A DNA stretch of 63,996 nucleotides, the filler included, from Anaerolineae bacterium (GTDB lineage Bacteria; Chloroflexota; Anaerolineae; B4-G1; DUEL01): NCBI GenBank assembly GCA_041082215.1. It is 6 parts of 6 records of this genome, joined end to end, with 100 filler letters (N's around TTAATTAATTAA, not from the genome) between each part and the next. Parts side by side here need not be neighbours in the genome. Positions count along the whole stretch, not along the records: positions 24,863 to 47,606 come from JBDOIF010000105.1; 5 more parts are not named here. One strand, given 5' to 3'. The position numbers were made by a program, and so were the translations under genes. Positions 1 to 63,996 of the stretch are shown one piece after another (position 1 is the stretch's first letter; each line of letters begins with the position of its first letter). The notes under the pieces were generated by a model that searched no databases, was not told the DNA's origin, and saw only the letters and a program-made list of their open reading frames with translations.

Positions 1-2
1 GG

Positions 3-941
3 GCGCGGAACTTCGCCAACAAAATCTGGCAGGCGACCCGCTACGTCCTCTCCGTGTGCGACCAGTGGCCGGGGGACCTGCCGGACCTGGGGGCGCTGAG
101 CCTGGGACGGCCGGAGCGGTGGATCCTGAGCCGTCTGGCCCGCCTGACTGCCGATGTGAACCGTCTCATGGAGGAGTACCAGTACGGCGAGGCCGGCCGC
201 CAGATCAACGACTTCCTCTGGAGCGAGTTCTGCGACTGGTATCTGGAGATTTCCAAGATTTCCGTCTATGCGCCGGACGCCACGCCCGGGTCCACCGCCC
301 CCGCGCGCCGGGTGTTGCTGACGGTGCTGGATATGGCGCTACGGCTGCTCCACCCGTTCATGCCGTTCGTGACGGAGGCGCTGTGGCAGGCCCTGCCCGT
401 CCCCAAAGAGACGGAGTCCCTGATGCTCGCCCGCTGGCCCGAAGAGGCCCCCTGGTCGGTGGATGAGGCGGCGGAGGAGGAAATGGAGTTGCTCATGGGC
501 CTGATCCGGGGGGTCCGCAACGTCCGGGCGGAGTACGACGTGGAGCCGGGGACGCGGATTCCGGCCCTCTTTGCCGCCGGGGAGTGGGCGGGCCTCCTGC
601 GCCAGGAGCAGGCCATGCTCTGCACGCTGGCGAAACTGGACCCGGCCGGGCTCGTGATTGCGGAGGCGATGGATGCGCCGGCCCAGGCGGCGACGGTGGT
701 GGTGGGCGACGTGGCCGCGTATCTGCCGCTGGCCGGGCTGGTGGACCTGGAGGCGGAGCGGGCGCGGCTGGAGAAGGAACTGGCGGAGGTGACGGCGCGC
801 ATGACCCGCAGCGAGGCGCTGCTGGCCGGGGAGTTTGCCCAGAAAGCCCCGGCAGCCGTCGTGGAACGGGAGCGGGAGAAACTGGCGGACCTGCGGGCGA
901 CCCGCCAGCAACTCCAGGAGCGGCTGGAACGACTCAGGTGA
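3..941 (+). CDS. valS: valine--tRNA ligase, C-terminal part (5' truncated by window)
   Basis: Frame open from base 3: RNFANKIW, EFCDWYLE, LRLLHPFMPFVTEALW, C-terminal coiled coil with FAQKAPAAVVEREREK. Confidence 0.96.
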   Translation, partial: ARNFANKIWQATRYVLSVCDQWPGDLPDLGALSLGRPERWILSRLARLTADVNRLMEEYQYGEAGRQINDFLWSEFCDWYLEISKISVYAPDATPGSTAPARRVLLTVLDMALRLLHPFMPFVTEALWQALPVPKETESLMLARWPEEAPWSVDEAAEEEMELLMGLIRGVRNVRAEYDVEPGTRIPALFAAGEWAGLLRQEQAMLCTLAKLDPAGLVIAEAMDAPAQAATVVVGDVAAYLPLAGLVDLEAERARLEKELAEVTARMTRSEALLAGEFAQKAPAAVVEREREKLADLRATRQQLQERLERLR

Positions 942-945
942 ATCA

Positions 946-1033
946 ACCGCAGGGACACAGAGGGCGCGGAGGAAAACCGGAGAAACAAGAGGTCCCAGGG
1001 AACTCTGTGCCCTCCATGTCTGGTGTCCGTGGT
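946..1033. repeat. Palindromic element, 'CACAGAG...CTCTGTG' family (intergenic copy)
   Basis: accgcagggacacagagggcgcggag ... ctctgtgccctcc...ccgtggt; related copies at 3981, 12227, 12832, 18427, 38083. Confidence 0.75.
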
Positions 1034-1056
1034 GAAAAATCGTGAGGAGGAAGAGC

Positions 1057-1596
1057 GTGACTGAACCCACCTACCACGACGCCCTTCGCCAGCGGTTGCT
1101 GGCCTTTTCCAAGGACCAACTGGTGGATATGCTGGAGGACGCGGCCAAGAACTGGCTGGCCCACGACGGCCTCTGGTTCCTGGCCGCCGAGGAACGGTTT
1201 GGAATGGAAGCGGCCATCCAGCTCGACGCCCGGGCCTGGGAGCAGTTCACTGTCATCGAGGCCCAGCGCATTATGAAGCGGCACGGGATCGAGCCGGGCG
1301 GCGGACTGGAGGCGCTGGAGCAGGCGCTGGGATACCGGCTCTACGCCTACCTCAACGTCCAGGAGACGATCCGGGTGGATGAACGGACCCTGATCTTTCG
1401 CATGAACGACTGCCGGGTGCAGACGGCGCGGAAACGGAAGGGGCTGCCGGACTTCCCCTGCAAGCCGGTGGGGCTGGTGGAATACGCCCATTTCGCCCGC
1501 GCCATTGACCCCCGCATCCAGACCCGCTGCATCGCCTGCCCACCCGACCCCCATCCAGAAGAATACTGGTGCGCGTGGGAGTTCACCCTACCCTAA
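1057..1596 (+). CDS. DUF6125-like / V4R-like Cys-containing protein
   Basis: AKNWLAHDGLWF, DCRVQ, FPCK, CIACPPD, YWCAWEF; GTG at 1057 after AGGAGG. Confidence 0.75.
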   Translation: MTEPTYHDALRQRLLAFSKDQLVDMLEDAAKNWLAHDGLWFLAAEERFGMEAAIQLDARAWEQFTVIEAQRIMKRHGIEPGGGLEALEQALGYRLYAYLNVQETIRVDERTLIFRMNDCRVQTARKRKGLPDFPCKPVGLVEYAHFARAIDPRIQTRCIACPPDPHPEEYWCAWEFTLP

Positions 1597-1643
1597 CACA
1601 GGCAGCGTCCATAGCGCAGGCTTCAGCCAGCAAAACGCAGGAT

Positions 1644-2531
1644 TCAGGCCATAGCCGGCCCCCGACCGTTGTGGACGGAGATCTCCTCCTCAACGGTGAA
1701 ATCCTTTTGTAGCCGTCGGCTCAGGATTCCTTTGATGATCCAGGAAACGGCGCTGGAGGGCGTCACCCGCGAGGGACAGCCCTGGACGGGAAGCTGGAAG
1801 GCAAAAGGATACTCATAACTCCCTCCAGCCTGGAAGGATGCCTTTTCTGCCAGGCGGGCCTTGCCCTGCTCAATCCACTCGGTCTTGCCCCGATCGCGGG
1901 GGACATGCTCCCGCCGCACCAGCTCGACCCGCACTTCGCCGACGGTAAAGTCCTTCTGGGGGCGAACCACCAGCCGCCCTTCCACCGTCTCCCCTTCGAC
2001 CCACTCCAGCCGGGGTAACCACAGGGCCATATCCGCCTCTTGCGGATGGCTGGCCTCGCCGTACTCCCCTGGCTCCCTCCACTGTCCAGACGGTGGTACA
2101 ACCAGAGGCAGCTCTACTTCCTCGTTGATATCCCTCTTTAACTGCTGGTCGAAGGTCACGCGGACCAGCCACCGATTCGTGGTGATCTTGCCTTTGCAGG
2201 GAGGGACGGCATTGGGCGGAATCTGCCACTGCAGACGGAAGGACTGGCTGAAACCGGCCGGCACCACTCCCCCGCCGACCAGCGTCTCCCGAGCCACCCA
2301 TTCCTCGTGCGTGGCCCACGAGGTCGTACGATCCCCTTCTGAATCCCTCGTCTCATAAGCGTACCGCTCCCAGAATACCAGTCCGGCCCGGACCTCGCGG
2401 ACCTTCAATTGCTTTCGGTTCTGGATGGTGACAATGGCATGGAGCATCTCGCCCGGATAATAAGGGCCCTGGGGGCGGTCCAGCTCGATCTGGACCTGGA
2501 CCTGATCCCCCTTCAAAAAACCGAAGGCCAT
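1644..2531 (-). CDS. Arrestin-like / SpoOM-like protein with two tandem beta-sandwich repeats
   Basis: ATG at 2531 with AGGAGGT RBS; two similar halves (YYPGEMLH.../WVEGETVEG..., IPPNAVPP.../LPVQGCPS...). Confidence 0.65.
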   Translation of the reverse strand: MAFGFLKGDQVQVQIELDRPQGPYYPGEMLHAIVTIQNRKQLKVREVRAGLVFWERYAYETRDSEGDRTTSWATHEEWVARETLVGGGVVPAGFSQSFRLQWQIPPNAVPPCKGKITTNRWLVRVTFDQQLKRDINEEVELPLVVPPSGQWREPGEYGEASHPQEADMALWLPRLEWVEGETVEGRLVVRPQKDFTVGEVRVELVRREHVPRDRGKTEWIEQGKARLAEKASFQAGGSYEYPFAFQLPVQGCPSRVTPSSAVSWIIKGILSRRLQKDFTVEEEISVHNGRGPAMA

Positions 2532-2560
2532 CCTGCACCTCCTCATCTTGTCCCGGGCAG

Positions 2561-3976
2561 TTATTGTGGGAAGATTTTGCCCGGATTCAAAATACAAAGT
2601 GGATCGAACGCCTCTTTGATCCGCCGCATCAGAGCGATCTGGGCCGGATCCAGCGCCAGGGTAATATACTGCCCGCGGGTAGCGCCGACCCCGTGTTCGC
2701 CGGTGAGGGTCCCTCCCAGCGAGAGCGCCAGCCGGTAAATCTCCTCCCTCACCGCCGGCACCAGTTGCTCCCACCGTTCGTCGGGGATGTCGTCCTTCAG
2801 TACGTTGACGTGGACGTTCCCATCGCCGGCGTGGCCGAAGCAGATGATGCGCACCGCATGCCGGGCAGCGATCTCTTTCATTCCCCTCAGCAGGCGAGGG
2901 ATCTCAGCGCGGGGCACCACCACGTCTTCCATATGGTTGACGGGGCTTTCGTGTTTGAGCGCGTCTATGATCATCCGCCGCGCCTCCCACAGCCGGTCGC
3001 GGTTCCGCTGATCTCTGGCCACAAGCACATCCCGCGCCCCGTGCTCCAGGCAGAGTTCCCCCACCACCTGGAAGTCGGCGTCCACTGCCTCCGGGCTGTT
3101 GCCGTCGAGCTGGATCAGGAGATGGGCGGCCGCGTCATCGTGGGGCACCGTCTTCCCCAGCAGCCGCTCCACGGCCAGGACGCTATCCCGCTCCATAAAC
3201 TCGATGGTGGCGGGGAGGATCCGATGAGCGATGATCGTCGAGACCGTGTCGGCAGCCGCCTGGAAATCGTCGTAGGGAACCAGCAGATCGAGCCGCACTT
3301 TGGGCAGGGGCAGGAGCCGGAGCACGATTTTGGTCACCACCGCCAGGGTGCCCTCGGAGCCGATCAGGAGCTGGATCAGGTTGTAGCCGGTGACGTTTTT
3401 GACCAGCTTCCCGCCGCAGGTGATGATCTCTCCGGAGGGAAGCACCGCCTCCAGACCGCAGACGTAATCCTTCGTGGTCCCGTACTTCACCGCCCGCGGC
3501 CCTCCTGCCCCTTCGGCGATGTTCCCCCCGATGGAGCAGGAGTCGAGGCTGGCCGGGTCAGGAGGATAGAACAGCCCTTCCGCCTCGACCGCCCGATGGA
3601 TCTCGCCGGTGATCACCCCCGGCTCGACGGTGACCATCAGGTTCTCCCGGTCGATCTCCAGGATGCGGTTCATCTTCTCCAGGGAGAGGACGATGCCGCC
3701 GTGGACCGGGACAGCCCCGCCGCTGAGGCCGTAGCCGGCCCCCCGTGGGGTGACCGGCACCCGTTTCCGCTGGGCCAGCTTGAGGACTTCGGAGACCTGG
3801 AGGGCAGAGGTGACCCGCACCACCACCTCCGGCTCGGCCCGCAGACCCACCGTCTCATCGTGGGCGTACGGCTCCAGCGCCTCGGGGGCGACCAGCACGT
3901 TTTCCGGCCCCACGATCCGGCGCAGCGCCTCGACGATATCAGCGTTTACCTTTCGGTACGTCATCAATTCATCCAT
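2561..3976 (-). CDS. FAD-linked oxidase, GlcD / D-2-hydroxyacid dehydrogenase family
   Basis: PRGAGYGLSGG, GSEGTL, GHAGDGNVH, GEHGVG, LNPGKIF. Confidence 0.92.
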   Translation of the reverse strand: MDELMTYRKVNADIVEALRRIVGPENVLVAPEALEPYAHDETVGLRAEPEVVVRVTSALQVSEVLKLAQRKRVPVTPRGAGYGLSGGAVPVHGGIVLSLEKMNRILEIDRENLMVTVEPGVITGEIHRAVEAEGLFYPPDPASLDSCSIGGNIAEGAGGPRAVKYGTTKDYVCGLEAVLPSGEIITCGGKLVKNVTGYNLIQLLIGSEGTLAVVTKIVLRLLPLPKVRLDLLVPYDDFQAAADTVSTIIAHRILPATIEFMERDSVLAVERLLGKTVPHDDAAAHLLIQLDGNSPEAVDADFQVVGELCLEHGARDVLVARDQRNRDRLWEARRMIIDALKHESPVNHMEDVVVPRAEIPRLLRGMKEIAARHAVRIICFGHAGDGNVHVNVLKDDIPDERWEQLVPAVREEIYRLALSLGGTLTGEHGVGATRGQYITLALDPAQIALMRRIKEAFDPLCILNPGKIFPQ

Positions 3977-3980
3977 TTTT

Positions 3981-4053
3981 GCCGCGGAGACACAGAGGGC
4001 ACGGAGTTACACGGAACCTTCACTTTCTCAGTGCTCCTCTGTGTCCCTGTGGT
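3981..4053. repeat. Palindromic element, 'CACAGAG...CTCTGTG' family (intergenic copy)
   Basis: gccgcggagacacagagggcacggag ... ctcagtgctcctctgtgtccctgtggt. Confidence 0.8.
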
Positions 4054-4068
4054 GTCTATAGACCTGTT

Positions 4069-5238
4069 TCACGCTTGCACCAGGATCTCTTGAGCGGCTG
4101 CCAGGCCCGCTCCCGGCTCGAACCGGTAACCGGCGCGGGCCAGCCCCTTCTCGATGGCTCCCACCGTTGTCAGAATATCGGATGAGCTGACCGCGCCCAT
4201 ATGGCCGACGCGGAAGTATCGCTCCCTGATCTCCGGGTGCAGCCCTCCGGCAACGATGGCGCCCGCCTCTGCTACATAAGCCAGCACCCCCTGACCGACC
4301 CCCTCCGGGAAATAGGGGGCGGTGAGGGTATGGGCGGCGATCTCCGGACGCACCGGCACCTGTTTCAACCCCAGCGCGTTCATCGCCGCCTTGAACGCCC
4401 TGCTCATCTGCCGGTGGCGGGCAAAGCGGGCCTCCATCCCCTCTTCCAGAATCTGGCCCAGGCTCACATTGAGGGCCCAGATCAGGTTCACCGGCGGGGT
4501 GCCGAAGTAACTTGGACGGCGGGCCTCGTATGCCTCCATCACCGGCAGCCAGTTGGTCCAATCGGCGTAGTAGTTGACCACGGGGGCTTTGCGGCGTCGG
4601 AAGGACTCCATCGCCCGCGGCCCGGCCACCAGGAGGGCCAGCCCCGGCGGTGTGCCGATGGCCTTCTGGGAGGCAGTAAGGGCCAGGTCAATACCCCATT
4701 CCTCCTGGCGCATCTCCTCACCGGCCACCGAGCAGACGCCGTCCACCACCACCAGCACCCCGTGCTTCCGCCCCAGGGCAGCCAGCTCCCTCACATCGGT
4801 GGCCACGGCGGTGGAGGTATCCACATGGGTGACGGTCATCAGCCTGTACCCGCCCCGCTTCAGCGCGGCCTCCACCTCCTCCAGTTTCGGCGCGTCGCCG
4901 ACGGCGGGGGCGCGCACCTGGGTCACCTCGGCGCCGTACCGCTCCAGGATGGCAGCGAACCGGTCGCCGAAGACGCCGGTGTTCACCACCAGCGCCCGGT
5001 CCCCCGGCTCGACCAGGTTGGCGGCGGCCATATCCATCGCCAGCGTGCCGGAGCCAGCGACGACGAAGGGCTGTCCGCCAGGGCAGAGGAAGACCTCCCG
5101 CATCCGTTCCAGCGCCTGCCCGAAGACCTCGATGAAGTTGGGGGCCACGTGGCTTGTGGTGGGCATGCCCATCGCCCGCATCACTTCGGGGGTGAACTCG
5201 ACGGGACCGGGGATCATCAGTAGCTTTCTATCCTTCAT
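4069..5238 (-). CDS. Alanine/serine--glyoxylate aminotransferase family (class V PLP)
   Basis: LLMIPGP, THVDTSTAV, DGVCS, ASQKAIGTPPG (PLP Lys), FRVGHMG; ATG at 5238. Confidence 0.92.
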   Translation of the reverse strand: MKDRKLLMIPGPVEFTPEVMRAMGMPTTSHVAPNFIEVFGQALERMREVFLCPGGQPFVVAGSGTLAMDMAAANLVEPGDRALVVNTGVFGDRFAAILERYGAEVTQVRAPAVGDAPKLEEVEAALKRGGYRLMTVTHVDTSTAVATDVRELAALGRKHGVLVVVDGVCSVAGEEMRQEEWGIDLALTASQKAIGTPPGLALLVAGPRAMESFRRRKAPVVNYYADWTNWLPVMEAYEARRPSYFGTPPVNLIWALNVSLGQILEEGMEARFARHRQMSRAFKAAMNALGLKQVPVRPEIAAHTLTAPYFPEGVGQGVLAYVAEAGAIVAGGLHPEIRERYFRVGHMGAVSSSDILTTVGAIEKGLARAGYRFEPGAGLAAAQEILVQA

Positions 5239-5317
5239 TGGCTTGCTTCTCCCTGCAGACGTTATGAAAGAGTGGTCGCCCGCCATGAGTTTAGCATAGA
5301 AGCAGCAAGGGTGCAAC

Positions 5318-5355
5318 AAAAAAAGCCGGGAGCCCGCTTCTGCCGAGCTCCCGGC
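5318..5355 (-). terminator. Rho-independent terminator
   Basis: 9-bp stem gccgggagc/gctcccggc followed by T7 on minus strand, just after the stop of 5380..6702. Confidence 0.75.
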
Positions 5356-5379
5356 CTGTTTTCTTCCCATCCTCCCCTA

Positions 5380-6702
5380 TCAATGGCGCGGGACGATGTT
5401 ATAGTAATCCAACCACACCTCGATCGGCTTGAACTCCCAGGTGGAAAGCATCACGCCGAAGTAGCCCTTACCGCTGATCGCGTTATCGGTAACAGCGCTG
5501 ATCAGATAATTGTTCACATAGACCAGGATGCGGTCCCCATCCCGCACGATCCTCCAGGTGTTCCAGTCTTTACCGTTCAGCATATAGAGAGGCACGTCAG
5601 TATAATCCTGAAGGATCCTCTCCGGCCCCCCACTCCCGTGGCACCGCTTGACCTGGAACTTCATCGCCCCTTCGGAGATATAGACGACGTTGATCCGGTA
5701 GTAGGAGCCCTTGAAGTTCTTGTCCTGGGAGCCAAAGACGAAGGCGTAGCCAGAGGACCAGGAGCGCTGATAGAAATATACCTTCGCGTTGATCTCAAAC
5801 GGGGGCGAGGGGCTCTCCTGCGAAGGGCTGGCGATCACATGCTCCCACCGGTCGTTGACCCAGACCTTGAGATACCCGGATTCGTTGTGCACCCTGAACC
5901 AATCCGTCCCCGGCGGGCCATCATCGCCTGTATGCTCAACGACGCTCCAGGTCGTGGGGCCGCTGAAATCATCCATATAGGCGGCGGGTGTGGGCGTGGC
6001 GTCACGGCGGATCAGGGGGAGGAAAACGGGGTAGCCGTAATCCCCCCGCACCACAACGTTATCCACGAAAGCACCCTTTCCCGCCTTACCGTCGTCGTTG
6101 CTGGTGAAATGGAAGGCAAAGTAGACAGGAGTGCTGGAACGCGCATACGCATCCAGGGAGAGCGTACCGCTGATCCAGGTACCGATCCGGCCTGAAATCC
6201 TCGCGCCGTCACAATCCTCTGCCAGGTTTGATAGATCGGTCGTCATACACCAGCCGAACCAGTCTCCCGGAGCCGAATCCAGCCACCAGTCGAAGGTCAG
6301 ATCGGCCCGGAAGACCTGGCTCAGATCCAGCGGGCCGTAGATCAGCCACGAATCCACGTTGTTCGGATAAGTATGCATCGCGGCATTCAGGCTGCTGCCG
6401 TCCGCCCCTCCCCCGACCGCCCACACTGCGGTGATCGGACTGGTGTAGGTGAACGTTGTCGTGCCCCAGGTGTACTCCCCGCCATCGGTCGTGCTGGTGT
6501 CGGATACGATCCACCCGGCGCCGATCCCTGCGTCGAACGTCTCCCGCAAGATGTCCTGCCATCCCTGAGGGATACTCTGTTGCATCTCATAGGAACGGGC
6601 TGTGGTAGGAATCAGCACCAGGAGCAGCAACCCGATCACCATTGCCGCAACGATGAACAGGGTCCGTCCCAACCTGTAGATAGCATTCGCTTCCCGGCTC
6701 AA
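5380..6702 (-). CDS. Exported two-domain beta-sandwich protein (C-terminal ConA/DUF1080-like domain)
   Basis: N-terminal hydrophobic signal; GAFVDNV, VFLPLIRR + ATPTP linker, WNTWRIVRDGDRILVYVN. Confidence 0.65.
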   Translation of the reverse strand: MSREANAIYRLGRTLFIVAAMVIGLLLLVLIPTTARSYEMQQSIPQGWQDILRETFDAGIGAGWIVSDTSTTDGGEYTWGTTTFTYTSPITAVWAVGGGADGSSLNAAMHTYPNNVDSWLIYGPLDLSQVFRADLTFDWWLDSAPGDWFGWCMTTDLSNLAEDCDGARISGRIGTWISGTLSLDAYARSSTPVYFAFHFTSNDDGKAGKGAFVDNVVVRGDYGYPVFLPLIRRDATPTPAAYMDDFSGPTTWSVVEHTGDDGPPGTDWFRVHNESGYLKVWVNDRWEHVIASPSQESPSPPFEINAKVYFYQRSWSSGYAFVFGSQDKNFKGSYYRINVVYISEGAMKFQVKRCHGSGGPERILQDYTDVPLYMLNGKDWNTWRIVRDGDRILVYVNNYLISAVTDNAISGKGYFGVMLSTWEFKPIEVWLDYYNIVPRH

Positions 6703-6767
6703 CTCTGCCTCCTTTCACAGAAAGTTATTACCACGCCAGGCACATTGCAGGCATTCTAACACCCCTG

Positions 6768-7200
6768 TCAAGGCCTGTCAAGTAAGCACGGGGACTGTTC
6801 TCCCGCTGCGAGGATGCTTTCCCGGAAGTCCGAGAGATCAACCACCACCTGATCCCCCCCGCCGTTGGCCTCCAGGCGATGGCCGTCTGCATCGCTGTAA
6901 AGGCCGACCGCAAGATGGTCAACAGCGCACAGATCAGGGGGAGAAAGCTGGAGAGTGTGGACATCGGCGATGGATTCCCCCGGTGCCCAGCCCTGTGTCG
7001 GCCGTTTCCATCTGGCAGGGATCGCATCGGACTGGGCCAGAAGGCGGCCATCGGCAGCGAACAGGTGCACAAACACCTTGTAGCTCACCCCTATATAGGC
7101 ATCGGACCGCCAGACCAGTTTCAGCGTCAGCTCTCCGGAGGAGAAATCGGCTTCAAGGTCATACCATCGAATCGGACCTCGAAATCGGCCAACGGAATTC
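6768..7200 (-). pseudogene. Detached, out-of-frame C-terminal beta-sandwich domain of the upstream GT-C gene
   Basis: LTLKLVW..SYKVFVHLFAADGRLLAQSD..GWAPGE..VGLY is the domain ending most GT-C paralogs here; different frame from 7127..9055 and overlapping its end; boundaries approximate. Confidence 0.55.
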
Positions 7201-9055
7201 GATCCTCCGGCAGCCGCCTCCCCTCCCTGACCTGATACACCGGCAGACGCTGACCTGTCCGCCAATCATATATGCCAGCAGAAAGATGATAGATGCCAGC
7301 CTCCAGACTGACGGGCAGAGTAAGAACCCTGCGCTCAACGACCAGTTGTCCAGGCCACCAGCGCCAAGTGGGATAAAGCCCCTCCAGGGGTTCGCCGTCC
7401 CAATTGGCCACCAGCTCTCCTTCATCATCCTGGAGGTGGACAAACACTGAGTAGCCCACCGGAGTCAACCCTCGGACCTCCCAGAACAGGGTCAGGGTAA
7501 GAGGCTGACCCGGTGCAGGAAGACCTTCCAGCGTATAACCTGTCAGAACCGCCAGATCACCGACCTGCACCCCCGACCGATATTCGGGAGAAGGCAATAG
7601 CTGAACGGCGGGGGGAGGATGAAGGGGCTCCCATACCTGAAGTTGCTGCACATCGCGCTGGAAGACGCCCTTCAGCCGATAGTGCTCCCGCAGGTAGAAA
7701 TGAAAAAGAGGATAATCCCTTACCCCCACCAGCGTACTGCCAGTAAGGGGAGAGACATCTACCACTACCCAGGGGTTCTCTGCTTCAGCGAGTTGCTGGA
7801 TCAGTAACTTCGCTGTAATCTGTCCGCTGGCGGCTGAAGTATGGTGCAGGCCCGCCGCAATGGGGACTGTTGGCCGTCGGGCAAGGAAGTTGATCTCCAG
7901 GTAGTCAGAAAGGACCACCGTATCAGGCGCAGTCCATTCTTTCAATGCAGACACCACCTCTCCAGTCCAATGGTCAAAACGAGCAGCCTGGCTCAGGTTC
8001 ACCGGAAGCCATGGGAGAATCAGCACCAAGATAAAAGCAGCGCCAACCAACCGGCCTCCAGCCCGCCTGATTGTTGCAAGCAAGCTGGCAGAAAGGCCAG
8101 CAAATGCGGGTAGGAAAATCAGGAAATGCCGCATCCCCAGCTCGCGGCGAATGAGCAACAGTCCCAACAGTGCCGGCAATTGCCATGCCAGCCAGGCCCC
8201 CCGGGACTGGGGACGGAGAAGGCCGTAAACACCAGCCGATCCACCAGCCAGGACAAGTAGCGGATAGCGCCACATAAACTGCCTAAACAATTTCAGTTTG
8301 CCCAAAAGGGCAACTCCAGGATTTGCCCCCGCTCCAGCCAGAAGGTGATGCCCTATTGTGGCGGCAAAGTAGGTTCCCGAAAGGCCCTCAAACCCTCCCA
8401 TCACAAGGACCACTCCCAGTGCCGGCCCCAGCAGAGCCAGCCCATCGAGAGCCGCCTCTCTCCATCCTCGCCGTGCCGCAATAACATAAAGGACCGCTCC
8501 CGTCCACGAGAGCAGAGCGAACAGTTTGAACAGCGTCGCCAGAGCAAACAGAAGGCCCGCTCCCGCAAGAGTCCAGCGTTTTCGAGTCCGCTGCCAATGG
8601 ACCAGCATCCCCAGTCCCAACACACAACCCAGCAGCATATAGACCTCGGAGAGATAAAACCGCCCCACGCGAAAGAGGTCCGGATGGGCCAGGAAGATCA
8701 GAGCGGCGGCAACCCCTACCTCCCGCCGCTGGCACACTCGTCCTACGCTGCCTCCCAGAGCCGCTGCCGTTGCCAGCGTGACCAAGCCGCTCAGCAGGCG
8801 AAGGACCGCTTGGGAGGGCCCTGTCAGTGCCATCACCGCCCCTCCAAGGCCGATGAAAAGCGGTTGCTGCGCGCTGAGAAAATCCCGATACGGCCATTCT
8901 CCCAGACTGATCCGCCAGGCCTGGTAGAGATAAGCGCCCTCATCGTCCTCGATCTGCCAACCTGCTGGATTTGCCAGAAGGAGCAACGAAAGATAAAGCA
9001 CCCCTCCCAGCAGAAGGCCAAAAGCGATAGCGGAGAAAGCCAATTCCCTCCTCAA
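7127..9055 (-). CDS. GT-C (PMT/GT39/ArnT-like) membrane glycosyltransferase, paralog 8
   Basis: EDDEGAYLY, PYRDFLSAQQP, many TM helices, C-terminal YSVFVHL..GIY domain. Confidence 0.85.
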   Translation of the reverse strand: MRRELAFSAIAFGLLLGGVLYLSLLLLANPAGWQIEDDEGAYLYQAWRISLGEWPYRDFLSAQQPLFIGLGGAVMALTGPSQAVLRLLSGLVTLATAAALGGSVGRVCQRREVGVAAALIFLAHPDLFRVGRFYLSEVYMLLGCVLGLGMLVHWQRTRKRWTLAGAGLLFALATLFKLFALLSWTGAVLYVIAARRGWREAALDGLALLGPALGVVLVMGGFEGLSGTYFAATIGHHLLAGAGANPGVALLGKLKLFRQFMWRYPLLVLAGGSAGVYGLLRPQSRGAWLAWQLPALLGLLLIRRELGMRHFLIFLPAFAGLSASLLATIRRAGGRLVGAAFILVLILPWLPVNLSQAARFDHWTGEVVSALKEWTAPDTVVLSDYLEINFLARRPTVPIAAGLHHTSAASGQITAKLLIQQLAEAENPWVVVDVSPLTGSTLVGVRDYPLFHFYLREHYRLKGVFQRDVQQLQVWEPLHPPPAVQLLPSPEYRSGVQVGDLAVLTGYTLEGLPAPGQPLTLTLFWEVRGLTPVGYSVFVHLQDDEGELVANWDGEPLEGLYPTWRWWPGQLVVERRVLTLPVSLEAGIYHLSAGIYDWRTGQRLPVYQVREGRRLPEDRIPLADFEVRFDGMTLKPISPPES

Positions 9056-10704
9056 GGTCCTACCTCATAGACAAAGATAGAATACCCGATCTTCGCCTCC
9101 GGCTCCCGCGCCCGGAACCAGGCATAGAGGTCCGGGTTGGGCAACGCCGCCCCCACCAGGTTGCTCACACTGATGGCGTAGACCCCCGGCTCCGGAGCCT
9201 CCGGGTTGAAGGGCGGATTTTCCCACAGGGGAAAGCCATAGGGCACCCCCGGCAACAGGTCGTAGGCGATGCCATAGTACTCCGGCCGGGCGCTGCCAAA
9301 CCATGCCAGCCGTACCCGCTCCACCCCCTCCCGCTCCATCCACGCCCGCAACCCCTTCAGGTCCTGCCCCCAATCTATGTTGGAATCGGCCAGCACCCGC
9401 CACCCCCTCTCCGGGCCGCCGCCCAGAAAGTTGAAGAAGGCCAGGAAGTGCGGATAGATGCACAGGGTGGCGAGGGCGAGCCAGAGGGAAAGGACGATGG
9501 GGAGAAGACGTTGCACTCTACTGGATGATTGGGCTATTGGGTAATTGGGTAATTGGGTGATTGGGGGACTGGGGGGCTGGGGGAGGCGGGAGAGGTGGAC
9601 GAAAAGAAAGGGGAGAATGGGGAGGAGGTGGCGGTAGCCCAGGTTGAGGCGAGCAGCGGTGGAGGCCAGAAAGAAAAGCAGGGGCGGGGTCAGGAGAAAC
9701 AGGTCATCCCGCGTGGGGCGGCGGAACATCAACGCTGTGGCAATCAGAACCCCCGCCAGCGTCGCCAGGGGGGTCTTGACCCCAAAGGCGACCGGGAAAT
9801 AATACCACCAGCCCTCAGTGCTGACCTCACCCAGCAGGTAGCCGGGCCTGCCTCCACCCGCAAAGCCCAGCACGGCCCGGATCCCCCGCAGATAGGACGG
9901 AGCCGGAACGGGCAGGCCGGTCTCCCCCAGCGGCCCTACCTGGAAGCGGTAGGTCCCCCACACCACCAGCAGCCCGACCAGTCCGATCCCCGCCATCATC
10001 GCCGCCCGACCCGCCAGTCGGCGGAGCCGCCCCGGCCCGCCCGGCATCCCGTCCAGCAAAGCCGCCACAGCCAGGATAGGCCCGAAGACCAGGGCGGATA
10101 GTTTAGCGGCGAAGGCCAGCCCCATCGCCAGGCCCGCCCCCGCGATCCGCCACCCCGACGGGCGACGCAGCGCCTGCCACAGGACGTAGGCAGCCAGAAA
10201 GGCAAAGAAGGCCCCTCCCAGATCGGTGGTCGAGAGCCGACCGTGGGCCAGGATGTTGGGGTCGAGCGCACAGAAGGCCGCCGCCAGAAGCCCCCCCCAC
10301 GGGCCGAACCGCCCCGCCGCCCACCGGTAAACCAGCCCGATCAGCAGCAGCGTCAGCCCCATCACCGGCAGCCGGGCCAGGAAGACGATCATCTCCGCGT
10401 CGGCGTTGACCTCCCAGAGGAACAGGTCGGCAAAATGATACCATTCCCCCGCCTCCCACCAGATCGTATCCAGCGGCAGGTTGGGGTGGAGCAACCAATG
10501 GACCGGCAGGGCGCTGAGCAGGTTGACCAGCGGCGGGTGCTCGACGCTGAGCCGGGGGTCGCCGGTGCCCAGATAGGCCGCCCCCCGGGCGATGTGGTTC
10601 TGCTCGTCCATCGTCGGCGATTCCTGCACCGCGCTGGTCAGCATCAGCCCGAAAGCAGCCAGCATCAGCAGGACGGTCAGAAAGGGAGGAAGGGTTTGCC
10701 TCAC
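9052..10704 (-). CDS. GT-C membrane glycosyltransferase, paralog 7
   Basis: TMDEQNH, EHPPL, DPNILAHG, GYRHLLP, DSNIDWGQDL. Confidence 0.88.
   Translation of the reverse strand: MRQTLPPFLTVLLMLAAFGLMLTSAVQESPTMDEQNHIARGAAYLGTGDPRLSVEHPPLVNLLSALPVHWLLHPNLPLDTIWWEAGEWYHFADLFLWEVNADAEMIVFLARLPVMGLTLLLIGLVYRWAAGRFGPWGGLLAAAFCALDPNILAHGRLSTTDLGGAFFAFLAAYVLWQALRRPSGWRIAGAGLAMGLAFAAKLSALVFGPILAVAALLDGMPGGPGRLRRLAGRAAMMAGIGLVGLLVVWGTYRFQVGPLGETGLPVPAPSYLRGIRAVLGFAGGGRPGYLLGEVSTEGWWYYFPVAFGVKTPLATLAGVLIATALMFRRPTRDDLFLLTPPLLFFLASTAARLNLGYRHLLPILPFLFVHLSRLPQPPSPPITQLPNYPIAQSSSRVQRLLPIVLSLWLALATLCIYPHFLAFFNFLGGGPERGWRVLADSNIDWGQDLKGLRAWMEREGVERVRLAWFGSARPEYYGIAYDLLPGVPYGFPLWENPPFNPEAPEPGVYAISVSNLVGAALPNPDLYAWFRAREPEAKIGYSIFVYEVGP
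9521..9584. repeat. Degenerate 8-mer tandem array (TTGGGTAA-like x8) inside CDS
   Basis: ctggatga ttgggcta ttgggtaa ttgggtaa ttgggtga ttggggga ctgggggg ctggggga; encodes PQPPSPPITQLPNYPIAQSS. Confidence 0.8.
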
Positions 10705-13223
10705 CGCAGCACCACCCCGGTCAGAAACACCGCATCCCCCAGCGGCCCCCCGTCCGGCCCGGCCACCGGCAGACGAACGCCCGTCCCCAGGTCGTACATC
10801 CCCACCAGGAGAGGGATCGGCCCCTTCGGCGCATCGGCGGCGATGGGAAGGACGTGATCATCCCGCACCCACCGGCCCGGCTCCCAGCGGGTGGTGGGCC
10901 ACAGGCCACAGCCGGGGGCCGAATCGTGCTGGCCCCACATCGTCCCGTCGTACAGGTGGGTGAAGACCTGGTAGGAAACCTGCATCGGCTCCAGCGCCTC
11001 CCAGTATAGGGTCAGCCGCAGGCTCCCGCCGGGACGGGCATCGGCTGTGTCCAGCCGGTAGCCCACCAGCCGCACCTGCCCCCCCAGCACCGCCCCCACC
11101 GGCGTGACACCTTCTGGCGGGTGGGGAAGCACCGCCTCTGGCGTTATGCCAGCATCAAACCGGGCCTCGAACTCCTCAGCATCGTACACCGTCGGCTCCA
11201 TCTCCGAAGGACCCGGTCGGTACAGCCACAGCTTCGGCTCCCCACCCACCCGGATCACCGCCGCCAGGTGGTAATGGGCCTCCAGGTCCGTCCGATCCAC
11301 CGGCATCTCATCCTGCACCCGCGCGGCGATGAGGTAGAGGTCGGGACCCGGGCAGTAGGTCCGCTCCATCCCCCGCATATACCAGCGGGTGATCTCCTCC
11401 TCCTCGTTACTGGCGTACACCCCGTCCCGTTCCCCCTCCGCTACCAGCGCCCCCACCGCCTTCCAGCCGGCCCGATACGGGAAACCGAAAAGGCCGAAGC
11501 GGGGCAGTTCGTCGTAGGGGGTCCAGTAGATCGGGCTGCGGTGCTCCGGCCAGGTGCGGCGATATTCAGGAGTGTGATCCACAAACATCATCCAGACATA
11601 ATAGCCGCAAAGGACATAAAGGGCAAGGAGGGTTATGACCCTCACTCCCCTCCCGGCCCCCCCATAGAGGAGGGGGGTGAGGGTCCCGGCAGCCAGGAGA
11701 GAGGCGGCCGGGAAGACGTTGAGGACGTGGGTGCGGGGGTCCCACACCAGGAAGCAGTGGAAAAGAAAAGGCACGCCGAACCAGAGCCAGAGCGCCCGCT
11801 CGCCCGGCGTAATCCGATGGGAGAAAACGATAGCGCCCAGCCACACCACCACAGCAGCAACCGCACCGTAGGGGCCGGTCCTTGTTTCCGCCCCAGCCCC
11901 CGCCCACGTCGCCAGGACCAGGGCCGTCAGGCAGAGCGCAGGCACCGCGAGCCCCCACCGCCGGAACGGACGGAACCCGGCCGCCGCTACCAGCACCCCC
12001 AGACCGACCACGTAGTAGGTCGAGTTGTAGAGAGTGGTCAGCGGCAGAGTGGAGAGCAGATTATTGTAAACCGGCCCGCCCGTCCCCACCCGCTCCGCCC
12101 GCAGGTAGGCCAGGGTCTTGGCAAAGTTGGGATGCAGCGCGTAGGGCAGGTAGAAAAGGGCCAGCACCGTCGCCCCTATCGCCGCAGCCAACACAAGCGA
12201 CCTGCGTAGCGCAAGATGAATCTTGCGCCACGGAGAACACAGAGGGAAGCGGTGAGAAAATGTCCCTCCACCTATCATCTCTGTGCCCTCTGTGTCTCTG
12301 TGGTGCAAGCGCTGAACGATCAGGTAGAGCGCGGCGGGCAGGGCCAGCGATGCGTCGTAATGCGCCAGGAGGCCACAGGCCAGGAGACCACTCCCAGCCA
12401 GAAGCCACCTTTCCTCCCCTCGCTCCCGCCAGCGCCACACCGCCAGCAGCCCCAGCGCGGTCGTCATCAACACCAGGCTCTGGTACTGGACGATGCGGCC
12501 AAAGCCGACGAAGTAGCCGTTGATCGTCAGGATCAGCCCCCCGACGAGGCCGGCCTGTCGGTTCAGGAGATGGACGCCCAGAAGCGCGACCGCCAGCACC
12601 CCCACCACCCCCGCCATCGAGAAGGGAAGCCGGGCCTGCCACTCGCTGATCGTCCCGCTGAGGGCCCAGGTAGCGACGGGGGTCAGAACCTCCAGCGGAC
12701 CCTTCTGATGCAGGAACAGCGGGTCCGGATCGCCGGTGAGAACGCCAGCGGCCCGCACCATAATGACCCCCTCGTCGCCCTGGAACTCGCTGTAGCCCAG
12801 GTTGACGAGCCGGAAGAGGGAGGAAAGGCAAACCACAGAGACACAGAGAGCACAGAGGGAAGAAAAAGGTTTTTCCGAGGTCTTTATGTCCTCTCCGTGC
12901 CCTCCGTGCCTCCGTGGTAGGACAGCCGAAGCGACCAGCAGGTGGAGGCCCACGGCCAGGGGCCAGCCGGGGAAGGGGCCGGGGAGGTAGGAGAGGAGGA
13001 GCGTGAACAGCCAGGTGGTGCCGAAGCCCAGCCCCAGGCCCACCGCTCCCTCCTCCGCCGACGGCCACCGCCCACCGGAGAGGTGGAGACCCCAGGCCAG
13101 CCCCGGCAGCACCCAGAGCAGCAGGAAAGCCCCCCCGTACCTCAGCCCCGGCACCGCCAGCGCCAGGTCCGCCAGGAGCGTCAGGCCGAGCAGGGCCAGG
13201 GCCGGCTGATGCCTGCGGCTCAT
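10701..13223 (-). CDS. GT-C membrane glycosyltransferase, paralog 6
   Basis: ATG at 13223 (MSRRHQP) overlapping upstream stop; EFQGDEG, HQKGP, GRIVQYQS, C-terminal YQVFTHL domain; ORF-track upstream extension is shadow. Confidence 0.85.
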   Translation of the reverse strand: MSRRHQPALALLGLTLLADLALAVPGLRYGGAFLLLWVLPGLAWGLHLSGGRWPSAEEGAVGLGLGFGTTWLFTLLLSYLPGPFPGWPLAVGLHLLVASAVLPRRHGGHGEDIKTSEKPFSSLCALCVSVVCLSSLFRLVNLGYSEFQGDEGVIMVRAAGVLTGDPDPLFLHQKGPLEVLTPVATWALSGTISEWQARLPFSMAGVVGVLAVALLGVHLLNRQAGLVGGLILTINGYFVGFGRIVQYQSLVLMTTALGLLAVWRWRERGEERWLLAGSGLLACGLLAHYDASLALPAALYLIVQRLHHRDTEGTEMIGGGTFSHRFPLCSPWRKIHLALRRSLVLAAAIGATVLALFYLPYALHPNFAKTLAYLRAERVGTGGPVYNNLLSTLPLTTLYNSTYYVVGLGVLVAAAGFRPFRRWGLAVPALCLTALVLATWAGAGAETRTGPYGAVAAVVVWLGAIVFSHRITPGERALWLWFGVPFLFHCFLVWDPRTHVLNVFPAASLLAAGTLTPLLYGGAGRGVRVITLLALYVLCGYYVWMMFVDHTPEYRRTWPEHRSPIYWTPYDELPRFGLFGFPYRAGWKAVGALVAEGERDGVYASNEEEEITRWYMRGMERTYCPGPDLYLIAARVQDEMPVDRTDLEAHYHLAAVIRVGGEPKLWLYRPGPSEMEPTVYDAEEFEARFDAGITPEAVLPHPPEGVTPVGAVLGGQVRLVGYRLDTADARPGGSLRLTLYWEALEPMQVSYQVFTHLYDGTMWGQHDSAPGCGLWPTTRWEPGRWVRDDHVLPIAADAPKGPIPLLVGMYDLGTGVRLPVAGPDGGPLGDAVFLTGVVLR
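12206..12304. repeat. Composite in-frame insertion: GTAG-type REP abutting a CACAGAG palindrome
   Basis: gtagcgcaagatgaatcttgcgccac then ggagaacacagagg...ctctgtgccctctgtgtctctgtggt. Confidence 0.75.
12832..12918. repeat. In-frame CACAGAG palindromic element (87 bp)
   Basis: 26-bp arms accacagagacacagagagcacagag / ctccgtgccctccgtgcctccgtggt differing only by transitions. Confidence 0.85.
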
Positions 13224-14170
13224 CCCTCCCTCCGTCGCATCTCCCGCAGCGCCTGGACCCCGTACATCAGCCCGCCCATCAGCCCCGCCGCCGCCGAGAC
13301 GGCGTAGATCGAGAGGGACATCCCGGCAGCGGTGTTGCTGTCTATGCCAGCGGGGTTGAAGAGCGCCACCACGGTCCAATCGCGCACCCCCACACCGCCC
13401 ACCGAGATGGGGATCATCAGGCTGATGGAGATGAGGGGGGCTGTGATGAAGAAGTAGCCCAGGCTCAGGCCGATCCCCACCGCCCGCCCGCAGAGGAAGT
13501 TGATCAGGATGTTCATGAGATTGAAGACCAGCGAGATCCCCAGCGCCTGCCCCACCGCTCGCCAGCCGCAGCCAGTGATGGCGGCGTAGAGCCGCCCCAG
13601 GGGGCCGGAGCCGGCCAGCGAGAGCTTCTCCGGAAGCCAGCCGGTCGCCCGACGGAGCAGCCGCCCTTCCAGCAGCAACCCGCCAGCCAGCAGCCCGCCC
13701 CCCGCCACCCCCACCAGCAGCCACGTCAGCCAGGGGACCAGCAGCGAGGCGCTGAACGGCAGCGCAGCCAGACCCATCGCCATCAGCACCAGAAGGCCAG
13801 TCATACGGTCCACCAGCACCGTACCGACGGCGGCGGGGGTGGGGGTATCCTGGGTCAGCTCCAGCGCCCGTACCACGTCCCCGCCGAAGCCGGTGGGGAG
13901 GAAGCTGTTGAAAAAGGCCCCCACGAAGTAGAGATAGGCCAGCCGCCAGAAGGGAACCTGCAGGCCCAGAGCGCGCAGCAGGACCGCCCACCGTGCGGCG
14001 CGGATGACCAGACTGAGGAGGAAAAGGACAAAGGCGGCCAGGAGCAGCCGCAGGTCGGCGGCGCGGAGCACCGCCAGGGTCTGACTCAACCCGATCTTCC
14101 AGAGCAGGAAGCCCAGCGCGCCAGCACTGATCAGCACACGGGCCAGGTTCAGCCATTTCTTCCGGTTCAT
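13220..14170 (-). CDS. Flippase-like lysylphosphatidylglycerol synthase TM-domain (UPF0104) protein
   Basis: IRAARW, FFNSFLPTGFGGDVVR, VDRMTG, PISVGGVGVRD; ATG at 14170. Confidence 0.88.
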   Translation of the reverse strand: MNRKKWLNLARVLISAGALGFLLWKIGLSQTLAVLRAADLRLLLAAFVLFLLSLVIRAARWAVLLRALGLQVPFWRLAYLYFVGAFFNSFLPTGFGGDVVRALELTQDTPTPAAVGTVLVDRMTGLLVLMAMGLAALPFSASLLVPWLTWLLVGVAGGGLLAGGLLLEGRLLRRATGWLPEKLSLAGSGPLGRLYAAITGCGWRAVGQALGISLVFNLMNILINFLCGRAVGIGLSLGYFFITAPLISISLMIPISVGGVGVRDWTVVALFNPAGIDSNTAAGMSLSIYAVSAAAGLMGGLMYGVQALREMRRREG

Positions 14171-16464
14171 GGCATCTCTACCTCCAGCGGCAGCAACATC
14201 AGCCGGTCGGTCCCGGCTACGGGGAGACGGGGGCCGTCGGGGGGGCGGTAGAGCCCAACCTGAAGCGCATACCGTCCTGGCGGCGTCTCCGCCGGCACCT
14301 GCAGGGGATGGGAAAGGACGATCACATCTCCGGGTTCCAGCCCATCCGTTGCCACCGGCCAGCCGTCCCACTGGGCGATTGGCAGCCCATCCTCCCCCAG
14401 CAGGTGGACGAAGACGGCCAGCGGGGGAGCCAGCGGCCCCTCCACGCGCCAGTAAGTGGTCAGGGTGAAGGAGCCTCCGGCGGCCACGGCATCCGCAGAG
14501 CGGGTCCATCCAGTCAGGGCCGGGCCTTCCTGGAAAGAGGCGGGCAGCGGGACGGGCGTTCCGTCGGGAGCAGTGGGCACGCCGTCGGCGGGGATCTGTG
14601 TCAACAACGGGCGGGCGTCCGCCAGGGGCCCTTCGGCCAGCACAGCGGCGACGAGGGGGGAATCGGGCACTGGAGCCAGGGCCAGATAGCGGGCCGGGCC
14701 GCCAGAGGCCAGGATGAAGGCCCCGGCCCCGGCCCACTTGGTCACCAGCCGATGGCCCTCCCTCAACCCCAGTTCCTCTGCCGAAAGGCTCGAAACCTCC
14801 GGCCCGACCACAACGGTCCGGTCCACCTCAGTCCCCGGCGGGTAGTCCACCCTGTAGATCAGAATGGACCGCCCCGCCCGCGCATCCGGGGTCCGGTCGC
14901 GGAAGAAGGCATAAAGGTCCTGTGCCCGGTAGACCAGGCCCAGGTGGAGGCTGGTGGCGCTGATGGCGTAGGTGCCCGGAGGGGGCGTGCAGGGGTTGAA
15001 GCCGGCGACCTCCGGTCCCCACAGAGCGCGGGAAAAGCCGGGCAGCAGGCGGGCCCGGACGCCGTAGGCGGAAGGGTAGGCGCTGCCAAAATAGGCCAGC
15101 CGCAACTCTTCAGAGGGGTGGGATTCCTGATAGGCCCGTAACGCCACCAGGTCCTGCCCCCAATCCACGTTCATATCGGCAAAGATGCGCCAGCCGTTAT
15201 TGACCCCGCCGCCCAGCTCGTTTACGTAGGAGATGTGGTCGGGAAAGATGAGCAGCGCCTCCAGCCCGGCCCATACCAGAAGAAGCGCCAGCCCCGCACG
15301 GGCCAGACGGGCGCGGGGCCAGGCGGAAAGCGGCCCCACGGCAAGGGGGAAGGCAAAGAGCAGCACCGGCAGGATATAACGGTAGCCAATCTGGAGCGTG
15401 CTGACCGAGCTGGCGCCGAAGTAGAGAGCGGCCGGGGCCCACCACAGCGCCGTCTCCCGCCAGCGGCGGACGGCGTGAGCCAGTCCGTAAGCGAGCAGAA
15501 GCAACGTGGACAGCGGCGTCTTGAGGACAAATACGACGAGATAATAGTACCACCAGCCCGTGTCGCTGACCCGCCCCAGGAGATAGGTGGGCGTCCCACG
15601 GGCCACGCGCTGCCAGACGCGGGGGATGCCCCGCAGAAAGGTGGCAGCGGGCAGGGGGACCCCTCCCTCCCCCACCGGTCCGACCTCAAAGCCGAACACA
15701 GCCCAAACGGCCAGTGCAGCCACCCCGGCCATCCCCACCAGCGCCAGCAACCGTCGCCCCGGGGACAGGGCCTCCCCCCGGGCCGGGCGGTAGAGCAGGA
15801 CGACCAGGAAAAAAGCAGGGGCGAGGATGACGGCAGAGATCTTGGTCGCCACGGCCAGCCCTGCCGCCAGTCCCGTTGCCATAAGGTTCAGGGTGGTGGG
15901 CTTTCGCAGGTACTCCCCGAGCCGCCAGACGGCGACGAACATCAGCCCCGCAACCGGCAGGTCGTTGGTGATGAGGCGACCGTTGGCGACCACGTTGGGA
16001 TCGAGGACAAAGAGGGCCAGGCCCACCCAGGCGGCCGGCTCCCCAACGGTGGCGCGGATGGCGGCAAAGAGAGGCAGTCCAAAAAGCATCGTCAGCGCCA
16101 TCAGCGGCCGGCGGCATACCCGGATCAGGTCGGGAGCCTTCGCCCCGTTGTCCACCCAGAGATATTCGTCCACCAGCGCCTCGGCATCGCCAGCCTGCCA
16201 GGCCGGATGGTCAACGGGGAACGGGGTCAGATCGTCCCGCATCAGGAGCGGCAGCGCGGCCAGCACCTGGGCCACCGGCGGATGCTCCCAGCTCAGACGG
16301 GGGCTTCCTGTGCGGAGGTAGGCGTAACCGGAAACCAGATGGTATGTCTCGTCGAAGGCGGCCGACTTGCGGGCGCTGCTAATGTCCATCTGGACCCACA
16401 GAACCCCCAGCAGAAGGCACACCCCCGCCCAGCGGGCAGGCCGCACCAGCCTATCTTTCCTCAA
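14167..16464 (-). CDS. GT-C membrane glycosyltransferase, paralog 5
   Basis: AFDETYH, EHPPV, GYRYILP, DMNVDWGQDL, C-terminal AVFVHLL domain. Confidence 0.88.
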   Translation of the reverse strand: MRKDRLVRPARWAGVCLLLGVLWVQMDISSARKSAAFDETYHLVSGYAYLRTGSPRLSWEHPPVAQVLAALPLLMRDDLTPFPVDHPAWQAGDAEALVDEYLWVDNGAKAPDLIRVCRRPLMALTMLFGLPLFAAIRATVGEPAAWVGLALFVLDPNVVANGRLITNDLPVAGLMFVAVWRLGEYLRKPTTLNLMATGLAAGLAVATKISAVILAPAFFLVVLLYRPARGEALSPGRRLLALVGMAGVAALAVWAVFGFEVGPVGEGGVPLPAATFLRGIPRVWQRVARGTPTYLLGRVSDTGWWYYYLVVFVLKTPLSTLLLLAYGLAHAVRRWRETALWWAPAALYFGASSVSTLQIGYRYILPVLLFAFPLAVGPLSAWPRARLARAGLALLLVWAGLEALLIFPDHISYVNELGGGVNNGWRIFADMNVDWGQDLVALRAYQESHPSEELRLAYFGSAYPSAYGVRARLLPGFSRALWGPEVAGFNPCTPPPGTYAISATSLHLGLVYRAQDLYAFFRDRTPDARAGRSILIYRVDYPPGTEVDRTVVVGPEVSSLSAEELGLREGHRLVTKWAGAGAFILASGGPARYLALAPVPDSPLVAAVLAEGPLADARPLLTQIPADGVPTAPDGTPVPLPASFQEGPALTGWTRSADAVAAGGSFTLTTYWRVEGPLAPPLAVFVHLLGEDGLPIAQWDGWPVATDGLEPGDVIVLSHPLQVPAETPPGRYALQVGLYRPPDGPRLPVAGTDRLMLLPLEVEMP

Positions 16465-18521
16465 GGCGTCCTCACTTCAACAGGGGGCAACAACAGCCGG
16501 TCCGTCCCGTTCACAGGCAGACGGGGGCCGTCGGGCGCCCAGTACAGCCCTACCTGCAACGTGTAGGTTCCCGGCCCCAGATCGCCAGGCAGGTCCAGCA
16601 CGTGCTTCTGAACGATCACATCCCCCTGCATCCATCCGTGGGGAGGGCTTTCCAGGCCGTCATCCTGAACCCGCAGGCTGCCCTCGCCGTCCAGCAGATG
16701 GACAAAGACCTTCAACGCCTCCGCTGGAGGGGACTCCACCCGCCAGACAGTCAGAAGGACCAGACGACCGCCGGGGCGGGCGTCCTGTTCCACCCATTCT
16801 ACCCCCACCAGCGCCAGATGACCACCGAAGGAGGCCGGGATCGGGGCGGGGGTCCCATCCGGCAGCGTGGCCTCGACCCCGGACAGCCTCCTCTCGACCT
16901 CTGCCGCCTCTGGAAGGGCAAATTCAGAAAAGGGAGCCGCCCCCCACCCCACCTCCCGTCCCCCCCAGGCCAGCAGCCGCTGGCGCAGGTCGGCGTCGAA
17001 GGGGACCACCTCCGGCACGAGCAGCCGTCCGCCAGCCCCCGCCGGAACGACCAGCGTCTCGCGGGTGTCGCAGAGGCGGACGTGGCTCGTCTCCCCCCGC
17101 GCCGCCAGTTCGACCCCTGGCCCGTCCATCGTGTGCACCGAAAGCCCTGCCACCACCACCGGCACCTCCGACCCCAGCTCATCCACCCGATGCGCCGCAG
17201 CGGTGAGCGCCGTCTGGTAATCGAAGCGGACCACCTCGTCCCGGGGCCAGAGGAAGAAGTAGTCGCGGAGGGTGAAGGAAGCAAAAAGCAGGATGCAGAA
17301 TGCGGGAAGCAGGAGGCGAGTTGCAAGATGCAAGATGCGAGAGGCAAAATGAATCTGTATCCTGCCTCTTGCCTCCTCCATCCTCCCCCCCATCTCCGCA
17401 AGCGCGATGGCCGGGAAGGCAAAGACCACCACCAGCCCCAGGATGTCCCGGATCGAACTGGGAGCGACTGAGGTGACGACGCTGGGGACCAGGGAGCCGG
17501 CCAGCCAGATGAGCAGAAGGGCGTATCGGTGGTCCCGCCAGCGCCAGAGGGCGATCCCCACGCCGACGTAGAAGAGAAGGGCATTGAGCAGGTCGGTAAA
17601 GACCGGCCTTCCCGGCACGTTCTGCCGCGGCCAGGGATCGCCCCGGAAGGTGAACATCCCCAGGTTGGCCTTGAGGTTCTCCCACGCAAGGGAGGGGTCG
17701 CCTGCCAGGAGCCGATCCAGCGGTTCGCGGACCTCTGCCACACGGGTCTCGGCCCCTGGATGGGCGGCCAGCCAGAAAAGGAGCGGCGCGGCCACCGCCG
17801 CCGCGACGAAGGCCGCCAGCAGGAGATACCGCCACTGCCTCCGCAGGAGATCCCGGTGGAAAAGCGCCAGGTAGCCCACATAGGCGGCGAAGATGAAGGG
17901 GAGCACACGGGCGGCCATATAGGTGTAAAGGGAAAGCCCCAGAAAGAGTCCAGACGCCCCGTAGAGGCCGACCTTGTGTCGGCTCCTGTCCAACCCCCGG
18001 AAGAGGGCATACATCGCCAGGGCCGCCGTCAGCGGGAGCGCGATCGCCCGCAGTGCGACGCGGGCGTAGAAGAGGGGCCAGAACCCCACCGCCAGATAGG
18101 CCCCCGTCAGCAGCGCCACCCGCTGGCCGAACAACCGGCGCATCAGCGAGAGGGTCACCGCCAGCCCCAGCAGCCCCAGGGCAGCCGACGGATACCGTAG
18201 CCCCAGCCAGTGGTCCCCAAAGAGGGCCACCGTCGCCACCTGAAGGTAGTGGTAGAGCGGCTCGTGGCCGTAGGCAGCGGTGAAGTAGATGGCGTGATGG
18301 CCGCTCAGGATGTCCTGGGCGATCAGCCAGTGGGCCACCTCGTCGTGGGCCAGGCCCGGCGGCACCTCCCCCAGCGCCCAGAAGCGAAGCACGGCGGCCA
18401 GGAGCAGGATGAGGACGGAGGAGGACAACCACCGTAGAGTAGCAGGACAACTGCTCACAGTTGTCCTACCCTCCCCTCCGCGCTCTCTGTGTCTCTGTGG
18501 TTGCAAAGCTGTTCCGCTCAT
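16461..18521 (-). CDS. GT-C membrane glycosyltransferase, paralog 4
   Basis: PPGLAHDE, YGHEPLY, GLSLYTYMAAR, C-terminal KVFVHLLD domain. Confidence 0.88.
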   Translation of the reverse strand: MSGTALQPQRHRERGGEGRTTVSSCPATLRWLSSSVLILLLAAVLRFWALGEVPPGLAHDEVAHWLIAQDILSGHHAIYFTAAYGHEPLYHYLQVATVALFGDHWLGLRYPSAALGLLGLAVTLSLMRRLFGQRVALLTGAYLAVGFWPLFYARVALRAIALPLTAALAMYALFRGLDRSRHKVGLYGASGLFLGLSLYTYMAARVLPFIFAAYVGYLALFHRDLLRRQWRYLLLAAFVAAAVAAPLLFWLAAHPGAETRVAEVREPLDRLLAGDPSLAWENLKANLGMFTFRGDPWPRQNVPGRPVFTDLLNALLFYVGVGIALWRWRDHRYALLLIWLAGSLVPSVVTSVAPSSIRDILGLVVVFAFPAIALAEMGGRMEEARGRIQIHFASRILHLATRLLLPAFCILLFASFTLRDYFFLWPRDEVVRFDYQTALTAAAHRVDELGSEVPVVVAGLSVHTMDGPGVELAARGETSHVRLCDTRETLVVPAGAGGRLLVPEVVPFDADLRQRLLAWGGREVGWGAAPFSEFALPEAAEVERRLSGVEATLPDGTPAPIPASFGGHLALVGVEWVEQDARPGGRLVLLTVWRVESPPAEALKVFVHLLDGEGSLRVQDDGLESPPHGWMQGDVIVQKHVLDLPGDLGPGTYTLQVGLYWAPDGPRLPVNGTDRLLLPPVEVRTP
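17281..17387. repeat. Degenerate 7-mer array (GCAAGAT-like x10) with short inverted partner array inside CDS
   Basis: gcaaaaa gcaggat gcagaat gcgggaa gcaggag gcgagtt gcaagat gcaagat gcgagag gcaaaat, then atcctgc ctcttgc ctcctcc atcctcc. Confidence 0.75.
17961..17989. repeat. GTAG-type REP palindrome, in frame (RSRHKVGLY)
   Basis: gtagaggccgaccttgtgtcggctcctgt, decayed copy of 22056-22088. Confidence 0.75.
18427..18503. repeat. CACAGAG-family palindrome with nested GTAG REP at the 5' end of paralog 4
   Basis: caaccaccgtagag ... caggacaactgctcacagttgtcctac ... ctctctgtgtctctgtggttg. Confidence 0.65.
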
Positions 18522-18531
18522 CGGCCATCAC

Positions 18532-20531
18532 CTACGGCAGGATGTACCGGTCCCCAACAGGCCGACCCCCCTCATCAACAACCGCCCATCGCTCCCCCGT
18601 CATCGGGTCGTACAGGCCGACCTCCAGCCGGTATGGGCCGGCAGGCGCATCCGACGGCAGGGAGAAGCGGTGCAACTGCACGAACCGGTCCCCGGGCCGG
18701 AGCGTGGTGGGATCCACCCACAGCCCATCGTCCACCGCCACGGGGGTCTCTCCGGCGTAAAGGTGGGCAAAGACCGAAAGCCTTGGGCCGGCGTAAACCC
18801 CCGGCGGGGGCGGGTTGGCCACCACCGGCATCGGCGGCAGGTCGAGCGTCCCTATCACCTCCCACGCCAGCCACGCCCGCACTTCTCCATCCCCCTCCTC
18901 CAGCCGCCCGCCCGCCAGCGCCAGCCCGTTGCCGAAGGTAGCCACAGGGCCATCGGCAGGGACCGGGAGTTCGCTGGGGACGGGGTACAGGCGCAGTTCA
19001 CCCCTCTCCCAGAGGACCGGCCCCCTCAGCAGAGCCTCCAGCCGCGGATCGGGGTCGGGGAACGGGGTCAACAGGAGCAACGGACCCGGGCCGGACGGCA
19101 CCAGCAGCGCCCGCTCCGGGTTGAACAGCCGCACTCGCACATCCTCCCGCCGCAGGTCGTCGTCCAGCGCCAGTCGGTCCCACGGCCCCAGCAGTGCGCT
19201 TCCCACCGCCACATCCACAATCTCGGGGTGCGCGTCCAGATACCGCGCCACCTCCCGATAATCGGCCCGGTAGAGGAAGCGGACCATCCCCCGTTCCGGC
19301 CAGGTGACGAAGTAATCGCGGAGGTCGCGGGCGGAAGAGAAAAGAAACAGGAGGCAGAAAGCAGCAAGCAGGGGGCCTCTGACGTTTGACGCCTGACGCC
19401 TGACGCCTGACGCCTGACGCCTGACGCCTGACGCCTGACGCCCGCCATCCACTCCAGAGGTAGCGCCGCCAGCAGGTACGCTGCCGGCTGAGCCAGGATG
19501 GTGTGGCCCAGGCTGGCCGGGGGCAGGGTGAGAAGGGCCGGGCTGATGCCAGCGACCAGCCACAGGAGCAGGAAGCCATACTCGGGCCGACGCCACCGCC
19601 AGAGGGCCACCCCCAGCCCGAGGAAGAAGAGCACTGCACCGGTCGGGCCAAAAACCGGGCGACCGGGCAGGTTGTAGAGCCATTCGGGATCGCCAGTGGC
19701 GTGGAACATCCCCAGCGTCGTCAGCGCGTTCTCCACCAGCGGTCGGGGGTTGCCGGCCCGCAGCTCCCGCAGCGGCACAGAAAGCTCGGCAATACGGGCG
19801 TCCGCCCCGATCCCCCGCGCCGCCGCCTCGCTCCGACCCTGAGCGATGGCGACCCACAGGGGCAGGGTCACCAGCAGCGCCACCACCAGGGCCAGCAGCA
19901 GCGGCCGCCACCGGCGACGGAACTGCTCCCGGTGGAACAGGGCCAGGTAGAGGCCGAAGGCCACGAGGATCAGGGGGAGAAGCCGGGAGGCGGTGTAGGT
20001 GTACAGCGCCGCCGCCAGCAGCAGCCCCCAGACGAGCGGCCGCAGCCAGGCCGGGCGGGGCCGATTCGACCACCAGAGGTAGAAGAGCGCCAGGGTGGAC
20101 GGGAGCGTCATCGAGTGCCGCAGGCCAAACCGGCTGTACATCAGCGACCAGAAGCTGGTCGCCACAAGCGCCGCCGCCCCGAACCCCGCCGCCCGTCCGA
20201 ACAGTCGCCGGCCCAGCAAGCAGGTCAGTGGCACGGTAAGGGCGCCGCAGACGATGGAGAGGAGGTGTCCCCCCAGCGGATTCATCCCCACCAGCAGCAA
20301 CACCCCGGCGTGGAGAGTGTGATAGAGCGGCTCATGGCCCGAGGCGCCGGTAAAGTAGAGGGTGGGATGCCCGGCCAGGACCTCTCCGCTGAGGGCGTGG
20401 ATATTGATCAGCTCGTCGTCCCGCCAGCCGGGGGGGACATCCGCTGGCTGCCAGACCCGCAGTCCCCAGCCGATCAGCACCAGCAGGAGCGCAAGGCCCC
20501 ACTCCCAGAGGGAAAGGCGGCTCCTTCTCAC
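18532..20531 (-). pseudogene. GT-C membrane glycosyltransferase, paralog 3, frameshifted at a heptamer repeat tract (possibly phase-variable)
   Basis: GTG 20531 (PPGWRDDE, SGHEPLY, ALYTYTASR) reads in one frame to the tract; RDYFVTWP...SVFAHL...VGLYD continues in another frame to TAG at 18532; total 2000 nt, not a multiple of 3. Confidence 0.85.
19387..19442. repeat. Perfect simple sequence repeat (TGACGCC)8
   Basis: Eight exact units plus a degenerate tgacgtt at 19380-19386. Confidence 0.97.
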
Positions 20532-22549
20532 GGCGCTACCACCTCCACCGGGCAAAGCAGCACCCGATCGTCTACCGATGCCCCCTCTGCCAGCACAGAT
20601 AGCCGCATGCCATCCGCCTCCCGATAGGCCCCCACCTGAAGGTGATACCAGCCCGGTGGAGTCGCTTCGGGGACGGCGAACCGATGCACCTGCGCCACTA
20701 CATCCCCCGGATGCCAGTTCCAGGACGGCGCGTCCAGCCGGTCGGATTGGGCCAGCACGTGGCTCTCGCCGTCCAGCAGGTGGGCAAACAGCACCAACCC
20801 TTCCCGGGGTCCATCCACCCGCCAGAAGCTCACCAGCGCCACCTCCCCCCCCGGTTCGACGACGGGGGTCAGCAGCCGGTAGCCGACCAGCTCGACCCCC
20901 CCCTCCAGCGCGACCGGCAACTCCAGCGGGTGATAGACGAAATCGGCGGGCAGCATCTCCCCCTCGAACCATCCTGCCGGACCCTGCGCCCCCGCCAGGG
21001 CCTCACCGAGCGCTGCCGCCACATCCCACTGCAACACCGCCACCTCCGTCACCAGATCGCCGGGCCGCAGGGGAATCGGCGGCAGCGGACGGGCGTGCGG
21101 CGCAACCAGCGCCTCCAGCGCCGGGTCCAGCGGCACGGCGGAGGGGACGAGCAGCCGCGCCTCTCCGCTGGCGGGGAAGACCAGCGCCCCCCGCCCATCG
21201 AACCAGCGCAGGTCCGGGTCGGCCCGCCCCCGCAGCACCTCCATCGCCGAGGGATCGTGCGGCTGCCGGGGGTAAAAGGTGGAGATGGCAACCAGCCCTT
21301 CCGGCCCGGTCCCCTCCAGATAGTCCGCCTCCGCCGCCAGGTGGACGTGGTAGGCCACCCGCACGTCCCGGTGGTTCGCCCAGGTGAAGAAATAGGTATG
21401 CAACGTCTCTGCCGCGACCCAGGCGGCAAGGGTGGTGAAGACAACCGCCAGCGCCACAGGTGCGATGCGCCCCCCTCTGACCGACCGATGGAGCTCGACG
21501 AAGGGGAGGACGCAGAGGCCAAAGACGGCCGGTTGGGCGGCGATGGCCCGCAGCGACGAACTCTCCAGCCCGGTCACCAGCGCCGGAGCGACCCCCACCA
21601 GCAGCCACAGGAGGAGCAGGCGCGGCCCCGGCTGCCCCGGGCGGGCCAGCGCCAGGAGCACCCCCAGATAGAAGAGAACGGCCAGCGGTAAGAGAAGGAG
21701 GGGCTGGCCGGACAGGTTGTACATCCAGTGCACGTCCCCCCGGTGGCTGAACATCAGCGCCGCCTCGCCCATCCGTCGCAGGAGAAGGGAGGGATCGCCC
21801 GACCAGGCTGCCCGGAGCGGCGCGGCCAGCTCCGCCACCCGCACCTCCAGCTCCGGATGGCGGGCCAGGTAGATGAGCAGCGGCGCGGCGACTGCCGTCA
21901 TCACCGTCAGCATCGTCAGCGTCCCCCGCCAGCCTGCCCGGAAACGGGGGCGGTCGGCCCAGGCCAGGCTCAGCCAGAACAGCACCGGCACAAGCCAGAC
22001 CACGCGGGCGGGCATATACGTGTAGAACCCCAACCCCAACAACACCCCCGCCCCCACGTAGGGGCCGACCTTGTGTCGGCCCCTACGTCCATACAGCCCC
22101 CGCCAGAACAAAACCATCGCCGCGGTGAAAAGGGCCGGCATCGTGATCGAGCGCAGAATCTCCCGGCTGGTGGAAAGGGGCCAGAAGGAGACCGCCATCA
22201 GGAGCGCCGCACCCAACGCCCCTGCCTCCCCCAGCGGACCGCGCAGCGCCGCATACGTGAGCGCCACCAGCGCCAGCCCCCACACCGCCGACGAGAGCCG
22301 CCCCGTCGTCTCCCGCATCCCCAGCAATCCCACCAGCGGCGCAGTCACATAATCGTAGAACGGCTCCCGGCCATAGCTGCTGGTGAGGTAGATGGGACGC
22401 GCACCCTCCCGGATGCGGCGTGCGTCCTGCAGATGGGCCGCCTCGTCGTGGGTCACCCCCGGTGGAACCTCGCCCAGCCGTGCCAGGCGGAAAGCCGCCG
22501 CGACCAGGAGCACCCCAACCAGCGAGAAGAGCGCCGCCCTCCGGCTCAC
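20528..22549 (-). CDS. GT-C membrane glycosyltransferase, paralog 2
   Basis: PPGVTHDE, YGREPFY, GFYTYMPAR, C-terminal LFAHLLD domain. Confidence 0.88.
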   Translation of the reverse strand: MSRRAALFSLVGVLLVAAAFRLARLGEVPPGVTHDEAAHLQDARRIREGARPIYLTSSYGREPFYDYVTAPLVGLLGMRETTGRLSSAVWGLALVALTYAALRGPLGEAGALGAALLMAVSFWPLSTSREILRSITMPALFTAAMVLFWRGLYGRRGRHKVGPYVGAGVLLGLGFYTYMPARVVWLVPVLFWLSLAWADRPRFRAGWRGTLTMLTVMTAVAAPLLIYLARHPELEVRVAELAAPLRAAWSGDPSLLLRRMGEAALMFSHRGDVHWMYNLSGQPLLLLPLAVLFYLGVLLALARPGQPGPRLLLLWLLVGVAPALVTGLESSSLRAIAAQPAVFGLCVLPFVELHRSVRGGRIAPVALAVVFTTLAAWVAAETLHTYFFTWANHRDVRVAYHVHLAAEADYLEGTGPEGLVAISTFYPRQPHDPSAMEVLRGRADPDLRWFDGRGALVFPASGEARLLVPSAVPLDPALEALVAPHARPLPPIPLRPGDLVTEVAVLQWDVAAALGEALAGAQGPAGWFEGEMLPADFVYHPLELPVALEGGVELVGYRLLTPVVEPGGEVALVSFWRVDGPREGLVLFAHLLDGESHVLAQSDRLDAPSWNWHPGDVVAQVHRFAVPEATPPGWYHLQVGAYREADGMRLSVLAEGASVDDRVLLCPVEVVAP
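22056..22088. repeat. GTAG-type REP palindrome, in frame (RRGRHKVGPY)
   Basis: Perfect 14-bp arms acgtaggggccgac / gtcggcccctacgt, 5-nt loop. Confidence 0.85.
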
Positions 22550-24621
22550 GGCTCCACCACCTCCACGGGTGTCAGCAGGAGCCGGCTCTGAACTACCCCC
22601 GGCCCCACCTCAACCAGCAGCCGGACGGACGGGTCCCGCCGCAGGTAGGCGCCGACCTCCGGCACATAGAGGCCGGGGGGAAGATCGCCCGGCAGGGAGA
22701 AGCGATGGACCTGCAGGAAAGCCTCCCCGGCCTGCCAGTTCCAGGAGGGCACGTCCAGCCGGTCCATCTGGGCCACCACCGATCCGGCGGGGTCCAGCAG
22801 GTGGGTGAAGAGCACCACTTCCTCCGGCGCCGGCCCCCCCGTCTCCCACAGCGTCACCACCTCCACCACCCCGCCGGTGGGAACCCGGCGGGTTCGGAGG
22901 TCGTACCCCAGGAGCCGCAGAGACTCGCCGAACGCGACCGGCAGGTCGAGCGGCTCACATCCCGTCAGCGGCTCCTCTGGCGGGAAGGAAGCAGCCGGAC
23001 TCCAGCAGACCGGTTCCCCCATCATCGCAGCCTGTACCTGCGCCCGCGCTGCCGGGCCGTTCCACTGGTAGACCCCAATGGCGGGATCGAAGTCGTCGGG
23101 CCGCAGCTCGATCCGGTCTATGAGGACAGCGTGCGCTTCCAGGAGTGGCTCCAGCGCCGGGTCCGGCGGGGTGACGGCCGGGAGTAGCAGCCGCCCGGGC
23201 TCGGCAGGGAGGACCAGGCCGCCGCGACCGTCGAACCAGCGGAGGGAGATTCCCTTGTTTTGCAGCGTGGCGGTCACCACCCGGGGGTCGTGGAACTGGC
23301 CGGGAAAGAGGGTGGAGATAGCGACCGGCCCCTCGTCCGGGTGCTCATCCGGATACGCCGCCACTGCCACCAGGTCCACATGGCAATGGACCCGCACATC
23401 CCGGTTGTTGGCCCAGGTGACGAAATAGGTGTAGGCCGCCTCGACGCCGGTCGCCAGGAGGAGCAGCGCCGCCAGCCCGTAAACAGGTCTCCGCAGGGAG
23501 GGCCGGACCCGGCGGGCGAGGGCGCCGAACGCCAGCGCGGGGAAGAGGAAGACAACTGGTTGGGCCAGGATCGCCCGCAGGTTGACCGCCTCGATGCCGG
23601 TGGCGAGGGCAGGGAAGACCCCCACGCCGAGCCAGAGCAGGGAGAGGGCGGAGGCGGGCTCTCGCCAGCGGGCCAGGGCAAGCAGCAATCCGATGACGAA
23701 GAGCGCGCCGCCCACCGGATCAAAGATGGGGCGGCCCGGTATGTTGTAGGGGATGAAAGTATCCCCATAGATGAAGAACATCCGCGCCGCAGAGCGCATC
23801 TGTGCCCACAGCGGCCCGGGGTCGCCCGCTGCAAGGGCCCGCAGGGGCTCATCCAGCATCCCTACCCGGATGTTCAGTTCCGGGTGGGCATGCAGGTAGA
23901 GGTAAAGGGGGGCAGCCACGACGGCCGCCGTCGCCAGCACAAGCCCCATACGGCCCAACGCCCGCCACCCGCCGCGCCGGGTCACCAGCAGGTAGAAGCC
24001 CCAGAGGATGAAGACCCCCGGCGCCACACGGGCGGCCAGGTAGGTGTATTGAGCGATGCCCAGGAACAGCCCGCTCAGGAAGGCCGTCCACCATCGGGGC
24101 CGCCCGGGGGGGAAAAGGGAGCGGTGCAGCCAGTAGAGGGAGAGGGAAAAGAACAGCGGCAGCGTCACTGCCCGCAGCCCCATCCGGCTGGTAGTGAAGC
24201 CCCAAAATGAGAGGGCCAGCCAGCCGGTGGCGAGCAGCGCCTCGGGAAGATCGAAGAGCCGGCGCACCGTGGTGAAAGCCGCAGCCAGGAGCAGCATCCC
24301 CCAGAAGGCGGTGGTGAGCCGCATCGCGAAGGGAGTTGGCCCCAGCAGCGCCATCATCCCGGCCACCGAGTAGGGGTAAAGGGGTTCCTTGCCCTGGGCA
24401 ACGGGGAAGAAGAGGGGACGGATCCCCGCAAGCACCCCCGCCCCGTCGTAAACGTTGTTGGCCTCGTCGTGGGTCAGCCCGGGAGGCACCTCGCTCAGAA
24501 AGAGGAAGCGCAGCGCAGCCCCCGCCAGCAGAATGGAGAGGATCAGGGCCCATGCGGCAGGGGGGAGAGCTGACCGGGGCTGTATATGTCCCGCAACCGG
24601 AGTTCGACGGTCTGTAGCCAT
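22546..24621 (-). CDS. GT-C membrane glycosyltransferase, paralog 1 (first gene of operon)
   Basis: PPGLTHDE, QGKEPLY, QYTYLAAR, C-terminal LFTHLLD domain; ATG 24621 chosen because it lies just downstream of the promoter. Confidence 0.85.
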   Translation of the reverse strand: MATDRRTPVAGHIQPRSALPPAAWALILSILLAGAALRFLFLSEVPPGLTHDEANNVYDGAGVLAGIRPLFFPVAQGKEPLYPYSVAGMMALLGPTPFAMRLTTAFWGMLLLAAAFTTVRRLFDLPEALLATGWLALSFWGFTTSRMGLRAVTLPLFFSLSLYWLHRSLFPPGRPRWWTAFLSGLFLGIAQYTYLAARVAPGVFILWGFYLLVTRRGGWRALGRMGLVLATAAVVAAPLYLYLHAHPELNIRVGMLDEPLRALAAGDPGPLWAQMRSAARMFFIYGDTFIPYNIPGRPIFDPVGGALFVIGLLLALARWREPASALSLLWLGVGVFPALATGIEAVNLRAILAQPVVFLFPALAFGALARRVRPSLRRPVYGLAALLLLATGVEAAYTYFVTWANNRDVRVHCHVDLVAVAAYPDEHPDEGPVAISTLFPGQFHDPRVVTATLQNKGISLRWFDGRGGLVLPAEPGRLLLPAVTPPDPALEPLLEAHAVLIDRIELRPDDFDPAIGVYQWNGPAARAQVQAAMMGEPVCWSPAASFPPEEPLTGCEPLDLPVAFGESLRLLGYDLRTRRVPTGGVVEVVTLWETGGPAPEEVVLFTHLLDPAGSVVAQMDRLDVPSWNWQAGEAFLQVHRFSLPGDLPPGLYVPEVGAYLRRDPSVRLLVEVGPGVVQSRLLLTPVEVVEP

Positions 24622-24631
24622 AAACGGTTCC

Positions 24632-24660
24632 ATCATACCGCAACCGGTGGGGATTGACAA
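24632..24660 (-). promoter_or_regulatory. Sigma70-type promoter of the GT-C operon
   Basis: TTGTCA-17 nt-TATGAT on minus strand, 10 nt before ATG. Confidence 0.6.
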
Positions 24661-24673
24661 GGCGGCGCGAACG

Positions 24674-24762
24674 CGCGGCGGGAGAGGCCCTCACCCCTCC
24701 CCCCGGCCCTTCGGGCCACCCCCTCCCCTCTCCCACGCGGCGGGAGAGGCCCTCACCCCTCC
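24674..24762. repeat. CCCTCACCCC-type repeat with GGCCC-TTCG-GGCC hairpin; tandem copy runs into contig end
   Basis: 27-nt direct repeat at 24674-24700 and 24736-24762; near-identical core at 55429-55486. Confidence 0.75.
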
Positions 24763-24862
24763 NNNNNNNNNNNNNNNNNNNNNNNNNNNNNNNNNNNNNN
24801 NNNNNNTTAATTAATTAANNNNNNNNNNNNNNNNNNNNNNNNNNNNNNNNNNNNNNNNNNNN
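24763..24862. other. Artificial contig spacer
   Basis: N-run with TTAATTAATTAA six-frame stop linker. Confidence 0.98.
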
Positions 24863-25009
24863 CGCTGAAGGTGCGAGGGGAGGTGATCGGGGTGCTGGAC
24901 GTGCAGTCGGAGGCGGCGGCGGCGTTCAGCGAAGAGGATGTGGCGGTGTTGCAGACGATGGCCGACCAGGTGGCGCTGGCCATCGAAAACGCCCGACTGC
25001 TGGAGGAGA
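24863..25009 (+). repeat. 147-bp exact repeat (GAF C-terminal segment), copy 1
   Basis: Identical to 47707-47853. Confidence 0.95.
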
Positions 25010-28000
25010 GCCAGCGGTCGCTGCAGGAGCTCCAGGCAGCCTATGGCGAGTACGTCCGCGCTACCTGGCGGGGCGTGGAAAAGCTGCCCGCCTTCGAGTA
25101 CGACCGGGTGGAAGTACGGCCCGCCGAGCTGGTGCCCGATCCACTTGTCGAGAAGGCGCTGAGCCAGAGGGACGTCGTGACGGTGGACGATCCTCAGAAC
25201 GGCCGCTCAGCGCTGGTCGCTCCGCTCCGGCTGCACGACCAGGTGATCGGTGCCCTGGCCCTGGAGGAAAGAGGCCCATCCCGCCCCTGGACCGATGAAG
25301 AAATCGAGCTGCTGAGAGCGGTGAGCGAGCAGGTGGCGCTGGCGCTGGAAAACGCCCGCCTCTTTGAAGAAACCCGCCTCCATGCAGAGGAACTGGCCAT
25401 GTTGAACGAATTGAGCCAGTCCCTCACGGCCCGCCTCAACCTGGAAGAGGTTCTGATCGAGGTCTACCAGGGTGCCTCCCGCCTGCTGGATACGACCAAC
25501 TTCTATATCGCCCTGTATGATGTGAATACCGGAACGGTCTCGTTCCCTGTGGCGATTGAGGATGGGCAGCCTGTACAGTGGCGGCCCCGCCCGGCAGGAA
25601 ATGGCCTCACGGAGTATATCATCCGCAGCCGGAAGCCGCTGCTCATCACAGAAAACGTGCCCGAAAAGCTGAGGGAGCTGGGAGTGGATATGATCGGGCG
25701 GGCAGCCCTCTCCTGGATGGGAGTGCCGCTGATGCTCGGCGACCGGGTGCTGGGCGTGATGGCCGCCCAGAGCTACACCACTGCCCACGCCTACGACGAG
25801 CATGCGCTCAACCTGATGACGGCTATCGCCAGCCAGGCAGCCATCGCCATTCAGAATGCCAATCTCTTTGAGGAGACGCAGGCTGCCCTGGCGGAGACCG
25901 AGGCGCTGTACGGGGCCATCGCCGAGCTGAACGCCGCTCAGACCTATCCGGACATCCTCGCCGTCCTCCGCCGCCACACGCTCCTCGGTCAGGCCGACCG
26001 CAACCTGACCATTGACCTGTTCGACCGACCCTGGACGGCGGATCGGCTACCGGAGTGGGTCGAGGTGCAGGCGCGATGGATCACACCCCCCTCCGGCGGG
26101 CTCCCCTCGCGGTATGCGATACGGGAATTCCCCTCCGCTGCCGCCATCCTGCGGCCAGATCGCCCGACCCTTATCACCGACGTGGAATCCGACCCGCGCC
26201 TCGGGGAGAGGATGCGCTCCCTGTTCCTGCAGCAATTCCAGGCCCGATGCACGATCTTCGTGCCTCTGGTGGTGGGTGGACAGTGGATCGGCTACATCAA
26301 CGGGATTTACAGTGAGCCGTTCTCTTTTCCGGAGGAGGGGATACGACGGTTGATGAGCCTGGCCAGCCAGGCCGCCATCGCCGTTCAGTCCATCCGGCGG
26401 CTGGAGGAGACCCAGCGGCGTGCAACCCAACTGGCCGCCGCCGCCGAGGTAGCCCGCGATGCTACCGCCATCCTCGACGTGGGCCAGTTGCTGGATGAGA
26501 CGGTCCAGCTGATCTCCGAGCAGTTCGGCTTCTACCACGCCGGCGTCTTCCTGCTGGACGAACAGGGGGAGTATGCGGTGCTCCAGGCAGCCTCCTCTGA
26601 GGGCGGGAAGCGGATGCTGGCGCGGGGCCACCGGCTCAAGGTCGGTGAGGCCGGCATCGTCGGCTACGTGGCGAGCACTGGAGAACCCCGCATCGCCCTG
26701 GATGTGGGCGCGGATGCCGTTCACCTGGCCAATCCTGACCTGCCCGACACCCGCTCAGAGCTGGCCCTCCCCCTGGTCAGCCGTGGGAGGATCATCGGCG
26801 TGCTGGACGTGCAGTCCAACCGACAGGCCGCCTTCTCCGAGGAGGACGTGGCCGTCCTGCGGACGATGGCCGACCAGTTGGCTACCGCCATCGAGAACGC
26901 CCGCCTCTTCGCCGAAACCGAGCGCTCCCTGACGGAGACCCGGGAGCTGTTCCAGGCCAGCCAGGCCATCGGCGCGGCCACCAGCTCCTCCGAGGTGGGA
27001 CAGGCTCTGATGCGCTACGTCGCCACGACAGACCTGGATGTGGGAAGGCTGATCCTCTACGAGTTTATGGAAGACAGGCCGACGGAGATCCTGCTGGCGG
27101 AGGAATGGTCAGCGGATGGGCAGGCCCACTTCGGCGTCGGCGTCCGTATCCCGATGACCGACTTCGCCCTCAGCCAGCTTTTGAACCTGCCCGAGGAGGT
27201 CGTTGTCGTCGAAGATATCCACGCCGATGAGCGGCTGGACGGACAGACCCTTTCCCTTCTGGAAGTGGCCCGGCTCCGTTCCGTCGCCCTTATCCCTCTG
27301 ATAGTGGGCCGCCGCCAGATCGGGGGGCTGCTGGTAGGGAAACGCCAGCCATCCCTCTATCCGGAGCGGCTGATCCGCAACCTCCAGACCCTCTGCGGTC
27401 AGGCGGCTATCGCCATCGAGAACCTGCGTCTGCTGGAGGAGACCCGCCGAAGGGCCCGGGAGCTGGAGGCGATCAACGAGCTGGGGCGGACCATCTCCTC
27501 CGTCCTGGACCCGGACGTGCTGATCCGCCAGATTGTGGACACGACGAAGGAGCGGTTCGGCCACTTCTTTGTGAGCGTGCTCCTTGTGGACGGAGACAGG
27601 CTGGCCTTCTGGGACGGAAGCACCATCGGCGATTCCGGGCTTCGCCTGGAACCACGCAGCATCTCCTTCAGCCTGGAGGAGCCTGGCCTGGCGACGGAGG
27701 CGGTCCGCACCGCGCAGCCTGTCCTGGTCAACGACGTGTTGAGCGATCCCCGCTACAGATCGGTCCCCGAACTGGAGGCCGTCCGCTCCGAGCTGGATGT
27801 CCCCATCGAGGTCAAGGGGCAGGTCATCGGTGTGTTGAACGTGCAGAGCGAGCGGCTCCACGCCTATCGCCAGACCGACGTGCTGCTCCTGCAGTCCCTG
27901 GCGGCCCAGGCAGGCGTGGCCATCGAGAACGCCCGGCTGTTCGCCGAGACGGAGGCGGAGGCCCGGCGGCGTGCTTTGATCAACGAGGTGCTCCAGGCCG

Positions 28001-29985
28001 CCGCCACAACGCTGGAACCTGAAGGGCTGCTGCACAGGGCCGGCGAGACCATCGCCCGGAACCTGGCCCTCCCCTCCGCGATCTTCCTCTGGGAGCCGGG
28101 GGTGGGAGCTTTCCGCCCCGTCGCGGTCCACGCAGCCGATGGCTCGGATGTCCCGGCAGAGGGGGAGATGTGGATTACGGAGAAGGCCGATCCCTTCATG
28201 TTCCGGGCCGTTGAGGAGCGCGGCCTCCAGCTCTTCGAGGCGACCGCCCTGGCCCGCCGTCTCCGGGCCGGTTCCGGCCTCTATGTGCCCCTCTTCTCCC
28301 GCGACCGGGTGTTCGGCGTGCTGGGGCTGCTGAACCCCGAAGGCAGGCCCCCGTTCCCACCGGATGTCCTCAGCTTTGCCGACATCATCGGCGCCAACCT
28401 GAGCGTCGTGCTGGACAACGCCTACCTCTACCAGGAGGCCGTGGATACGGCGGAGCGCCTGCAGGAGGTGGACCGGCTGAAGTCCCAGTTCCTGGCCAAC
28501 ATGTCCCACGAGCTGCGTACCCCGCTCAACTCCATCATCGGCTTCTCCCGCGTCATCCTGAAGGGAATTGACGGGCCGATCACCGACCAGCAGCGGCAGG
28601 ACCTGGAGGCAATCTACAACAGCGGACAGCACCTGCTGGGCCTGATCAACGATATCCTGGACATCTCCAAGATCGAGGCCGGCAAGATGGAGCTCAACTT
28701 CCAGTCGGTGGACCTGCAGGAGATCATCCGGGGGGTGATGTCCACCGCTGTCGCCCTGGTCAAGGATAAGCCGATTGACCTGCAGCAGTCGGTCCCGGAG
28801 GACCTGCCCACCATCATAGCTGACGAGCGCCGGATCCGTCAGGTCCTCCTGAATCTGGTCTCCAACGCCGCCAAGTTCACCGACGAGGGCTTCATCCGCG
28901 TCGAGGTCTCCTTCGATGACCAGTTCGTGACCGTCTCGGTGGCCGATAGCGGCATCGGCATCCCTGAAGAGAAGGTCTCCAAGATCTTCGAGGCCTTCAC
29001 CCAGGTGGACGCCTCTCCGTCCCGGAAGTACGGCGGCACCGGCCTGGGGCTGACCATCAGCAAGTCCTTCGTCGAACTCCACGGGGGACGGATCTGGGTG
29101 GAAAGCGAGATCGGCAAAGGTTCTACCTTCACCTTCACCCTCCCCATCCAGGGACCGCCCAGCGCAAGGGCGGAGGAGGAGGTGGCGGCAGCAGGGGCCC
29201 AGGAGGAACCGGCGGAGACAGGATGGAGGCAGGTGCTCTGCGTGGACGATGACCGCGGGGTCATTACCCTCTTCCGTCGCTACCTGAGCAAGCAGGGGTA
29301 CCAGGTGATCGGCCTGACCGATGCCTCGCGGACGGTGGAGGAAGCGAAGCGGATCCGGCCGTATGCCATCACCCTGGATGTGATGATGCCAGGGAAGGAC
29401 GGCTGGCAGGTGATCCAGGAGCTGAAGGCCGACCCGGAGACGCGGGATATCCCGGTGATCATGTGTACGATCGTCGGCGAGAGGGGCCGTGGGTTGAGCC
29501 TGGGCGCAGCGGACTACCTGGTCAAGCCGATCCTGGAGCAGGACCTGCTGGCTGCGCTGGACCGGCTGGACCGGGAGGAGGGCCGCCATCGGATTCTGGT
29601 GGTGGACGACCAGGTGGAGGACCGCAACCTCCTGCGCCGGATCGTCGAAAGCCAGGAGGGGTACGAGGTCATCGAAGCAGGCAGCGGTCAGGAAGCCATT
29701 GCGCTGGTCCATCGGGTCCGGCCCCACATCATCATCCTCGACCTTCTGATGCCCGAAGTGGACGGGTTTGCCGTCCTGGAGGCCCTGAAGGCGGATGAGA
29801 CCACCCGCCTGATCCCCATCGTGGTCGTCACCGCCAAGGAGCTGACGGAGGAAGACCGCCTGCTTCTCAACCACCACATCGAGGCCCTGATCCAGAAGGG
29901 GGTGCTGGATCAGGAGGAGTTGCTGGAGGACGTGGCGGCCGCCCTGAGGAAGCTGGGGCGCAGGTCGGGCGCTGATGGCCGATAG
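24863..29985 (+). CDS. Multi-GAF hybrid sensor histidine kinase with two receiver domains (5' truncated by gap)
   Basis: About 8 GAF-like repeats (PL..G..IG, AIENARL), FLANMSHELRTPLN, NLVSNAAKF, DSGIGI, GGTGLGL, two REC domains (VDDD..LDVMMP; VDDQ..LDLLMP). Confidence 0.95.
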
Positions 29986-30007
29986 ACGAAAGGTGAAGGG
30001 AAACGGT

Positions 30008-31663
30008 ATGAACTCCCATCGGCAACTGACTCCGCCGAGATGGAAGTGCGCCCGTTGCGGCTACGAGGAGGAGTTTGATAGGCCTCTGGAACGGTGTCCG
30101 CACTGCAACGGGGACTGGCTGGATGTGGTCTACGACTACGAGGGGGTCGCCCGGATCTGGCCGGAGGCCCTCCGTGGGCGCCCCTGTGATATGTGGCGGT
30201 ACAGGGAACTGCTGCCGTTGCGGGACGATGCCTACCGGGTCACAATGGGGGAAGGGGGGACGCCTCTCCTGCATTCCACCAACCTGGGGATGATGCTCAG
30301 CGCCCCCCACATCTATATCAAAGACGAGCGCCAGGGGCCGACCGGTTCGTTTAAGGACCGCCAGGCCTCCCTTTCCATTTCTGTTATGAAAGAGCTGGGC
30401 ATCACCGAAGCGGTGGTCGCCTCTACGGGCAACGTCGCGATCTCCTATTCCGCCTATTCCGCCCTGGCCGGCATCAAGATGTGGGCCTTCCTCACCAGTC
30501 TGGTCCCGCCGGAGAAGATGCGGGAGGTCGCTATCTACGGCACCGAGGTCATCAAGGTCACCGGGACCTATGATCAGACCAAACAGGTGGCGGCGGAGTT
30601 CGCCCGACGGCACGGGCTGTATGTGGACCGGGGGATCCGCTCCATCGCCGCCCGGGAGAGCATGAAGACGGTGGCCTTCGAGATCGCCGAGCAGCTTCCC
30701 CTCTTCCTGGGGCCGGGCCCTACACCCTGGCGGGCGCCGGACTGGTATGTGCAGTCGGTCAGCGGGGGGATGGGGCCGGTGGGAGTATGGAAAGGATTCC
30801 AGGAGCTGATGAAGATGGGGCTGGTGGACCGGATGCCCCGGCTGGCCTGCATCCAGGCGGAAGGCTGCGCGCCGATGGTCCGCTCCTTCGAAAAAGGTCT
30901 GGACGAAGCGGAGCCGGTCCTGCGGCCCCGCACCCGCGTCATCACCGTCGCCACCGGCAACCCCGGCCCTGCCTATACCTTCCTGGCCCGCGTCATCCGG
31001 GAGCACGGCGGGGCCTTCGAGGCGGTCAGCGATGAGGAGACCTTCCGGGCGATGCACGTGATGGCAAAGCTGGACGGCATCTCGATGGAGCCGGCCGCCG
31101 CCCTGGCCTTCGCCGGCCTCTTCCAGTTGATGAGCAAAGGGGTGATCGGCCGGGACGAGGTGGTGGTGGTCAACTGCTCCGGCCACACCTTCCCGGTGGA
31201 AAAACACCTCCTGGGGGATGACTGGGCGCGGACGGTGGAAGCCCCGGCGATGGAGGAAGGGTTGCTCGGTTCGCTGGAGCAACTGGACCGACGGGTGCGA
31301 CGCATCGCCATCCTGGAAGATGACCCCAGCGCCGTCCGCCTCCTGCGACGTATCCTCCAGGCCCGGGGGGATTACCAGATCTTCGAGGCCTACGACGGCC
31401 GGTCCGGCGTGGAATTGATCCGACGGGAGCGACCCGATGTGGTCCTGCTGGACCTGATGATGCCGGAGATGGATGGGTTTGGCGTCCTCGACGCTTTGCG
31501 CGGCGATGAGCAACTGGCGGGTATCCCCGTCATCGTCGTCACCGCCAAGGAACTGACTCCGAGTGAGCGGATGCGGCTGAGCGGTCAGATCCGTATGCTT
31601 CTGCAAAAAGGGGCCTTCACCGATGAGGAGCTTTTGCAGGAGGTGCTGGACGCGCTGGAGTGA
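30008..31663 (+). CDS. Threonine-synthase-like PLP enzyme fused to C-terminal receiver domain
   Basis: CxxC..CxxC, GEGGTPL, GPTGSFKDR, ASTGN, SGGMG, EPAAA; then ILEDD..LLDLMMP..VTAK; alternative start 29975. Confidence 0.9.
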   Translation: MNSHRQLTPPRWKCARCGYEEEFDRPLERCPHCNGDWLDVVYDYEGVARIWPEALRGRPCDMWRYRELLPLRDDAYRVTMGEGGTPLLHSTNLGMMLSAPHIYIKDERQGPTGSFKDRQASLSISVMKELGITEAVVASTGNVAISYSAYSALAGIKMWAFLTSLVPPEKMREVAIYGTEVIKVTGTYDQTKQVAAEFARRHGLYVDRGIRSIAARESMKTVAFEIAEQLPLFLGPGPTPWRAPDWYVQSVSGGMGPVGVWKGFQELMKMGLVDRMPRLACIQAEGCAPMVRSFEKGLDEAEPVLRPRTRVITVATGNPGPAYTFLARVIREHGGAFEAVSDEETFRAMHVMAKLDGISMEPAAALAFAGLFQLMSKGVIGRDEVVVVNCSGHTFPVEKHLLGDDWARTVEAPAMEEGLLGSLEQLDRRVRRIAILEDDPSAVRLLRRILQARGDYQIFEAYDGRSGVELIRRERPDVVLLDLMMPEMDGFGVLDALRGDEQLAGIPVIVVTAKELTPSERMRLSGQIRMLLQKGAFTDEELLQEVLDALE

Positions 31664-31672
31664 GGGGGGAAT

Positions 31673-32953
31673 ATGGACCAGAGAGGGCCTGTGCGTATTC
31701 TGTATGTCGAGGATGATCCGGCCAGTGCTGCCCTGGTGCGACGGATACTGGAGCCGGAAGGGTTCGATGTCGTCGTAGTCGCCGACGGGGTAACGGCGCT
31801 GGAAAGCGTTGCTCGTGTCCGCCCTGCCCTGATCCTGATGGACATCAACATCGCCGGAATGGACGGCTATGAGGTGACCACCCGACTCCGGTCTATGGAG
31901 GAGATGCGGGGGGTGCCGATCGTGGCCGTCACCGCTGCCACGCTGAAGGGAGATCGAGAACGGGCACTCATCGCAGGCTGCGATGGCTACATCCCCAAAC
32001 CCATTGATGTGGACCGCTTCCCTGAGCAGGTGTGGGCCTTCCTGGGCGGATTGCGGGAACAGGTGGAATCCCCAGAGGAGAAGGTGCGGTACCTGGCGGA
32101 ATACACCGGCCGGCTGGTCCAGCATCTTGAGGAAAAGGTGCGGGACCTTCAGAAGGCCCACGCCGAACTCCAGCGTATTGATAAGATGAAGACCGACTTC
32201 GTCATCCTGGCGGGCCACGAGCTTCGGACCCCCCTCACGGCTATCTACGGCTACACTCAAATCCTCCTTTCCAACCCCGACATCCCTGGCTCGGCCGATG
32301 AGGTCGGCAGCCCCCGCTTCATCCTGCAGAAAATGGCCGAGGCGACCAAGCGGTTGAGCCAGGTCGTGGAGGACATCCTTAACGTCTCTCTGATTGACGC
32401 CAATGAGCTGGACCTGGCGATGGGGCCGGTGTTGCTGGATCCTCTGGTGCGCAGTGTGGTGCGCAATATCACCGGCCTCGCGCCCGACCGGCAGCTCACC
32501 TTCCAGGTCGAACTGGAAGGACTGCCGATGATCGTGGGGGATTCGCAGCGGCTCTATCAGGCGTTGTGGAACGTGATCAGCAACGCGGCCAAATACACGC
32601 CGGACGGCGGGAGGATCCGGATCGCTGGCCGGGTGGTGGAGGAGACCGTCCACCTGATGATCCAGGATACAGGGATCGGGATTGACCCCGGGGAGCAGGA
32701 GCAGATCTTCGATCGCTTTTACGTGCTGGAGAACACGGCCCTCCACCGCTCCAGCAAGACCGCCTTTAAGGGAGGAGGGCTGGGGCTGGGGCTGACCGTG
32801 GCCAAAGGGCTGATCGAGGCTCACGGTGGGCGGATTTGGGTGGAGAGCGAGGGCCGGGACGAGGAACGGCTACCTGGCAGCACGTTTCACATTCTGTTGC
32901 CGCTCCCCGAGCAGGATGCTCAGGATCAGGATCGCGCCGCCGGTCCACTGTAG
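31673..32953 (+). CDS. Receiver--histidine kinase hybrid
   Basis: YVEDD..LMDINI..KP; GHELRTPL, NVISNAAKY, DTGIGI, GLGLGL. Confidence 0.93.
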   Translation: MDQRGPVRILYVEDDPASAALVRRILEPEGFDVVVVADGVTALESVARVRPALILMDINIAGMDGYEVTTRLRSMEEMRGVPIVAVTAATLKGDRERALIAGCDGYIPKPIDVDRFPEQVWAFLGGLREQVESPEEKVRYLAEYTGRLVQHLEEKVRDLQKAHAELQRIDKMKTDFVILAGHELRTPLTAIYGYTQILLSNPDIPGSADEVGSPRFILQKMAEATKRLSQVVEDILNVSLIDANELDLAMGPVLLDPLVRSVVRNITGLAPDRQLTFQVELEGLPMIVGDSQRLYQALWNVISNAAKYTPDGGRIRIAGRVVEETVHLMIQDTGIGIDPGEQEQIFDRFYVLENTALHRSSKTAFKGGGLGLGLTVAKGLIEAHGGRIWVESEGRDEERLPGSTFHILLPLPEQDAQDQDRAAGPL

Positions 32954-33841
32954 GAGGGAGAGCCGCTCGCCGAGGAGCAGGAAGGCCAGCCCCAGAGAGA
33001 CCAGCAACTCCAGCAGGCTGATCAGCGCCGCTTCGATCCCGCCGAGCCGTTGAAGGCCGGCGAACATCAGGACCCGGGAGAGGGCGGTGGTGACCCCCAG
33101 CGCGATGATGGTGTTCCAGCCCGGTAGGGGGATCGGCTCGATCGTCCCTCCCTGAAGCATGCGGGCAACCCCCACCGTCGCGGCCATCGCTGTAAGAATG
33201 TAGGGGGTAGCGGTCCGGGAGGGGACGTCCGCCAGGACCCACTGGCCCAGGACCAGGTGCCAGCCGTAGGTGGCCGCCGAGGCGATCATCAGCATCACCC
33301 CCAGCCAGTCTGGCCTGCCTACCCCCGCTCCGGTGAGGAGATAGACCCCCCCCATCGCCAGCCCCATCCGCACCAGCGTCAGCAGCCGGATCGGCTGTCC
33401 GGAGGCGGTGAGGAAGAGGACAACCCACAGCAAGTAAAGGGTGTTGAGGAAGGAAGCGAGGGAGGCTTCCAGCCGCGAGAGGCCAGAGTAGTAGAGAAGG
33501 GAACCGATCCCATTCACCGCACCGATGGCGATGCAACCGACCAGTTCCTGCCACGTGATCCGCAGCCAGCCCCGCCAGAGAAGCCCGTACCCGAACCAGA
33601 GCAGCGTTGCCGCCACGATCGTGCGCACGGTCGCTACAGTGAAAGGGGTGACCCCATGGGCGTAGGCCAGCTTGCCCAGGATGGGCGCCCAGCCGAGGAA
33701 GAAACTGGCCAGGGCGGTGTTGCGAACCCCGCGCGTCCGCTCCCGATCTGCCCACAGCCTCCGGATACGTCCTGAGTCTGGCAATTCCCTCTTCCTGTGC
33801 TGCATCGGGCCTGTGGCTACGATGTTATCCGCATCCGGCAA
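32870..33841 (-). CDS. DMT/EamA family transporter
   Basis: About 10 TM helices in two repeats, LLGERLS..QWTG motif; start uncertain. Confidence 0.85.
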   Translation of the reverse strand: MPDADNIVATGPMQHRKRELPDSGRIRRLWADRERTRGVRNTALASFFLGWAPILGKLAYAHGVTPFTVATVRTIVAATLLWFGYGLLWRGWLRITWQELVGCIAIGAVNGIGSLLYYSGLSRLEASLASFLNTLYLLWVVLFLTASGQPIRLLTLVRMGLAMGGVYLLTGAGVGRPDWLGVMLMIASAATYGWHLVLGQWVLADVPSRTATPYILTAMAATVGVARMLQGGTIEPIPLPGWNTIIALGVTTALSRVLMFAGLQRLGGIEAALISLLELLVSLGLAFLLLGERLSLLQWTGGAILILSILLGERQQNVKRAAR

Positions 33842-33955
33842 CCCCTGCCACGATGGACACTCCCCAGTCTGCTACCTCTGGGAATTGTACAGAGAGTGGG
33901 CCGGGAAGGCAAGCGCCCGCAACCCGTTGAGAGATAGAGTGTTTCATGCTATGGA

Positions 33956-34579
33956 GTGGTGATGATGGGGCGCTGGGTCCTTTCTCTGGTGCTCGGCTAT
34001 CTGCTCGGCTCCATCCCGGTAGGGCTCCTGGTCGTCCGCTGGCGGCGGGGGATTGATGTGCGACGGGTGGGGAGCGGACGGACCGGGGGGACCAATGTGT
34101 TGCGGGCGGCGGGGTGGGGGGCGGCGGTGCTGACGGGGCTGGGGGACGGCCTCAAGGCGGCGATGGCGGTGTGGATAGCCCGCTGGCTGGGTGGGACGCC
34201 GCTCCTCCAGGCCCTGGCCGGCGTGGCCGCCGTGGCGGGACATAACTATTCGGCCTTCCTCCATTTCCAGGGAGGGGCCGGCACGATGGCCTCCATCGGC
34301 GGGGCGACAGCCCTCTGGCCTCTCAACCTCCCCATTCTGATGGCGGTCCTCGTGGGCGTCGCTCTCCCCACCCGCCGGGCCTCTATGGGGTCCATCGCCG
34401 TCGCCCTCGTTCTCCCCGCTATCTTTGCCGTGCGGGCAGCAGTCGGAGCGGGACCGTGGGCCTATCTGGCACACGGTCTCCTGACCTCTGCCCTTACCCT
34501 CTGGTCGCTGCGGCCCAACATCCGCCGCCTCCTGCGGGGCGAGGAGCGGCGCATTGAGCTGGGGGCAGGAAAGGACTGA
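33956..34579 (+). CDS. plsY: Glycerol-3-phosphate acyltransferase PlsY
   Basis: YLLGSIP, GSGRTGGTNVLR, DGLK, GHNYS, FQGGAG. Confidence 0.85.
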   Translation: MVMMGRWVLSLVLGYLLGSIPVGLLVVRWRRGIDVRRVGSGRTGGTNVLRAAGWGAAVLTGLGDGLKAAMAVWIARWLGGTPLLQALAGVAAVAGHNYSAFLHFQGGAGTMASIGGATALWPLNLPILMAVLVGVALPTRRASMGSIAVALVLPAIFAVRAAVGAGPWAYLAHGLLTSALTLWSLRPNIRRLLRGEERRIELGAGKD

Positions 34580-34583
34580 CCCC

Positions 34584-35522
34584 CTATGGCCTTTCCTGCC
34601 TTTCCAGCCATACCTCCAGCACCCGCCCTACCCGTTCCAGGCTCTCCGGGCTGACCCTGTCGGGCGTATCCTGCGTCGTGTGCCAGTAGGGGTAATCGAA
34701 GTCAATGATGTCTGCCGCCAGGATGCCCCGCTGGACAAAGGGGACATGGTCGTCGTACATCGTCCACCGCAAAGTGGGGACGAAGGTCTCTGTGTACCCC
34801 ATCGTAGCCGCGATCTCCCACAGCTCCTGCTGGAGGGCGAGGTCGGAGTTCCCCTCGAAGTAAAACTGCTGATCGGCGTCGCCGACCATATCCACCACGA
34901 CCACAGCCTCAGGAGTAACCTCCAGATGGGCGGCCATATAGGAGGAGCCGACACACCATTCCCATCCATCCAGCCGTCCGTTGTCCTCGGCGTCGAAGAA
35001 GGCCAGCCAGACCTGGTGGGAGAGCCGGTCCCGATCCAGAACCCGGGCCAGCTCCAGCAGGACGGCGACGCCGGAGGCCCCGTCGTTGGCGCCCAGGACA
35101 GGGACGGTTGGGTCCTCCTGATCGGCGCTGCGGCGCGTGTCGTAGTGGGCGCCGAGGATGATCACCGGCCCCTCTCCCGCCTGCCCGACGATGTTGCGGA
35201 CAGGTGTATCGTGGTAGGTGAACTCCTCCGTCCACACCTCCCATCCCTGCGCTTCGAGGTAGGAGATGATGGCATCGCCAGCGGCCCGGTTGGCGGCGGA
35301 GCCGGTTGGCCGGGGGCCCAGGTCGCACTGGGCCTGGACATGGGCGTAGGCTGCCTGACCGTCGAACGTGAGGGGGGTGGGCGGCGTCGCAGGGGGGGAG
35401 CAACCGACGAGCAGGAGAATGACGGCGGGCAGGAGGTAAACCTTACTCCACCTCCTACCCCCTCCGCCAGAGGATGGGGTAATTGTCGGATCAACTGGGC
35501 AAACTGCAAAATCTTGCGCCAT
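34584..35522 (-). CDS. M28 family peptidase / glutaminyl cyclase-like lipoprotein
   Basis: Lipobox LVGC, GAHYDTR, GANDGASG, FDAED, DMVGD, DDHVPF, WHTTQD; start uncertain. Confidence 0.88.
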   Translation of the reverse strand: MAQDFAVCPVDPTITPSSGGGGRRWSKVYLLPAVILLLVGCSPPATPPTPLTFDGQAAYAHVQAQCDLGPRPTGSAANRAAGDAIISYLEAQGWEVWTEEFTYHDTPVRNIVGQAGEGPVIILGAHYDTRRSADQEDPTVPVLGANDGASGVAVLLELARVLDRDRLSHQVWLAFFDAEDNGRLDGWEWCVGSSYMAAHLEVTPEAVVVVDMVGDADQQFYFEGNSDLALQQELWEIAATMGYTETFVPTLRWTMYDDHVPFVQRGILAADIIDFDYPYWHTTQDTPDRVSPESLERVGRVLEVWLERQERP

Positions 35523-35876
35523 ACAATCCCTCGCCAGGATACAAAAAGCTACAACAGCAGCTCTATTGTAACCGGTTGGGCCGATCGGGCAAGCTAAAGG
35601 CAAGCTGAAAGCTTGCCCTACAACGAAGGCAGTGTACCCTTCTCTCAGGAAACATCAGCCGCTTCAGACAGGGCGTGCTCCAGGTGTCTCTGTCAGGCGA
35701 GTGGCGGTGGGGTGAGGGTCTGATGGAATGCTGCATCCACCCCCGTCCCCCCGCAAATGCATTCCACCTGGGGAACTTGAATCCTCAAGCGCCCCCACAA
35801 CGTGTCCGGGTGTCGCGGGTAGGTGAACAGGTTAGAATTCCGTTTGAAGGCAGGATGAAATAGCCGTCGGCAATTG

Positions 35877-35905
35877 TTGCATCCCATCCCAATTTCGTGT
35901 ACAAT
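35877..35905 (+). promoter_or_regulatory. Sigma70-type promoter, probably leaderless transcript
   Basis: TTGCAT-17 nt-TACAAT, ATG 8 nt downstream, no SD. Confidence 0.6.
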
Positions 35906-35913
35906 GGGATGAA

Positions 35914-36693
35914 ATGGAACGCCTGGCTATCACTACCTGTGGGCGAGATATCTCGAAACATATCGCCCTGGCCCGGGCACACGGCGTAGGCATCGAGATT
36001 CAGGTCTACGGCTACGATCCCAACCTGCTGGATGGGGACTGGCAGACGTTAGTCAGCCAGCACAGGAGATTGCTGCACGGCTTTGAGGGTGAGATCGCCC
36101 TCCACGGGGCCTTCTACGAAATGTACAGCGCCAGCGTGGACCAGCGGGTGAGCGCTCTTACCCGAGAGCGATACCTGCTGAACCTCCGCATCGCGGCCGA
36201 ATTGGGAGCATGCCACGTAGTGTTCCACGCCAATTACCTGCCCGCCATCCGTCACCCCACCTACCTGCCCGATTGGACCGAGCGTCAGGCGAACTTCTGG
36301 GGCAGGCTGGTTGACGAAGCTGGCCGGTTGGGCGTGATCATCGCGCTGGAAAACATGTGGGAGCCGGATCCGACAATTATCGCCGGGGTCCTGGAGCAGG
36401 TGGATTCGCCCTACCTGGCTGCCTGTCTGGACGTCGGGCACGTCCATCTCTACTCGGATTCCCTTCCTTTCTCCGCCTGGGTGGACCGGTTGAGGGACCG
36501 ACTGGTCCACTGTCACATCAACAATAACCGCGGCCTCTACGACGAGCACCTCCCGCTGGATGCGGCTGAAGGGATCATAGACTATCAGGCCATCCTCCCT
36601 CTTCTCCGGTCATTGCCCCGCCCCCCGCTCATCGTCCTGGAGATGGACCGGCTGGAAGACCTGGAGCGCCGCCTCCGTTATCTGGGCCGGTAG
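35914..36693 (+). CDS. Sugar phosphate isomerase/epimerase (xylose isomerase-like TIM barrel)
   Basis: LHGAF, VFH, LENMWE, CLDVGH, HCHINNN..DEHLP, VLE. Confidence 0.88.
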   Translation: MERLAITTCGRDISKHIALARAHGVGIEIQVYGYDPNLLDGDWQTLVSQHRRLLHGFEGEIALHGAFYEMYSASVDQRVSALTRERYLLNLRIAAELGACHVVFHANYLPAIRHPTYLPDWTERQANFWGRLVDEAGRLGVIIALENMWEPDPTIIAGVLEQVDSPYLAACLDVGHVHLYSDSLPFSAWVDRLRDRLVHCHINNNRGLYDEHLPLDAAEGIIDYQAILPLLRSLPRPPLIVLEMDRLEDLERRLRYLGR

Positions 36694-36768
36694 GGGCGAC
36701 CGGCAGGTCGCCCCTACAGGCCGGTCGCCCCTACAGGCCGGTCGCCCCTACAGGCCGGTCGCCCCTAC
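36690..36768. repeat. GTAG-type REP with three 17-bp tandem duplications of its right arm
   Basis: gtaggggcgaccggcaggtcgcccctac + (aggccggtcgcccctac)3. Confidence 0.9.
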
Positions 36769-36803
36769 AGGCCATCGGCCGCCCATCCCACTACAGGCCC
36801 CAT

Positions 36804-36831
36804 TTGCCCTTTTGGGGATAATGTGTATAAT
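36804..36831 (+). promoter_or_regulatory. Sigma70-type promoter
   Basis: TTGCCC-16 nt-TATAAT with TGTG upstream of -10. Confidence 0.5.
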
Positions 36832-36879
36832 CGGGACTGCAGTGGGTTGGAGAAACCATAAAAAAGGACTCAGCCCGCA

Positions 36880-38058
36880 TTGGACAACGCAAAACAGAGC
36901 CCAACCGCCCTTCTGCAAGGGGCGGTAGAGGCAAATAGAGGATATAGAAAAGCTCTGGGGGAGTGGCTGGAGGCCACGCTGCCCCGCTTCTTTGCCTGGC
37001 TGGCCGTCACAGTCTGGCGTTTGGGCGGGGACTGGCGCGGGGTACGGCCACTTCTGACACGTACCTCAGCCCATGCAGCGGTCTTTGTCACAGCCTGCAT
37101 CGCCGTGGCGCTGAGCTCTGTCCACTGGTCGGCTTTTGCTGCCCGGCCCCTCTCCTCCCCTCCCTCCATCCTCGCCCAGCAGACGACCCCTCAGGCCACG
37201 CCAGCGGCCCTGACAGAGGTGCTGGCTAACAACGGGCAACTCCTGCAGCAATCAGTCTGGGGGCCGATCACCCGTCAGGTCGAACCCCACACTACCGTCC
37301 CCCAGCGCCCCCGGCTGGAAGTCATCACCTACACCGTACAGCTTGGGGATACGGTCCAGGCCATCGCCGCCCGGTTCGGGCTGGACCCCACCACCATTAT
37401 GTGGTCCAATCCGGCCATCGAAGACGCGCCGGACCTCCTCCGCATCGGTCAGGAGGTGGTGATCCTCCCTATTGACGGGGTTTATCACACCGTTCGGGAA
37501 GGGGATACGCTGGAGTCCATCGCCGAAAAGTATAAGGTGACAGTAGAGGCGATCACCTCCTGCGAGTATAACCACCTGGAGCCGCCCGATTATCCCATCG
37601 AGCCGGGGATGAAGCTGATCGTGCCGGGCGGCGAAAAGCCGTGGGTGCCGCGGGTGGTCACCAGCTACACCGGCCCCATTCCCGAAGGGGCACGGGGGAC
37701 CGGGCTGTTCCAGTGGCCGGTGCTGGGAACCATCACCCAGGGGTACTGGTACGGCCACCGGGCCCTTGACCTGGGCGTGCCGGTGGGCACAGCGGTCCGG
37801 GCAGCGGATGGGGGCTTCGTCAGCTTTGCCGGCTGGACCGACATCGGCTATGGCTACCTGGTGGTGGTGGACCACGCCAACGGCTTCGCCACCTACTATG
37901 CCCACCTGAGCAACTTCTACGTTACCGCTGGTCAGGCAGTGGAACGGGGACAGGTGATCGCCGCCTCCGGCAACACCGGCTGGTCCACCGGCCCCCATCT
38001 CCACTTCGAGATCCGCTACAACGGGGTGCCACAGAACCCGCGAGCCTACCTTCCTTAA
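36880..38058 (+). CDS. LysM x2 / M23 peptidoglycan endopeptidase family protein
   Basis: YTVQLGDT, HTVREGDT, HRALD, YAHL, TGPHLHFE; start uncertain. Confidence 0.92.
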   Translation: MDNAKQSPTALLQGAVEANRGYRKALGEWLEATLPRFFAWLAVTVWRLGGDWRGVRPLLTRTSAHAAVFVTACIAVALSSVHWSAFAARPLSSPPSILAQQTTPQATPAALTEVLANNGQLLQQSVWGPITRQVEPHTTVPQRPRLEVITYTVQLGDTVQAIAARFGLDPTTIMWSNPAIEDAPDLLRIGQEVVILPIDGVYHTVREGDTLESIAEKYKVTVEAITSCEYNHLEPPDYPIEPGMKLIVPGGEKPWVPRVVTSYTGPIPEGARGTGLFQWPVLGTITQGYWYGHRALDLGVPVGTAVRAADGGFVSFAGWTDIGYGYLVVVDHANGFATYYAHLSNFYVTAGQAVERGQVIAASGNTGWSTGPHLHFEIRYNGVPQNPRAYLP

Positions 38059-38082
38059 AAAGCCAGCAACTGCAATGAACAA

Positions 38083-38118
38083 CAGAGGGCACAGGGGGAA
38101 TCGTCCCTGCGCCCTCTG
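38083..38118. terminator. Hairpin between convergent genes (CACAGAG-like palindrome, possible terminator)
   Basis: cagagggcacaggg / ccctgcgccctctg. Confidence 0.5.
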
Positions 38119-38137
38119 CTTATTGCGGTTCGACCCC

Positions 38138-38896
38138 TCACACCCCTTTCCTTCTTCGTCTCCAGATCCTCCACACCATCCGCAGGAATCGGAGGGTGTC
38201 TTTGACGGGGTGGAAGTAGCTGGGCTTGTCAATCCCGTAGATGGTGCGGATAGGGACCCAGCCGATGGGATAGCCCAGCCGCACCGCCTCGGCGATCATC
38301 TCCACCTCCATTTCAAACCCGGTGCTGGAAAGCTGCAACTTCTCCAGAAGACGGCGGGTCATCACCCGGTAGCCGCTCTGGTTATCGGTGACCTTTTGCC
38401 CCAGAGCTAGAGAGAGAAGCCAGGCACCCAGTGGGGTGGACCACCAGCGGGGCCAGGGCATCTGGGAGAAGTCCCGCTCGCCGATGATCAGCTCCCCCTC
38501 CCCGGCCTCCAGAGCAGCCAGCAGTTTCGGGATCTCCGTCGGGTCGTGCTGACCGTCGGCATCCAGGGTGAGGACGGCATCGTAGCCGTGTTCCAGCGCC
38601 CAGGCAAAGCCGGTCTTCAGGGCCGCCCCCTTCCCCCGGTTCTGGGGATGGCGGATGACCCAGGCCCCGGCGGCCCGGGCGACCTCAGCGGTCCTGTCGG
38701 TGGAGCCGTCGTCTACTACCAGAACGGGCAGATAGGCCCCTGCCCCCTCGATGATGGGGCGGATGCGCTCCGCCTCGTTCCAGGCCGGGATCAATGCCAG
38801 CACCGCCTGCGGTTGCCCAAAGGGGGACCGATCGGGGGACGGGGCGCTCTCGGCATCAGGAACGCAGGGCTGCAAGCTCTTCACCTGTGCCTCCAA
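38138..38896 (-). CDS. GT2 glycosyltransferase, polyprenol-phosphate sugar synthase (DPM1)-like
   Basis: IPAWNE, VDDGSTD, GKGAA, DADGQH, DNQSGYR; start uncertain. Confidence 0.9.
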   Translation of the reverse strand: MEAQVKSLQPCVPDAESAPSPDRSPFGQPQAVLALIPAWNEAERIRPIIEGAGAYLPVLVVDDGSTDRTAEVARAAGAWVIRHPQNRGKGAALKTGFAWALEHGYDAVLTLDADGQHDPTEIPKLLAALEAGEGELIIGERDFSQMPWPRWWSTPLGAWLLSLALGQKVTDNQSGYRVMTRRLLEKLQLSSTGFEMEVEMIAEAVRLGYPIGWVPIRTIYGIDKPSYFHPVKDTLRFLRMVWRIWRRRRKGV

Positions 38897-39592
38897 TCAC
38901 CATTCTCGCGGCACGTTCCATTCCGGTTCCCGCCGCCAGTTCGCCGTCACCTGAGCCGGGTCGAAGGTCTCCTCACTCAGCTCCACCCCCAGTATCCGTC
39001 CCAGGCGGAGCGAGACCACGTGCCCGTGTTCGTAGGAGTAGGCCCACAGATAATCGTTGGCCCGGGTCGCGGGCGTCTTACCCGGCCTGATATCCAGCGG
39101 AGCGACGAAAAAGGTCTCCTCTGGCTCCCCCGGCCCCGACTTATAGCGCACGTAGCACTTACGGCGCTGGCGAATGGCCTCTTTCACCCGATCCATGATG
39201 CGGCTTACGTTCAGCTCGACCGCCACCGCCAGCGCGGCCTGCACCTGATCGGGGTTCCTGGCCTGAAGAATCTGCCGCCTCGCTGCTTCGGCTGCCTCCT
39301 GATCCTCTATCCCGCCGATCCTTTCCAGCGCCTCCGCCTTCAACTCGCTCAACTTGGCCTCGAAGCCGCCCGGCGAAACGCGAAGCTCCTGGATCCGATC
39401 CACCACCGGCAACAACAGCAACAACAGCAGCGCCACGATCAGCGCCCACAACCGGTTGCCACCCAGGTCCTGCCCACCCAGGCCGACGGTCGTCTCATAA
39501 ACCACAAAGGCGAGCACAAGGAACACGAGAAAGGTCAACACCAGCCTCGGTAACCACGCCTGCCACGGCTGCCTCTCCTGCTGTTCGTCCAT
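38897..39592 (-). CDS. Two-TM membrane protein with C-terminal WYL-like domain
   Basis: Two hydrophobic helices, helical linker, then KEAIRQRRKCYVRY..VAPLDI..YLWAY..SLRLGRILGVELSEETF. Confidence 0.7.
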   Translation of the reverse strand: MDEQQERQPWQAWLPRLVLTFLVFLVLAFVVYETTVGLGGQDLGGNRLWALIVALLLLLLLPVVDRIQELRVSPGGFEAKLSELKAEALERIGGIEDQEAAEAARRQILQARNPDQVQAALAVAVELNVSRIMDRVKEAIRQRRKCYVRYKSGPGEPEETFFVAPLDIRPGKTPATRANDYLWAYSYEHGHVVSLRLGRILGVELSEETFDPAQVTANWRREPEWNVPREW

Positions 39593-39674
39593 CGCACCTG
39601 CCTCCCCCGGGATTGCTGAGCTGTACAGATTATACTAGCTCCCGCAGACTGCGCCAACCAGGGGCTTCGGTGGG

Positions 39675-39864
39675 GGCGTACTTCAATTTCGGGGCGAGTG
39701 GTCCTCTCACCCGCCAGCGGATCGCGAATCCCACGAATGGCCCGAATACCGCGAACAGGAGGAAGCCCTGCTCCATTCGCGGTATTCGTTTCCATTCGCG
39801 TTATTCGTGTTTCCCCAGGTCCGGCCCGGGCCAGGGACATCTCGCCCCCAGACTGAAATACACC
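39675..39864. repeat. MITE-like composite inverted-repeat element
   Basis: Outer IR 39676-39698 / 39841-39863 (18 of 23 match); inner 9-mer CGAAT / ATTCG inverted arrays. Confidence 0.6.
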
Positions 39865-39871
39865 TGTTTGG

Positions 39872-39880
39872 TGGTATAAT
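39872..39880 (+). promoter_or_regulatory. Extended -10 promoter, near-leaderless
   Basis: TGGTATAAT, ATG 9 nt downstream. Confidence 0.5.
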
Positions 39881-39889
39881 TGAGAGCAA

Positions 39890-40258
39890 ATGGACCCCCT
39901 GGAGTTTGAGCGATTGGTCGCCGAGGTGCTGGATGGCCTGCCGGACCTCTTCCGGGAGCGACTGGAGAACGTGGCGGTGGTGGTGGAGGAGTGGCCGGAC
40001 CCTGAAACGATGCGGCTGGCCGGGGTGCGCCACCCTGCCCAGCTCCTGGGCTTCTATCATGGCATACCCCAGACGCAGCGGACCCACCACTACGGCCTCG
40101 TCCTCCCCGATAAGATCAGCATCTACCGGAGGCCGATCCTGATGCGCTGCCGCAACCTGGAGGAGGTGCGGGCTACCGTCCGACGGGTTGTCCTCCACGA
40201 GCTGGGCCATCACTTCGGCATAGACGACGAGCGGCTGAGGGAGCTGGGGGCGTATTGA
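39890..40258 (+). CDS. Minimal zincin metallopeptidase family protein
   Basis: LLGFYHG, PDKISIYRRP, VLHELGHHFG. Confidence 0.88.
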   Translation: MDPLEFERLVAEVLDGLPDLFRERLENVAVVVEEWPDPETMRLAGVRHPAQLLGFYHGIPQTQRTHHYGLVLPDKISIYRRPILMRCRNLEEVRATVRRVVLHELGHHFGIDDERLRELGAY

Positions 40259-40295
40259 GACGCGGGGACGCGGGGACACGGGGAGAGGGGGAGGG

Positions 40296-41597
40296 ATGCG
40301 CGTGCGGCTGGCGTACGGTCGGAAAGGGCTGTGGATCGAACTGCCCGACGGGGCTCCCGTGACCGTGATCGAGCCGACCTTCACGCCGGGCCTGCCGGAT
40401 GAGCAGGCGGCGATCCTGGAGGCGCTACAGGCTCCCCTGAGCGCCCCACCCCTGCGGGAACGGGTCCGTCCCGACGACACGGTGGCGGTGGTCTTCAGCG
40501 ACCTGACCCGCCCGATGCCGAACGACCGGGTGTTGCCCCCCTTGCTTGCGGAGCTGGCCCGGGCTGGCGTGCCGGACGAGCAGGTCGTGCTGATCAACGG
40601 GCTGGGCACTCACCGGCCCCAGACCGAAGATGAGCTGAAGCGGATGCTGGGGTCGGAGGTGGTGAGCCGCTACCGCATCCTCCAGCACGACGCCTGGGAT
40701 GAGGGGGGTCTGGTCGAGGTGGGGCGGAACCGGGCCGGACGGCCGGTGCGGGTCAACCGGGCCTATATGGAAGCCTCGATCCGCATCCTCACTGGCTTTA
40801 TCGAACCCCATTTCTTCGCTGGCTTCAGCGGCGGACCCAAGGCTGTGTTGCCCGGCATCGCCGACATCGGGGCGATCCTGGATAACCACGGCGCCTCGAT
40901 GCTGGCCCATCCCAACGCCACCTGGGCGGTGACGGAGGGGAACCCGGTGTGGGAGGAGATGCTGGAAGTGGCCCTCCGCACCGAACCGACCTTTCTCCTC
41001 AACGTTGCCCTCAACCGGGAGCGAGCGATCACCGGGGTCTTCGCTGGCGACCTGTTGGAGGCCCATCGGGCGGGAGTGGCCTTTGTGCGGGAGCACGCCC
41101 TCCAGCCGGTGGAAGCCCCCTTCGACATCGTGATCACCTCCAACAGCGGTTACCCGCTTGACCTGAACCTCTATCAGGCGGTCAAAGGGATGTCCGCCGC
41201 AGCGCAGATCGTGCGGCCCGGCGGCCATATCATCGTCGCCGCCGAATGCTGGGACGGCATCCCCAACCATGGGGAGTACAGGCGGCTACTGTGGGAAGCC
41301 ACAAGCCCCGAGGCGCTGCTGGAGCGGCTGATGGCCCCCGACTTCCGCTGCCAGGACCAGTGGGAGGCGCAGATCCATGCCCAGATCGCCCTCAAAGCCA
41401 CTGTCCACGTCTACGCCGACGGCCTCTCCGATGAGGAATTGCAGCGGGCGCTTGTTGTTCCCTGTCGCTCCATTGAGGGAACGGTGGACCGGTTGCTGCG
41501 GGAAAACCCGTCGGCAACCATCGCCGTTCTCCCCGACGGGCCGCAGACAGTGCCCTACATACCGCACAACATGCAACACGTAATACATCTCATATAG
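40296..41597 (+). CDS. larA: Nickel-dependent lactate racemase family protein
   Basis: SDLTRP, GLGTHR, EPHFFAGFSGGPK, NLYQAVKG. Confidence 0.9.
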   Translation: MRVRLAYGRKGLWIELPDGAPVTVIEPTFTPGLPDEQAAILEALQAPLSAPPLRERVRPDDTVAVVFSDLTRPMPNDRVLPPLLAELARAGVPDEQVVLINGLGTHRPQTEDELKRMLGSEVVSRYRILQHDAWDEGGLVEVGRNRAGRPVRVNRAYMEASIRILTGFIEPHFFAGFSGGPKAVLPGIADIGAILDNHGASMLAHPNATWAVTEGNPVWEEMLEVALRTEPTFLLNVALNRERAITGVFAGDLLEAHRAGVAFVREHALQPVEAPFDIVITSNSGYPLDLNLYQAVKGMSAAAQIVRPGGHIIVAAECWDGIPNHGEYRRLLWEATSPEALLERLMAPDFRCQDQWEAQIHAQIALKATVHVYADGLSDEELQRALVVPCRSIEGTVDRLLRENPSATIAVLPDGPQTVPYIPHNMQHVIHLI

Positions 41598-41629
41598 CGA
41601 GTGTTGCGTGGCGGAGAGGAGATGGACCG

Positions 41630-43057
41630 ATGAGGAGATACCGTCCTGTGACCCCGGCGATCGCCGATGAGCTGCGGGCCATTGTCGGCGAACAGCATGT
41701 GATCTACGACGACCCGGAGCGGATGCGGAACTACGCCCACGACGAGGTGGCTGGGGAAGAGTACGCCCACATGCCGGAGGTGGTGGTCAAGCCACGGACG
41801 GCGGAGGAGATCAGCCAGATTATGCGGCTGGCCAACCGGGAGCTCATCCCGGTCACCCCCAGGGGGGCGGGTTCCGGCCTCTCCTGCGGCGCGGTGCCGG
41901 TTTGCGGAGGTATTGTCCTCTCCGTGGAGCGGATGAACCGCATCCTGGAGATTGACCGGGAGAACCTGGTGGTCGTGGTCGAGCCGGGAGTGGTCACCAA
42001 CGACATCAACGAGGCGGTGCAGGAGTACGGCCTCTTTTACGCTGGCTATCCGATGAGCGTGGAGAGCTGCTTTGTGGGCGGAAACGTGGCGGAGAACGCT
42101 GGCGGAGGCCGGGCGATCAAGTACGGGGTGACCGGGAACTATGTGCTGGGACTGGAGGTGGTGCTGCCCACCGGCGAGATCGTCCGACTGGGGGGCAGGC
42201 GGGTGAAAGACGTCACCGGCTACGACCTGATCCACCTGATGGTCGGCTCGGAGGGGACACTGGGCGTCTTCACCCAGATCATCCTGCGACTGCTCCCCCT
42301 CCCCCGCGCGCGGGTGGTCCTGCTGGTCCCCTTCCCCGATGTAGAGACGGCCATCGCCGCTGTGCCGCGGGTGGTGACCCAGGGCCGTCTGATCCCCTCC
42401 GCCGTCGAGTTTATGGACCGGCTTTCGGTGCAGGCCGCCTACGAGTTCCTGAACGAGCGACCACCCCATCCAGATATCGGGGCGATGTTGCTCATCGAGG
42501 TGGACGGCTACAGCCGGGAGCAGGTGGAGACGGAGTACAGTACGGTGGTGGAAGTATGCCTGGAGGCGGGGGCGCTGGATGTATATGTGGGGGATAACCC
42601 GGCCACAGAGCGGCGGATGTGGCGACCACGTCAGAATCTGGCGGAGGCCTTCAAAGTGGTCTGCCCGGTGCAGAGCCTGGAGGATATCGTGGTGCCGCTG
42701 TCCCAGATTCCGGCTTTGATGCCGGAATTGGAACGGCTCTCCCAGAAGTACGGGGTGCTCATCCCGTGCTACGGCCACGCCGGGGACGGCAACCTCCACG
42801 CCACGGTGATCAAGCGGCCCGAAATGCCGATAGAAGAGTGGGAGGAAAAGCTGCCGGCGATCCTGAAAGAACTCTATGGGATCGTAGCCAGGCTGGGAGG
42901 GACCATCAGCGGGGAGCACGGAATCGGCTCCAAGCGGGCGGAGTACCTGCCGCTGGTGATGGACCCGGTACTGATCGAGTTACAACGAGGTATCAAGCGG
43001 CTGTTCGACCCGTTGAACATCCTCAACCCTGGCAAGATCTTTCCAGGAGAACACTGA
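41630..43057 (+). CDS. FAD-linked oxidase, GlcD / D-lactate dehydrogenase-like
   Basis: PRGAGSGLS, GSEGTLG, GHAGDGNLH, GEHGIG, LNPGKIF; adjacent to larA. Confidence 0.92.
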   Translation: MRRYRPVTPAIADELRAIVGEQHVIYDDPERMRNYAHDEVAGEEYAHMPEVVVKPRTAEEISQIMRLANRELIPVTPRGAGSGLSCGAVPVCGGIVLSVERMNRILEIDRENLVVVVEPGVVTNDINEAVQEYGLFYAGYPMSVESCFVGGNVAENAGGGRAIKYGVTGNYVLGLEVVLPTGEIVRLGGRRVKDVTGYDLIHLMVGSEGTLGVFTQIILRLLPLPRARVVLLVPFPDVETAIAAVPRVVTQGRLIPSAVEFMDRLSVQAAYEFLNERPPHPDIGAMLLIEVDGYSREQVETEYSTVVEVCLEAGALDVYVGDNPATERRMWRPRQNLAEAFKVVCPVQSLEDIVVPLSQIPALMPELERLSQKYGVLIPCYGHAGDGNLHATVIKRPEMPIEEWEEKLPAILKELYGIVARLGGTISGEHGIGSKRAEYLPLVMDPVLIELQRGIKRLFDPLNILNPGKIFPGEH

Positions 43058-43139
43058 AGGGGCGAAAGCTGGAGAACACTGAAGCAGTGAAGCTGTTGAA
43101 GATACTGAGGTCACCGCGTCACCGTGTCACCGTGTCCCT

Positions 43140-44432
43140 CTACGGTTCCACCTCCCGGGCGGCATCGGCAGCGGCTTCTGCCGGACTGAGGCGACCGCTG
43201 AGCACTCCATCCAGCGCCTCCTGGAGGGGAGGGCCTATCGCTGCGCGGACCATGGAGAGTGGATCGGCCTGAGCGCCTTCCAGCAATGCTTCCAGCACAG
43301 CTCTCTCCTCCTCCGGCATGTTCCAGGCCGCCAGCCCTCCCCGCGTCGCGGGTAGATAGCCGGTGTACTGGGTCCAGGTTCCATACCATTCGGGATCGAA
43401 CAGCCAGGCAAGCAGCTCCATCGCCTGCCCCTGCCGCTGAGGGTCCGCCGTCACCAACGCCAGCGTCCAGCCCCTCGCCAGAGCCACTACCCGACCGTCC
43501 TTCGTGGGGATCGCCGCCGGAGCGGCCATGCTCTCCCGCTCGGTCCAGAAGCGACGGGAGTTCACCACTGCCATTCCGGCCTGCCCGTTCTGGAAAAGGC
43601 TCCAGCACCCGTCGGTGTGGGTTATGGAACGGACGACGGTGGGTGAGATGACGCCGGCCGCTACTGCCTGTGTATAGAACTCAAGCACCGCCGTAAGGGG
43701 CTCCACCTCCAGTTGGGGCTTCCCCTCCCCGTCGGTCAGACGGCCCCCCGCGCCCAGGTACTGCACCAGCGTGGCATCATTCACCCCATTTTCCTGACCG
43801 GCGGCCGGGAAAACGAAGGACGTCCCACTGGAAAGGACATCGGTCCAGGTGACAGGCGGCCGGGCGATCAGGGAAGGGCGATAGGCCAGATGCTCCACCT
43901 CTACTGCGAACGGGATGCCCACCGTCTGCCCGTCCACCTGACCCAGCGCGACAGCGTAGGGGAAACGTTCCGCCGCCAGCTCTTCCGGCAGCAGGCTGTC
44001 CAGCGGCTGCAGCAGCCCGGACCAGGCAGCCACGCGCAGGTCTGCCGTCCTCAGCACAACCAGGTCAGGCAGGACCGAAGGGGCAGCCACGCTGGCCGTC
44101 CGCAGGAAGTCCAGCAGCCCTCCCCGCCCCTGCGCTTTCTTGACGATGACCCCCACCTGCAGGTCCTCGTGGGCCTGCCCAAACGACTCCAGGCGCTCGG
44201 CCAGGAGCGCGGCCTCCGCTCCCTCGTCGTAAGGGTTCAGCTCCGGCGGCACCCACAGGGTGAGCGTAGTGACGAGAGGAGCGGGAGAGAGCAGGGCAGG
44301 AGTTGTCGTGGGAGGAAGGGGAGTGGGAGTGGAAGTAGGCGGGGGAAGGGTCGGGGCAGGGGTGGCCGCTGGCAGACACCCGGCCAGCAGCATCGCCAGC
44401 ATCGCGAGCAGGGCCGGGCCGCTACTCCGCAT
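43140..44432 (-). CDS. Extracellular solute-binding lipoprotein (sugar-type family), no adjacent permease
   Basis: Lipobox LAGC, Pro/Thr linker, LPDLVVL, GLLQPLD, GYLPA; ATG at 44432. Confidence 0.8.
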
Positions 44433-44991
44433 ACCGCTGTTCCTTCCAGGGGTCTCCCTCGTTATGGTAGCCGGCCTGCTCCCAGAAGCCGGGACGGTCC
44501 TCAAACATAAACTCCAGCCCCCGCACCCACTTGGCCGACTTCCAGAAGTACAGGTCGGGCACCACCAGCCGCAGCGGCCAGCCGTGCTCCGGCGTGAGCG
44601 GTTCGCCGTCGTACTTCCATGCCAGCAGGACGTTGTCGGCCATCAGACGGAAGAGAGGGAGGTTGGTGGTGAAGCCGTGCTCGGCGTGGACCAGCACAAA
44701 CTCCGCCCCCCGCAGCGGTCGGATCCGTTCCATCAAATCGCGGAAACGGACCCCCTCCCAGACGGTGTCGAACTTCGACCAGCGGGTGACACAGTGGATA
44801 TCGGCCACGATGCGGGTGGAGGGGAGGCTGGTCAGCTCCTCGTAAGTGAAACGGACCTCCTCCTCCACTGCGCCGAAGACGCGGAGGTCCCACTCCTCCA
44901 GACTCCTATAGCGGGGAACTGTTCCATAGTGCAGGACGGGAAACCGCTTCGTGAGCACCTGTCCGGGGGGCAGACGGTCTCTCTCTGTCAC
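44422..44991 (-). CDS. Sulfite oxidase-like molybdopterin oxidoreductase
   Basis: [42 protein letters not shown] at 44991 after GGAGG. Confidence 0.92.
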
Positions 44992-45051
44992 GCTCCACCT
45001 CCTAAAACACAGAGAAATTGAAAACACCCAATCATCCAGCCACCCCCAGCC

Positions 45052-45786
45052 TCACAACCCCACATCCCAACCGATCCCCAGCCGGGTCATCCAGACTCCC
45101 AGCAACCGCAGCCAGTCCATAAACAGCAATACTCCGAAAATCACCAGCAGAACGCCGATCCCGACCTGGATGGCGGGCAGGTAGCGATGCATCCGGCGCA
45201 GGAAAGGGCCGATCCGGTCCACTGCCAGCCCCACCAGCAGGAAGGGAAGCCCCAGCCCGGCGGAGTAGGCCCCCAGAAGCCCCGCCGCTTTGCCCACCAT
45301 CCCCTGGACAGCACTGAAGGCCAGGATGCCGCCGAGGACCGGCCCGACGCAGGGGGTCCAGCCGGCAGCGAAGGAGACGCCGACAAGGGCGGAGGAGAGG
45401 TATCCCCAGTGAGGCCGGGCACGGAAATGCACCCGCCGCTCGGTATAGAAGAAGGGGAGTTTGACGAGGCCGGTCAGGGCGAGGCCGAAGAAGACCATGA
45501 CCAGGCCACCGATCCAGCGGACCCAATCGGAGCGGAGCAGGCGACCCAGCCCTCCGGCCGCCACGCCCAGAATGATGAAGACTGTGGAAAAACCTGCGAC
45601 GAAGGCCAGGGCATGCAGGAAGGTGGCGAGCCGTTCGGCCAGGGTGCGTCTTTCTTCCGGGGCGACGACGGCCTGCCCGCCCAGGTAGCCGATGTAAGCC
45701 GGCACCAGCGGCAGGACACAGGGGGAAAGGAATGAGGCCAGGCCGGCCAGGAAGGCCAGGATGACCGAGGGGCCAGTTACTCCCAT
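45052..45786 (-). CDS. ccdA: Cytochrome c biogenesis / thiol-disulfide transporter CcdA
   Basis: SFLSPCVLPLVP and GWTPCVGP. Confidence 0.92.
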   Translation of the reverse strand: MGVTGPSVILAFLAGLASFLSPCVLPLVPAYIGYLGGQAVVAPEERRTLAERLATFLHALAFVAGFSTVFIILGVAAGGLGRLLRSDWVRWIGGLVMVFFGLALTGLVKLPFFYTERRVHFRARPHWGYLSSALVGVSFAAGWTPCVGPVLGGILAFSAVQGMVGKAAGLLGAYSAGLGLPFLLVGLAVDRIGPFLRRMHRYLPAIQVGIGVLLVIFGVLLFMDWLRLLGVWMTRLGIGWDVGL

Positions 45787-45904
45787 TCCGTCCGATGACT
45801 CCTCTGCCAGTTGGATTGGGACTTATTATAACACAGATGCACGAGGAGTCATCTTCCGTCCCATCCGCCTGCAGGACAGGCTGAAGCTTATCCTACAGCG
45901 CCTG

Positions 45905-46001
45905 ACGTGCTGAGGGCCGGGGATGCCGCCTATCGGCTCTTCGCCGAATCCCCGGCCCTCACCAAAGGAGGAGAAGAAGAGATACCGCCCCTGACTCTTC
46001 A
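45905..46001 (-). ncRNA. Candidate small RNA with anti-Shine-Dalgarno motif
   Basis: TAGAAT -10 at 46008-46013 (minus), CTCCTCCTTT, then perfect 14-bp stem 45911-45924/45948-45961. Confidence 0.35.
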
Positions 46002-46192
46002 ACCTTTATTCTACCCCCTTTTCGGCCTCCGGTCTTGACGCTATCCCTACGCTTTCCCTACGGAAAACCTACGGCCAGACTTACGTAGGACAACTCCTGC
46101 GGAGTTGTCCACATCATCGTAAGAGGGGGCGGCTTTGCGCTCTTCCCCGCTATGGGTATCATAGGAACACACCGTATTGGAGGGAGGGCGGG

Positions 46193-47356
46193 ATGAGCTA
46201 CCTGAGCCATCTGGAGTGTGCCCTTTGTGGCAAGGAGTACGCGGCCGACCGGCTGCAGGGCATGTGCCCGACCTGTGCCCGTCCCCTGCTGGCCCGCTAC
46301 AGCCTGACGGCGGTCCGTTCGCTGGGCCGGGAGGCGGCGATCACCGACGAACCCACCCTGTGGCGCTACCGGTCTTTGTTGCCGGTGCAGAGCCGGGAGG
46401 CCGAGGTCAGTCTCGGGGAGGGATTCACGCCGCTGCTCCCCGCCCGTCGGCTGGGGGCGGAGCTGGGGCTTCCCCACCTGTACATCAAGGATGAGAGTCT
46501 CAATCCCACGGGGTCCTTTAAGGCGCGGGGGCTGGCGGTGGCGATCTCCCGGGCAAAGGAGCTGGGGGTGCAGGAGGTGGTGATCCCATCGGCGGGGAAC
46601 GCCGCCGGGGCGATGGCCGCATATGCCGCCCGGGCAGGGCTCCGTGCCCACGTCTACATGCCCGCCGATGTGCCCGGCCCCTTCCGTATGGAATGCGAAG
46701 CGCTGGGAGCGGAGGTCGTTCTGGTGGAGGGGCTTATCACCGATTGCGGTCGGAAGGCCCGCCTGGACGCCGAGGCCAAAGGCTGGTTTGATCTCTCCAC
46801 CCTCAAGGAGCCCTACCGGCTGGAGGGGAAGAAGACGATGGGGTATGAGCTGGCGGAGCAGTTCGGCTGGGAGCTGCCGGACGTGATCATCTACCCCACA
46901 GGAGGAGGGACTGGCCTGGTAGGGATGTGGAAGGCCTTTGGGGAGCTGGGAGAACTGGGCTGGATCGGGGAGCGGCGGCCGCGGATGGTGACAGTGCAAA
47001 GCGCGGGTTGCGCCCCCATTGTCCGTGCCTTCCACACGGGCGATGAGTTCGCCGCTCCGTGGGAGGGGGCGCGGACGATAGCCGCCGGGCTGCGGGTTCC
47101 TTCGGCGGTGGGCGATTTCCTCATCCTCCGTGCGCTACGGGAAAGCGGCGGCACCGCCGTCGCCGTTTCCGACGAGGCCCTGACCGCCGCTCAGCTCCGC
47201 ATTGCCCGCACGGAAGGGATATTCGCCTGCCCTGAAGGCGGGGCCACGCTGGCCGCCCTGGAGGTCCTGCTGAGGGACGGATGGGTCGCGCCCGAAGAGC
47301 GGGTGGTCCTCTTTAACACCGGCACCGGCCTCAAATACCCCGCCCCGTCCAAGTAG
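46193..47356 (+). CDS. thrC: Threonine synthase
   Basis: CxxC..CxxC, LGEGFTPL, NPTGSFKARG, PSAGNA, EGKKT, PTGGGTG, NTGTGLKY. Confidence 0.85.
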   Translation: MSYLSHLECALCGKEYAADRLQGMCPTCARPLLARYSLTAVRSLGREAAITDEPTLWRYRSLLPVQSREAEVSLGEGFTPLLPARRLGAELGLPHLYIKDESLNPTGSFKARGLAVAISRAKELGVQEVVIPSAGNAAGAMAAYAARAGLRAHVYMPADVPGPFRMECEALGAEVVLVEGLITDCGRKARLDAEAKGWFDLSTLKEPYRLEGKKTMGYELAEQFGWELPDVIIYPTGGGTGLVGMWKAFGELGELGWIGERRPRMVTVQSAGCAPIVRAFHTGDEFAAPWEGARTIAAGLRVPSAVGDFLILRALRESGGTAVAVSDEALTAAQLRIARTEGIFACPEGGATLAALEVLLRDGWVAPEERVVLFNTGTGLKYPAPSK

Positions 47357-47488
47357 GGGCGACCTGCAGGTCGCCCCTACCAACGGCAACCCGCAGGTCG
47401 CCCCTACCAACGGCAACCCGCAGGTCGCCCCTACCAACGGCAACCCGCAGGTCGCCCCTACCAACGGCAACCCGCAGGTCGCCCCTAC
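47353..47488. repeat. GTAG-type REP followed by four 27-bp tandem units
   Basis: gtaggggcgacctgcaggtcgcccctac + (caacggcaacccgcaggtcgcccctac)4. Confidence 0.92.
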
Positions 47489-47606
47489 GATCAAAACAGC
47501 GGAAATTCCCGACTGAGGATCCGGTCCCGCACCGTATGGACCTGAGCCAGGTATTCGTCCAGCACCGCCTGCACGTCCGCCCGGATGCTGGAGGTGAGGG
47601 AGCCGG

Positions 47607-47706
47607 NNNNNNNNNNNNNNNNNNNNNNNNNNNNNNNNNNNNNNNNNNNNTTAATTAATTAANNNNNNNNNNNNNNNNNNNNNNNNNNNNNNNNNNNNNN
47701 NNNNNN
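47607..47706. other. Artificial contig spacer
   Basis: N-run with TTAATTAATTAA linker. Confidence 0.98.
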
Positions 47707-47853
47707 CGCTGAAGGTGCGAGGGGAGGTGATCGGGGTGCTGGACGTGCAGTCGGAGGCGGCGGCGGCGTTCAGCGAAGAGGATGTGGCGGTGTTGCAGAC
47801 GATGGCCGACCAGGTGGCGCTGGCCATCGAAAACGCCCGACTGCTGGAGGAGA
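47707..47853 (+). repeat. 147-bp exact repeat (GAF C-terminal segment), copy 2
   Basis: Identical to 24863-25009. Confidence 0.95.
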
Positions 47854-48884
47854 CTCAGGAACGGCTGCACGAGATCTCGGTGCTCCTGGGCCAGCGGGAA
47901 CGGGAGGGGTGGGAAGCACTGCTGGCCGAACGCCCGATCCGGGGGTATGTCTACGACGGCCTGGAAATCCTCCCCACGGAGGCGGCTGAAAGGCTGGCGG
48001 GGAAGCCGGAGCTGTCCGTGCCTCTGGAGACGCGCGGTGGGCCAATCGGCCGCCTGCTCCTCTCGTTGCCCGACCGTCCGCTTACGCCGGAGGAAGAGGC
48101 CCTGATCCGGCAGGTAGCCGAGCAGGCAGGGCTGGCGCTGGAGAACGCCCGCCTCTTCCAGGAGACGCAGCGGGCGCTGGGGGTGGTGGAGGCCCTCTAC
48201 CGGGCCAGCCGGGCAATCGGCGAGGCGAATTCCCCGGATGGGGTTGTGCAGGGAGCGGCCGAAATCGCAGCCGCGCTGGGGTTCTCCGCCGTCTCGCTGA
48301 CCCTGGTCACCGCGCTCGACGAAGGGGGTATCCCTACCCGGGGGGATATTTATTCGGTGATCGTAGGAGAAGGGGGACCCGTGCCCATCCCGATGATCCG
48401 GGATTTCCCCATCTCGGACCGGCTGGCGGCGCAGGGCGTGCTGGAGGACCCCGGGTTTATGGTCATCTACAGGGATGCGGAGGACCCCCTCGAACCCGTT
48501 CCCGATGTGGTGCGGGAGACAATGCGGAGTATGGGCATGCGGGGAATGGTGACGCTGGGGCTGACGGCGGGTGGCCGTCCGCTGGGCTTCCTGACTTTCA
48601 GCAGCACCAGGCCATTGACCGGCATCTCGGAAGAGTGGAGCCGTCGCGCCCGAACGGTCGCCGACCAGGCTGCCATCGCCCTGGAAGGGATGCGGCTGCT
48701 GGAAGAAACCCGGCAGTGGGCGGAACGGGAGCGGCTGCGGGCGGAGATCGCCAGCCGGGTCCGTGCCTCGGTGGATGTGGATGCGATCCTGCAGACAGCC
48801 GTCCGGGAACTGGGGCGGGCGCTGCGGGCCTCGGAGGGAGTGATCCGGCTGGGAGGTGGCGACGGAGCCAGCACTTCCGAATAG
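47707..48884 (+). CDS. GAF-domain protein without kinase output (5' truncated by gap)
   Basis: GAF repeats (AIENARL, ALENARL), ends in VDVDAILQTAVRELGRAL. Confidence 0.85.
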
Positions 48885-48928
48885 GTGTGGAAATTGAATA
48901 GACACAGCATTCACCCAAGGAGATAAAG

Positions 48929-50584
48929 ATGGACACCAACAAGGCAAACCAACGGAAGATGCATATAGCAGCAGGAACGCTCAGCCGGCGAGCATTCCTG
49001 CAATGGACGCTCAAGGCTGCCGGGGTCGCTGCCCTGAGCGCCTTCCTGCCCGGCTGCGGCCCCTCCCCGTCTGAACCGACGGTGGAGCCGCCCGGCGCTG
49101 GCCGACGGACGCTGATGATGGGCAGCGCGGTGGACCTGTATACGATAGACCCGGCCGTGGGCTTCGACCAGGCCATCGGCAGCAGCCTGAAGGGGCTGTA
49201 CGATGCGCTGTTCCGATATGTCGGCAACCCACCCCAGGTGATCCCCTGGCTGGCCCAGAGCTATGAGGTCTCCGAGGATGCGATGGAATGGACCTTCAAG
49301 CTGGTGGAGAACGCAGTTTTCCACGATGGCACGCCGGTAACCGCCGACGCGGTCAGGTATTCGGCCCAGCGTCTGCTGCGGATCGGTCAGGGGGCCGCTT
49401 CGTTGTTCGCAGGCATTATGGATGAGGACAGTGTGACGGTGGAGGGGGACTATGTGGTGAAGTTCCGGCTGTTGCAGCCCTTTGGCCCCTTCCTGAACAT
49501 CCTGCCCTGGCTTTTCATCGTCAACCCCCGGGTGGTGCAGGCCAATGCCGGCAGCAACGACGGCCAGAGCTGGCTGAAGGAGCACGACGCCGGCTCCGGT
49601 CCCTTCACCGTAGGGGAGTGGAAGCCGGGAGAGTCCTACGAGTTCAAAGCAGTCCCTGATTACTGGAAGGGATGGCCTTCGGAATCCCATCTGGAAGGGT
49701 ATGTCCGTCGGGTCATCACCGACTCTGCGGCCAGGGTTCAGGCGCTGGAGAAAGGGGAGGTGGACCTGATTGACTGGGCCACGCCCGAAGAGCAGCTTCG
49801 TCTGAAAGAGGCGGGCTTTCGAATCGTGGAAGAGCCAACGATGCAGGTCTATGAGATCAAGCTCAACTACCAGGAGGGGTACACAGCGAACGTCCACGTG
49901 AGGCGGGCGATCTCCTATGCCTTCGATTACCAGGCCCTGCAGGAGATCTGGGGGGGACGCGCCAGGCTGAACGTCGGGCCCTTGCCCACCTCTCTGGAAC
50001 TGACGGCCAGGGACCTGGAGGTCTACCGCCTCGATCTGGAGAAGGCCAGGGAGGAGTTGAGAAAGTCACCCTGGCCGGACGGCGGCTTTTTCCTGGACTT
50101 CGTTTATGTCCACGGCCTCGAGGAGGAGCGAAAGACAGGGGAGATCCTGCGCGAGCAACTGGCGAAGCTCAACATCACCGTGAACCTCATCCCTATGGCC
50201 TGGGCCGACGCGGTGAGCACTTTCCAGGACCCCAGAACGGCACCCGCCATGTTCCCCCTCTACTCCGTCTCCGCCTACCCCGATCCCGACAACTACCTGT
50301 GGACAGGCTATCACTCCTCCCAGGCGGGGGCCTGGAGCAATCCCGGCCACTACCAGAACCCGCGGATGGATGAGCTGCTGGAGCAGGCCAGGGCGACGGT
50401 GGATCGTGGAGAGCGCGCCCGGCTCTACCGCCAGGCCCAGCAGTTGGCCCTTGACGAGGCGGTGAACATCTTCGGCGTCTCCACACCGGACTTCCACATC
50501 TACAGCTCCACCATTGAGGGCCTGGATTACTGCCCGGTGATGGGCAGCGACGAGGACTTCTACTGGGCCTGGCTGAGGAGCTGA
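48929..50584 (+). CDS. Family 5 (peptide/nickel-type) solute-binding protein, Tat lipoprotein
   Basis: SRRAFL + LPGC; PWLAQSY, FHDGTPVTADAV, GSGPF, VRRAISYA. Confidence 0.9.
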   Translation: MDTNKANQRKMHIAAGTLSRRAFLQWTLKAAGVAALSAFLPGCGPSPSEPTVEPPGAGRRTLMMGSAVDLYTIDPAVGFDQAIGSSLKGLYDALFRYVGNPPQVIPWLAQSYEVSEDAMEWTFKLVENAVFHDGTPVTADAVRYSAQRLLRIGQGAASLFAGIMDEDSVTVEGDYVVKFRLLQPFGPFLNILPWLFIVNPRVVQANAGSNDGQSWLKEHDAGSGPFTVGEWKPGESYEFKAVPDYWKGWPSESHLEGYVRRVITDSAARVQALEKGEVDLIDWATPEEQLRLKEAGFRIVEEPTMQVYEIKLNYQEGYTANVHVRRAISYAFDYQALQEIWGGRARLNVGPLPTSLELTARDLEVYRLDLEKAREELRKSPWPDGGFFLDFVYVHGLEEERKTGEILREQLAKLNITVNLIPMAWADAVSTFQDPRTAPAMFPLYSVSAYPDPDNYLWTGYHSSQAGAWSNPGHYQNPRMDELLEQARATVDRGERARLYRQAQQLALDEAVNIFGVSTPDFHIYSSTIEGLDYCPVMGSDEDFYWAWLRS

Positions 50585-50650
50585 GAGTCCAGGAGGCGCA
50601 GCCGGGCGGCCGCTGCGGCCCGGGGTGGAGCGACGTTGGGAGGAAGGGTT

Positions 50651-52471
50651 ATGGGATGGACAGTACGGCAGAGACTGGTGGTTGCTTTCTTCATAATGAG
50701 CATACTGATGGCCATCGCTGGCGGCTTCAGCCTGTACTATATGAGCCGGATCCAGGCCAGCACGGTGAGGGTCCTGCAGGAAAACCAGCCCATCCTCAAC
50801 GACATGGCGGCGATCGAGCGCAACATCCTGTTCCACAGCCTTAAGGTGGGGCAGTATGTGACCACAGGGAACAGGGCCCACCTGCGCGCCGTGGAGGACC
50901 TGATCCATAGCGTTGAGGTCCATCTGGCCGATCTGGAGAGCCGGACCCGGGGCACTGAGGATGAGCTGGTGGTTGAGGGCATCAGAGGGGCCTACGAGAC
51001 GTACACGGTCCTTTCGGAGGAGATGCTGGCTTTCTATCAGCAGCATCCTGACGACACAGCTTCCATCGAGGGCCGCCAGATGAGGATCGGTGCCCTGCTC
51101 GAGAATGCGCTCATCGCCCCGGCGGAGTACCTGTACGAGGCCAAACAGCGGGAGGCTGAGGAGCTGGCCCAGGCCGGTGTCCGGCTGAACCAGATTTTCC
51201 TCAGGGTCATTGTTGTGACGATCGTGGTCATGCTTGGGCTGTTTGTTACTGTGGGCGTCTCCATTGACCGCTCTGTCGCTGTGCCTATCGCCCGGCTCTC
51301 CGAGGCCACGCGGAGGATTATGGCGGGCGACCTGGGGGCAAGGGTGGCGATCAGGACGAGGGATGAGATCGGCTTGCTGGCCCGCACCTTCAACGATATG
51401 ACTGCCCGGTTGCAGGGGCTGGTGGGGACGCTTGAGCAGCGGATCGCCGAACGCACCCGCGATCTGGAGAAGCGGGCTGTCCAGCTGGAGGCGGCGGCAA
51501 GGGTGGCCCGGGATGCGTTGGAGATCCGGGACGTGAGGGAGCTGCTGGACCGGGTTGTCCACCTGATCTCGGAGCGGTTCGGTTTTTACCACGCCGGCAT
51601 CTTCCTGCTGGACGATCGGGGAGAGTATGCTGTGCTTCGGGCTGCCTCCTCGGAGGGCGGGAAGCGGATGCTGGAGCGGGGCCACAAGCTGGCCGTGGGC
51701 AAGGTCGGCATCGTGGGGTATGTGGCCGGCTCGGGGGAGCCACGCATCGCGCTGGATGTGGGTGCGGATGCCGTTTTCTTCGATAACCCCGACCTCCCCC
51801 GCACCCGCTCTGAAATGGCCCTGCCGCTCAAGGTCCGCAACCGGGTCATCGGCGTGCTGGACGTGCAGTCGGAGGAGCCAGCGGCGTTCACCAGTGAGGA
51901 TGTGGCTGCGCTGCAGACGATGGCCGACCAGATCGCCCTGGCCATCGAGAACGCCCGGCTGCTGGAGGAGAGCTACCGGACGTTGCAGGAGCTGGAACGG
52001 CTGTACGGCGAACGGGCACGGGAGGCATGGCGGCTGTGGACCGCCCGTCGTCCTTCTACGTACCGCTATACAGGGGTGGAGGTGGAGCCTCTTCCGACAC
52101 CCCCCGCCCAGCCGTCCGCCGCGGAGGGGGATGGGCATCAGTTGACGGTGCCCCTCCGCCTCCGGGGGCAGGTCATCGGCTCCATCCTGCTGCGGCGGAC
52201 CGGGGAGCAGCCGCCGTGGTCGCCGGAGGAGCAGCGCCTGGCCGAGGAGATGGGCGAGCAGATCGCGCTGGCGCTGGAAAGCGCCCGGTTGCTGGAGGAA
52301 TCCCGCAGTCGGGCGATCCAGGAGCAGATGCTCAGCGGGATCTCCTCTATCCTGACCCGCTCGCTGGATATGGAAACGCTCCTCCATACGGCGGTGGAAG
52401 AGCTGGCCCGGTTGCCGGAAGTGACCGAGGTCGCTGTCTATCTGGGTACGGGCAGAGAAGTGGGTGAATGA
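50651..52471 (+). CDS. Membrane sensor: periplasmic helical bundle + HAMP + GAF domains, no kinase
   Basis: Two TMs, PIARL..GDL..RDEIGLLARTFNDM (HAMP), conserved GAF, ends in SLDMETLLHTAVEELAR. Confidence 0.88.
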   Translation: MGWTVRQRLVVAFFIMSILMAIAGGFSLYYMSRIQASTVRVLQENQPILNDMAAIERNILFHSLKVGQYVTTGNRAHLRAVEDLIHSVEVHLADLESRTRGTEDELVVEGIRGAYETYTVLSEEMLAFYQQHPDDTASIEGRQMRIGALLENALIAPAEYLYEAKQREAEELAQAGVRLNQIFLRVIVVTIVVMLGLFVTVGVSIDRSVAVPIARLSEATRRIMAGDLGARVAIRTRDEIGLLARTFNDMTARLQGLVGTLEQRIAERTRDLEKRAVQLEAAARVARDALEIRDVRELLDRVVHLISERFGFYHAGIFLLDDRGEYAVLRAASSEGGKRMLERGHKLAVGKVGIVGYVAGSGEPRIALDVGADAVFFDNPDLPRTRSEMALPLKVRNRVIGVLDVQSEEPAAFTSEDVAALQTMADQIALAIENARLLEESYRTLQELERLYGERAREAWRLWTARRPSTYRYTGVEVEPLPTPPAQPSAAEGDGHQLTVPLRLRGQVIGSILLRRTGEQPPWSPEEQRLAEEMGEQIALALESARLLEESRSRAIQEQMLSGISSILTRSLDMETLLHTAVEELARLPEVTEVAVYLGTGREVGE

Positions 52472-53006
52472 AAATGAGCAAGAGCCACGAGCGCAGGGAT
52501 TGGTTACTGCTGAGCCGACTCCTTTCCCGATGGAGAGCCAGTTATATTGGGCGTGTGGCCGCCGTAGTCGAAATCGCCTCTGTGCCGGCCTCCGCCCTTG
52601 GCATCTATTATGCCCTGGCGACGGTAACGTTGTCCTCAAAGCAGCTTCTTTCTCTGGCTGCGTTGGTAGCCCTCTTCGTGACCGTTGCCAACTTTATCGG
52701 TGTTTTCTATGCCCGACGGAACACCACCCATCTCCGGCGATTTCTGCAAATGATGCCGGATCGGTTGCCCTCGGAAGAGGAGGAAGCAGTATGGCGGGAG
52801 GCGACGGCCTTCCCCTGGCAGTTCTCCCTCTTCGCCCTCTACAACTCTACGTTGGTCGTGGTCCTGCCAGTCATCGTCCTGTCCTACTGGCTGATCGGCA
52901 TCCAGCCGGCATTCCTCCCTTATCTCTTCATCGGTGGGTTCGTTGTTGTAAGCTGGATCAGCATCTACTATTACTTCGTCTGGGAATGGCTCTTCTGGCC
53001 GGTGCG
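52468..53006 (+). CDS. Multi-TM membrane protein, probable sensor N-terminus (3' truncated by gap)
   Basis: About four hydrophobic helices; start overlaps upstream stop. Confidence 0.6.
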
Positions 53007-53106
53007 NNNNNNNNNNNNNNNNNNNNNNNNNNNNNNNNNNNNNNNNNNNNTTAATTAATTAANNNNNNNNNNNNNNNNNNNNNNNNNNNNNNNNNNNNNN
53101 NNNNNN
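53007..53106. other. Artificial contig spacer
   Basis: N-run with TTAATTAATTAA linker. Confidence 0.98.
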
Positions 53107-53177
53107 GCGGCGGCAATCTTGCCGCCGCCCGCTTTTAACGCCACTCCGCCTCGCTCCGTGGCTGACTACGAGCACAT

Positions 53178-55397
53178 TTACCGGCAGGGTAACGGGGGAA
53201 TCGTCACCCGGTATATCTTCCCCCGCGCCAGGACGAAGAGAGAATCTCCCGCCTGGCTGACCGTCAGCGCCTGGAGGCCCTGGAACTCCTTCCCCGGAGG
53301 GCGTAACTGGGCGCAAAACGCGCCGTCCTCCCGAAGGATAACGATGCGCTCTGCCGCCCCGTCAGCCAGATACACCGGGCCCTTTTCCAGTTCCGGGTCC
53401 ACCGCCAGGGCAACAAAGCGGGCCACCGGAGCGGGAACGCTGCTGACCGCAAAGGGAGCTGCTCTCCCCTCCTCATAACGAGCCACCGCCCCGTCCTCAA
53501 AAAGGACATAGATGCTGTAGTTCAGCGCCATATCCCGGGCCCCCGTCAGTGGCGGAAGCGCCGATGAGAAATAAGGTTCCGGTTCCCCCCCGAATTCCCC
53601 GTTCTGGGGGACGTACCGCCAGATTTGCCCCACCGCCGGGTCCAGCAGATACAACCGTCCCGCATAGGTCGCGATGGCGACCGGGTCATGTCCCCCGGGG
53701 GCCGGAGAGAACGCCACCGACCGGGGCTCAGACCAGTGGGCGTCGTATGCCCACAGACGTCCCCCAGCCCCCAGGATGAGCAGCCCCAGGGAGGGTTGCC
53801 CCGGCCCCGACCGATGGGCGGTGAAGTCTATCAGAGAGGTCGCTTCCGGGATGGAGATGAACTCGCTCCCGCCGCCGATCAGGACCCGGCGCACCCGGCC
53901 CGTGCCCTCCAGAACAGCCACGCTCTGCTCCCACGCCACCAGACGGTTCCGGGAGACCTGAGTACCCAGATCAGCCAGCAACGTCGGCGCCACCCGAATG
54001 ACGCCGTCCATTTGATCCAGCGCGTCCTGGGCCATGGAGTGCAGCGCGCTGACCTCCGGGTCCTCGTCGTCCGCCGTCAGGGCCAGAACAGCCTCCCAGT
54101 GGGGACGGGCCAGTTCCGGGTGGGGGGCCTGTTGCGCGGCCAGGACCTGCTCCTGGGCCCGGGAGAGGACCTCTCTCCGTCGGATGTCCCGACCGTACCG
54201 GAACCAGACGATCAGGGTGGTCAGGATGACCAGAATCAGGATGAAGATGGCCAGCGCGGCCATGCGGCGGGGGTTCTCCTGAGGGAGAGGTCGGGGTGCC
54301 TTTGCGCCGACCGTCCGGCGGCGCTCCGCACCGGGAAGAGCGCGCCGGACAAGGACCCGCGCTCCGTGATAAGCGGACGCGGCCGCTGCACTCAGGCCCG
54401 CCCCCGCCACCGATGCTCCCTGGACCAATCCCCCACCGATGGCCTTGGCGCCTCCAGCCAGCCCTCTACCGATGGCGGTAAACCCTGCACCCACCTTCTC
54501 CCCCAAACGGGATAACTTCGGGGAAGGCGGGGGAAGGGGGGATTCCACCGCTCGGGTCCAGACCGCCGGTTCTACGACCTCCTCCTCTTCTTCCGTAACG
54601 CCCTCCCAGGGCGTTGGTTCCTCCGAGGGGGGCATCTCCTCGGGTGCCCGCGCTTCCTCTGGCGGGGGAGGGGGCACCGGGGGCGGTTCCGGTGGGAGGG
54701 GTGCTTCCCGGCGGCGCGGGGCGGGCGGAGCTGGAGGCGGAACCGGCCCCTCTTCCGGCCAGCGCAGTCCGGCCGCCGTCAGCGACTCCTCTCCGGCCAG
54801 TTGCTCCAGGCCGTCCAGTATATCCTCCCCCTCCCGCCGGAGCACCTGGCCCAGGGCATCCGGGGTGACCAGGCGGAGGAGATTCTGAGTACTTAAGAGG
54901 AGGGTCATACCGGGCCGGACAGGGATGTAGGAGAGCGCTATCTCGGCATAATATCGGCTCCCCAGGTGAGGGAGGGGCCGGTCGGGGTGTTGTTCGTCGC
55001 CGTCGGCGGAGAGGACGCGCGACCAGGCCAGGCCAGCGTGAGCCAGGAAAATCTCGTCGGCCCGCAGCGCGGCGCAGGCGATGCTCCCCACGCAACGGCT
55101 CTCTGGGGGGAGTTCATGGTTGAAGCGGACCAGAACCCGGTTTGCCGCGATGACGGCCCGTCGGAGGGCCGCCACGGGGCTTCCGGGAGTGGACCAGAAC
55201 GCCTGCGCAGCCGCGTCCCGGATTTCCCGGTAGAGGCGGGAAGAGGCCGGTCCGGTCAGGTCCAGTACCATCGCGAACCGTTCGCTTTCCCGTCCTGAGG
55301 CCGGGTGCAAGGGGGGAGTGAGCCAGGCGGTGCCCGGATGCCCTCCCGTCTGTCGCCGCCCATCCGTCAGGCGAATCCACCCAATCCAGGGCTCCAT
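53178..55397 (-). CDS. Bitopic protein: degenerate PP2C-like domain, Pro/Glu linker, TM, NHL-like beta-propeller
   Basis: LRRAVIAAN, IFLAHAG, PGMTLLLST; TM ALAIFILILVILTTLIVW; YAGRLYLLDP..GQIWRY, VYLADG. Confidence 0.65.
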   Translation of the reverse strand: MEPWIGWIRLTDGRRQTGGHPGTAWLTPPLHPASGRESERFAMVLDLTGPASSRLYREIRDAAAQAFWSTPGSPVAALRRAVIAANRVLVRFNHELPPESRCVGSIACAALRADEIFLAHAGLAWSRVLSADGDEQHPDRPLPHLGSRYYAEIALSYIPVRPGMTLLLSTQNLLRLVTPDALGQVLRREGEDILDGLEQLAGEESLTAAGLRWPEEGPVPPPAPPAPRRREAPLPPEPPPVPPPPPEEARAPEEMPPSEEPTPWEGVTEEEEEVVEPAVWTRAVESPLPPPSPKLSRLGEKVGAGFTAIGRGLAGGAKAIGGGLVQGASVAGAGLSAAAASAYHGARVLVRRALPGAERRRTVGAKAPRPLPQENPRRMAALAIFILILVILTTLIVWFRYGRDIRRREVLSRAQEQVLAAQQAPHPELARPHWEAVLALTADDEDPEVSALHSMAQDALDQMDGVIRVAPTLLADLGTQVSRNRLVAWEQSVAVLEGTGRVRRVLIGGGSEFISIPEATSLIDFTAHRSGPGQPSLGLLILGAGGRLWAYDAHWSEPRSVAFSPAPGGHDPVAIATYAGRLYLLDPAVGQIWRYVPQNGEFGGEPEPYFSSALPPLTGARDMALNYSIYVLFEDGAVARYEEGRAAPFAVSSVPAPVARFVALAVDPELEKGPVYLADGAAERIVILREDGAFCAQLRPPGKEFQGLQALTVSQAGDSLFVLARGKIYRVTIPPLPCR

Positions 55398-55428
55398 ACC
55401 TGCGCCTTTCGCAGAGGTGGGGGTCCGG

Positions 55429-55486
55429 CCTCATCCCTCCCCCGGCCCTTCGGGCCACCCCCTCCCGGACAGGGGGAGGGGTGAGG
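55429..55486. repeat. CCCTCACCCC-type palindromic repeat
   Basis: cctcatccctccccc ggcccttcgggcc ... gggggaggggtgagg; same family as 24674-24762. Confidence 0.75.
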
Positions 55487-55618
55487 CTCGCTTATAGAAT
55501 AGCCCAGAATGCCGGGTTGTCAAGTGGGGAGACGTAAAAATGCAGAGCTTTTCAAAGTTCTAACATCTGGCAGCTGCCGCGCCCATTTTCGTCTGCGAAA
55601 AGCCCTGGTCTCCCTCTT

Positions 55619-56931
55619 GTGATTGTTCAAAATTTGGCAACGAGGCATAAGGGCCCGATAGTCCTCCGGGGCCCTTGCTTTTTCTTTTCCGGCTTTTCAG
55701 GCCAGCAACACCGCCAGATTGGCTCCTCCTTTCTCCAAATGATTCCCACTCCAGGCCAATAGACGACTGACGTTCTCCGCCGATTCTGCCCGCTTATATC
55801 CCCGCATCGTCCGATACCGCTCTTTGACAAACCACCCAATCGCGCGCTCGCTGGCATTATTTGTCCCATCCAGCCGCTCCCCCCGTGGTCCCTCCCACCG
55901 CCGATACTTCGTCAACCGGGGCCACAGATTCCACCGATCCAGCAATAACAACCGAATCCGATACGCCACGCTCGCTTTCTCCCCTTCCCCAGGAGGCCTC
56001 GCTTTCAGATACTTCTCCAGCATCTTCTCTATCTCCCCAGCATCCTCCGGCCGCCGCCGTTGCACCAGTTCCCGTAACCGCTCCAAATCCCTTACCGCTT
56101 GCTCCGGCGTCACCCCTATCGCCCTCAGCGAACCGTCCCCATCGGCCTGTGCCAGGCCCTTCAATTCCTCCACCAATCGTTCCGTATTCCGCTTCACATG
56201 ACTCTTGCAGACCTGATGGGCCAACCCGAGTTGGTCGGCTGCCTCCTTGAATCCATCCGCATCATCCGTCACCAGAATCTCCGCCCCTACCGCCTTCACG
56301 ACCGGTTCCAGCCACCCCCTCAACGTCTCAGCATCCTCCCCTTTCAACCCTTCCACTGTCAGAACCAATCCGCTGATCGGGTCCACGGTTAGCCCAATCG
56401 GATACCATTCCCCTTTCACTTTGACCGTCGTCACATCGCTCCCCAGGGCGGGCGTCCGAATCCCCTCAAAGACCTGCCCCCGCTTCATCCCAGGAACCCG
56501 CTCACCGGCCTTCTGAACCGTCAGGTACACCAGGGTCTTGGACATATAAATGCCCAGCGCCTCCAGCAGCAAGGAGACGGCCCCATAACTCAGGCCCAGC
56601 AGGTAAAGAACCACGGCCAGTCCCTTCACCCTTTGGGAAAAATGGTCCCGAGATACCCCCGCCGGATAGACCCGGAACGTGTGCCCACAGCGCAGACAGC
56701 GGTAGCGATAGGCGGTGACTTCGGAATGGTGCGTGTCGCGCAGCGGTTTGCGCACCTCCTGAAGCCGCTGAAAGTGCCTCCCCCGGCATCCCGGATGTGG
56801 GCAGGCTTTGGGCAGTTGAAACTTCTCCGGCTCCACTTTGGGCAAAAGGAAATGCAGCCGCATCCTCATCCCCTCCCAGAAGTTGGTTCCCCTTCATTTT
56901 ACCCCACCTTTACCAATCAGTGAACAATCAC
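55619..56931 (-). mobile_element. Insertion sequence, family uncertain
   Basis: Terminal IR gtgattgttcaaaatttggca vs gtgattgttcactgattggta; contig ends exactly at IR. Confidence 0.8.
55697..56869 (-). CDS. DDE transposase with N-terminal zinc ribbon
   Basis: CPHPGC..YRCLRCGHTF, GSDVT, LVTDD, HQVCKSH, TNNASER. Confidence 0.88.
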   Translation of the reverse strand: MRMRLHFLLPKVEPEKFQLPKACPHPGCRGRHFQRLQEVRKPLRDTHHSEVTAYRYRCLRCGHTFRVYPAGVSRDHFSQRVKGLAVVLYLLGLSYGAVSLLLEALGIYMSKTLVYLTVQKAGERVPGMKRGQVFEGIRTPALGSDVTTVKVKGEWYPIGLTVDPISGLVLTVEGLKGEDAETLRGWLEPVVKAVGAEILVTDDADGFKEAADQLGLAHQVCKSHVKRNTERLVEELKGLAQADGDGSLRAIGVTPEQAVRDLERLRELVQRRRPEDAGEIEKMLEKYLKARPPGEGEKASVAYRIRLLLLDRWNLWPRLTKYRRWEGPRGERLDGTNNASERAIGWFVKERYRTMRGYKRAESAENVSRLLAWSGNHLEKGGANLAVLLA

Positions 56932-57031
56932 NNNNNNNNNNNNNNNNNNNNNNNNNNNNNNNNNNNNNNNNNNNNTTAATTAATTAANNNNNNNNNNNNN
57001 NNNNNNNNNNNNNNNNNNNNNNNNNNNNNNN
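56932..57031. other. Artificial contig spacer
   Basis: N-run with TTAATTAATTAA linker. Confidence 0.98.
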
Positions 57032-57963
57032 TCCACGATGGGCCGGTCGCCCTGGACGAGTTGCTCATCTATCCGCAGCGCGCTGGGCCTGGGGCGCTGC
57101 GTCTGCACCACCCGCCGGTCCTGATGGGCCACCAGGACGTTGAAGGGCATCGCCAGCCGGGCGACCAGGTCGCCCAGAACGGGCAGCCGCAGGAACCGCT
57201 GGTAGAAGCGCAGGTAGAGGAGCGTGTGCTCCTCGTCCACCGGCACGAAGGCTGCCACCACCCGCACGTCCTCCGAGATGTGGTTCTGCCAGAGGTTGGG
57301 GTAGATGAACTCCAGCCAGAAGGTCTGCCCCGAGACGTCCACCTCTTCCGGCTTCCGGGGCGGACGGCCGTCGTCGGTTCGGCTCAGGACGTACACCCGG
57401 AAGCGGTCGGGGTCGAGCCACTGGACCACGGGGCCGTCCACGATGGTGCGGTTCCCCCGCCCGATGGTGTTGTGGTGGACGAAGGGCAGGTGGATGGGGT
57501 CCAACTGGTTCTCGATCACCCGCGAGTAGTGAGCGTCCCAGGGGTCTATCGCCCCCGCGTAGCGGAAGCCCTCCAGGTCGTCAAAAAAATGGGGCGGTTG
57601 CAGGTCGGCGGGTGGGTTGTCTCCCCACCAGATCCAGATGAAGCCGTGGGCTTCGTAGGTGGGGTAGGCATGGACGCGGAACCGCTCCGGGACGGGACTG
57701 CTGCGGCTATTGGCAGGGATGGCGGTCACCCGGCCCGACGGGTCGTACTCAAAGCCGTGGAACGGGCACTGCAGGCGGCCGCTGGGCAGGACCATGCCCG
57801 CGCTGAGGGCGACGCCGCGATGGACGCAGCGATCGCGCAGGCAGGCCACACGGCCCTCTCCGTCCCGCCAGAAGACCAGTTTCTCCCCCATACGGGTCAC
57901 GCCGATGGGGCGCTCCCGCACCTGGCGGGAGTCCAGAACGATGTACCACTGATTACGGATCAT
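57032..57963 (-). CDS. Rieske non-heme iron oxygenase alpha subunit (3' truncated by gap)
   Basis: DRCVHRG..CPFHG; ENQLDPIHLPFVH. Confidence 0.92.
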
Positions 57964-57995
57964 ATCTCTCCTCTATTCAACCGGATTTACGCAGT

Positions 57996-60053
57996 TCAAT
58001 CTTTCGAGTGGCTGCCTCTCCACTCCTGGCCCAACGTCCGAATTTGCTCCGGATCGGTGGCGTAAACGGCCGGGTCGCCCTGATACCAGGCGATCGTGCC
58101 AACCACCGCCACCCGCTGACCGACGCGGTACAACCGCTCCGGCGCGCCGCCGAAGCGTCCCCACTCCGCCTGCCGGATGATGACCTTGAACGCGCCCTGG
58201 TGGGGGTTGGCGAAGCCCAGCAGCACCTGCTTGCCGTTGTTGAAGACGTAGCGCAGCGTGCCGGTGACGGTCACCGTGCGCCCGGCCCAGGCGCGCGCGG
58301 CGGTATGGGGGATGACGACGGGCGACGTTGGGCGGGGGGCGGGTTCCGTATTGCGTATTGCGTATTCCGCATCGTGTTGGGCCGAGTTCGGCTCTATGGC
58401 CGCTGTCTGCTGGGGATTGCCGCTGGTCAGCGCCACAATCGCCCCGTCGCAACTGCGGAAGTAGAGGTTGTCGTTGCTCACCACCCAGGTCGCGTATCCG
58501 CTCCAGTACTGATCGTATACCGCCCCCCGGTTGTAGTAGATATAAAAGCCAAAGTCGTAGGGGCGCGTGTTGTACAGCCCGCTGGCGCAATAATGGGAGG
58601 CGCTGAAAGCGCACGCGCCGGTGTTATCCTGCGACGTAGCCACTGTGGAGAGGCGCTGGGTGGTGATGGGGTTGGTGAAACTCCCGCGCGCGTCGGAGCG
58701 GTCCAGGATGCGCATGGCAAAACCGGCCTCCCAGTGCCCGCCGAAAAGATAGTCTCCGGCCATCGCCACGTTCGGCTGCTCGTCGGTCAGCAGGTAGGGG
58801 TTGGGGTTGCCCGGCGGCCAGTCGAAGCGGATGAAGCGCACGTAGCCCCCCTGCAAGCCGGATACAGTGGTGTTATCCAGCACCATCTCGCCGAAGTGGG
58901 AGTCCCAGCGGGAGTCGTAAACGTGTTTGGCGCGGATGACAATGTAGACAATCTCCTTACCATTGTCCAGACGCTTCACCACCGGCTGTGGCCCCATTGG
59001 CAGATAGTTGTTATCGCCGTAACCGCCGTGCCCCACGTTGGCGATATAGGGCACACTGCCGTCGTCCAGGTCCAGCACAAAGAGGGCCTGGTCGCCGGGA
59101 TTACTGGTCAGCAACTGCCGCATCTCCGGGTTGGTCTGCGGCCAGTCGCGCCACAGCCGCCCCCAGTCCAGCCGTACCTTGACCAGCACGTAACCAGCGT
59201 TGTCGGCAATGACCGGCCAGCCGTAGCGGTACTCAGTGGGGTCCGTGAAACTGCGGCTGGAATGGACCGGTCGGACGCGCCATTTGCGTGTGCCGTTGGC
59301 GTTGTTGACCGCGTGGACGTAAAGGTCAGGTTCCGTGGCAACGATGACGAGATTGCGCGAGGGCGAGTAGGCGGGCGGGACGGCCACCGTCGCCCCGGCG
59401 TTGTAGGTCCAGATGGCCTGCATGCTCTGCTTGTTCACCGCGTAGACCGAATTGCCCATAGAGAAGAACACCCGGTCGCTGATGACGGCAGGCGGCAGGG
59501 GCAGGGTGCTGGTCTGGCCCGTGGTGAAGGTGGCCAGAACGACGCCGTCGCTGGCCCGCAGTTTGTACAGGTTGCCGTTCGCCGAGACAACAAAGACGGC
59601 CTGCGTGTCGGGGTCGTAGGCCACGGTGGAGCGGACGTCGCCGACGTTGCTCTGCCGCCAGAGTTGCCCGCCGGTGGCCTCGCTGAGGGCGAAGACGCCG
59701 TCCGTTCCGGCGGCGATGTACACCCGCCCGCCGCCGGTGACCGGCTGGACGTTGCGCGGGAGTGTGCCGGTGGTAGTCACCTTGCTCACGCCGCCGCTGG
59801 CAGTGACGCCGTTCCAGATCCAGCGCAGCCGCCAGGGATAGGGCGGGACGGTGGGGGCATAACTGGTGTGCTGGGCATCGTGCGCATGCTGGCTCCACTC
59901 CGTAGAAGGATAGGCGCGCATCACCAGCGGCAGGTAAAGGGGCGACGGTGTGGGATCTGCCTGGATGTGGGGACTGTGCGGATCTCCGGTGAACTGAAAA
60001 AAGCCCGTCAGAAGAACCGTCAAAGCGGATACCAACAGCCATCTGGCTCTCAC
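57996..60053 (-). CDS. Exported PQQ-like beta-propeller protein with C-terminal OB-fold-like domain
   Basis: Signal peptide, LYLPLVMR, WSQHAHDAQHT, repeated AL..ATG..LW blades, VTVTG..VVGTI. Confidence 0.75.
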   Translation of the reverse strand: MRARWLLVSALTVLLTGFFQFTGDPHSPHIQADPTPSPLYLPLVMRAYPSTEWSQHAHDAQHTSYAPTVPPYPWRLRWIWNGVTASGGVSKVTTTGTLPRNVQPVTGGGRVYIAAGTDGVFALSEATGGQLWRQSNVGDVRSTVAYDPDTQAVFVVSANGNLYKLRASDGVVLATFTTGQTSTLPLPPAVISDRVFFSMGNSVYAVNKQSMQAIWTYNAGATVAVPPAYSPSRNLVIVATEPDLYVHAVNNANGTRKWRVRPVHSSRSFTDPTEYRYGWPVIADNAGYVLVKVRLDWGRLWRDWPQTNPEMRQLLTSNPGDQALFVLDLDDGSVPYIANVGHGGYGDNNYLPMGPQPVVKRLDNGKEIVYIVIRAKHVYDSRWDSHFGEMVLDNTTVSGLQGGYVRFIRFDWPPGNPNPYLLTDEQPNVAMAGDYLFGGHWEAGFAMRILDRSDARGSFTNPITTQRLSTVATSQDNTGACAFSASHYCASGLYNTRPYDFGFYIYYNRGAVYDQYWSGYATWVVSNDNLYFRSCDGAIVALTSGNPQQTAAIEPNSAQHDAEYAIRNTEPAPRPTSPVVIPHTAARAWAGRTVTVTGTLRYVFNNGKQVLLGFANPHQGAFKVIIRQAEWGRFGGAPERLYRVGQRVAVVGTIAWYQGDPAVYATDPEQIRTLGQEWRGSHSKD

Positions 60054-60074
60054 AGCACTTCCTCCTTGAACAGG

Positions 60075-60587
60075 TCACAGTATTTCGACCAGACTACCGG
60101 CCCAGGCGCGGATGGCGTCCCAGTCCCGGGCGTCGCTGGCCGGCGCACCACGCAGCGGGCTGACCGGCAGGGTGGCTAACAGACTGTCGGGGAAGCGTAG
60201 CCGCTCTGGATCATACCTGCCGCCGAACATCCCTACCGCGACCGGCCTGAGCCAGGGATACTTGCTCAACTGGAGGTCCAACTGGGCGCGCGCTTCCGCC
60301 ATCCCCTCGCCGGCCCGTATCGGGCCAAGCGAAAAGACAGCGACGGGCATTTCCGCCAGTGCAACCCGATGCTGCATCAGGAAGCGTTGCGCCTCCTTGA
60401 GCCAGCTACCGATGTAAAGCGGCGCGCCCAACACCACCGCGCGATAGCCGGTCAACGTCCGTACCCGCCTGGCAGGCTGTACGTCCACCGCCAGCCCCCT
60501 TTCCCGAAGCGTCGCCGCGATCTGTTCGGCGACCTCCTGGGTGGAACCGTAGCGGGTCGCATAAACAACGAGGATTAAGTCGGACAT
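60075..60587 (-). CDS. Flavodoxin-domain protein (HemG-like)
   Basis: YATRYGSTQEVAE, VLGAPLY, FGGRY, DARDWDAIRAWA; ATG at 60587. Confidence 0.85.
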   Translation of the reverse strand: MSDLILVVYATRYGSTQEVAEQIAATLRERGLAVDVQPARRVRTLTGYRAVVLGAPLYIGSWLKEAQRFLMQHRVALAEMPVAVFSLGPIRAGEGMAEARAQLDLQLSKYPWLRPVAVGMFGGRYDPERLRFPDSLLATLPVSPLRGAPASDARDWDAIRAWAGSLVEIL

Positions 60588-60613
60588 CGCCTGCTCCTTA
60601 TTCACTTCATGCA

Positions 60614-61774
60614 TCAAGCTATTCGTATTCGCTGCCGGGGCAGGGCGCGGCCCTTCCACGTCGCCCGGCCTGTCGCCGTCCAGAGCAGGGAGCGGAAGGC
60701 GATGAAGACCAGCAGCAGGAGGCTGACTGGATATAAGAGCGCCAGGTAGCGGGGGAAACGCAGCCGGGCCATCGCGATGAGCCACAGCGCCAGCATCTCC
60801 CCCACCGCCAGCAGCGCGGGCCAGAGGGCGAAGACGTCCCGCCCCACCCCCAGCGGCCAGAGGGCCAGCACCGCCAGCGGCTCCAGGGTGACCAGCGCCA
60901 TCCAGACCCAGACGAAGAGGTATTCCGCCAGGCGGAAATCAAAGACGGCGAAGAGGTTTTTGGTGAACCCTTCCAGCGCGGCGCGGAAGCCGGTGTACAT
61001 CCGGCAGGAGACGAAATCCCCTGCGTCCACCACCCGCCAGCGAAGCCCCTGCGCCTTCACCCGCTGGCCCAGCGCGATGTCGTCCACGGGGTTATCCCGC
61101 ACCGCCGCGTGCCCGCCAACGGCCTGGTAGGCCGACCGCCGGAAGAGCATCCACTGTCCATTGGTCAGCGAGAGGGCAGGCGCCCGCACCCGGTGGGCCA
61201 GGGCCAGGGGCAGGAACGAGAAAAAGCACCAGAAGATGGCCGGCACGGTGAGCCGCTCGCCCCAGGTGAGGAGCCGCTGGCGGAGAAAACCGCTTATCAG
61301 GTCAGCCCGCTCCGCCAGGAACGCCGCAACCCCCGCCCGCAGCGCCTGGGGGTGATGGACGGTGTCGGCGTCGGTGAAGAGCAACAGTTCCCCCGTCGCG
61401 GCCTGGGCCAGTTGCTGGCAGGCCCAGTGCTTGCCCAGCCACCCCTCCGGCAGCGGGCGGCCCGGAAGCACCCGCAGCTGACCGTCCTCCCGGGCCATTT
61501 CGGCCAGCAATTCAGCCGTCCCGTCGGTGGAGCCGTCATCCAGCGCCAGCACCTCGAAATCCGGGTAATCCTGCGCCAGCAGTGAGCGGAGAGAGTCCAG
61601 AACCACCGCCCGTTCGTTGCGAACAGGGAGCAGGATGGAGACGCGCGGGAAGCGCGGGGGCAGAGGATAACTCCCCAGCCGCCGCAGGGCCAGCAGGTTG
61701 CTGGCCGCGATCAGGAGCAGGACGCTCAGGAAGACGACAACCCCGATCTGATGGCCGAACCAGGAGGGGGTCAA
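60614..61774 (-). CDS. GT2 glycosyltransferase, CrtQ/CruC-like (carotenoid glycosyltransferase type)
   Basis: PVRNE, DDGSTD, PEGWLGKHWAC, FTDAD, NGQ, DDIALG, CRMY, WKGR. Confidence 0.8.
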   Translation of the reverse strand: MTPSWFGHQIGVVVFLSVLLLIAASNLLALRRLGSYPLPPRFPRVSILLPVRNERAVVLDSLRSLLAQDYPDFEVLALDDGSTDGTAELLAEMAREDGQLRVLPGRPLPEGWLGKHWACQQLAQAATGELLLFTDADTVHHPQALRAGVAAFLAERADLISGFLRQRLLTWGERLTVPAIFWCFFSFLPLALAHRVRAPALSLTNGQWMLFRRSAYQAVGGHAAVRDNPVDDIALGQRVKAQGLRWRVVDAGDFVSCRMYTGFRAALEGFTKNLFAVFDFRLAEYLFVWVWMALVTLEPLAVLALWPLGVGRDVFALWPALLAVGEMLALWLIAMARLRFPRYLALLYPVSLLLLVFIAFRSLLWTATGRATWKGRALPRQRIRIA

Positions 61775-61796
61775 CAGAACCTCCCCAAACCCAACC

Positions 61797-62558
61797 TCAA
61801 GGCGACCGTCGCCTCAGGAACCAGGGCCGGGCGCGGGGCGGGGTCCGCAGGTCGTGCCGGTGCTTCCAGAGGACCAGCCCGAAGTTCCCTGCCCAGACTG
61901 CCAGGAGTGGCCCCGGCGCACCCGAGGCCAGCAGGTAGACCAGAAGGGCCACCAGTCCAGAGATCGCCGACCAGGCATCGGTCCGGTTGAGGACGACGGC
62001 CAGCGTCAGCGCCAGCCCCATCACCGTCGGGCCAGCCCACAGCGTCAGCCCGCTCCAGATGCCGAAAGTGACGGCGATGGCCTTGCCGCCGCGAAAGTGC
62101 AGAAACGGAGAGAAGGCATGGCCCAGGACCGGCGCCAGGGCAACGGGGATCAGCCCCCAGCCGTCTATGCCGGCTCCGAAGCGGGCCAGCGCCACCGGCG
62201 TCGCCCCCTTCAGGTAGTCCAGCAGCAGCGCCGGGACCCCGGCCCGCCACCCCCCGGCCCGCCAGGCGTTGGCCGCGCCGGGATTGCCGTCACCATAGCG
62301 GCGGACATCGGCCCGGGCCACCAGTCGCCCCAGCCAAACCGAAAAGGGCAGCGAGCCGGAAAGGAAGCCCACCACTGTCCAGAGAAGGACCGCGCCGGAG
62401 GGCGGCCCGGGCGAGGGGGACCCCGCTACCCGCCAGGGCTGGCCGGGCGGGGTGTCCGTCTTCTCAAAAAAGGGCTGGTGGGCCAGGACAGGCGCGGCCA
62501 CTAGCGTCAACCCGCCGAGGAGCAAAACCACTATCACCAGACGTTTCACGCGTCTCAC
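61797..62558 (-). CDS. PlsY-like acyltransferase with atypical N-terminal extension
   Basis: FLSGSLPFS, GDGNPGAANAWR, DYLKG, GHAFS, RGGKAIA. Confidence 0.8.
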   Translation of the reverse strand: MRRVKRLVIVVLLLGGLTLVAAPVLAHQPFFEKTDTPPGQPWRVAGSPSPGPPSGAVLLWTVVGFLSGSLPFSVWLGRLVARADVRRYGDGNPGAANAWRAGGWRAGVPALLLDYLKGATPVALARFGAGIDGWGLIPVALAPVLGHAFSPFLHFRGGKAIAVTFGIWSGLTLWAGPTVMGLALTLAVVLNRTDAWSAISGLVALLVYLLASGAPGPLLAVWAGNFGLVLWKHRHDLRTPPRARPWFLRRRSP

Positions 62559-62562
62559 CCCC

Positions 62563-62881
62563 TCACACCCCGATCAGGATGCGCCCGTTCTCCACCCGCA
62601 CCGGATAGACAGGGAGCGCGTGCTCCCGGCGCAGGGCGCCCAGGACCTTTCCCACCACCGGTGGCCACGGCGTCCACTCCGCCACGTCACCCGTGCGCAG
62701 GGAGAAGGCGCTGCGGTGCCAGGGGCAGACCAGGAAGCCGTCGTCGGTGATCCGGCCGTTCTTTAGCGGAGCGCCCATATGGGGGCAGCGAGCCGCGACG
62801 GCAAAAACCTCGCCCCTGTGCCGGATGAGCAGCACCGGGGCGCCATCCACTTCCACCACCTCCCGCGCCCCCTCGGGCAGG
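62563..62881 (-). CDS. Rieske [2Fe-2S] ferredoxin (5' truncated by gap)
   Basis: RCPHMG..CPWHRSAF. Confidence 0.88.
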
Positions 62882-62981
62882 NNNNNNNNNNNNNNNNNNN
62901 NNNNNNNNNNNNNNNNNNNNNNNNNTTAATTAATTAANNNNNNNNNNNNNNNNNNNNNNNNNNNNNNNNNNNNNNNNNNNN
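62882..62981. other. Artificial contig spacer
   Basis: N-run with TTAATTAATTAA linker. Confidence 0.98.
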
Positions 62982-62997
62982 CTGGTGTAGGGACGCC

Positions 62998-63996
62998 ATG
63001 AGAGGAGAAGACCGTCAGCAGCAAGAGATGTTCCTGTACGCCAGCCTCGAGGACGTGGTGCCGGCCGATCACCCGCTGCGGCCGATCCGGGCGATGGTGG
63101 ACGAGGCGCTGCGGAGGATGGACGACACCTTCGATGAGATTTACGGAGAAGTAGGGCGGCCGTCGATTGCACCGGAACGGCTGCTGCGGGCGCAGTTGCT
63201 GATGCTGCTGTACACGATTCGGAGCGAGCGGATGCTGGTCGAGCAGCTGCGCTACAACCTGTTGTTCCGGTGGTTCGTGGGGCTGGGGATGAACGAGGAG
63301 GTCTGGCACGCGACGGTGTTTACGAAGAACCGGGACCGGCTGCTGGAGGGGGATGTGGCGCGGCAGTTCTTTGGCGAGATTGTGAGGCAGGCGAAGCAGC
63401 GGGGTCTGATGTCGAGCGAGCACTTTTCGGTCGACGGGACGATGGTGGAGGCGTGGGCGAGCCAGAAGAGCTTCCGGCCGAAGCGGGAGAAGCCGGATGA
63501 GAACGAGCCGGAAGGGGGCGGGCGGAATCGGGAGGTGGACTTCCGGGGGCAGCAGCGGAGGAATGAGACGCATGAGTCGGTGACGGATCCGGAGGCGCGG
63601 TTGTGGAGGAAGAGCCAGACGGGGGAGGCCAGGCTGAGCTACCTGGGGCACGTGCTGGGGGAGAACCGGCACGGGCTGATTGTGAATGTGCGGGTGACGA
63701 AAGCATACGGACGGGCGGAGCGGGAGGCGGCGGTGGAGATGGCGCGGGAGATTCCGGGAGGGACGAAGCGGGTGACGGTGGCGGCGGACCGGGGCTATGA
63801 CACGCGGGAGTTTGTCGAGCAGATGAAGGATCTGAACGTGACGCCGCATGTGGCGCAGAACGTCAGCGGGCGGGCGAGCGCGGTGGATGGGCGGACGACG
63901 CGGCATGAGGGCTACTGGGTGAGCCAGCGGAGGCGGAAGCTGGTGGAGGAATTCTTCGGATGGGCGAAGGTGGTAGCGGGGCTGAGGAAGGTGAAG
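62998..63996 (+). mobile_element. IS5-family transposase (3' truncated by window; absent from ORF track because no stop)
   Basis: MRGEDRQQQEMF..VPADHPLRPIR..GRPSIAPERLLRA..YNLLFRWFVGL..FSVDGT..ADRGYD..RKLVEEFFGW. Confidence 0.92.

Follow-up and report, generated by a model that had tools for sequence, protein, structure and literature searches.

The window (the whole 63,996-nt stretch of DNA analysed here, from an Anaerolineae bacterium) contains eight tandem genes that match the Pfam family PMT_2 (Table 1), and the neighbouring paralogues on which the original prediction drew are thus real. One of these genes is split between two reading frames. It starts with GTG at 20531 on the minus strand, overlapping the stop of its upstream paralogue; its N-terminal frame is open from there until the stop at 19068, and its C-terminal frame ends at 18532. 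The stretch from 20531 to 19443 comprises exactly 363 codons, and that from 19386 to 18532 exactly 285. Both halves had been described as otherwise open and similar to neighbouring paralogues, and this holds: the alignments agree, there are no further stops, and no other lesion was found across the 2 kb.

Table 1. Features of the PMT_2 gene array and of the split gene (positions in the window)
Feature	Position	Strand	Evidence and details
Eight tandem PMT_2 genes	7127..24660	-	Pfam; 4-nt start/stop overlaps or short gaps
Array genes 1-4	7127-9055, 9052-10704, 10701-14156, 14167-16464	-	Gene coordinates
Array genes 5-8	16461-18521, 18532-20531 (split gene), 20528-22549, 22546-24660	-	Gene coordinates
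Frameshifted GT-C (PMT_2/GT39-like) glycosyltransferase gene	18532..20531	-	2000 nt; frames, Pfam, two-piece orthologue match
N-terminal 363 codons: transmembrane catalytic core with first-loop motif WRDDELIN	19443..20531	-	Frame, Pfam, orthologue alignment
Perfect heptamer tract	19387..19442	-	(GGCGTCA)x8 on coding strand, (TGACGCC)x8 on + strand; repeat peptide GVRRQAS; frame change here
Variant unit TGACGTT (coding strand AACGTCA)	19380..19386	-	Holds first codon-phase base of C frame
Degenerate second heptamer array (coding strand CTGCTTN-like), encoding last TM helix GPLLAAFCLLFLFSS	19343..19379	-	TRF, frame, P0004 model
C-terminal frame, 285 codons including stop: last TM helix and ~260-aa domain	18532..19386	-	Frame, alignments, P0004 model
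N-frame stop in eight-unit state	19068..19070	-	487-aa product with ~106-aa junk tail
Degenerate heptamer array (GCNTCNT-like) in downstream paralogue, equivalent position	17276..17351	-	TRF, alignment; encodes its last TM helix in frame
Degenerate octamer array (NNCCCAAT-like, ~8 units) in paralogue 9052-10704	9520..9584	-	TRF; equivalent pre-last-TM loop, in frame

The frame changes at a perfect array of eight TGACGCC units, as had been claimed and as the sequence itself, TRF, the frames and the alignments all agree. A variant unit, TGACGTT, which belongs to the commonest heptamer unit family of this genome, precedes the array on the + strand, and the TRF row (19379-19442, period 7, 9.1 copies, 94% matches, score 114) extends over it. 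The two-unit word occurs seven times, always within the tract, against 0.07 expected by chance, and none of 100 shuffles reached seven. Alignments with paralogues and orthologues put the change between '...LPLEWMAG' in the N frame and 'NVRGPLLAAFCLLFLFSSARDLRDYF...' in the C frame, and hence inside the tract. Because whole codons flank it on both sides (363 and 285), the length of the perfect tract has to be a multiple of 3 nt for the gene to be read through. Eight units (56 nt) leave a remainder of 2, whereas nine (63 nt, giving a 2007-nt ORF) or six (42 nt, 1986 nt) fit, just as originally calculated; by the same frame arithmetic, a single ORF is obtained with six, nine or 12 units only. Eight or 11 units lead to the stop at 19068, and seven or ten to a third frame that stops at 18998, the repeat itself being free of stops in all frames. 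Frames and alignments also bear out the statement that the eight-unit state removes the last transmembrane helix together with the C-terminal domain. There is thus an uninterrupted tract of a non-triplet unit inside an ORF, whose unit number, on this arithmetic, toggles between a full-length and a truncated product, and these are two of the features expected of a contingency locus based on simple sequence repeats (SSRs).

The product belongs to the GT-C membrane glycosyltransferases, as had been proposed. The gene scores above the Pfam cut-offs for PMT_2 (E 4.4e-08; 33.9 bits against a cut-off of 26.1) and PMT (24.8 against 22.7 bits), and no NCBIfam model reached its cut-off, nor was there an equivalog match. 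The fold was assessed on an orthologue, P0004, which shares 78% identity with the N half, rather than on the split gene itself; the latter matches P0004 as two segments (residues 2-392 and 362-663). The model of P0004 (pLDDT 82.4, pTM 0.81) gave 37 matches in the PDB at E <= 0.001, led by AglB, STT3, ArnT, PglB and Pmt4 (for example, AglB 7e9s_A, E 4.2e-09; ArnT 5f15, E 5.7e-08; Pmt4 9i5k_A, E 6.7e-06). Residues W36, R37, D38, D39 and E40, part of the WRDDELIN motif, are invariant across 47 orthologues, and by analogy with the solved enzymes this acidic motif of the first extracytoplasmic loop is presumably catalytic. The likeness to the solved GT-C enzymes (AglB/PglB/STT3, ArnT, PMT and Emb/Aft) therefore extends to the PMT_2 match, the modelled fold and the acidic motif, but sequence identity to them is only 12-16%, and the C-terminal domain here had no Pfam family match in a profile search. 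In the P0004 model this domain is alpha/beta plus a beta-sandwich, and it is probably extracytoplasmic. The last transmembrane segment of the split gene corresponds to part of helix 370-406 of that model, and lies in a second, degenerate array for which TRF gives 19343-19371, period 7, 4.3 copies and 73% matches.

The comparison with related genomes that the original prediction had called for was informative. Sixteen of 40 related genomes have a match, and in all 16 it is a single open frame, only the present genome (G000) having it split. The loop containing the tract can be delimited by the motif pair HTxLAQP ... RDLxDYF; 64 of 98 scanned loci (L001-L098) did not match this pair and their frames were left out, and all 32 loci from other genomes with a delimitable loop keep one frame. 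The closest proteins are of 663-681 aa, and the nearest orthologues, P0004-P0007, show 75-79% identity. No alleles of the same species were found elsewhere in either a protein search, where only the gene's own 487-aa product (P0003) exceeded 78% identity, or a metagenome scan (70% for the best match, with a partial one at 78%), bearing in mind that near-identical records may be omitted. The repeat peptide occurs in frame in the closest orthologues (as in P0007, KRQVSNV-RRQASGV-RRPASPI), from which it seems that the array is old at this site and is held in frame elsewhere. The longest perfect period-7 stretch is at most 36 nt in all 32 orthologous loci, always in frame, so the hypermutable tract as such is not conserved in relatives. 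The best period was 7 in 22 of 30 orthologue loops, compared with 40 of 299 control windows, and the loop and last membrane helix are thus made of decayed 7-nt arrays throughout the orthologue family.

Heptamer arrays are in any case widespread in this genome. TRF returned 159 rows of period 7 (33 of period 6 and 90 of period 8), which merge to 149 arrays, and according to a crude gene caller 94 of these are intergenic (55) or at gene ends (39). A few unit families recur (AAACGTC, 25; AACCAGC, 24; ACGTATG, 12; and others). Some of the intergenic arrays also have eight units, among them AAACGTC arrays on contigs C123, C46, C80 and C53. Cyanobacterial genomes contain comparable short tandemly repeated repetitive (STRR) sequences, with many heptamer arrays per genome, of few unit families and mostly outside genes. 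The likeness is one of description and does not imply homology, and it has limits: phylum and unit sequences are different, and several of the arrays here are in coding sequence, with one disrupting a gene. Coding-like sequence in different frames flanks 29 arrays on their two sides. Of these, 24 are ordinary gene ends, since the upstream frame closes inside the array or no more than 11 nt beyond it; the exceptions are the GT-C locus, a single site of period 16 and three runs of G8/C8. Among all heptamer and octamer arrays of the genome, the GT-C tract is thus alone in bearing the signature of a frameshift, and there is no wider 'phasome'. Tract, arithmetic and enzyme identity all stand from the reading of this locus as a phase-variable GT-C gene; what does not stand is the idea of a dedicated device, as the tract is one member of a family of about 150 arrays, decayed versions of which are in frame in intact orthologues. 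All five of the longest perfect heptamer tracts in this genome measure 56-60 nt.

The eight-unit state could conceivably be an artefact of assembly or consensus, the dominant allele having nine (or six) units and the gene being intact, but we consider this improbable. Collapse at a 55-nt assembly word was suspected from the 56-60 nt lengths just mentioned, which such collapse would give; it would likewise give the over-representation of eight units among at least 120 public loci with four or more TGACGCC units (eight units in seven, seven in three and nine in two), none of which, among those listed, flanks a GT-C orthologue. However, exact overlaps between contig ends in this metagenome-assembled genome (MAG) are of 147 nt in 90 of 110 cases and of 133 nt in eight (each pair counted in both directions), pointing to a multi-k assembly whose last word, of about 147 nt, covers the 56-nt tract and both flanks. 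A k series suggested by these overlaps, stepping by 14 (21...49, 63...147), has no collapse window at 56-60 nt, and the assembler resolved tandem repeats with longer exact self-match runs (68-133 nt) at other places in the genome. Depth was taken from Logan k=31 contigs of four runs; these break off after 30 nt of the tract instead of crossing it, so unit numbers come from depth alone. For 31-mers, seven units should give 3x, eight 4x and nine 5x the depth of the flanks. In run X1, the likely source (identity with the window is 100% in its flanks), the repeat-cycle contig has a depth of 58 against 16.1 and 15.9 in the flanks. This ratio, 3.6x, is closer to eight units than to nine, and fits ten or more far worse; nine units, some 1.5 SD away when roughly estimated, are less probable on depth but not firmly excluded by it. 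From the overlaps, the resolved runs and the X1 ratio, collapse at a 55-nt word was dropped as the main reading; the frameshift is probably real, and assembly collapse, which the original prediction had named as an outcome that would overturn it, is now unlikely. Even less credible is programmed recoding, by which ribosomal -1 frameshifting or transcriptional slippage near the tract would yield full-length enzyme from the eight-unit gene. The required shift does equal -1, and nothing else speaks for it; inspection by eye revealed neither an X_XXY_YYZ slippery site nor a homopolymer run within or beside the tract, and the single frame of all orthologues means that there is no conserved recoding signal.

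The main rival to a switch is that the gene became a pseudogene recently, its paralogues making it redundant: slippage in a repeat that had been tolerated would have killed one copy, the OFF state would be drifting, and any reversion would be without biological role. This we think unlikely, yet it deserves to be taken seriously. With eight paralogues, seven of them intact, loss of one copy would be tolerable; the tract comes from a genome-wide family mostly outside coding sequence; and orthologues retain decayed arrays only, with their short perfect stretches. Run X2 (from a second hot-spring study, ~47x) also fits: its repeat contig has a depth of 338 against 47.1 and 48 in the flanks, and 7.1x would mean about 11 units, likewise out of frame, although this value may include repeat copies from other organisms, as loose ends show other TGACGCC loci in these communities. 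The difference from X1 hints that unit number may vary between populations; if the value of about 11 is true, the gene would be OFF in both well-covered populations, which a dead gene would explain no less well than a switch. Flank depth in runs X3 and X6 is only about 5x, and the X6 repeat contig (4.6 against 4.4, or about 1x) would point to a shorter tract from coverage too thin to use. Against a pseudogene, there is no second lesion in the 2 kb, and the two SNPs among runs in the C half (18742 and 19279) both fall on third codon positions of the C frame and leave its protein unchanged, though they are two sites only; the further decay that had been named as an adverse outcome was therefore not seen. 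The gene is intact in every matching relative and every delimitable locus, and the perfection of the tract over 56 nt implies that it is still turning over, making a stable state unlikely.

On balance, then, we favour the view that the slippage-prone heptanucleotide tract in one of eight GT-C genes acts as a mutational ON/OFF switch of surface glycosylation. The tract lies in an arginine-rich stretch just ahead of the last membrane helix. In the eight-unit genotype a ribosome would leave the tract out of frame and terminate at 19068, and as the catalytic core would be kept while the last helix and C-terminal domain were lost, the gene would be OFF. Slipped-strand mispairing in vivo would add or remove units, changing the length in 7-nt steps, and one length in three (six, nine or 12 units) would bring back an enzyme of about 665 aa. 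The population would presumably be mixed and the change reversible, the switched domain would probably lie outside the cytoplasm, and the switching may be of benefit. Since the genes of the array look translationally coupled, the stop, 547 nt ahead of the next start, may by polarity lower the expression of the five downstream paralogues.

To our knowledge, SSR contingency loci are known nearly exclusively from host-adapted pathogens. A search of the literature on phase variation, SSRs and STRR sequences in Chloroflexi and Anaerolineae found neither SSR switching nor heptamer arrays for Chloroflexota, and an SSR survey gives its results at phylum level only (PMC4060949). The mechanism itself is already known: pglE of Neisseria, a glycosyltransferase gene of protein O-glycosylation, is described in PMC7157529 as phase-variable through an intragenic heptanucleotide repeat. 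There, as proposed here, an SSR of 7-nt units within the coding sequence of a glycosyltransferase determines the frame by its unit number, and ON/OFF changes alter surface glycans; but pglE encodes a soluble-type transferase of a host-adapted Proteobacterium in which switching was measured in isolates, whereas the present locus specifies a membrane enzyme with the tract in its TM-linker, in a hot-spring Chloroflexota-like MAG, and its switching is a prediction. For Haemophilus influenzae, PMC2651432 reports (AACAACC)13 versus eight units in an HI1369 homologue and (AATTTTG)14 inside hmw1a. Here too eight heptamer units give a frameshift-truncated ORF, with other unit numbers in other strains, but these are genes for outer-membrane receptors and adhesins seen in a multi-strain comparison, and not, as here, in one MAG with depth-based hints. 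The gtr modules of Salmonella and P22, for O-antigen glucosylation, are likewise phase-variable, membrane-bound surface modules that use lipid-linked sugars, although their Dam/OxyR switch, as presented in PMC2909390, is epigenetic and transcriptional and not an SSR frameshift. The GT-C gene is thus likely to be an SSR contingency locus in a new phylum, habitat and enzyme class.

A wider reading, which we offer tentatively as possible but doubtful, is that arrays of 7-8 nt are a standing generator of protein sequence in this lineage, by which the GT-C linker and last helix have repeatedly been rebuilt (in Anaerolineae-like orthologues and in three or more of the eight paralogues here). In the present gene the process would still be active, and have become a true contingency switch affecting, by polarity, perhaps up to six coupled genes; this would be the first SSR-based phase variation of surface glycosylation in a free-living thermophilic member of the Chloroflexota, with pressure from phage or grazers as a plausible driver. 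The decayed arrays in the transmembrane linker and helix provide a concrete case of protein segments derived from non-triplet microsatellites. If the switch works, stochastic switching of surface glycans would reach beyond its known settings, taking in free-living thermophiles and GT-C membrane transferases, and existing metagenomes would lend themselves to a simple read-count assay.

The frameshift that divides this gene lies within a heptanucleotide repeat, a single TGACGTT unit followed on the plus strand by eight perfect copies of TGACGCC (in TRF, period 7, 9.1 copies, score 114). The two-unit word occurs seven times in the 64-kb window, always within the tract, against a chance expectation of 0.07 (none of 100 shuffles reached seven). 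The gene reads on the minus strand from a GTG at 20531, which overlaps the upstream gene's stop codon. The upstream (N) frame stays open across the tract to a stop at 19068, giving a product of 487 aa, and the downstream (C) frame, already open far upstream, runs to 18532. The perfect tract is preceded by exactly 363 codons and followed by exactly 285, so its length must be a multiple of 3 nt for a single frame; eight units (56 nt) fail, nine would give 2007 nt and six 1986 nt, just as the original prediction, with correct tract coordinates, had calculated. All three frames of the repeat are free of stop codons and translate to one and the same peptide, GVRRQAS. In alignments with paralogues and orthologues, the N frame can be followed up to '...LPLEWMAG' and the C frame from 'NVRGPLLAAFCLLFLFSSARDLRDYF' onward, the repeat being the sole sequence between them, and neither half shows a second frameshift or stop; the two halves are thus otherwise open and paralogue-like, as had been claimed.

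The proposed GT-C identity also holds. The N half matches Pfam PMT_2 above the cut-off (E 4.4e-08), and also PMT; for the C half, no family was matched in the Pfam search. Seven more minus-strand ORFs at 7127-24660 match PMT_2, so the gene belongs to a tandem set of eight paralogues, whose stops and starts overlap or are closely spaced. The contig (C15, positions 1-24762) ends c. 100 nt beyond the last GT-C gene (the remaining window being other contigs or N), and this break may reflect a repeat. Elsewhere on the contig, Arrestin_N, Arrestin_C and Spo0M domains were matched in an ORF whose neighbours are a DUF6125 gene and the 3' part of a gene for valyl-tRNA synthetase. A structure model of P0004, the closest full-length orthologue (663 aa), made from a 47-sequence alignment (pLDDT 82.4, pTM 0.81), has a predicted GT-C fold: Foldseek gave 37 PDB matches at E <= 0.001, with AglB, STT3, ArnT, PglB, Pmt4, ALG9/12 and Emb/Aft among the structures matched. 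The WRDDE motif of the first loop is invariant across the 47 orthologues. In the model, the penultimate helix spans residues 341-365, and the repeat-encoded peptide starts a long helix (370-406) that runs into the last membrane helix and is followed by an alpha/beta plus beta-sandwich domain. The repeat peptide is rich in arginine, and the C-terminal domains of solved GT-C enzymes lie outside the cytoplasm; from this, the repeat is probably on the cytoplasmic side and the C domain directed outward.

In a large protein search, 100% identity was found only to the window's own 487-aa product (next match 78%); the best matches were 663-681 aa long, and the source names of homologues were Anaerolineae/Chloroflexota MAGs. 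Orthologues (E <= 1e-100) are present in 16 of 40 related genomes, every one a single open frame without internal stop (two are cut off by contig ends). A metagenome scan returned 80 loci (best identity 70%). The loop could be delimited by a motif pair in 34 of 98 loci (L001-L098), the frames of the other 64 not being assessable; two of the 34 are the present genome itself, frameshifted, and the remaining 32 are all in one frame. In the comparison with the 40 related genomes, only the present genome has the gene in two pieces. The peptide period of the repeat is retained in frame by the closest orthologues (P0004, KRQASGV-RRLASCL-LLLASCL; P0007, a further orthologue, KRQVSNV-RRQASGV-RRPASPI-LRLASSA), and more distant ones have different heptamer families (e.g. 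IRHSPFA or SQIANRK periods). When periods 3-12 were compared, period 7 came out best in 22 of 30 distinct loops; in control windows of equal size taken from these genes it did so in 40 of 299 (mean self-match at period 7, 0.426 in loops and 0.289 in controls). Decayed arrays are also found in two paralogues (see table).

Might the eight units be an assembly or consensus miscount? The five longest perfect heptamer tracts in the genome are all of 56-60 nt (8.0-8.6 units), with none of 42-55 nt or above 60 nt. Eight units are also over-represented among the matches listed when species-representative genomes were scanned for TGACGCC runs of four units and upward (at least 120 loci: four units at >=56 loci, five at >=25, six at >=14, seven at >=3, eight at >=7 and nine at >=2). 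Both features would be expected from collapse at a 55-nt word, and to that extent favour a miscount. However, exact suffix-prefix overlaps between contig ends are of 147 nt in 90 of 110 cases (133 nt in 8), which implies a final assembly word of c. 147 nt, holding the entire tract plus flanks, and a k series stepping by 14 (one series deduced from the overlaps of 133 and 147 nt) has no collapse window giving 56-60 nt. Moreover, at other places in the genome the assembly contains tandem repeats whose exact self-match runs are 68, 80, 84, 96 and 133 nt long. In the public metagenome run X1 (read, like the other runs, as k=31 contigs), which may be the source sample, flank contigs identical to the window have depths of 16.1 and 15.9 and the repeat-cycle contig 58, or 3.6x; for its five 31-mers, 3x is predicted from seven units, 4x from eight and 5x from nine, so that eight is nearest. 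The overlaps, the longer tandems and the X1 depth led us to reject collapse at a 55-nt word as the main reading of this tract, and a miscount of any origin seems improbable. The clustering at 56-60 nt is not accounted for by the assembler word.

None of the records spans the tract; with k=31, flank contigs are expected to stop 30 nt inside it, and they do so in all four runs. Since further loci with the TGACGCC unit are present in the same communities, repeat-contig depths are upper bounds. In X2, from a different study (flanks 99.8% identical, c. 47x deep), the repeat-contig depth of 338 (7.1x) corresponds to at most 11 units, which, if real, would likewise be out of frame; in X6 (c. 4.4x deep), a depth of 4.6 would point to fewer units, but coverage there is too low to rely on. 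These depths suggest that unit number may differ between populations.

Heptamer arrays are widespread in this genome, presumably resembling the STRR heptamers of cyanobacteria. TRF gave 159 period-7 rows versus 33 of period 6, merging into 149 arrays of few unit families: 55 intergenic, 39 touching a gene end and 55 within ORFs, as placed by a crude GC3-based gene caller that missed some genes, including the GT-C gene. Long AAACGTC arrays start at or just past stop codons, with AAACGTC always on the coding strand. Perfect AAACGTC arrays of at least four units occur at seven loci here; of 40 relatives, two have such an array, at one locus each, and 38 have none. GGCGTCA and AACGTCA units are mixed within one intergenic array, so the unit of the GT-C tract belongs with the main family as a variant. 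For 29 arrays, the coding-like sequences on the two sides are in different frames, the upstream stop lying inside or no more than 11 nt past the array in 24; among the heptamer and octamer arrays, only the GT-C tract has a coding-like run-on of over 100 nt (309 nt). In unrelated genomes, e.g. Catellatospora and Streptomyces isolates (loci L110, L139, L130, L171), the TGACGCC unit builds perfect tracts 12 to 18 units long, which indicates that the heptamer is expansion-prone in many high-GC bacteria. We also draw attention to three G8/C8 runs, where additional frameshifting or sequencing error is possible, and to two tandem repeats with a common GGTCGCCCCTAC core, each directly after the end of a plus-strand ORF (other period-27 arrays are on contigs C16, C95, C141, C148, C156, C45 and C1).

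Repeats and associated features (plain positions, window; C-numbers, contigs of the same genome, C15 carrying the GT-C array; the five longest perfect heptamer tracts have their own column)
Feature	Position	Longest perfect tract	Strand	Remarks
GT-C gene	18532-20531		-	frameshifted at tract
TGACGTT + (TGACGCC)8	19380-19442	C15:19387-19442	+	
AAACGTC array	C123:24593-24648	C123:24593-24648		
AAACGTC array	C46:42452-42534	C46:42475-42534		
AAACGTC array	C80:4691-4766	C80:4691-4747		
AAACGTC array	C53:348-419	C53:348-405		
Decayed heptamer array, GCNTCNT-like	17276-17351		-	in frame; encodes last helix of paralogue 16461-18521
Decayed octamer array, NNCCCAAT-like	9520-9584		-	in frame; equivalent loop of paralogue 9052-10704
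Arrestin/Spo0M ORF	1644-2774		-	
27-nt tandem repeat	47358-47488			4.9 copies, 98%
17-nt tandem repeat	36702-36773			4.2 copies, 98%
G8/C8 run	C7:8129-8136			coding-like flanks in different frames; upstream stop 34-54 nt past run
G8/C8 run	C95:52000-52007			as for C7
G8/C8 run	C170:13094-13101			as for C7

On balance we favour the view that the tract is a real, slippage-prone SSR, that the gene is OFF in the dominant genotype and that the locus acts as a mutational switch, turning one GT-C activity ON or OFF. The eight-unit tract would currently hold the gene OFF, and slippage could restore it at one in three tract lengths; as 547 nt separate the end of the N frame from the next start, polarity on the five downstream paralogues is possible. 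Minor support for a switch comes from the SNPs among runs, three of four being synonymous (both C-half SNPs are synonymous in the C frame). It is distinctly less probable, though still to be taken seriously, that this is a young pseudogene within a redundant paralogue array, and very improbable that recoding yields the full-length product from the eight-unit gene. The phase-variable glycosylation originally predicted is partly supported. Three points count against the switching being adaptive: orthologues have no conserved long perfect tract, arrays occur genome-wide, and the gene may be OFF in two populations.

The mechanism itself is not new, heptanucleotide switches inside genes being established in Neisseria and Haemophilus. 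A heptanucleotide repeat controls phase variation of Neisseria pglE (PMC7157529), and Haemophilus influenzae has (AACAACC)13 versus 8, eight giving a truncated ORF, and an internal (AATTTTG)14 with frameshift in hmw1a (PMC2651432). The GT-C locus differs from these in organism and habitat (the label being taken from the Anaerolineae/Chloroflexota names of homologues and from the run label 'hot springs metagenome'), enzyme class and position in a TM linker, all of which are new as far as our literature searches went; for Chloroflexota, these found no publication dealing with SSR switching or with heptamer arrays, in keeping with the earlier remark that no example was known there. The GT-C locus is a credible candidate for a contingency locus.

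Follow-up and report, generated by a model that had tools for sequence, protein, structure and literature searches.

A threonine synthase-like PLP enzyme fused to a C-terminal receiver domain beside hybrid histidine kinases in Chloroflexota: a candidate enzymatic response regulator

Introduction

Response regulators with enzymatic outputs include the CheB methylesterase, the diguanylate cyclases PleD and WspR, and RpfG. A receiver at the C-terminus is the less common domain order among response regulators; in CheV, a CheW domain is followed by such a C-terminal receiver. Regulatory domains are also found on fold-type II pyridoxal-phosphate (PLP) enzymes, as in biosynthetic threonine deaminase (ACT-like), cystathionine beta-synthase (a CBS pair) and plant threonine synthase, which is activated by SAM.

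Fusions of receivers to standard metabolic enzymes have been documented as well and are narrowly distributed, as set out in section 14 of Galperin et al. (2018, PMC5847659). They form the least understood class of response regulator, in which metabolism rather than transcription comes under direct signal control. Going by that section, receiver–metabolic enzyme fusions are already established; a PLP-dependent amino-acid enzyme in that role was not found in the literature that we searched, nor was any paper on a receiver-fused ThrC-like architecture, in keeping with the view of a preliminary description of the locus studied here that a PLP enzyme is an unusual response regulator output.

The protein that we describe resembles the fusions covered in section 14 of PMC5847659 in having a complete phospho-acceptor pocket, an enzyme as fusion partner, its likely kinase encoded alongside and a narrow phyletic range. 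Unlike regulators of the CheB, PleD/WspR and RpfG type, it carries an enzyme predicted to be PLP-dependent and to act on amino acids, with the receiver C-terminal to it. As in CheV, the domain presumed to be modulated is followed by a C-terminal receiver, but the partner in CheV is a scaffold rather than an enzyme and the sequence kinship is limited to the receiver. With threonine deaminase, cystathionine beta-synthase and plant threonine synthase it shares a catalytic core of the same fold joined to a terminal domain that would set activity, a theme to which ThrC–LeuA_dimer and ThrC–PadR fusions also belong. In those PLP enzymes the appended domain answers to small-molecule effectors, whereas here it is predicted to be switched by phosphorylation and is associated with a sensor kinase.

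Results

Organization of the locus

The window, by which we mean the whole stretch of DNA that was analysed (63,996 nt), is a concatenation of several MAG contigs, with N spacers at 24763-24862, at 47607-47706 and at three further joints. Its relevant features are as follows, with the basis of each assignment in brackets where one applies.

24763..24862, strand., spacer between two MAG contigs (two 44-N runs flanking 12 letters)
24871..29985, + strand, upstream hybrid histidine kinase, 5'-truncated by the contig start (Pfam)
29975..31663, + strand, fusion gene, 562 aa: zinc ribbon, ThrC-like PLP domain, linker and receiver (Pfam, NCBIfam)
30047..30106, + strand, four-Cys zinc ribbon, C25, C28, C41 and C44 (Pfam, alignment)
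30239..31180, + strand, ThrC-type PLP domain, fold-type II (Pfam, predicted model, structure match)
30353-30355, + strand, codon of the Schiff-base Lys127
31181..31303, + strand, linker before the receiver, with a conserved EEGLL..LE.L stretch at the receiver edge (alignment, model)
31304..31639, + strand, receiver domain with D449/D450, T523 and K545 (Pfam, alignment, REC tree)
31451-31453, + strand, codon of the phospho-acceptor Asp493
31673..32953, + strand, second kinase, 9 nt downstream of the fusion: REC 31697-32026, HisKA 32192-32401, HATPase 32537-32908 (Pfam)
32870..33841, - strand, EamA/DMT transporter, convergent, sharing 84 nt at its 3' end with the second kinase (neighbour annotation)
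46193..47356, + strand, true threonine synthase, zinc-ribbon (PRK08197) type (597.3 bits on NF006050, cut-off 303)

Because contig C16 begins at position 24863, the upstream kinase is truncated partway through a GAF domain and lacks its sensor end. What is left of it comprises GAF (seven stretches), HisKA (28480-28683), HATPase (28822-29151) and two receivers (REC1, 29233-29559; REC2, 29602-29940).

A ThrC-like PLP domain and a receiver in a single gene

The gene between the two kinases had been described as encoding a PLP enzyme with a C-terminal receiver, and every element observed then is indeed present in the sequence. Pfam places PALP at residues 89-402 of the 562-aa ORF (207 bits), Response_reg at residues 444-555 (68.2 bits; cut-off, 30.2) and a weak rubredoxin-like zinc ribbon at residues 23-45. 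All four ribbon cysteines are invariant in 50/50 fused homologues, and the ribbon is also present in the true thrC of the genome. Since the homologues start at Met12, the ATG at 30008 is a likelier start for the fusion gene than 29975.

The catalytic Lys previously noted in GSFKDR is K127 of the motif TGSFKDR. It aligns with K61 of 1uim and is invariant, together with G152 and G346, in 113/113 aligned relatives; among the fused homologues (n = 50), K127, S150, G152 and N153 are all invariant. The predicted model has a pLDDT above 95 across the PLP domain and low confidence (pLDDT 49-70) in the linker and over the receiver's final 40 residues, and a Foldseek comparison of the model with the threonine synthases 2zsj, 6nmx, 2d1f and 1v7c gave TM-scores of 0.83-0.84 (target-normalised). 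The enzyme part of the fusion looks intact.

So does the acidic pocket of the receiver, in which E448-D449-D450, D493, T523 and K545 are all present, as had been claimed. D493 is invariant in the 50 fused homologues, conservation of D449 and K545 is 90% or higher, and the T523 column holds T or S. The reported resemblance to the last receiver of the upstream kinase holds up too: the fused receiver is 46% identical to that kinase's second REC (108 bits) versus 38-39% identical to the remaining two RECs at the locus (57-63 bits). Across 20 loci, the fused receivers and the terminal (second) RECs of the kinases form one clade, or subfamily (SH-aLRT 96). The fused receiver is thus functional-looking and would appear to be linked to the kinase.

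Divergence from canonical threonine synthases

The best family match of the fusion is threonine synthase. Its scores nevertheless lie below the cut-offs of NF006050 (271.1 bits vs 303) and TIGR00260 (151.1 bits vs 167.1), and far below those of the remaining four NCBIfam threonine synthase equivalog models. When three fused homologues were scanned, two fell below every equivalog cut-off and one (L005) came narrowly over TIGR00260 (170.1 vs 167.1), so that the NF006050 cut-off was reached by 0/4 fused proteins and 3/4 were under every equivalog cut-off. The stand-alone thrC that the preliminary description had placed on the same contig (46193-47356), on the other hand, scores well over the NF006050 cut-off, and the fusion is therefore an extra paralogue. 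A canonical thrC above that cut-off likewise occurs alongside the fusion in 4/5 other genomes checked in addition to this one (G000); in one genome, G223, no other gene exceeds the NF006050 cut-off. Databases name the fusion protein either "threonine synthase" or "pyridoxal-phosphate dependent enzyme", and the former name could mislead pathway reconstruction.

With zinc-ribbon threonine synthase (NF006050/PRK08197) the fusion shares 38% identity, the four-Cys ribbon, the fold-type II core, the SFK Lys, S-x-G-N, a G-rich cofactor loop and E-x-x-K-T. It differs from this enzyme in lacking the canonical "PYR-LEG-KKT" Arg, in having invariants of its own (KDER, DRQ, Q-x-x-SGG-x-GP and GHT), and in its C-terminal receiver, separate clade and sub-cut-off score (271 vs 303). 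The label "threonine synthase-like" was accordingly well chosen, but the low scores and private invariants indicate that the protein is probably no ordinary threonine synthase.

In Thermus thermophilus threonine synthase, we take T88, N154, S155, R160 and N188 to be the residues with assigned active-site roles, R160 presumably being the distal Arg that holds the substrate phosphate. In the column of R160, the fused clade has A in 18 rows, S in 8 and G in 4, hence Arg in 0/30, with a loop alignment that is not fully secure, versus Arg in 33/67 other ThrC-like proteins. The following column contains R (15), K (7), V (5) or I (3) in the 30 fused-clade rows. Because the true thrC of the genome also deviates at the T88 and N188 columns, only the loss of R160 is specific to the clade. 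Conversely, R119 and Q130 are found in 30/30 fused-clade rows versus 0/67 other ThrC-like rows, and S263 in 30/30 versus 2/67, while the E228/K231/T232 motif is conserved in the fused clade. The alignment thus shows a remodelled distal substrate pocket in the fused clade. R119 could act as a substitute phosphate-binding residue, and if it did take over this function, O-phosphohomoserine would remain the substrate.

Distribution and origin of the fusion

The best 120 database clusters (74-87% identical, query included) all contain both PF00291 and PF00072; clustering at 50% identity leaves six full-length clusters. Twelve ESM Atlas clusters have both domains, with Chloroflexota the commonest phylum, and the fusion occurs in 40/401 sampled Chloroflexota genomes, including 24/24 genomes sampled from one Anaerolineae family. 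In this genome sample, 49/49 matches start no later than residue 25 of the query and run at least as far as residue 557.

In two tree runs, 25 fused and 5 partial rows form one clade (SH-aLRT 99 in both, with UFBoot 100 in the second) separate from the PRK08197 thrC, a topology that shows a single origin of the fusion. The rows of this clade without a receiver (P0130, P0132, P0133, P0135 and P0143) are partial or end at the linker and are no evidence for a receiver-less form. Among 11 sister-clade sequences, the NF006050 cut-off is reached by 0/11 and that of TIGR00260 is passed only by P0140 (196 vs 167.1). A search from the nearest stand-alone relatives (P0134, P0138 and P0139) returned fused Chloroflexota genes almost exclusively, at 40-48% identity, and thus offered no hint of function from stand-alone neighbourhoods. 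This ThrC branch also contains other C-terminal regulatory fusions, to LeuA_dimer and to PadR. Separately, one locus on a 3080-nt contig binned as Gemmata (L119) is the sole locus with 1900 nt past the PLP domain and no receiver match.

Conserved kinase and transporter neighbourhood

The preliminary description proposed that the fusion is a phosphorylation-gated enzymatic output, possibly making or destroying an amino-acid-derived signal that the GAF domains would sense; it suggested a survey of domain architectures and neighbourhoods and named loss of the kinase linkage as one argument against this proposal. In our survey the PALP–receiver fusion recurs and the linkage is strongly conserved: of 96 loci with 1500 nt or more of upstream sequence, 90 have a same-strand HisKA/HATPase core no further than 1.5 kb upstream. 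A second batch of these loci was collected by means of two peptide patterns and should not be read as a random sample. GAF domains are present in 13/13 Pfam-annotated upstream kinases, and the upstream kinase of relatives often has an extracytoplasmic dCache or HAMP sensor. An amino-acid-binding dCache motif (R-x-W-[YF] after an aromatic residue) was complete in none and partial in one of nine upstream kinases of relatives, and it is therefore not adopted here as a feature of these sensors.

The term phosphorelay, by which the operon had been characterized, did not fare as well. No Hpt family was detected at E <= 0.001 in the three cluster proteins (the first kinase as represented without its 5' part), nor was an HPt found among Pfam-annotated neighbours in the window and 15 related loci. 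Since neither the fusion nor either of the two kinases has a detectable HPt, a His-Asp-His-Asp phosphorelay is unsupported.

Downstream of the fusion, a REC-kinase is found in 15/92 loci, a true thrC follows directly in 6/92 (with Pfam and NCBIfam confirmation for L011, L014 and L089), and stand-alone RECs occur in L002, L005, L009, L011, L020 and L090. Versions of the fusion with two receivers are L002, L020, L089, P0125 and P0126. An EamA gene lies downstream in 57/92 loci and is absent from 35/92. The gene at 32870..33841 is the only match in its genome to the same-strand EamA genes that follow the fusion in relatives, and these transporters reach 50-62 bits on the one transporter model matched, against a cut-off of 230. 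The frequency of this neighbour is some evidence, if indirect, that the product or substrate is small and resembles an amino acid.

Discussion

The best explanation for this architecture, to judge from the sequence data, is that the fusion consists of an effector, a ThrC-like PLP enzyme, placed N-terminal to its receiver. We put at roughly 0.5 the probability that it is a response regulator whose putative output is a PLP enzyme that does something other than threonine synthesis, or performs it in a different way, and whose product or substrate is moved by EamA. The adjacent GAF-containing histidine kinase would autophosphorylate upon some cue, and the phosphoryl group would pass from this presumptive partner to Asp493, with the kinase's own terminal REC, of the same REC subfamily, probably competing for or draining it. 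Through the conserved linker, phosphorylation may then make the PLP domain more or less active, signalling in the putative direction from receiver to enzyme. The enzyme, for its part, might carry out elimination or replacement at the beta or gamma position of an amino acid bound unlike O-phosphohomoserine in classical ThrC, and the co-localised EamA protein could pass the product or substrate, its presumed cargo, across the membrane.

The fusion might instead be a regulated isozyme of threonine synthase that converts O-phosphohomoserine to threonine and phosphate, with flux switched by the two-component signal. Threonine synthase is its top family match (271 bits on NF006050) and the label some sources give it; its fold agrees with solved threonine synthases, and conservation extends to the Lys, the S-T-G-N loop and the E228/K231/T232 motif. 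The 6/92 loci with a true thrC immediately downstream, the marginal passage of L005 over TIGR00260 and the situation in G223 point the same way. Set against these observations are the scores of the scanned fused proteins (4/4 under the NF006050 cut-off and 3/4 under every equivalog cut-off), the canonical distal Arg column without Arg in 30/30 rows and clade-specific invariants in its stead, the position of the clade apart from PRK08197 thrC, and the retention of a normal thrC in G000 and 4/5 other genomes, and we regard a threonine-forming isozyme as rather unlikely. Equivalence to an already described ThrC-derived family is very improbable. For cysteate synthase, the TIGR03844 model gives about 110 bits and structure 9k3c matches the model with a TM-score of 0.75 (target-normalised), yet the former value (109.6 bits) compares with a cut-off of 324.9; for MetM, the MetO-thiocarboxylate-dependent homocysteine synthase, the neighbours annotated with Pfam, in the window and in 15 related loci, include no sulfur-carrier-like gene.

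A different kind of alternative reverses the direction of control: the PLP domain would be an input, binding or turnover of a metabolite setting how readily the receiver accepts phosphate or hands it on, and the protein would be a metabolic checkpoint or phosphate sink in a branched kinase–receiver network. A C-terminal receiver like that of hybrid kinases, the REC subfamily common to the fusion and the terminal RECs of the kinases, the two-receiver versions in five cases, and the many further receivers in these clusters (six loci with stand-alone RECs, and the 15/92 with a REC-kinase) are consistent with such a role. The invariant catalytic Lys and cofactor loop argue for turnover over mere binding, the conserved EamA neighbour suits a metabolite product, and no HPt or further acceptor that could read such a sink was found in the three cluster proteins; we therefore consider an input role improbable.

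Returning to the reading of the fusion as an enzymatic response regulator, a bolder extension, and one quite unlikely to hold, is that kinase, fusion and EamA form a self-contained small-molecule circuit of filamentous Chloroflexota, in which phosphorylation would turn on production of a non-proteinogenic or modified amino acid that EamA exports as an intercellular cue, perhaps re-sensed by the dCache or GAF kinase. If true, this re-sensing would amount to an autoinducer loop based on a PLP enzyme. More generally, the kinase and transporter context of the fusion across Chloroflexota suggests a signal-controlled amino-acid reaction. Presence in 24/24 genomes of one family and a fixed gene neighbourhood make it probable that the fusion matters physiologically in a group that is abundant but poorly cultured, and its predicted remodelled substrate pocket makes this ThrC-derived clade a candidate for a new PLP reaction.

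RNA-derived sequence at the locus

Public RNA data comprise one source, with a word share of 0.09 with the window; its three raw-read runs yielded no reads. From it come contig pieces, as opposed to raw reads, of 124-299 nt with 0-1 differences, which cover positions 28000-28123, 29036-29207, 29421-29585 and 32852-33150.

The fusion gene and its neighbours

The preliminary description of this DNA had placed, between two kinase genes, a threonine-synthase-like enzyme fused to a receiver (REC) domain, and annotation of the contig that carries the fusion agrees with this arrangement.

Contigs, spacers and genes at the fusion locus (positions along the whole stretch)
1-24762: contig C15
24863-47606: contig C16, which carries the fusion
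24763-24862, 47607-47706, 53007-53106, 56932-57031 and 62882-62981: N spacers between contigs
24871-29985, + strand: upstream histidine kinase, the first gene of C16, open to the contig's first base
29975-31663, + strand: fusion gene, overlapping the upstream kinase gene by 11 nt; by Pfam, a four-Cys ribbon, PALP at residues 89-402 (207 bits), a linker and a receiver at residues 444-555 (68 bits)
31673-32953, + strand: REC-HisKA-HATPase kinase, 9 nt after the fusion gene
32870-33841, - strand: EamA transporter gene, convergent with the second kinase
46193-47356, + strand: stand-alone threonine synthase (597 bits on the equivalog model NF006050, cut-off 303)

The upstream gene encodes a histidine kinase but lacks its 5′ end, since its reading frame extends to the very first base of C16 and begins inside a GAF domain. 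Its sensor end is absent from the assembly, and Pfam finds in the remainder seven stretches of GAF, followed by HisKA, HATPase and two receivers. The N-termini of homologues suggest that the fusion protein starts at Met12 (30008), a start that leaves a 22-nt gap after the upstream kinase and no overlap. The second kinase gene and EamA converge and share 84 nt at their 3′ ends (32870-32953), and beyond EamA lie unrelated housekeeping genes, among them those for PlsY and an M28 peptidase. Pfam found no HPt domain in the fusion and the two flanking kinases, the upstream one of which is 5′-truncated.

Within the 562-aa fusion protein, the proposed catalytic lysine is K127 in TGSFKDR, which in an alignment falls on Lys61, the Schiff-base lysine of the enzyme from Thermus thermophilus, and the acidic pocket of the receiver is intact as described (E448-D449-D450, D493, T523 and K545 are all present). 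The receiver was also said to resemble the last receiver of the upstream kinase, to which it is indeed 46% identical, compared with 38-39% to the other two of the cluster. The separate threonine synthase (thrC) had likewise been recognised correctly on the same contig. The genome also encodes ThrC-like paralogues at C5:14985-16244 (L083) and C131:2080-3060 (L084), both under the NF006050 cut-off (279.5 and 238.1 bits, respectively), L083 being narrowly above that of a second equivalog model, TIGR00260; there are four ThrC-family genes in this 3.5-Mb genome.

The fusion forms a conserved family

A search of 5.8 billion proteins found both Pfam domains in all 120 of the best clusters listed, query included, at 74-87% identity; the source names of these 120 are 'pyridoxal-phosphate dependent enzyme' or 'threonine synthase', from Anaerolineae/Chloroflexi MAGs. 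At the 50% identity level the full-length clusters number six, two of them with two receivers, and both domains also occur together in 12 ESM Atlas clusters, most commonly from Chloroflexota. Among 401 evenly sampled genomes of the phylum, 40 contain a match (E <= 1e-90), the source genome included; every one of the 49 genome matches starts no later than residue 25 of the query and reaches at least residue 557, and in one family the fusion occurs in 24 of 24 genomes. Two fused copies of different subtypes are present in nine of the 40 matching genomes (G019, G067, G139, G166, G175, G193, G298, G330 and G378), where one paralogue is 57-60% and the other 47-51% identical to the window protein; the two correspond to an EamA-linked subtype and to one that has stand-alone receivers or thrC downstream. 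Fused-family genes on contigs binned in Gemmata, Blastopirellula, Methanosarcinales and Lewinellaceae MAGs (loci L119, L150, L158 and L160) may reflect mis-binning or transfer.

A maximum-likelihood tree built from 108 PLP-domain rows unites 25 fused and 5 partial rows in one clade (UFBoot 100, SH-aLRT 99; bootstrap not fully settled). The clade's closest kin in the tree are a few stand-alone ThrC-like proteins, and it is well separated from the clade of zinc-ribbon type thrC (PRK08197), which includes the window's own thrC.

Kinases and related receivers accompany the fusion

We fetched 118 loci, of which 4 were duplicates. Among the 114 unique ones, 111 score 300 bits or more in the PLP domain, and the weaker L021, L034 and L035 were dropped from the counts. 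The loci include a second batch of 80, drawn with two peptide patterns, that is not a random sample. A receiver is present in 107 of the 111, and in three of the four without one the sequence runs out within 200 nt of the PLP domain; L119 is the only locus with space for a receiver yet without a receiver hit. A neighbourhood survey had been named as a test of the kinase linkage, which proved to be conserved: 90 of the 96 loci with enough upstream DNA have a same-strand HisKA/HATPase core at most 1.5 kb upstream. Of the 92 loci with enough downstream DNA, 57 have EamA there, 15 a REC-kinase and 6 a true thrC, and 20 have none of these. Pfam annotation of the window and 15 related loci found GAF in 13 of 13 annotated upstream kinases, a dCache, HAMP or 4HB membrane sensor in 9 of these 13 or in the ORF immediately before, and stand-alone receivers downstream of the fusion in six annotated loci. 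A gene for a ParA/MinD-like ATPase (AAA_31) is located upstream of the fusion in two loci (L023:4634-5434 and L032:5021-5806), between a dCache-HAMP-GAF sensor ORF and a PAS-GAF-kinase ORF.

The window EamA is the sole match within its genome to the EamA of a related locus, L022 (39% identity, 161 bits), and is therefore the counterpart of the relatives' EamA, though inverted. On a carboxylate/amino acid/amine transporter model EamA reaches only 50-62 bits (cut-off 230).

Across 20 loci, a tree of 65 receiver domains groups the 20 fused receivers, the 3 second receivers of two-receiver fusions and 8 of 8 terminal receivers of upstream hybrid kinases in one clade (SH-aLRT 96), outside which fall the kinases' first receivers, those that stand alone and the N-terminal ones of REC-kinases. 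The likeness between the fused receiver and the kinase terminal receiver generalises beyond the window locus.

The distal pocket of the enzyme appears remodelled

Built from an alignment of 113 sequences, an AlphaFold model reaches a mean pLDDT of 89.3 and a pTM of 0.79, with pLDDT above 95 in the PLP domain and 49-70 in the linker (405-430) and the last 40 receiver residues. We mapped T. thermophilus numbering onto the fusion from alignments. The T. thermophilus residues that we take to hold the substrate phosphate, T88, N154, S155, R160 and N188, align with V154, R219, G220, A226 and G264 in the fusion; the true thrC of the same genome also departs from T. thermophilus at T88 and N188, so that only the other differences are specific. 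In the R160 column, which lies in a loop whose alignment is not fully secure, Arg occurs in 0 of 30 fused-clade rows (A18, S8, G4) and 33 of 67 other ThrC-like rows. Every fused row (30 of 30) has R119 and Q130, which occur in 0 of 67 others; S263 is found in 30 of 30 and 2 of 67, and D218 in 29 of 30 fused rows, and H404-T405 stands in place of the usual G-L-K-D context. From this comparison with ThrC-like rows, the cofactor and alpha-carboxylate sites look intact, and the distal pocket looks remodelled and fixed. To us the distal-pocket changes in the aligned residues suggest that the substrate, or the way it is bound, is different yet conserved; R119 might take the place of R160.

Proposed mechanism and alternatives

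Most likely, the adjacent GAF kinase would phosphorylate D493, and the terminal receiver of that kinase, which belongs to the same subfamily, would compete for the phosphoryl group or drain it. Phosphorylation would alter the activity of the PLP domain via the conserved linker, EamA would move an amino-acid-like product or substrate, and a second branch of the module would be formed by the REC-kinase downstream or, elsewhere, by a receiver that stands alone.

The fusion could instead be a regulated threonine synthase isozyme, which we regard as unlikely. Foldseek matches the model to solved threonine synthases at a target-normalised TM of 0.83-0.84; the window protein lies under every NCBIfam threonine-synthase equivalog cut-off, as do two of three tested fused homologues (that of L005 is just above TIGR00260, 170.1 vs 167.1) and 10 of 11 sister-clade proteins (P0140 is above TIGR00260, 196 vs 167.1). 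Slightly less probable still is that the receiver-bearing enzyme is a metabolite-sensing input or a phosphate sink. We give very little credence to membership of MetM or cysteate synthase: the target-normalised TM to the cysteate synthase CapA2 is 0.75, but the cysteate synthase model scores 110 against a cut-off of 325. As for MetM, no sulfur-carrier gene was seen among the annotated neighbours in the window and 15 related loci.

Precedents for such a system include fold-type II PLP enzymes that carry an appended regulatory domain. Other C-terminal fusions in the ThrC branch carry a LeuA allosteric/dimerisation domain or a PadR DNA-binding domain (P0179, P0197, P0202, P0204 and P0247, 611-620 aa; P0243, 499 aa). 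The LeuA type, from candidate division NC10 and named threonine synthase, belongs to a 114-member cluster, and ThrC-LeuA fusions form one clade (UFBoot 100, SH-aLRT 99; bootstrap not fully settled). A further precedent comes from section 14 of PMC5847659, according to which receivers fused to standard metabolic enzymes are known, with narrow distributions. We class the present fusion with receivers attached to metabolic enzymes. In titles and abstract openings, with subscription journals thinly covered, we found no description of a PLP or ThrC-type response-regulator output, although a brief mention is possible.

Other features of the window

The source MAG comprises 174 contigs (3.53 Mb, 96% complete). 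Because the contigs from 24863 and from 47707 both start within a GAF domain, the breaks in the assembly seem to fall in repeated sequence that encodes GAF. On the minus strand at 7127-24660, eight large genes in tandem (550-1151 aa) all match PMT_2, as GT-C type membrane glycosyltransferases, and the array lies within a stretch of strong AT skew (0.24-0.30). At 40296-43057, a gene for a LarA-type lactate racemase is followed on the same strand by one for an FAD-linked oxidase.
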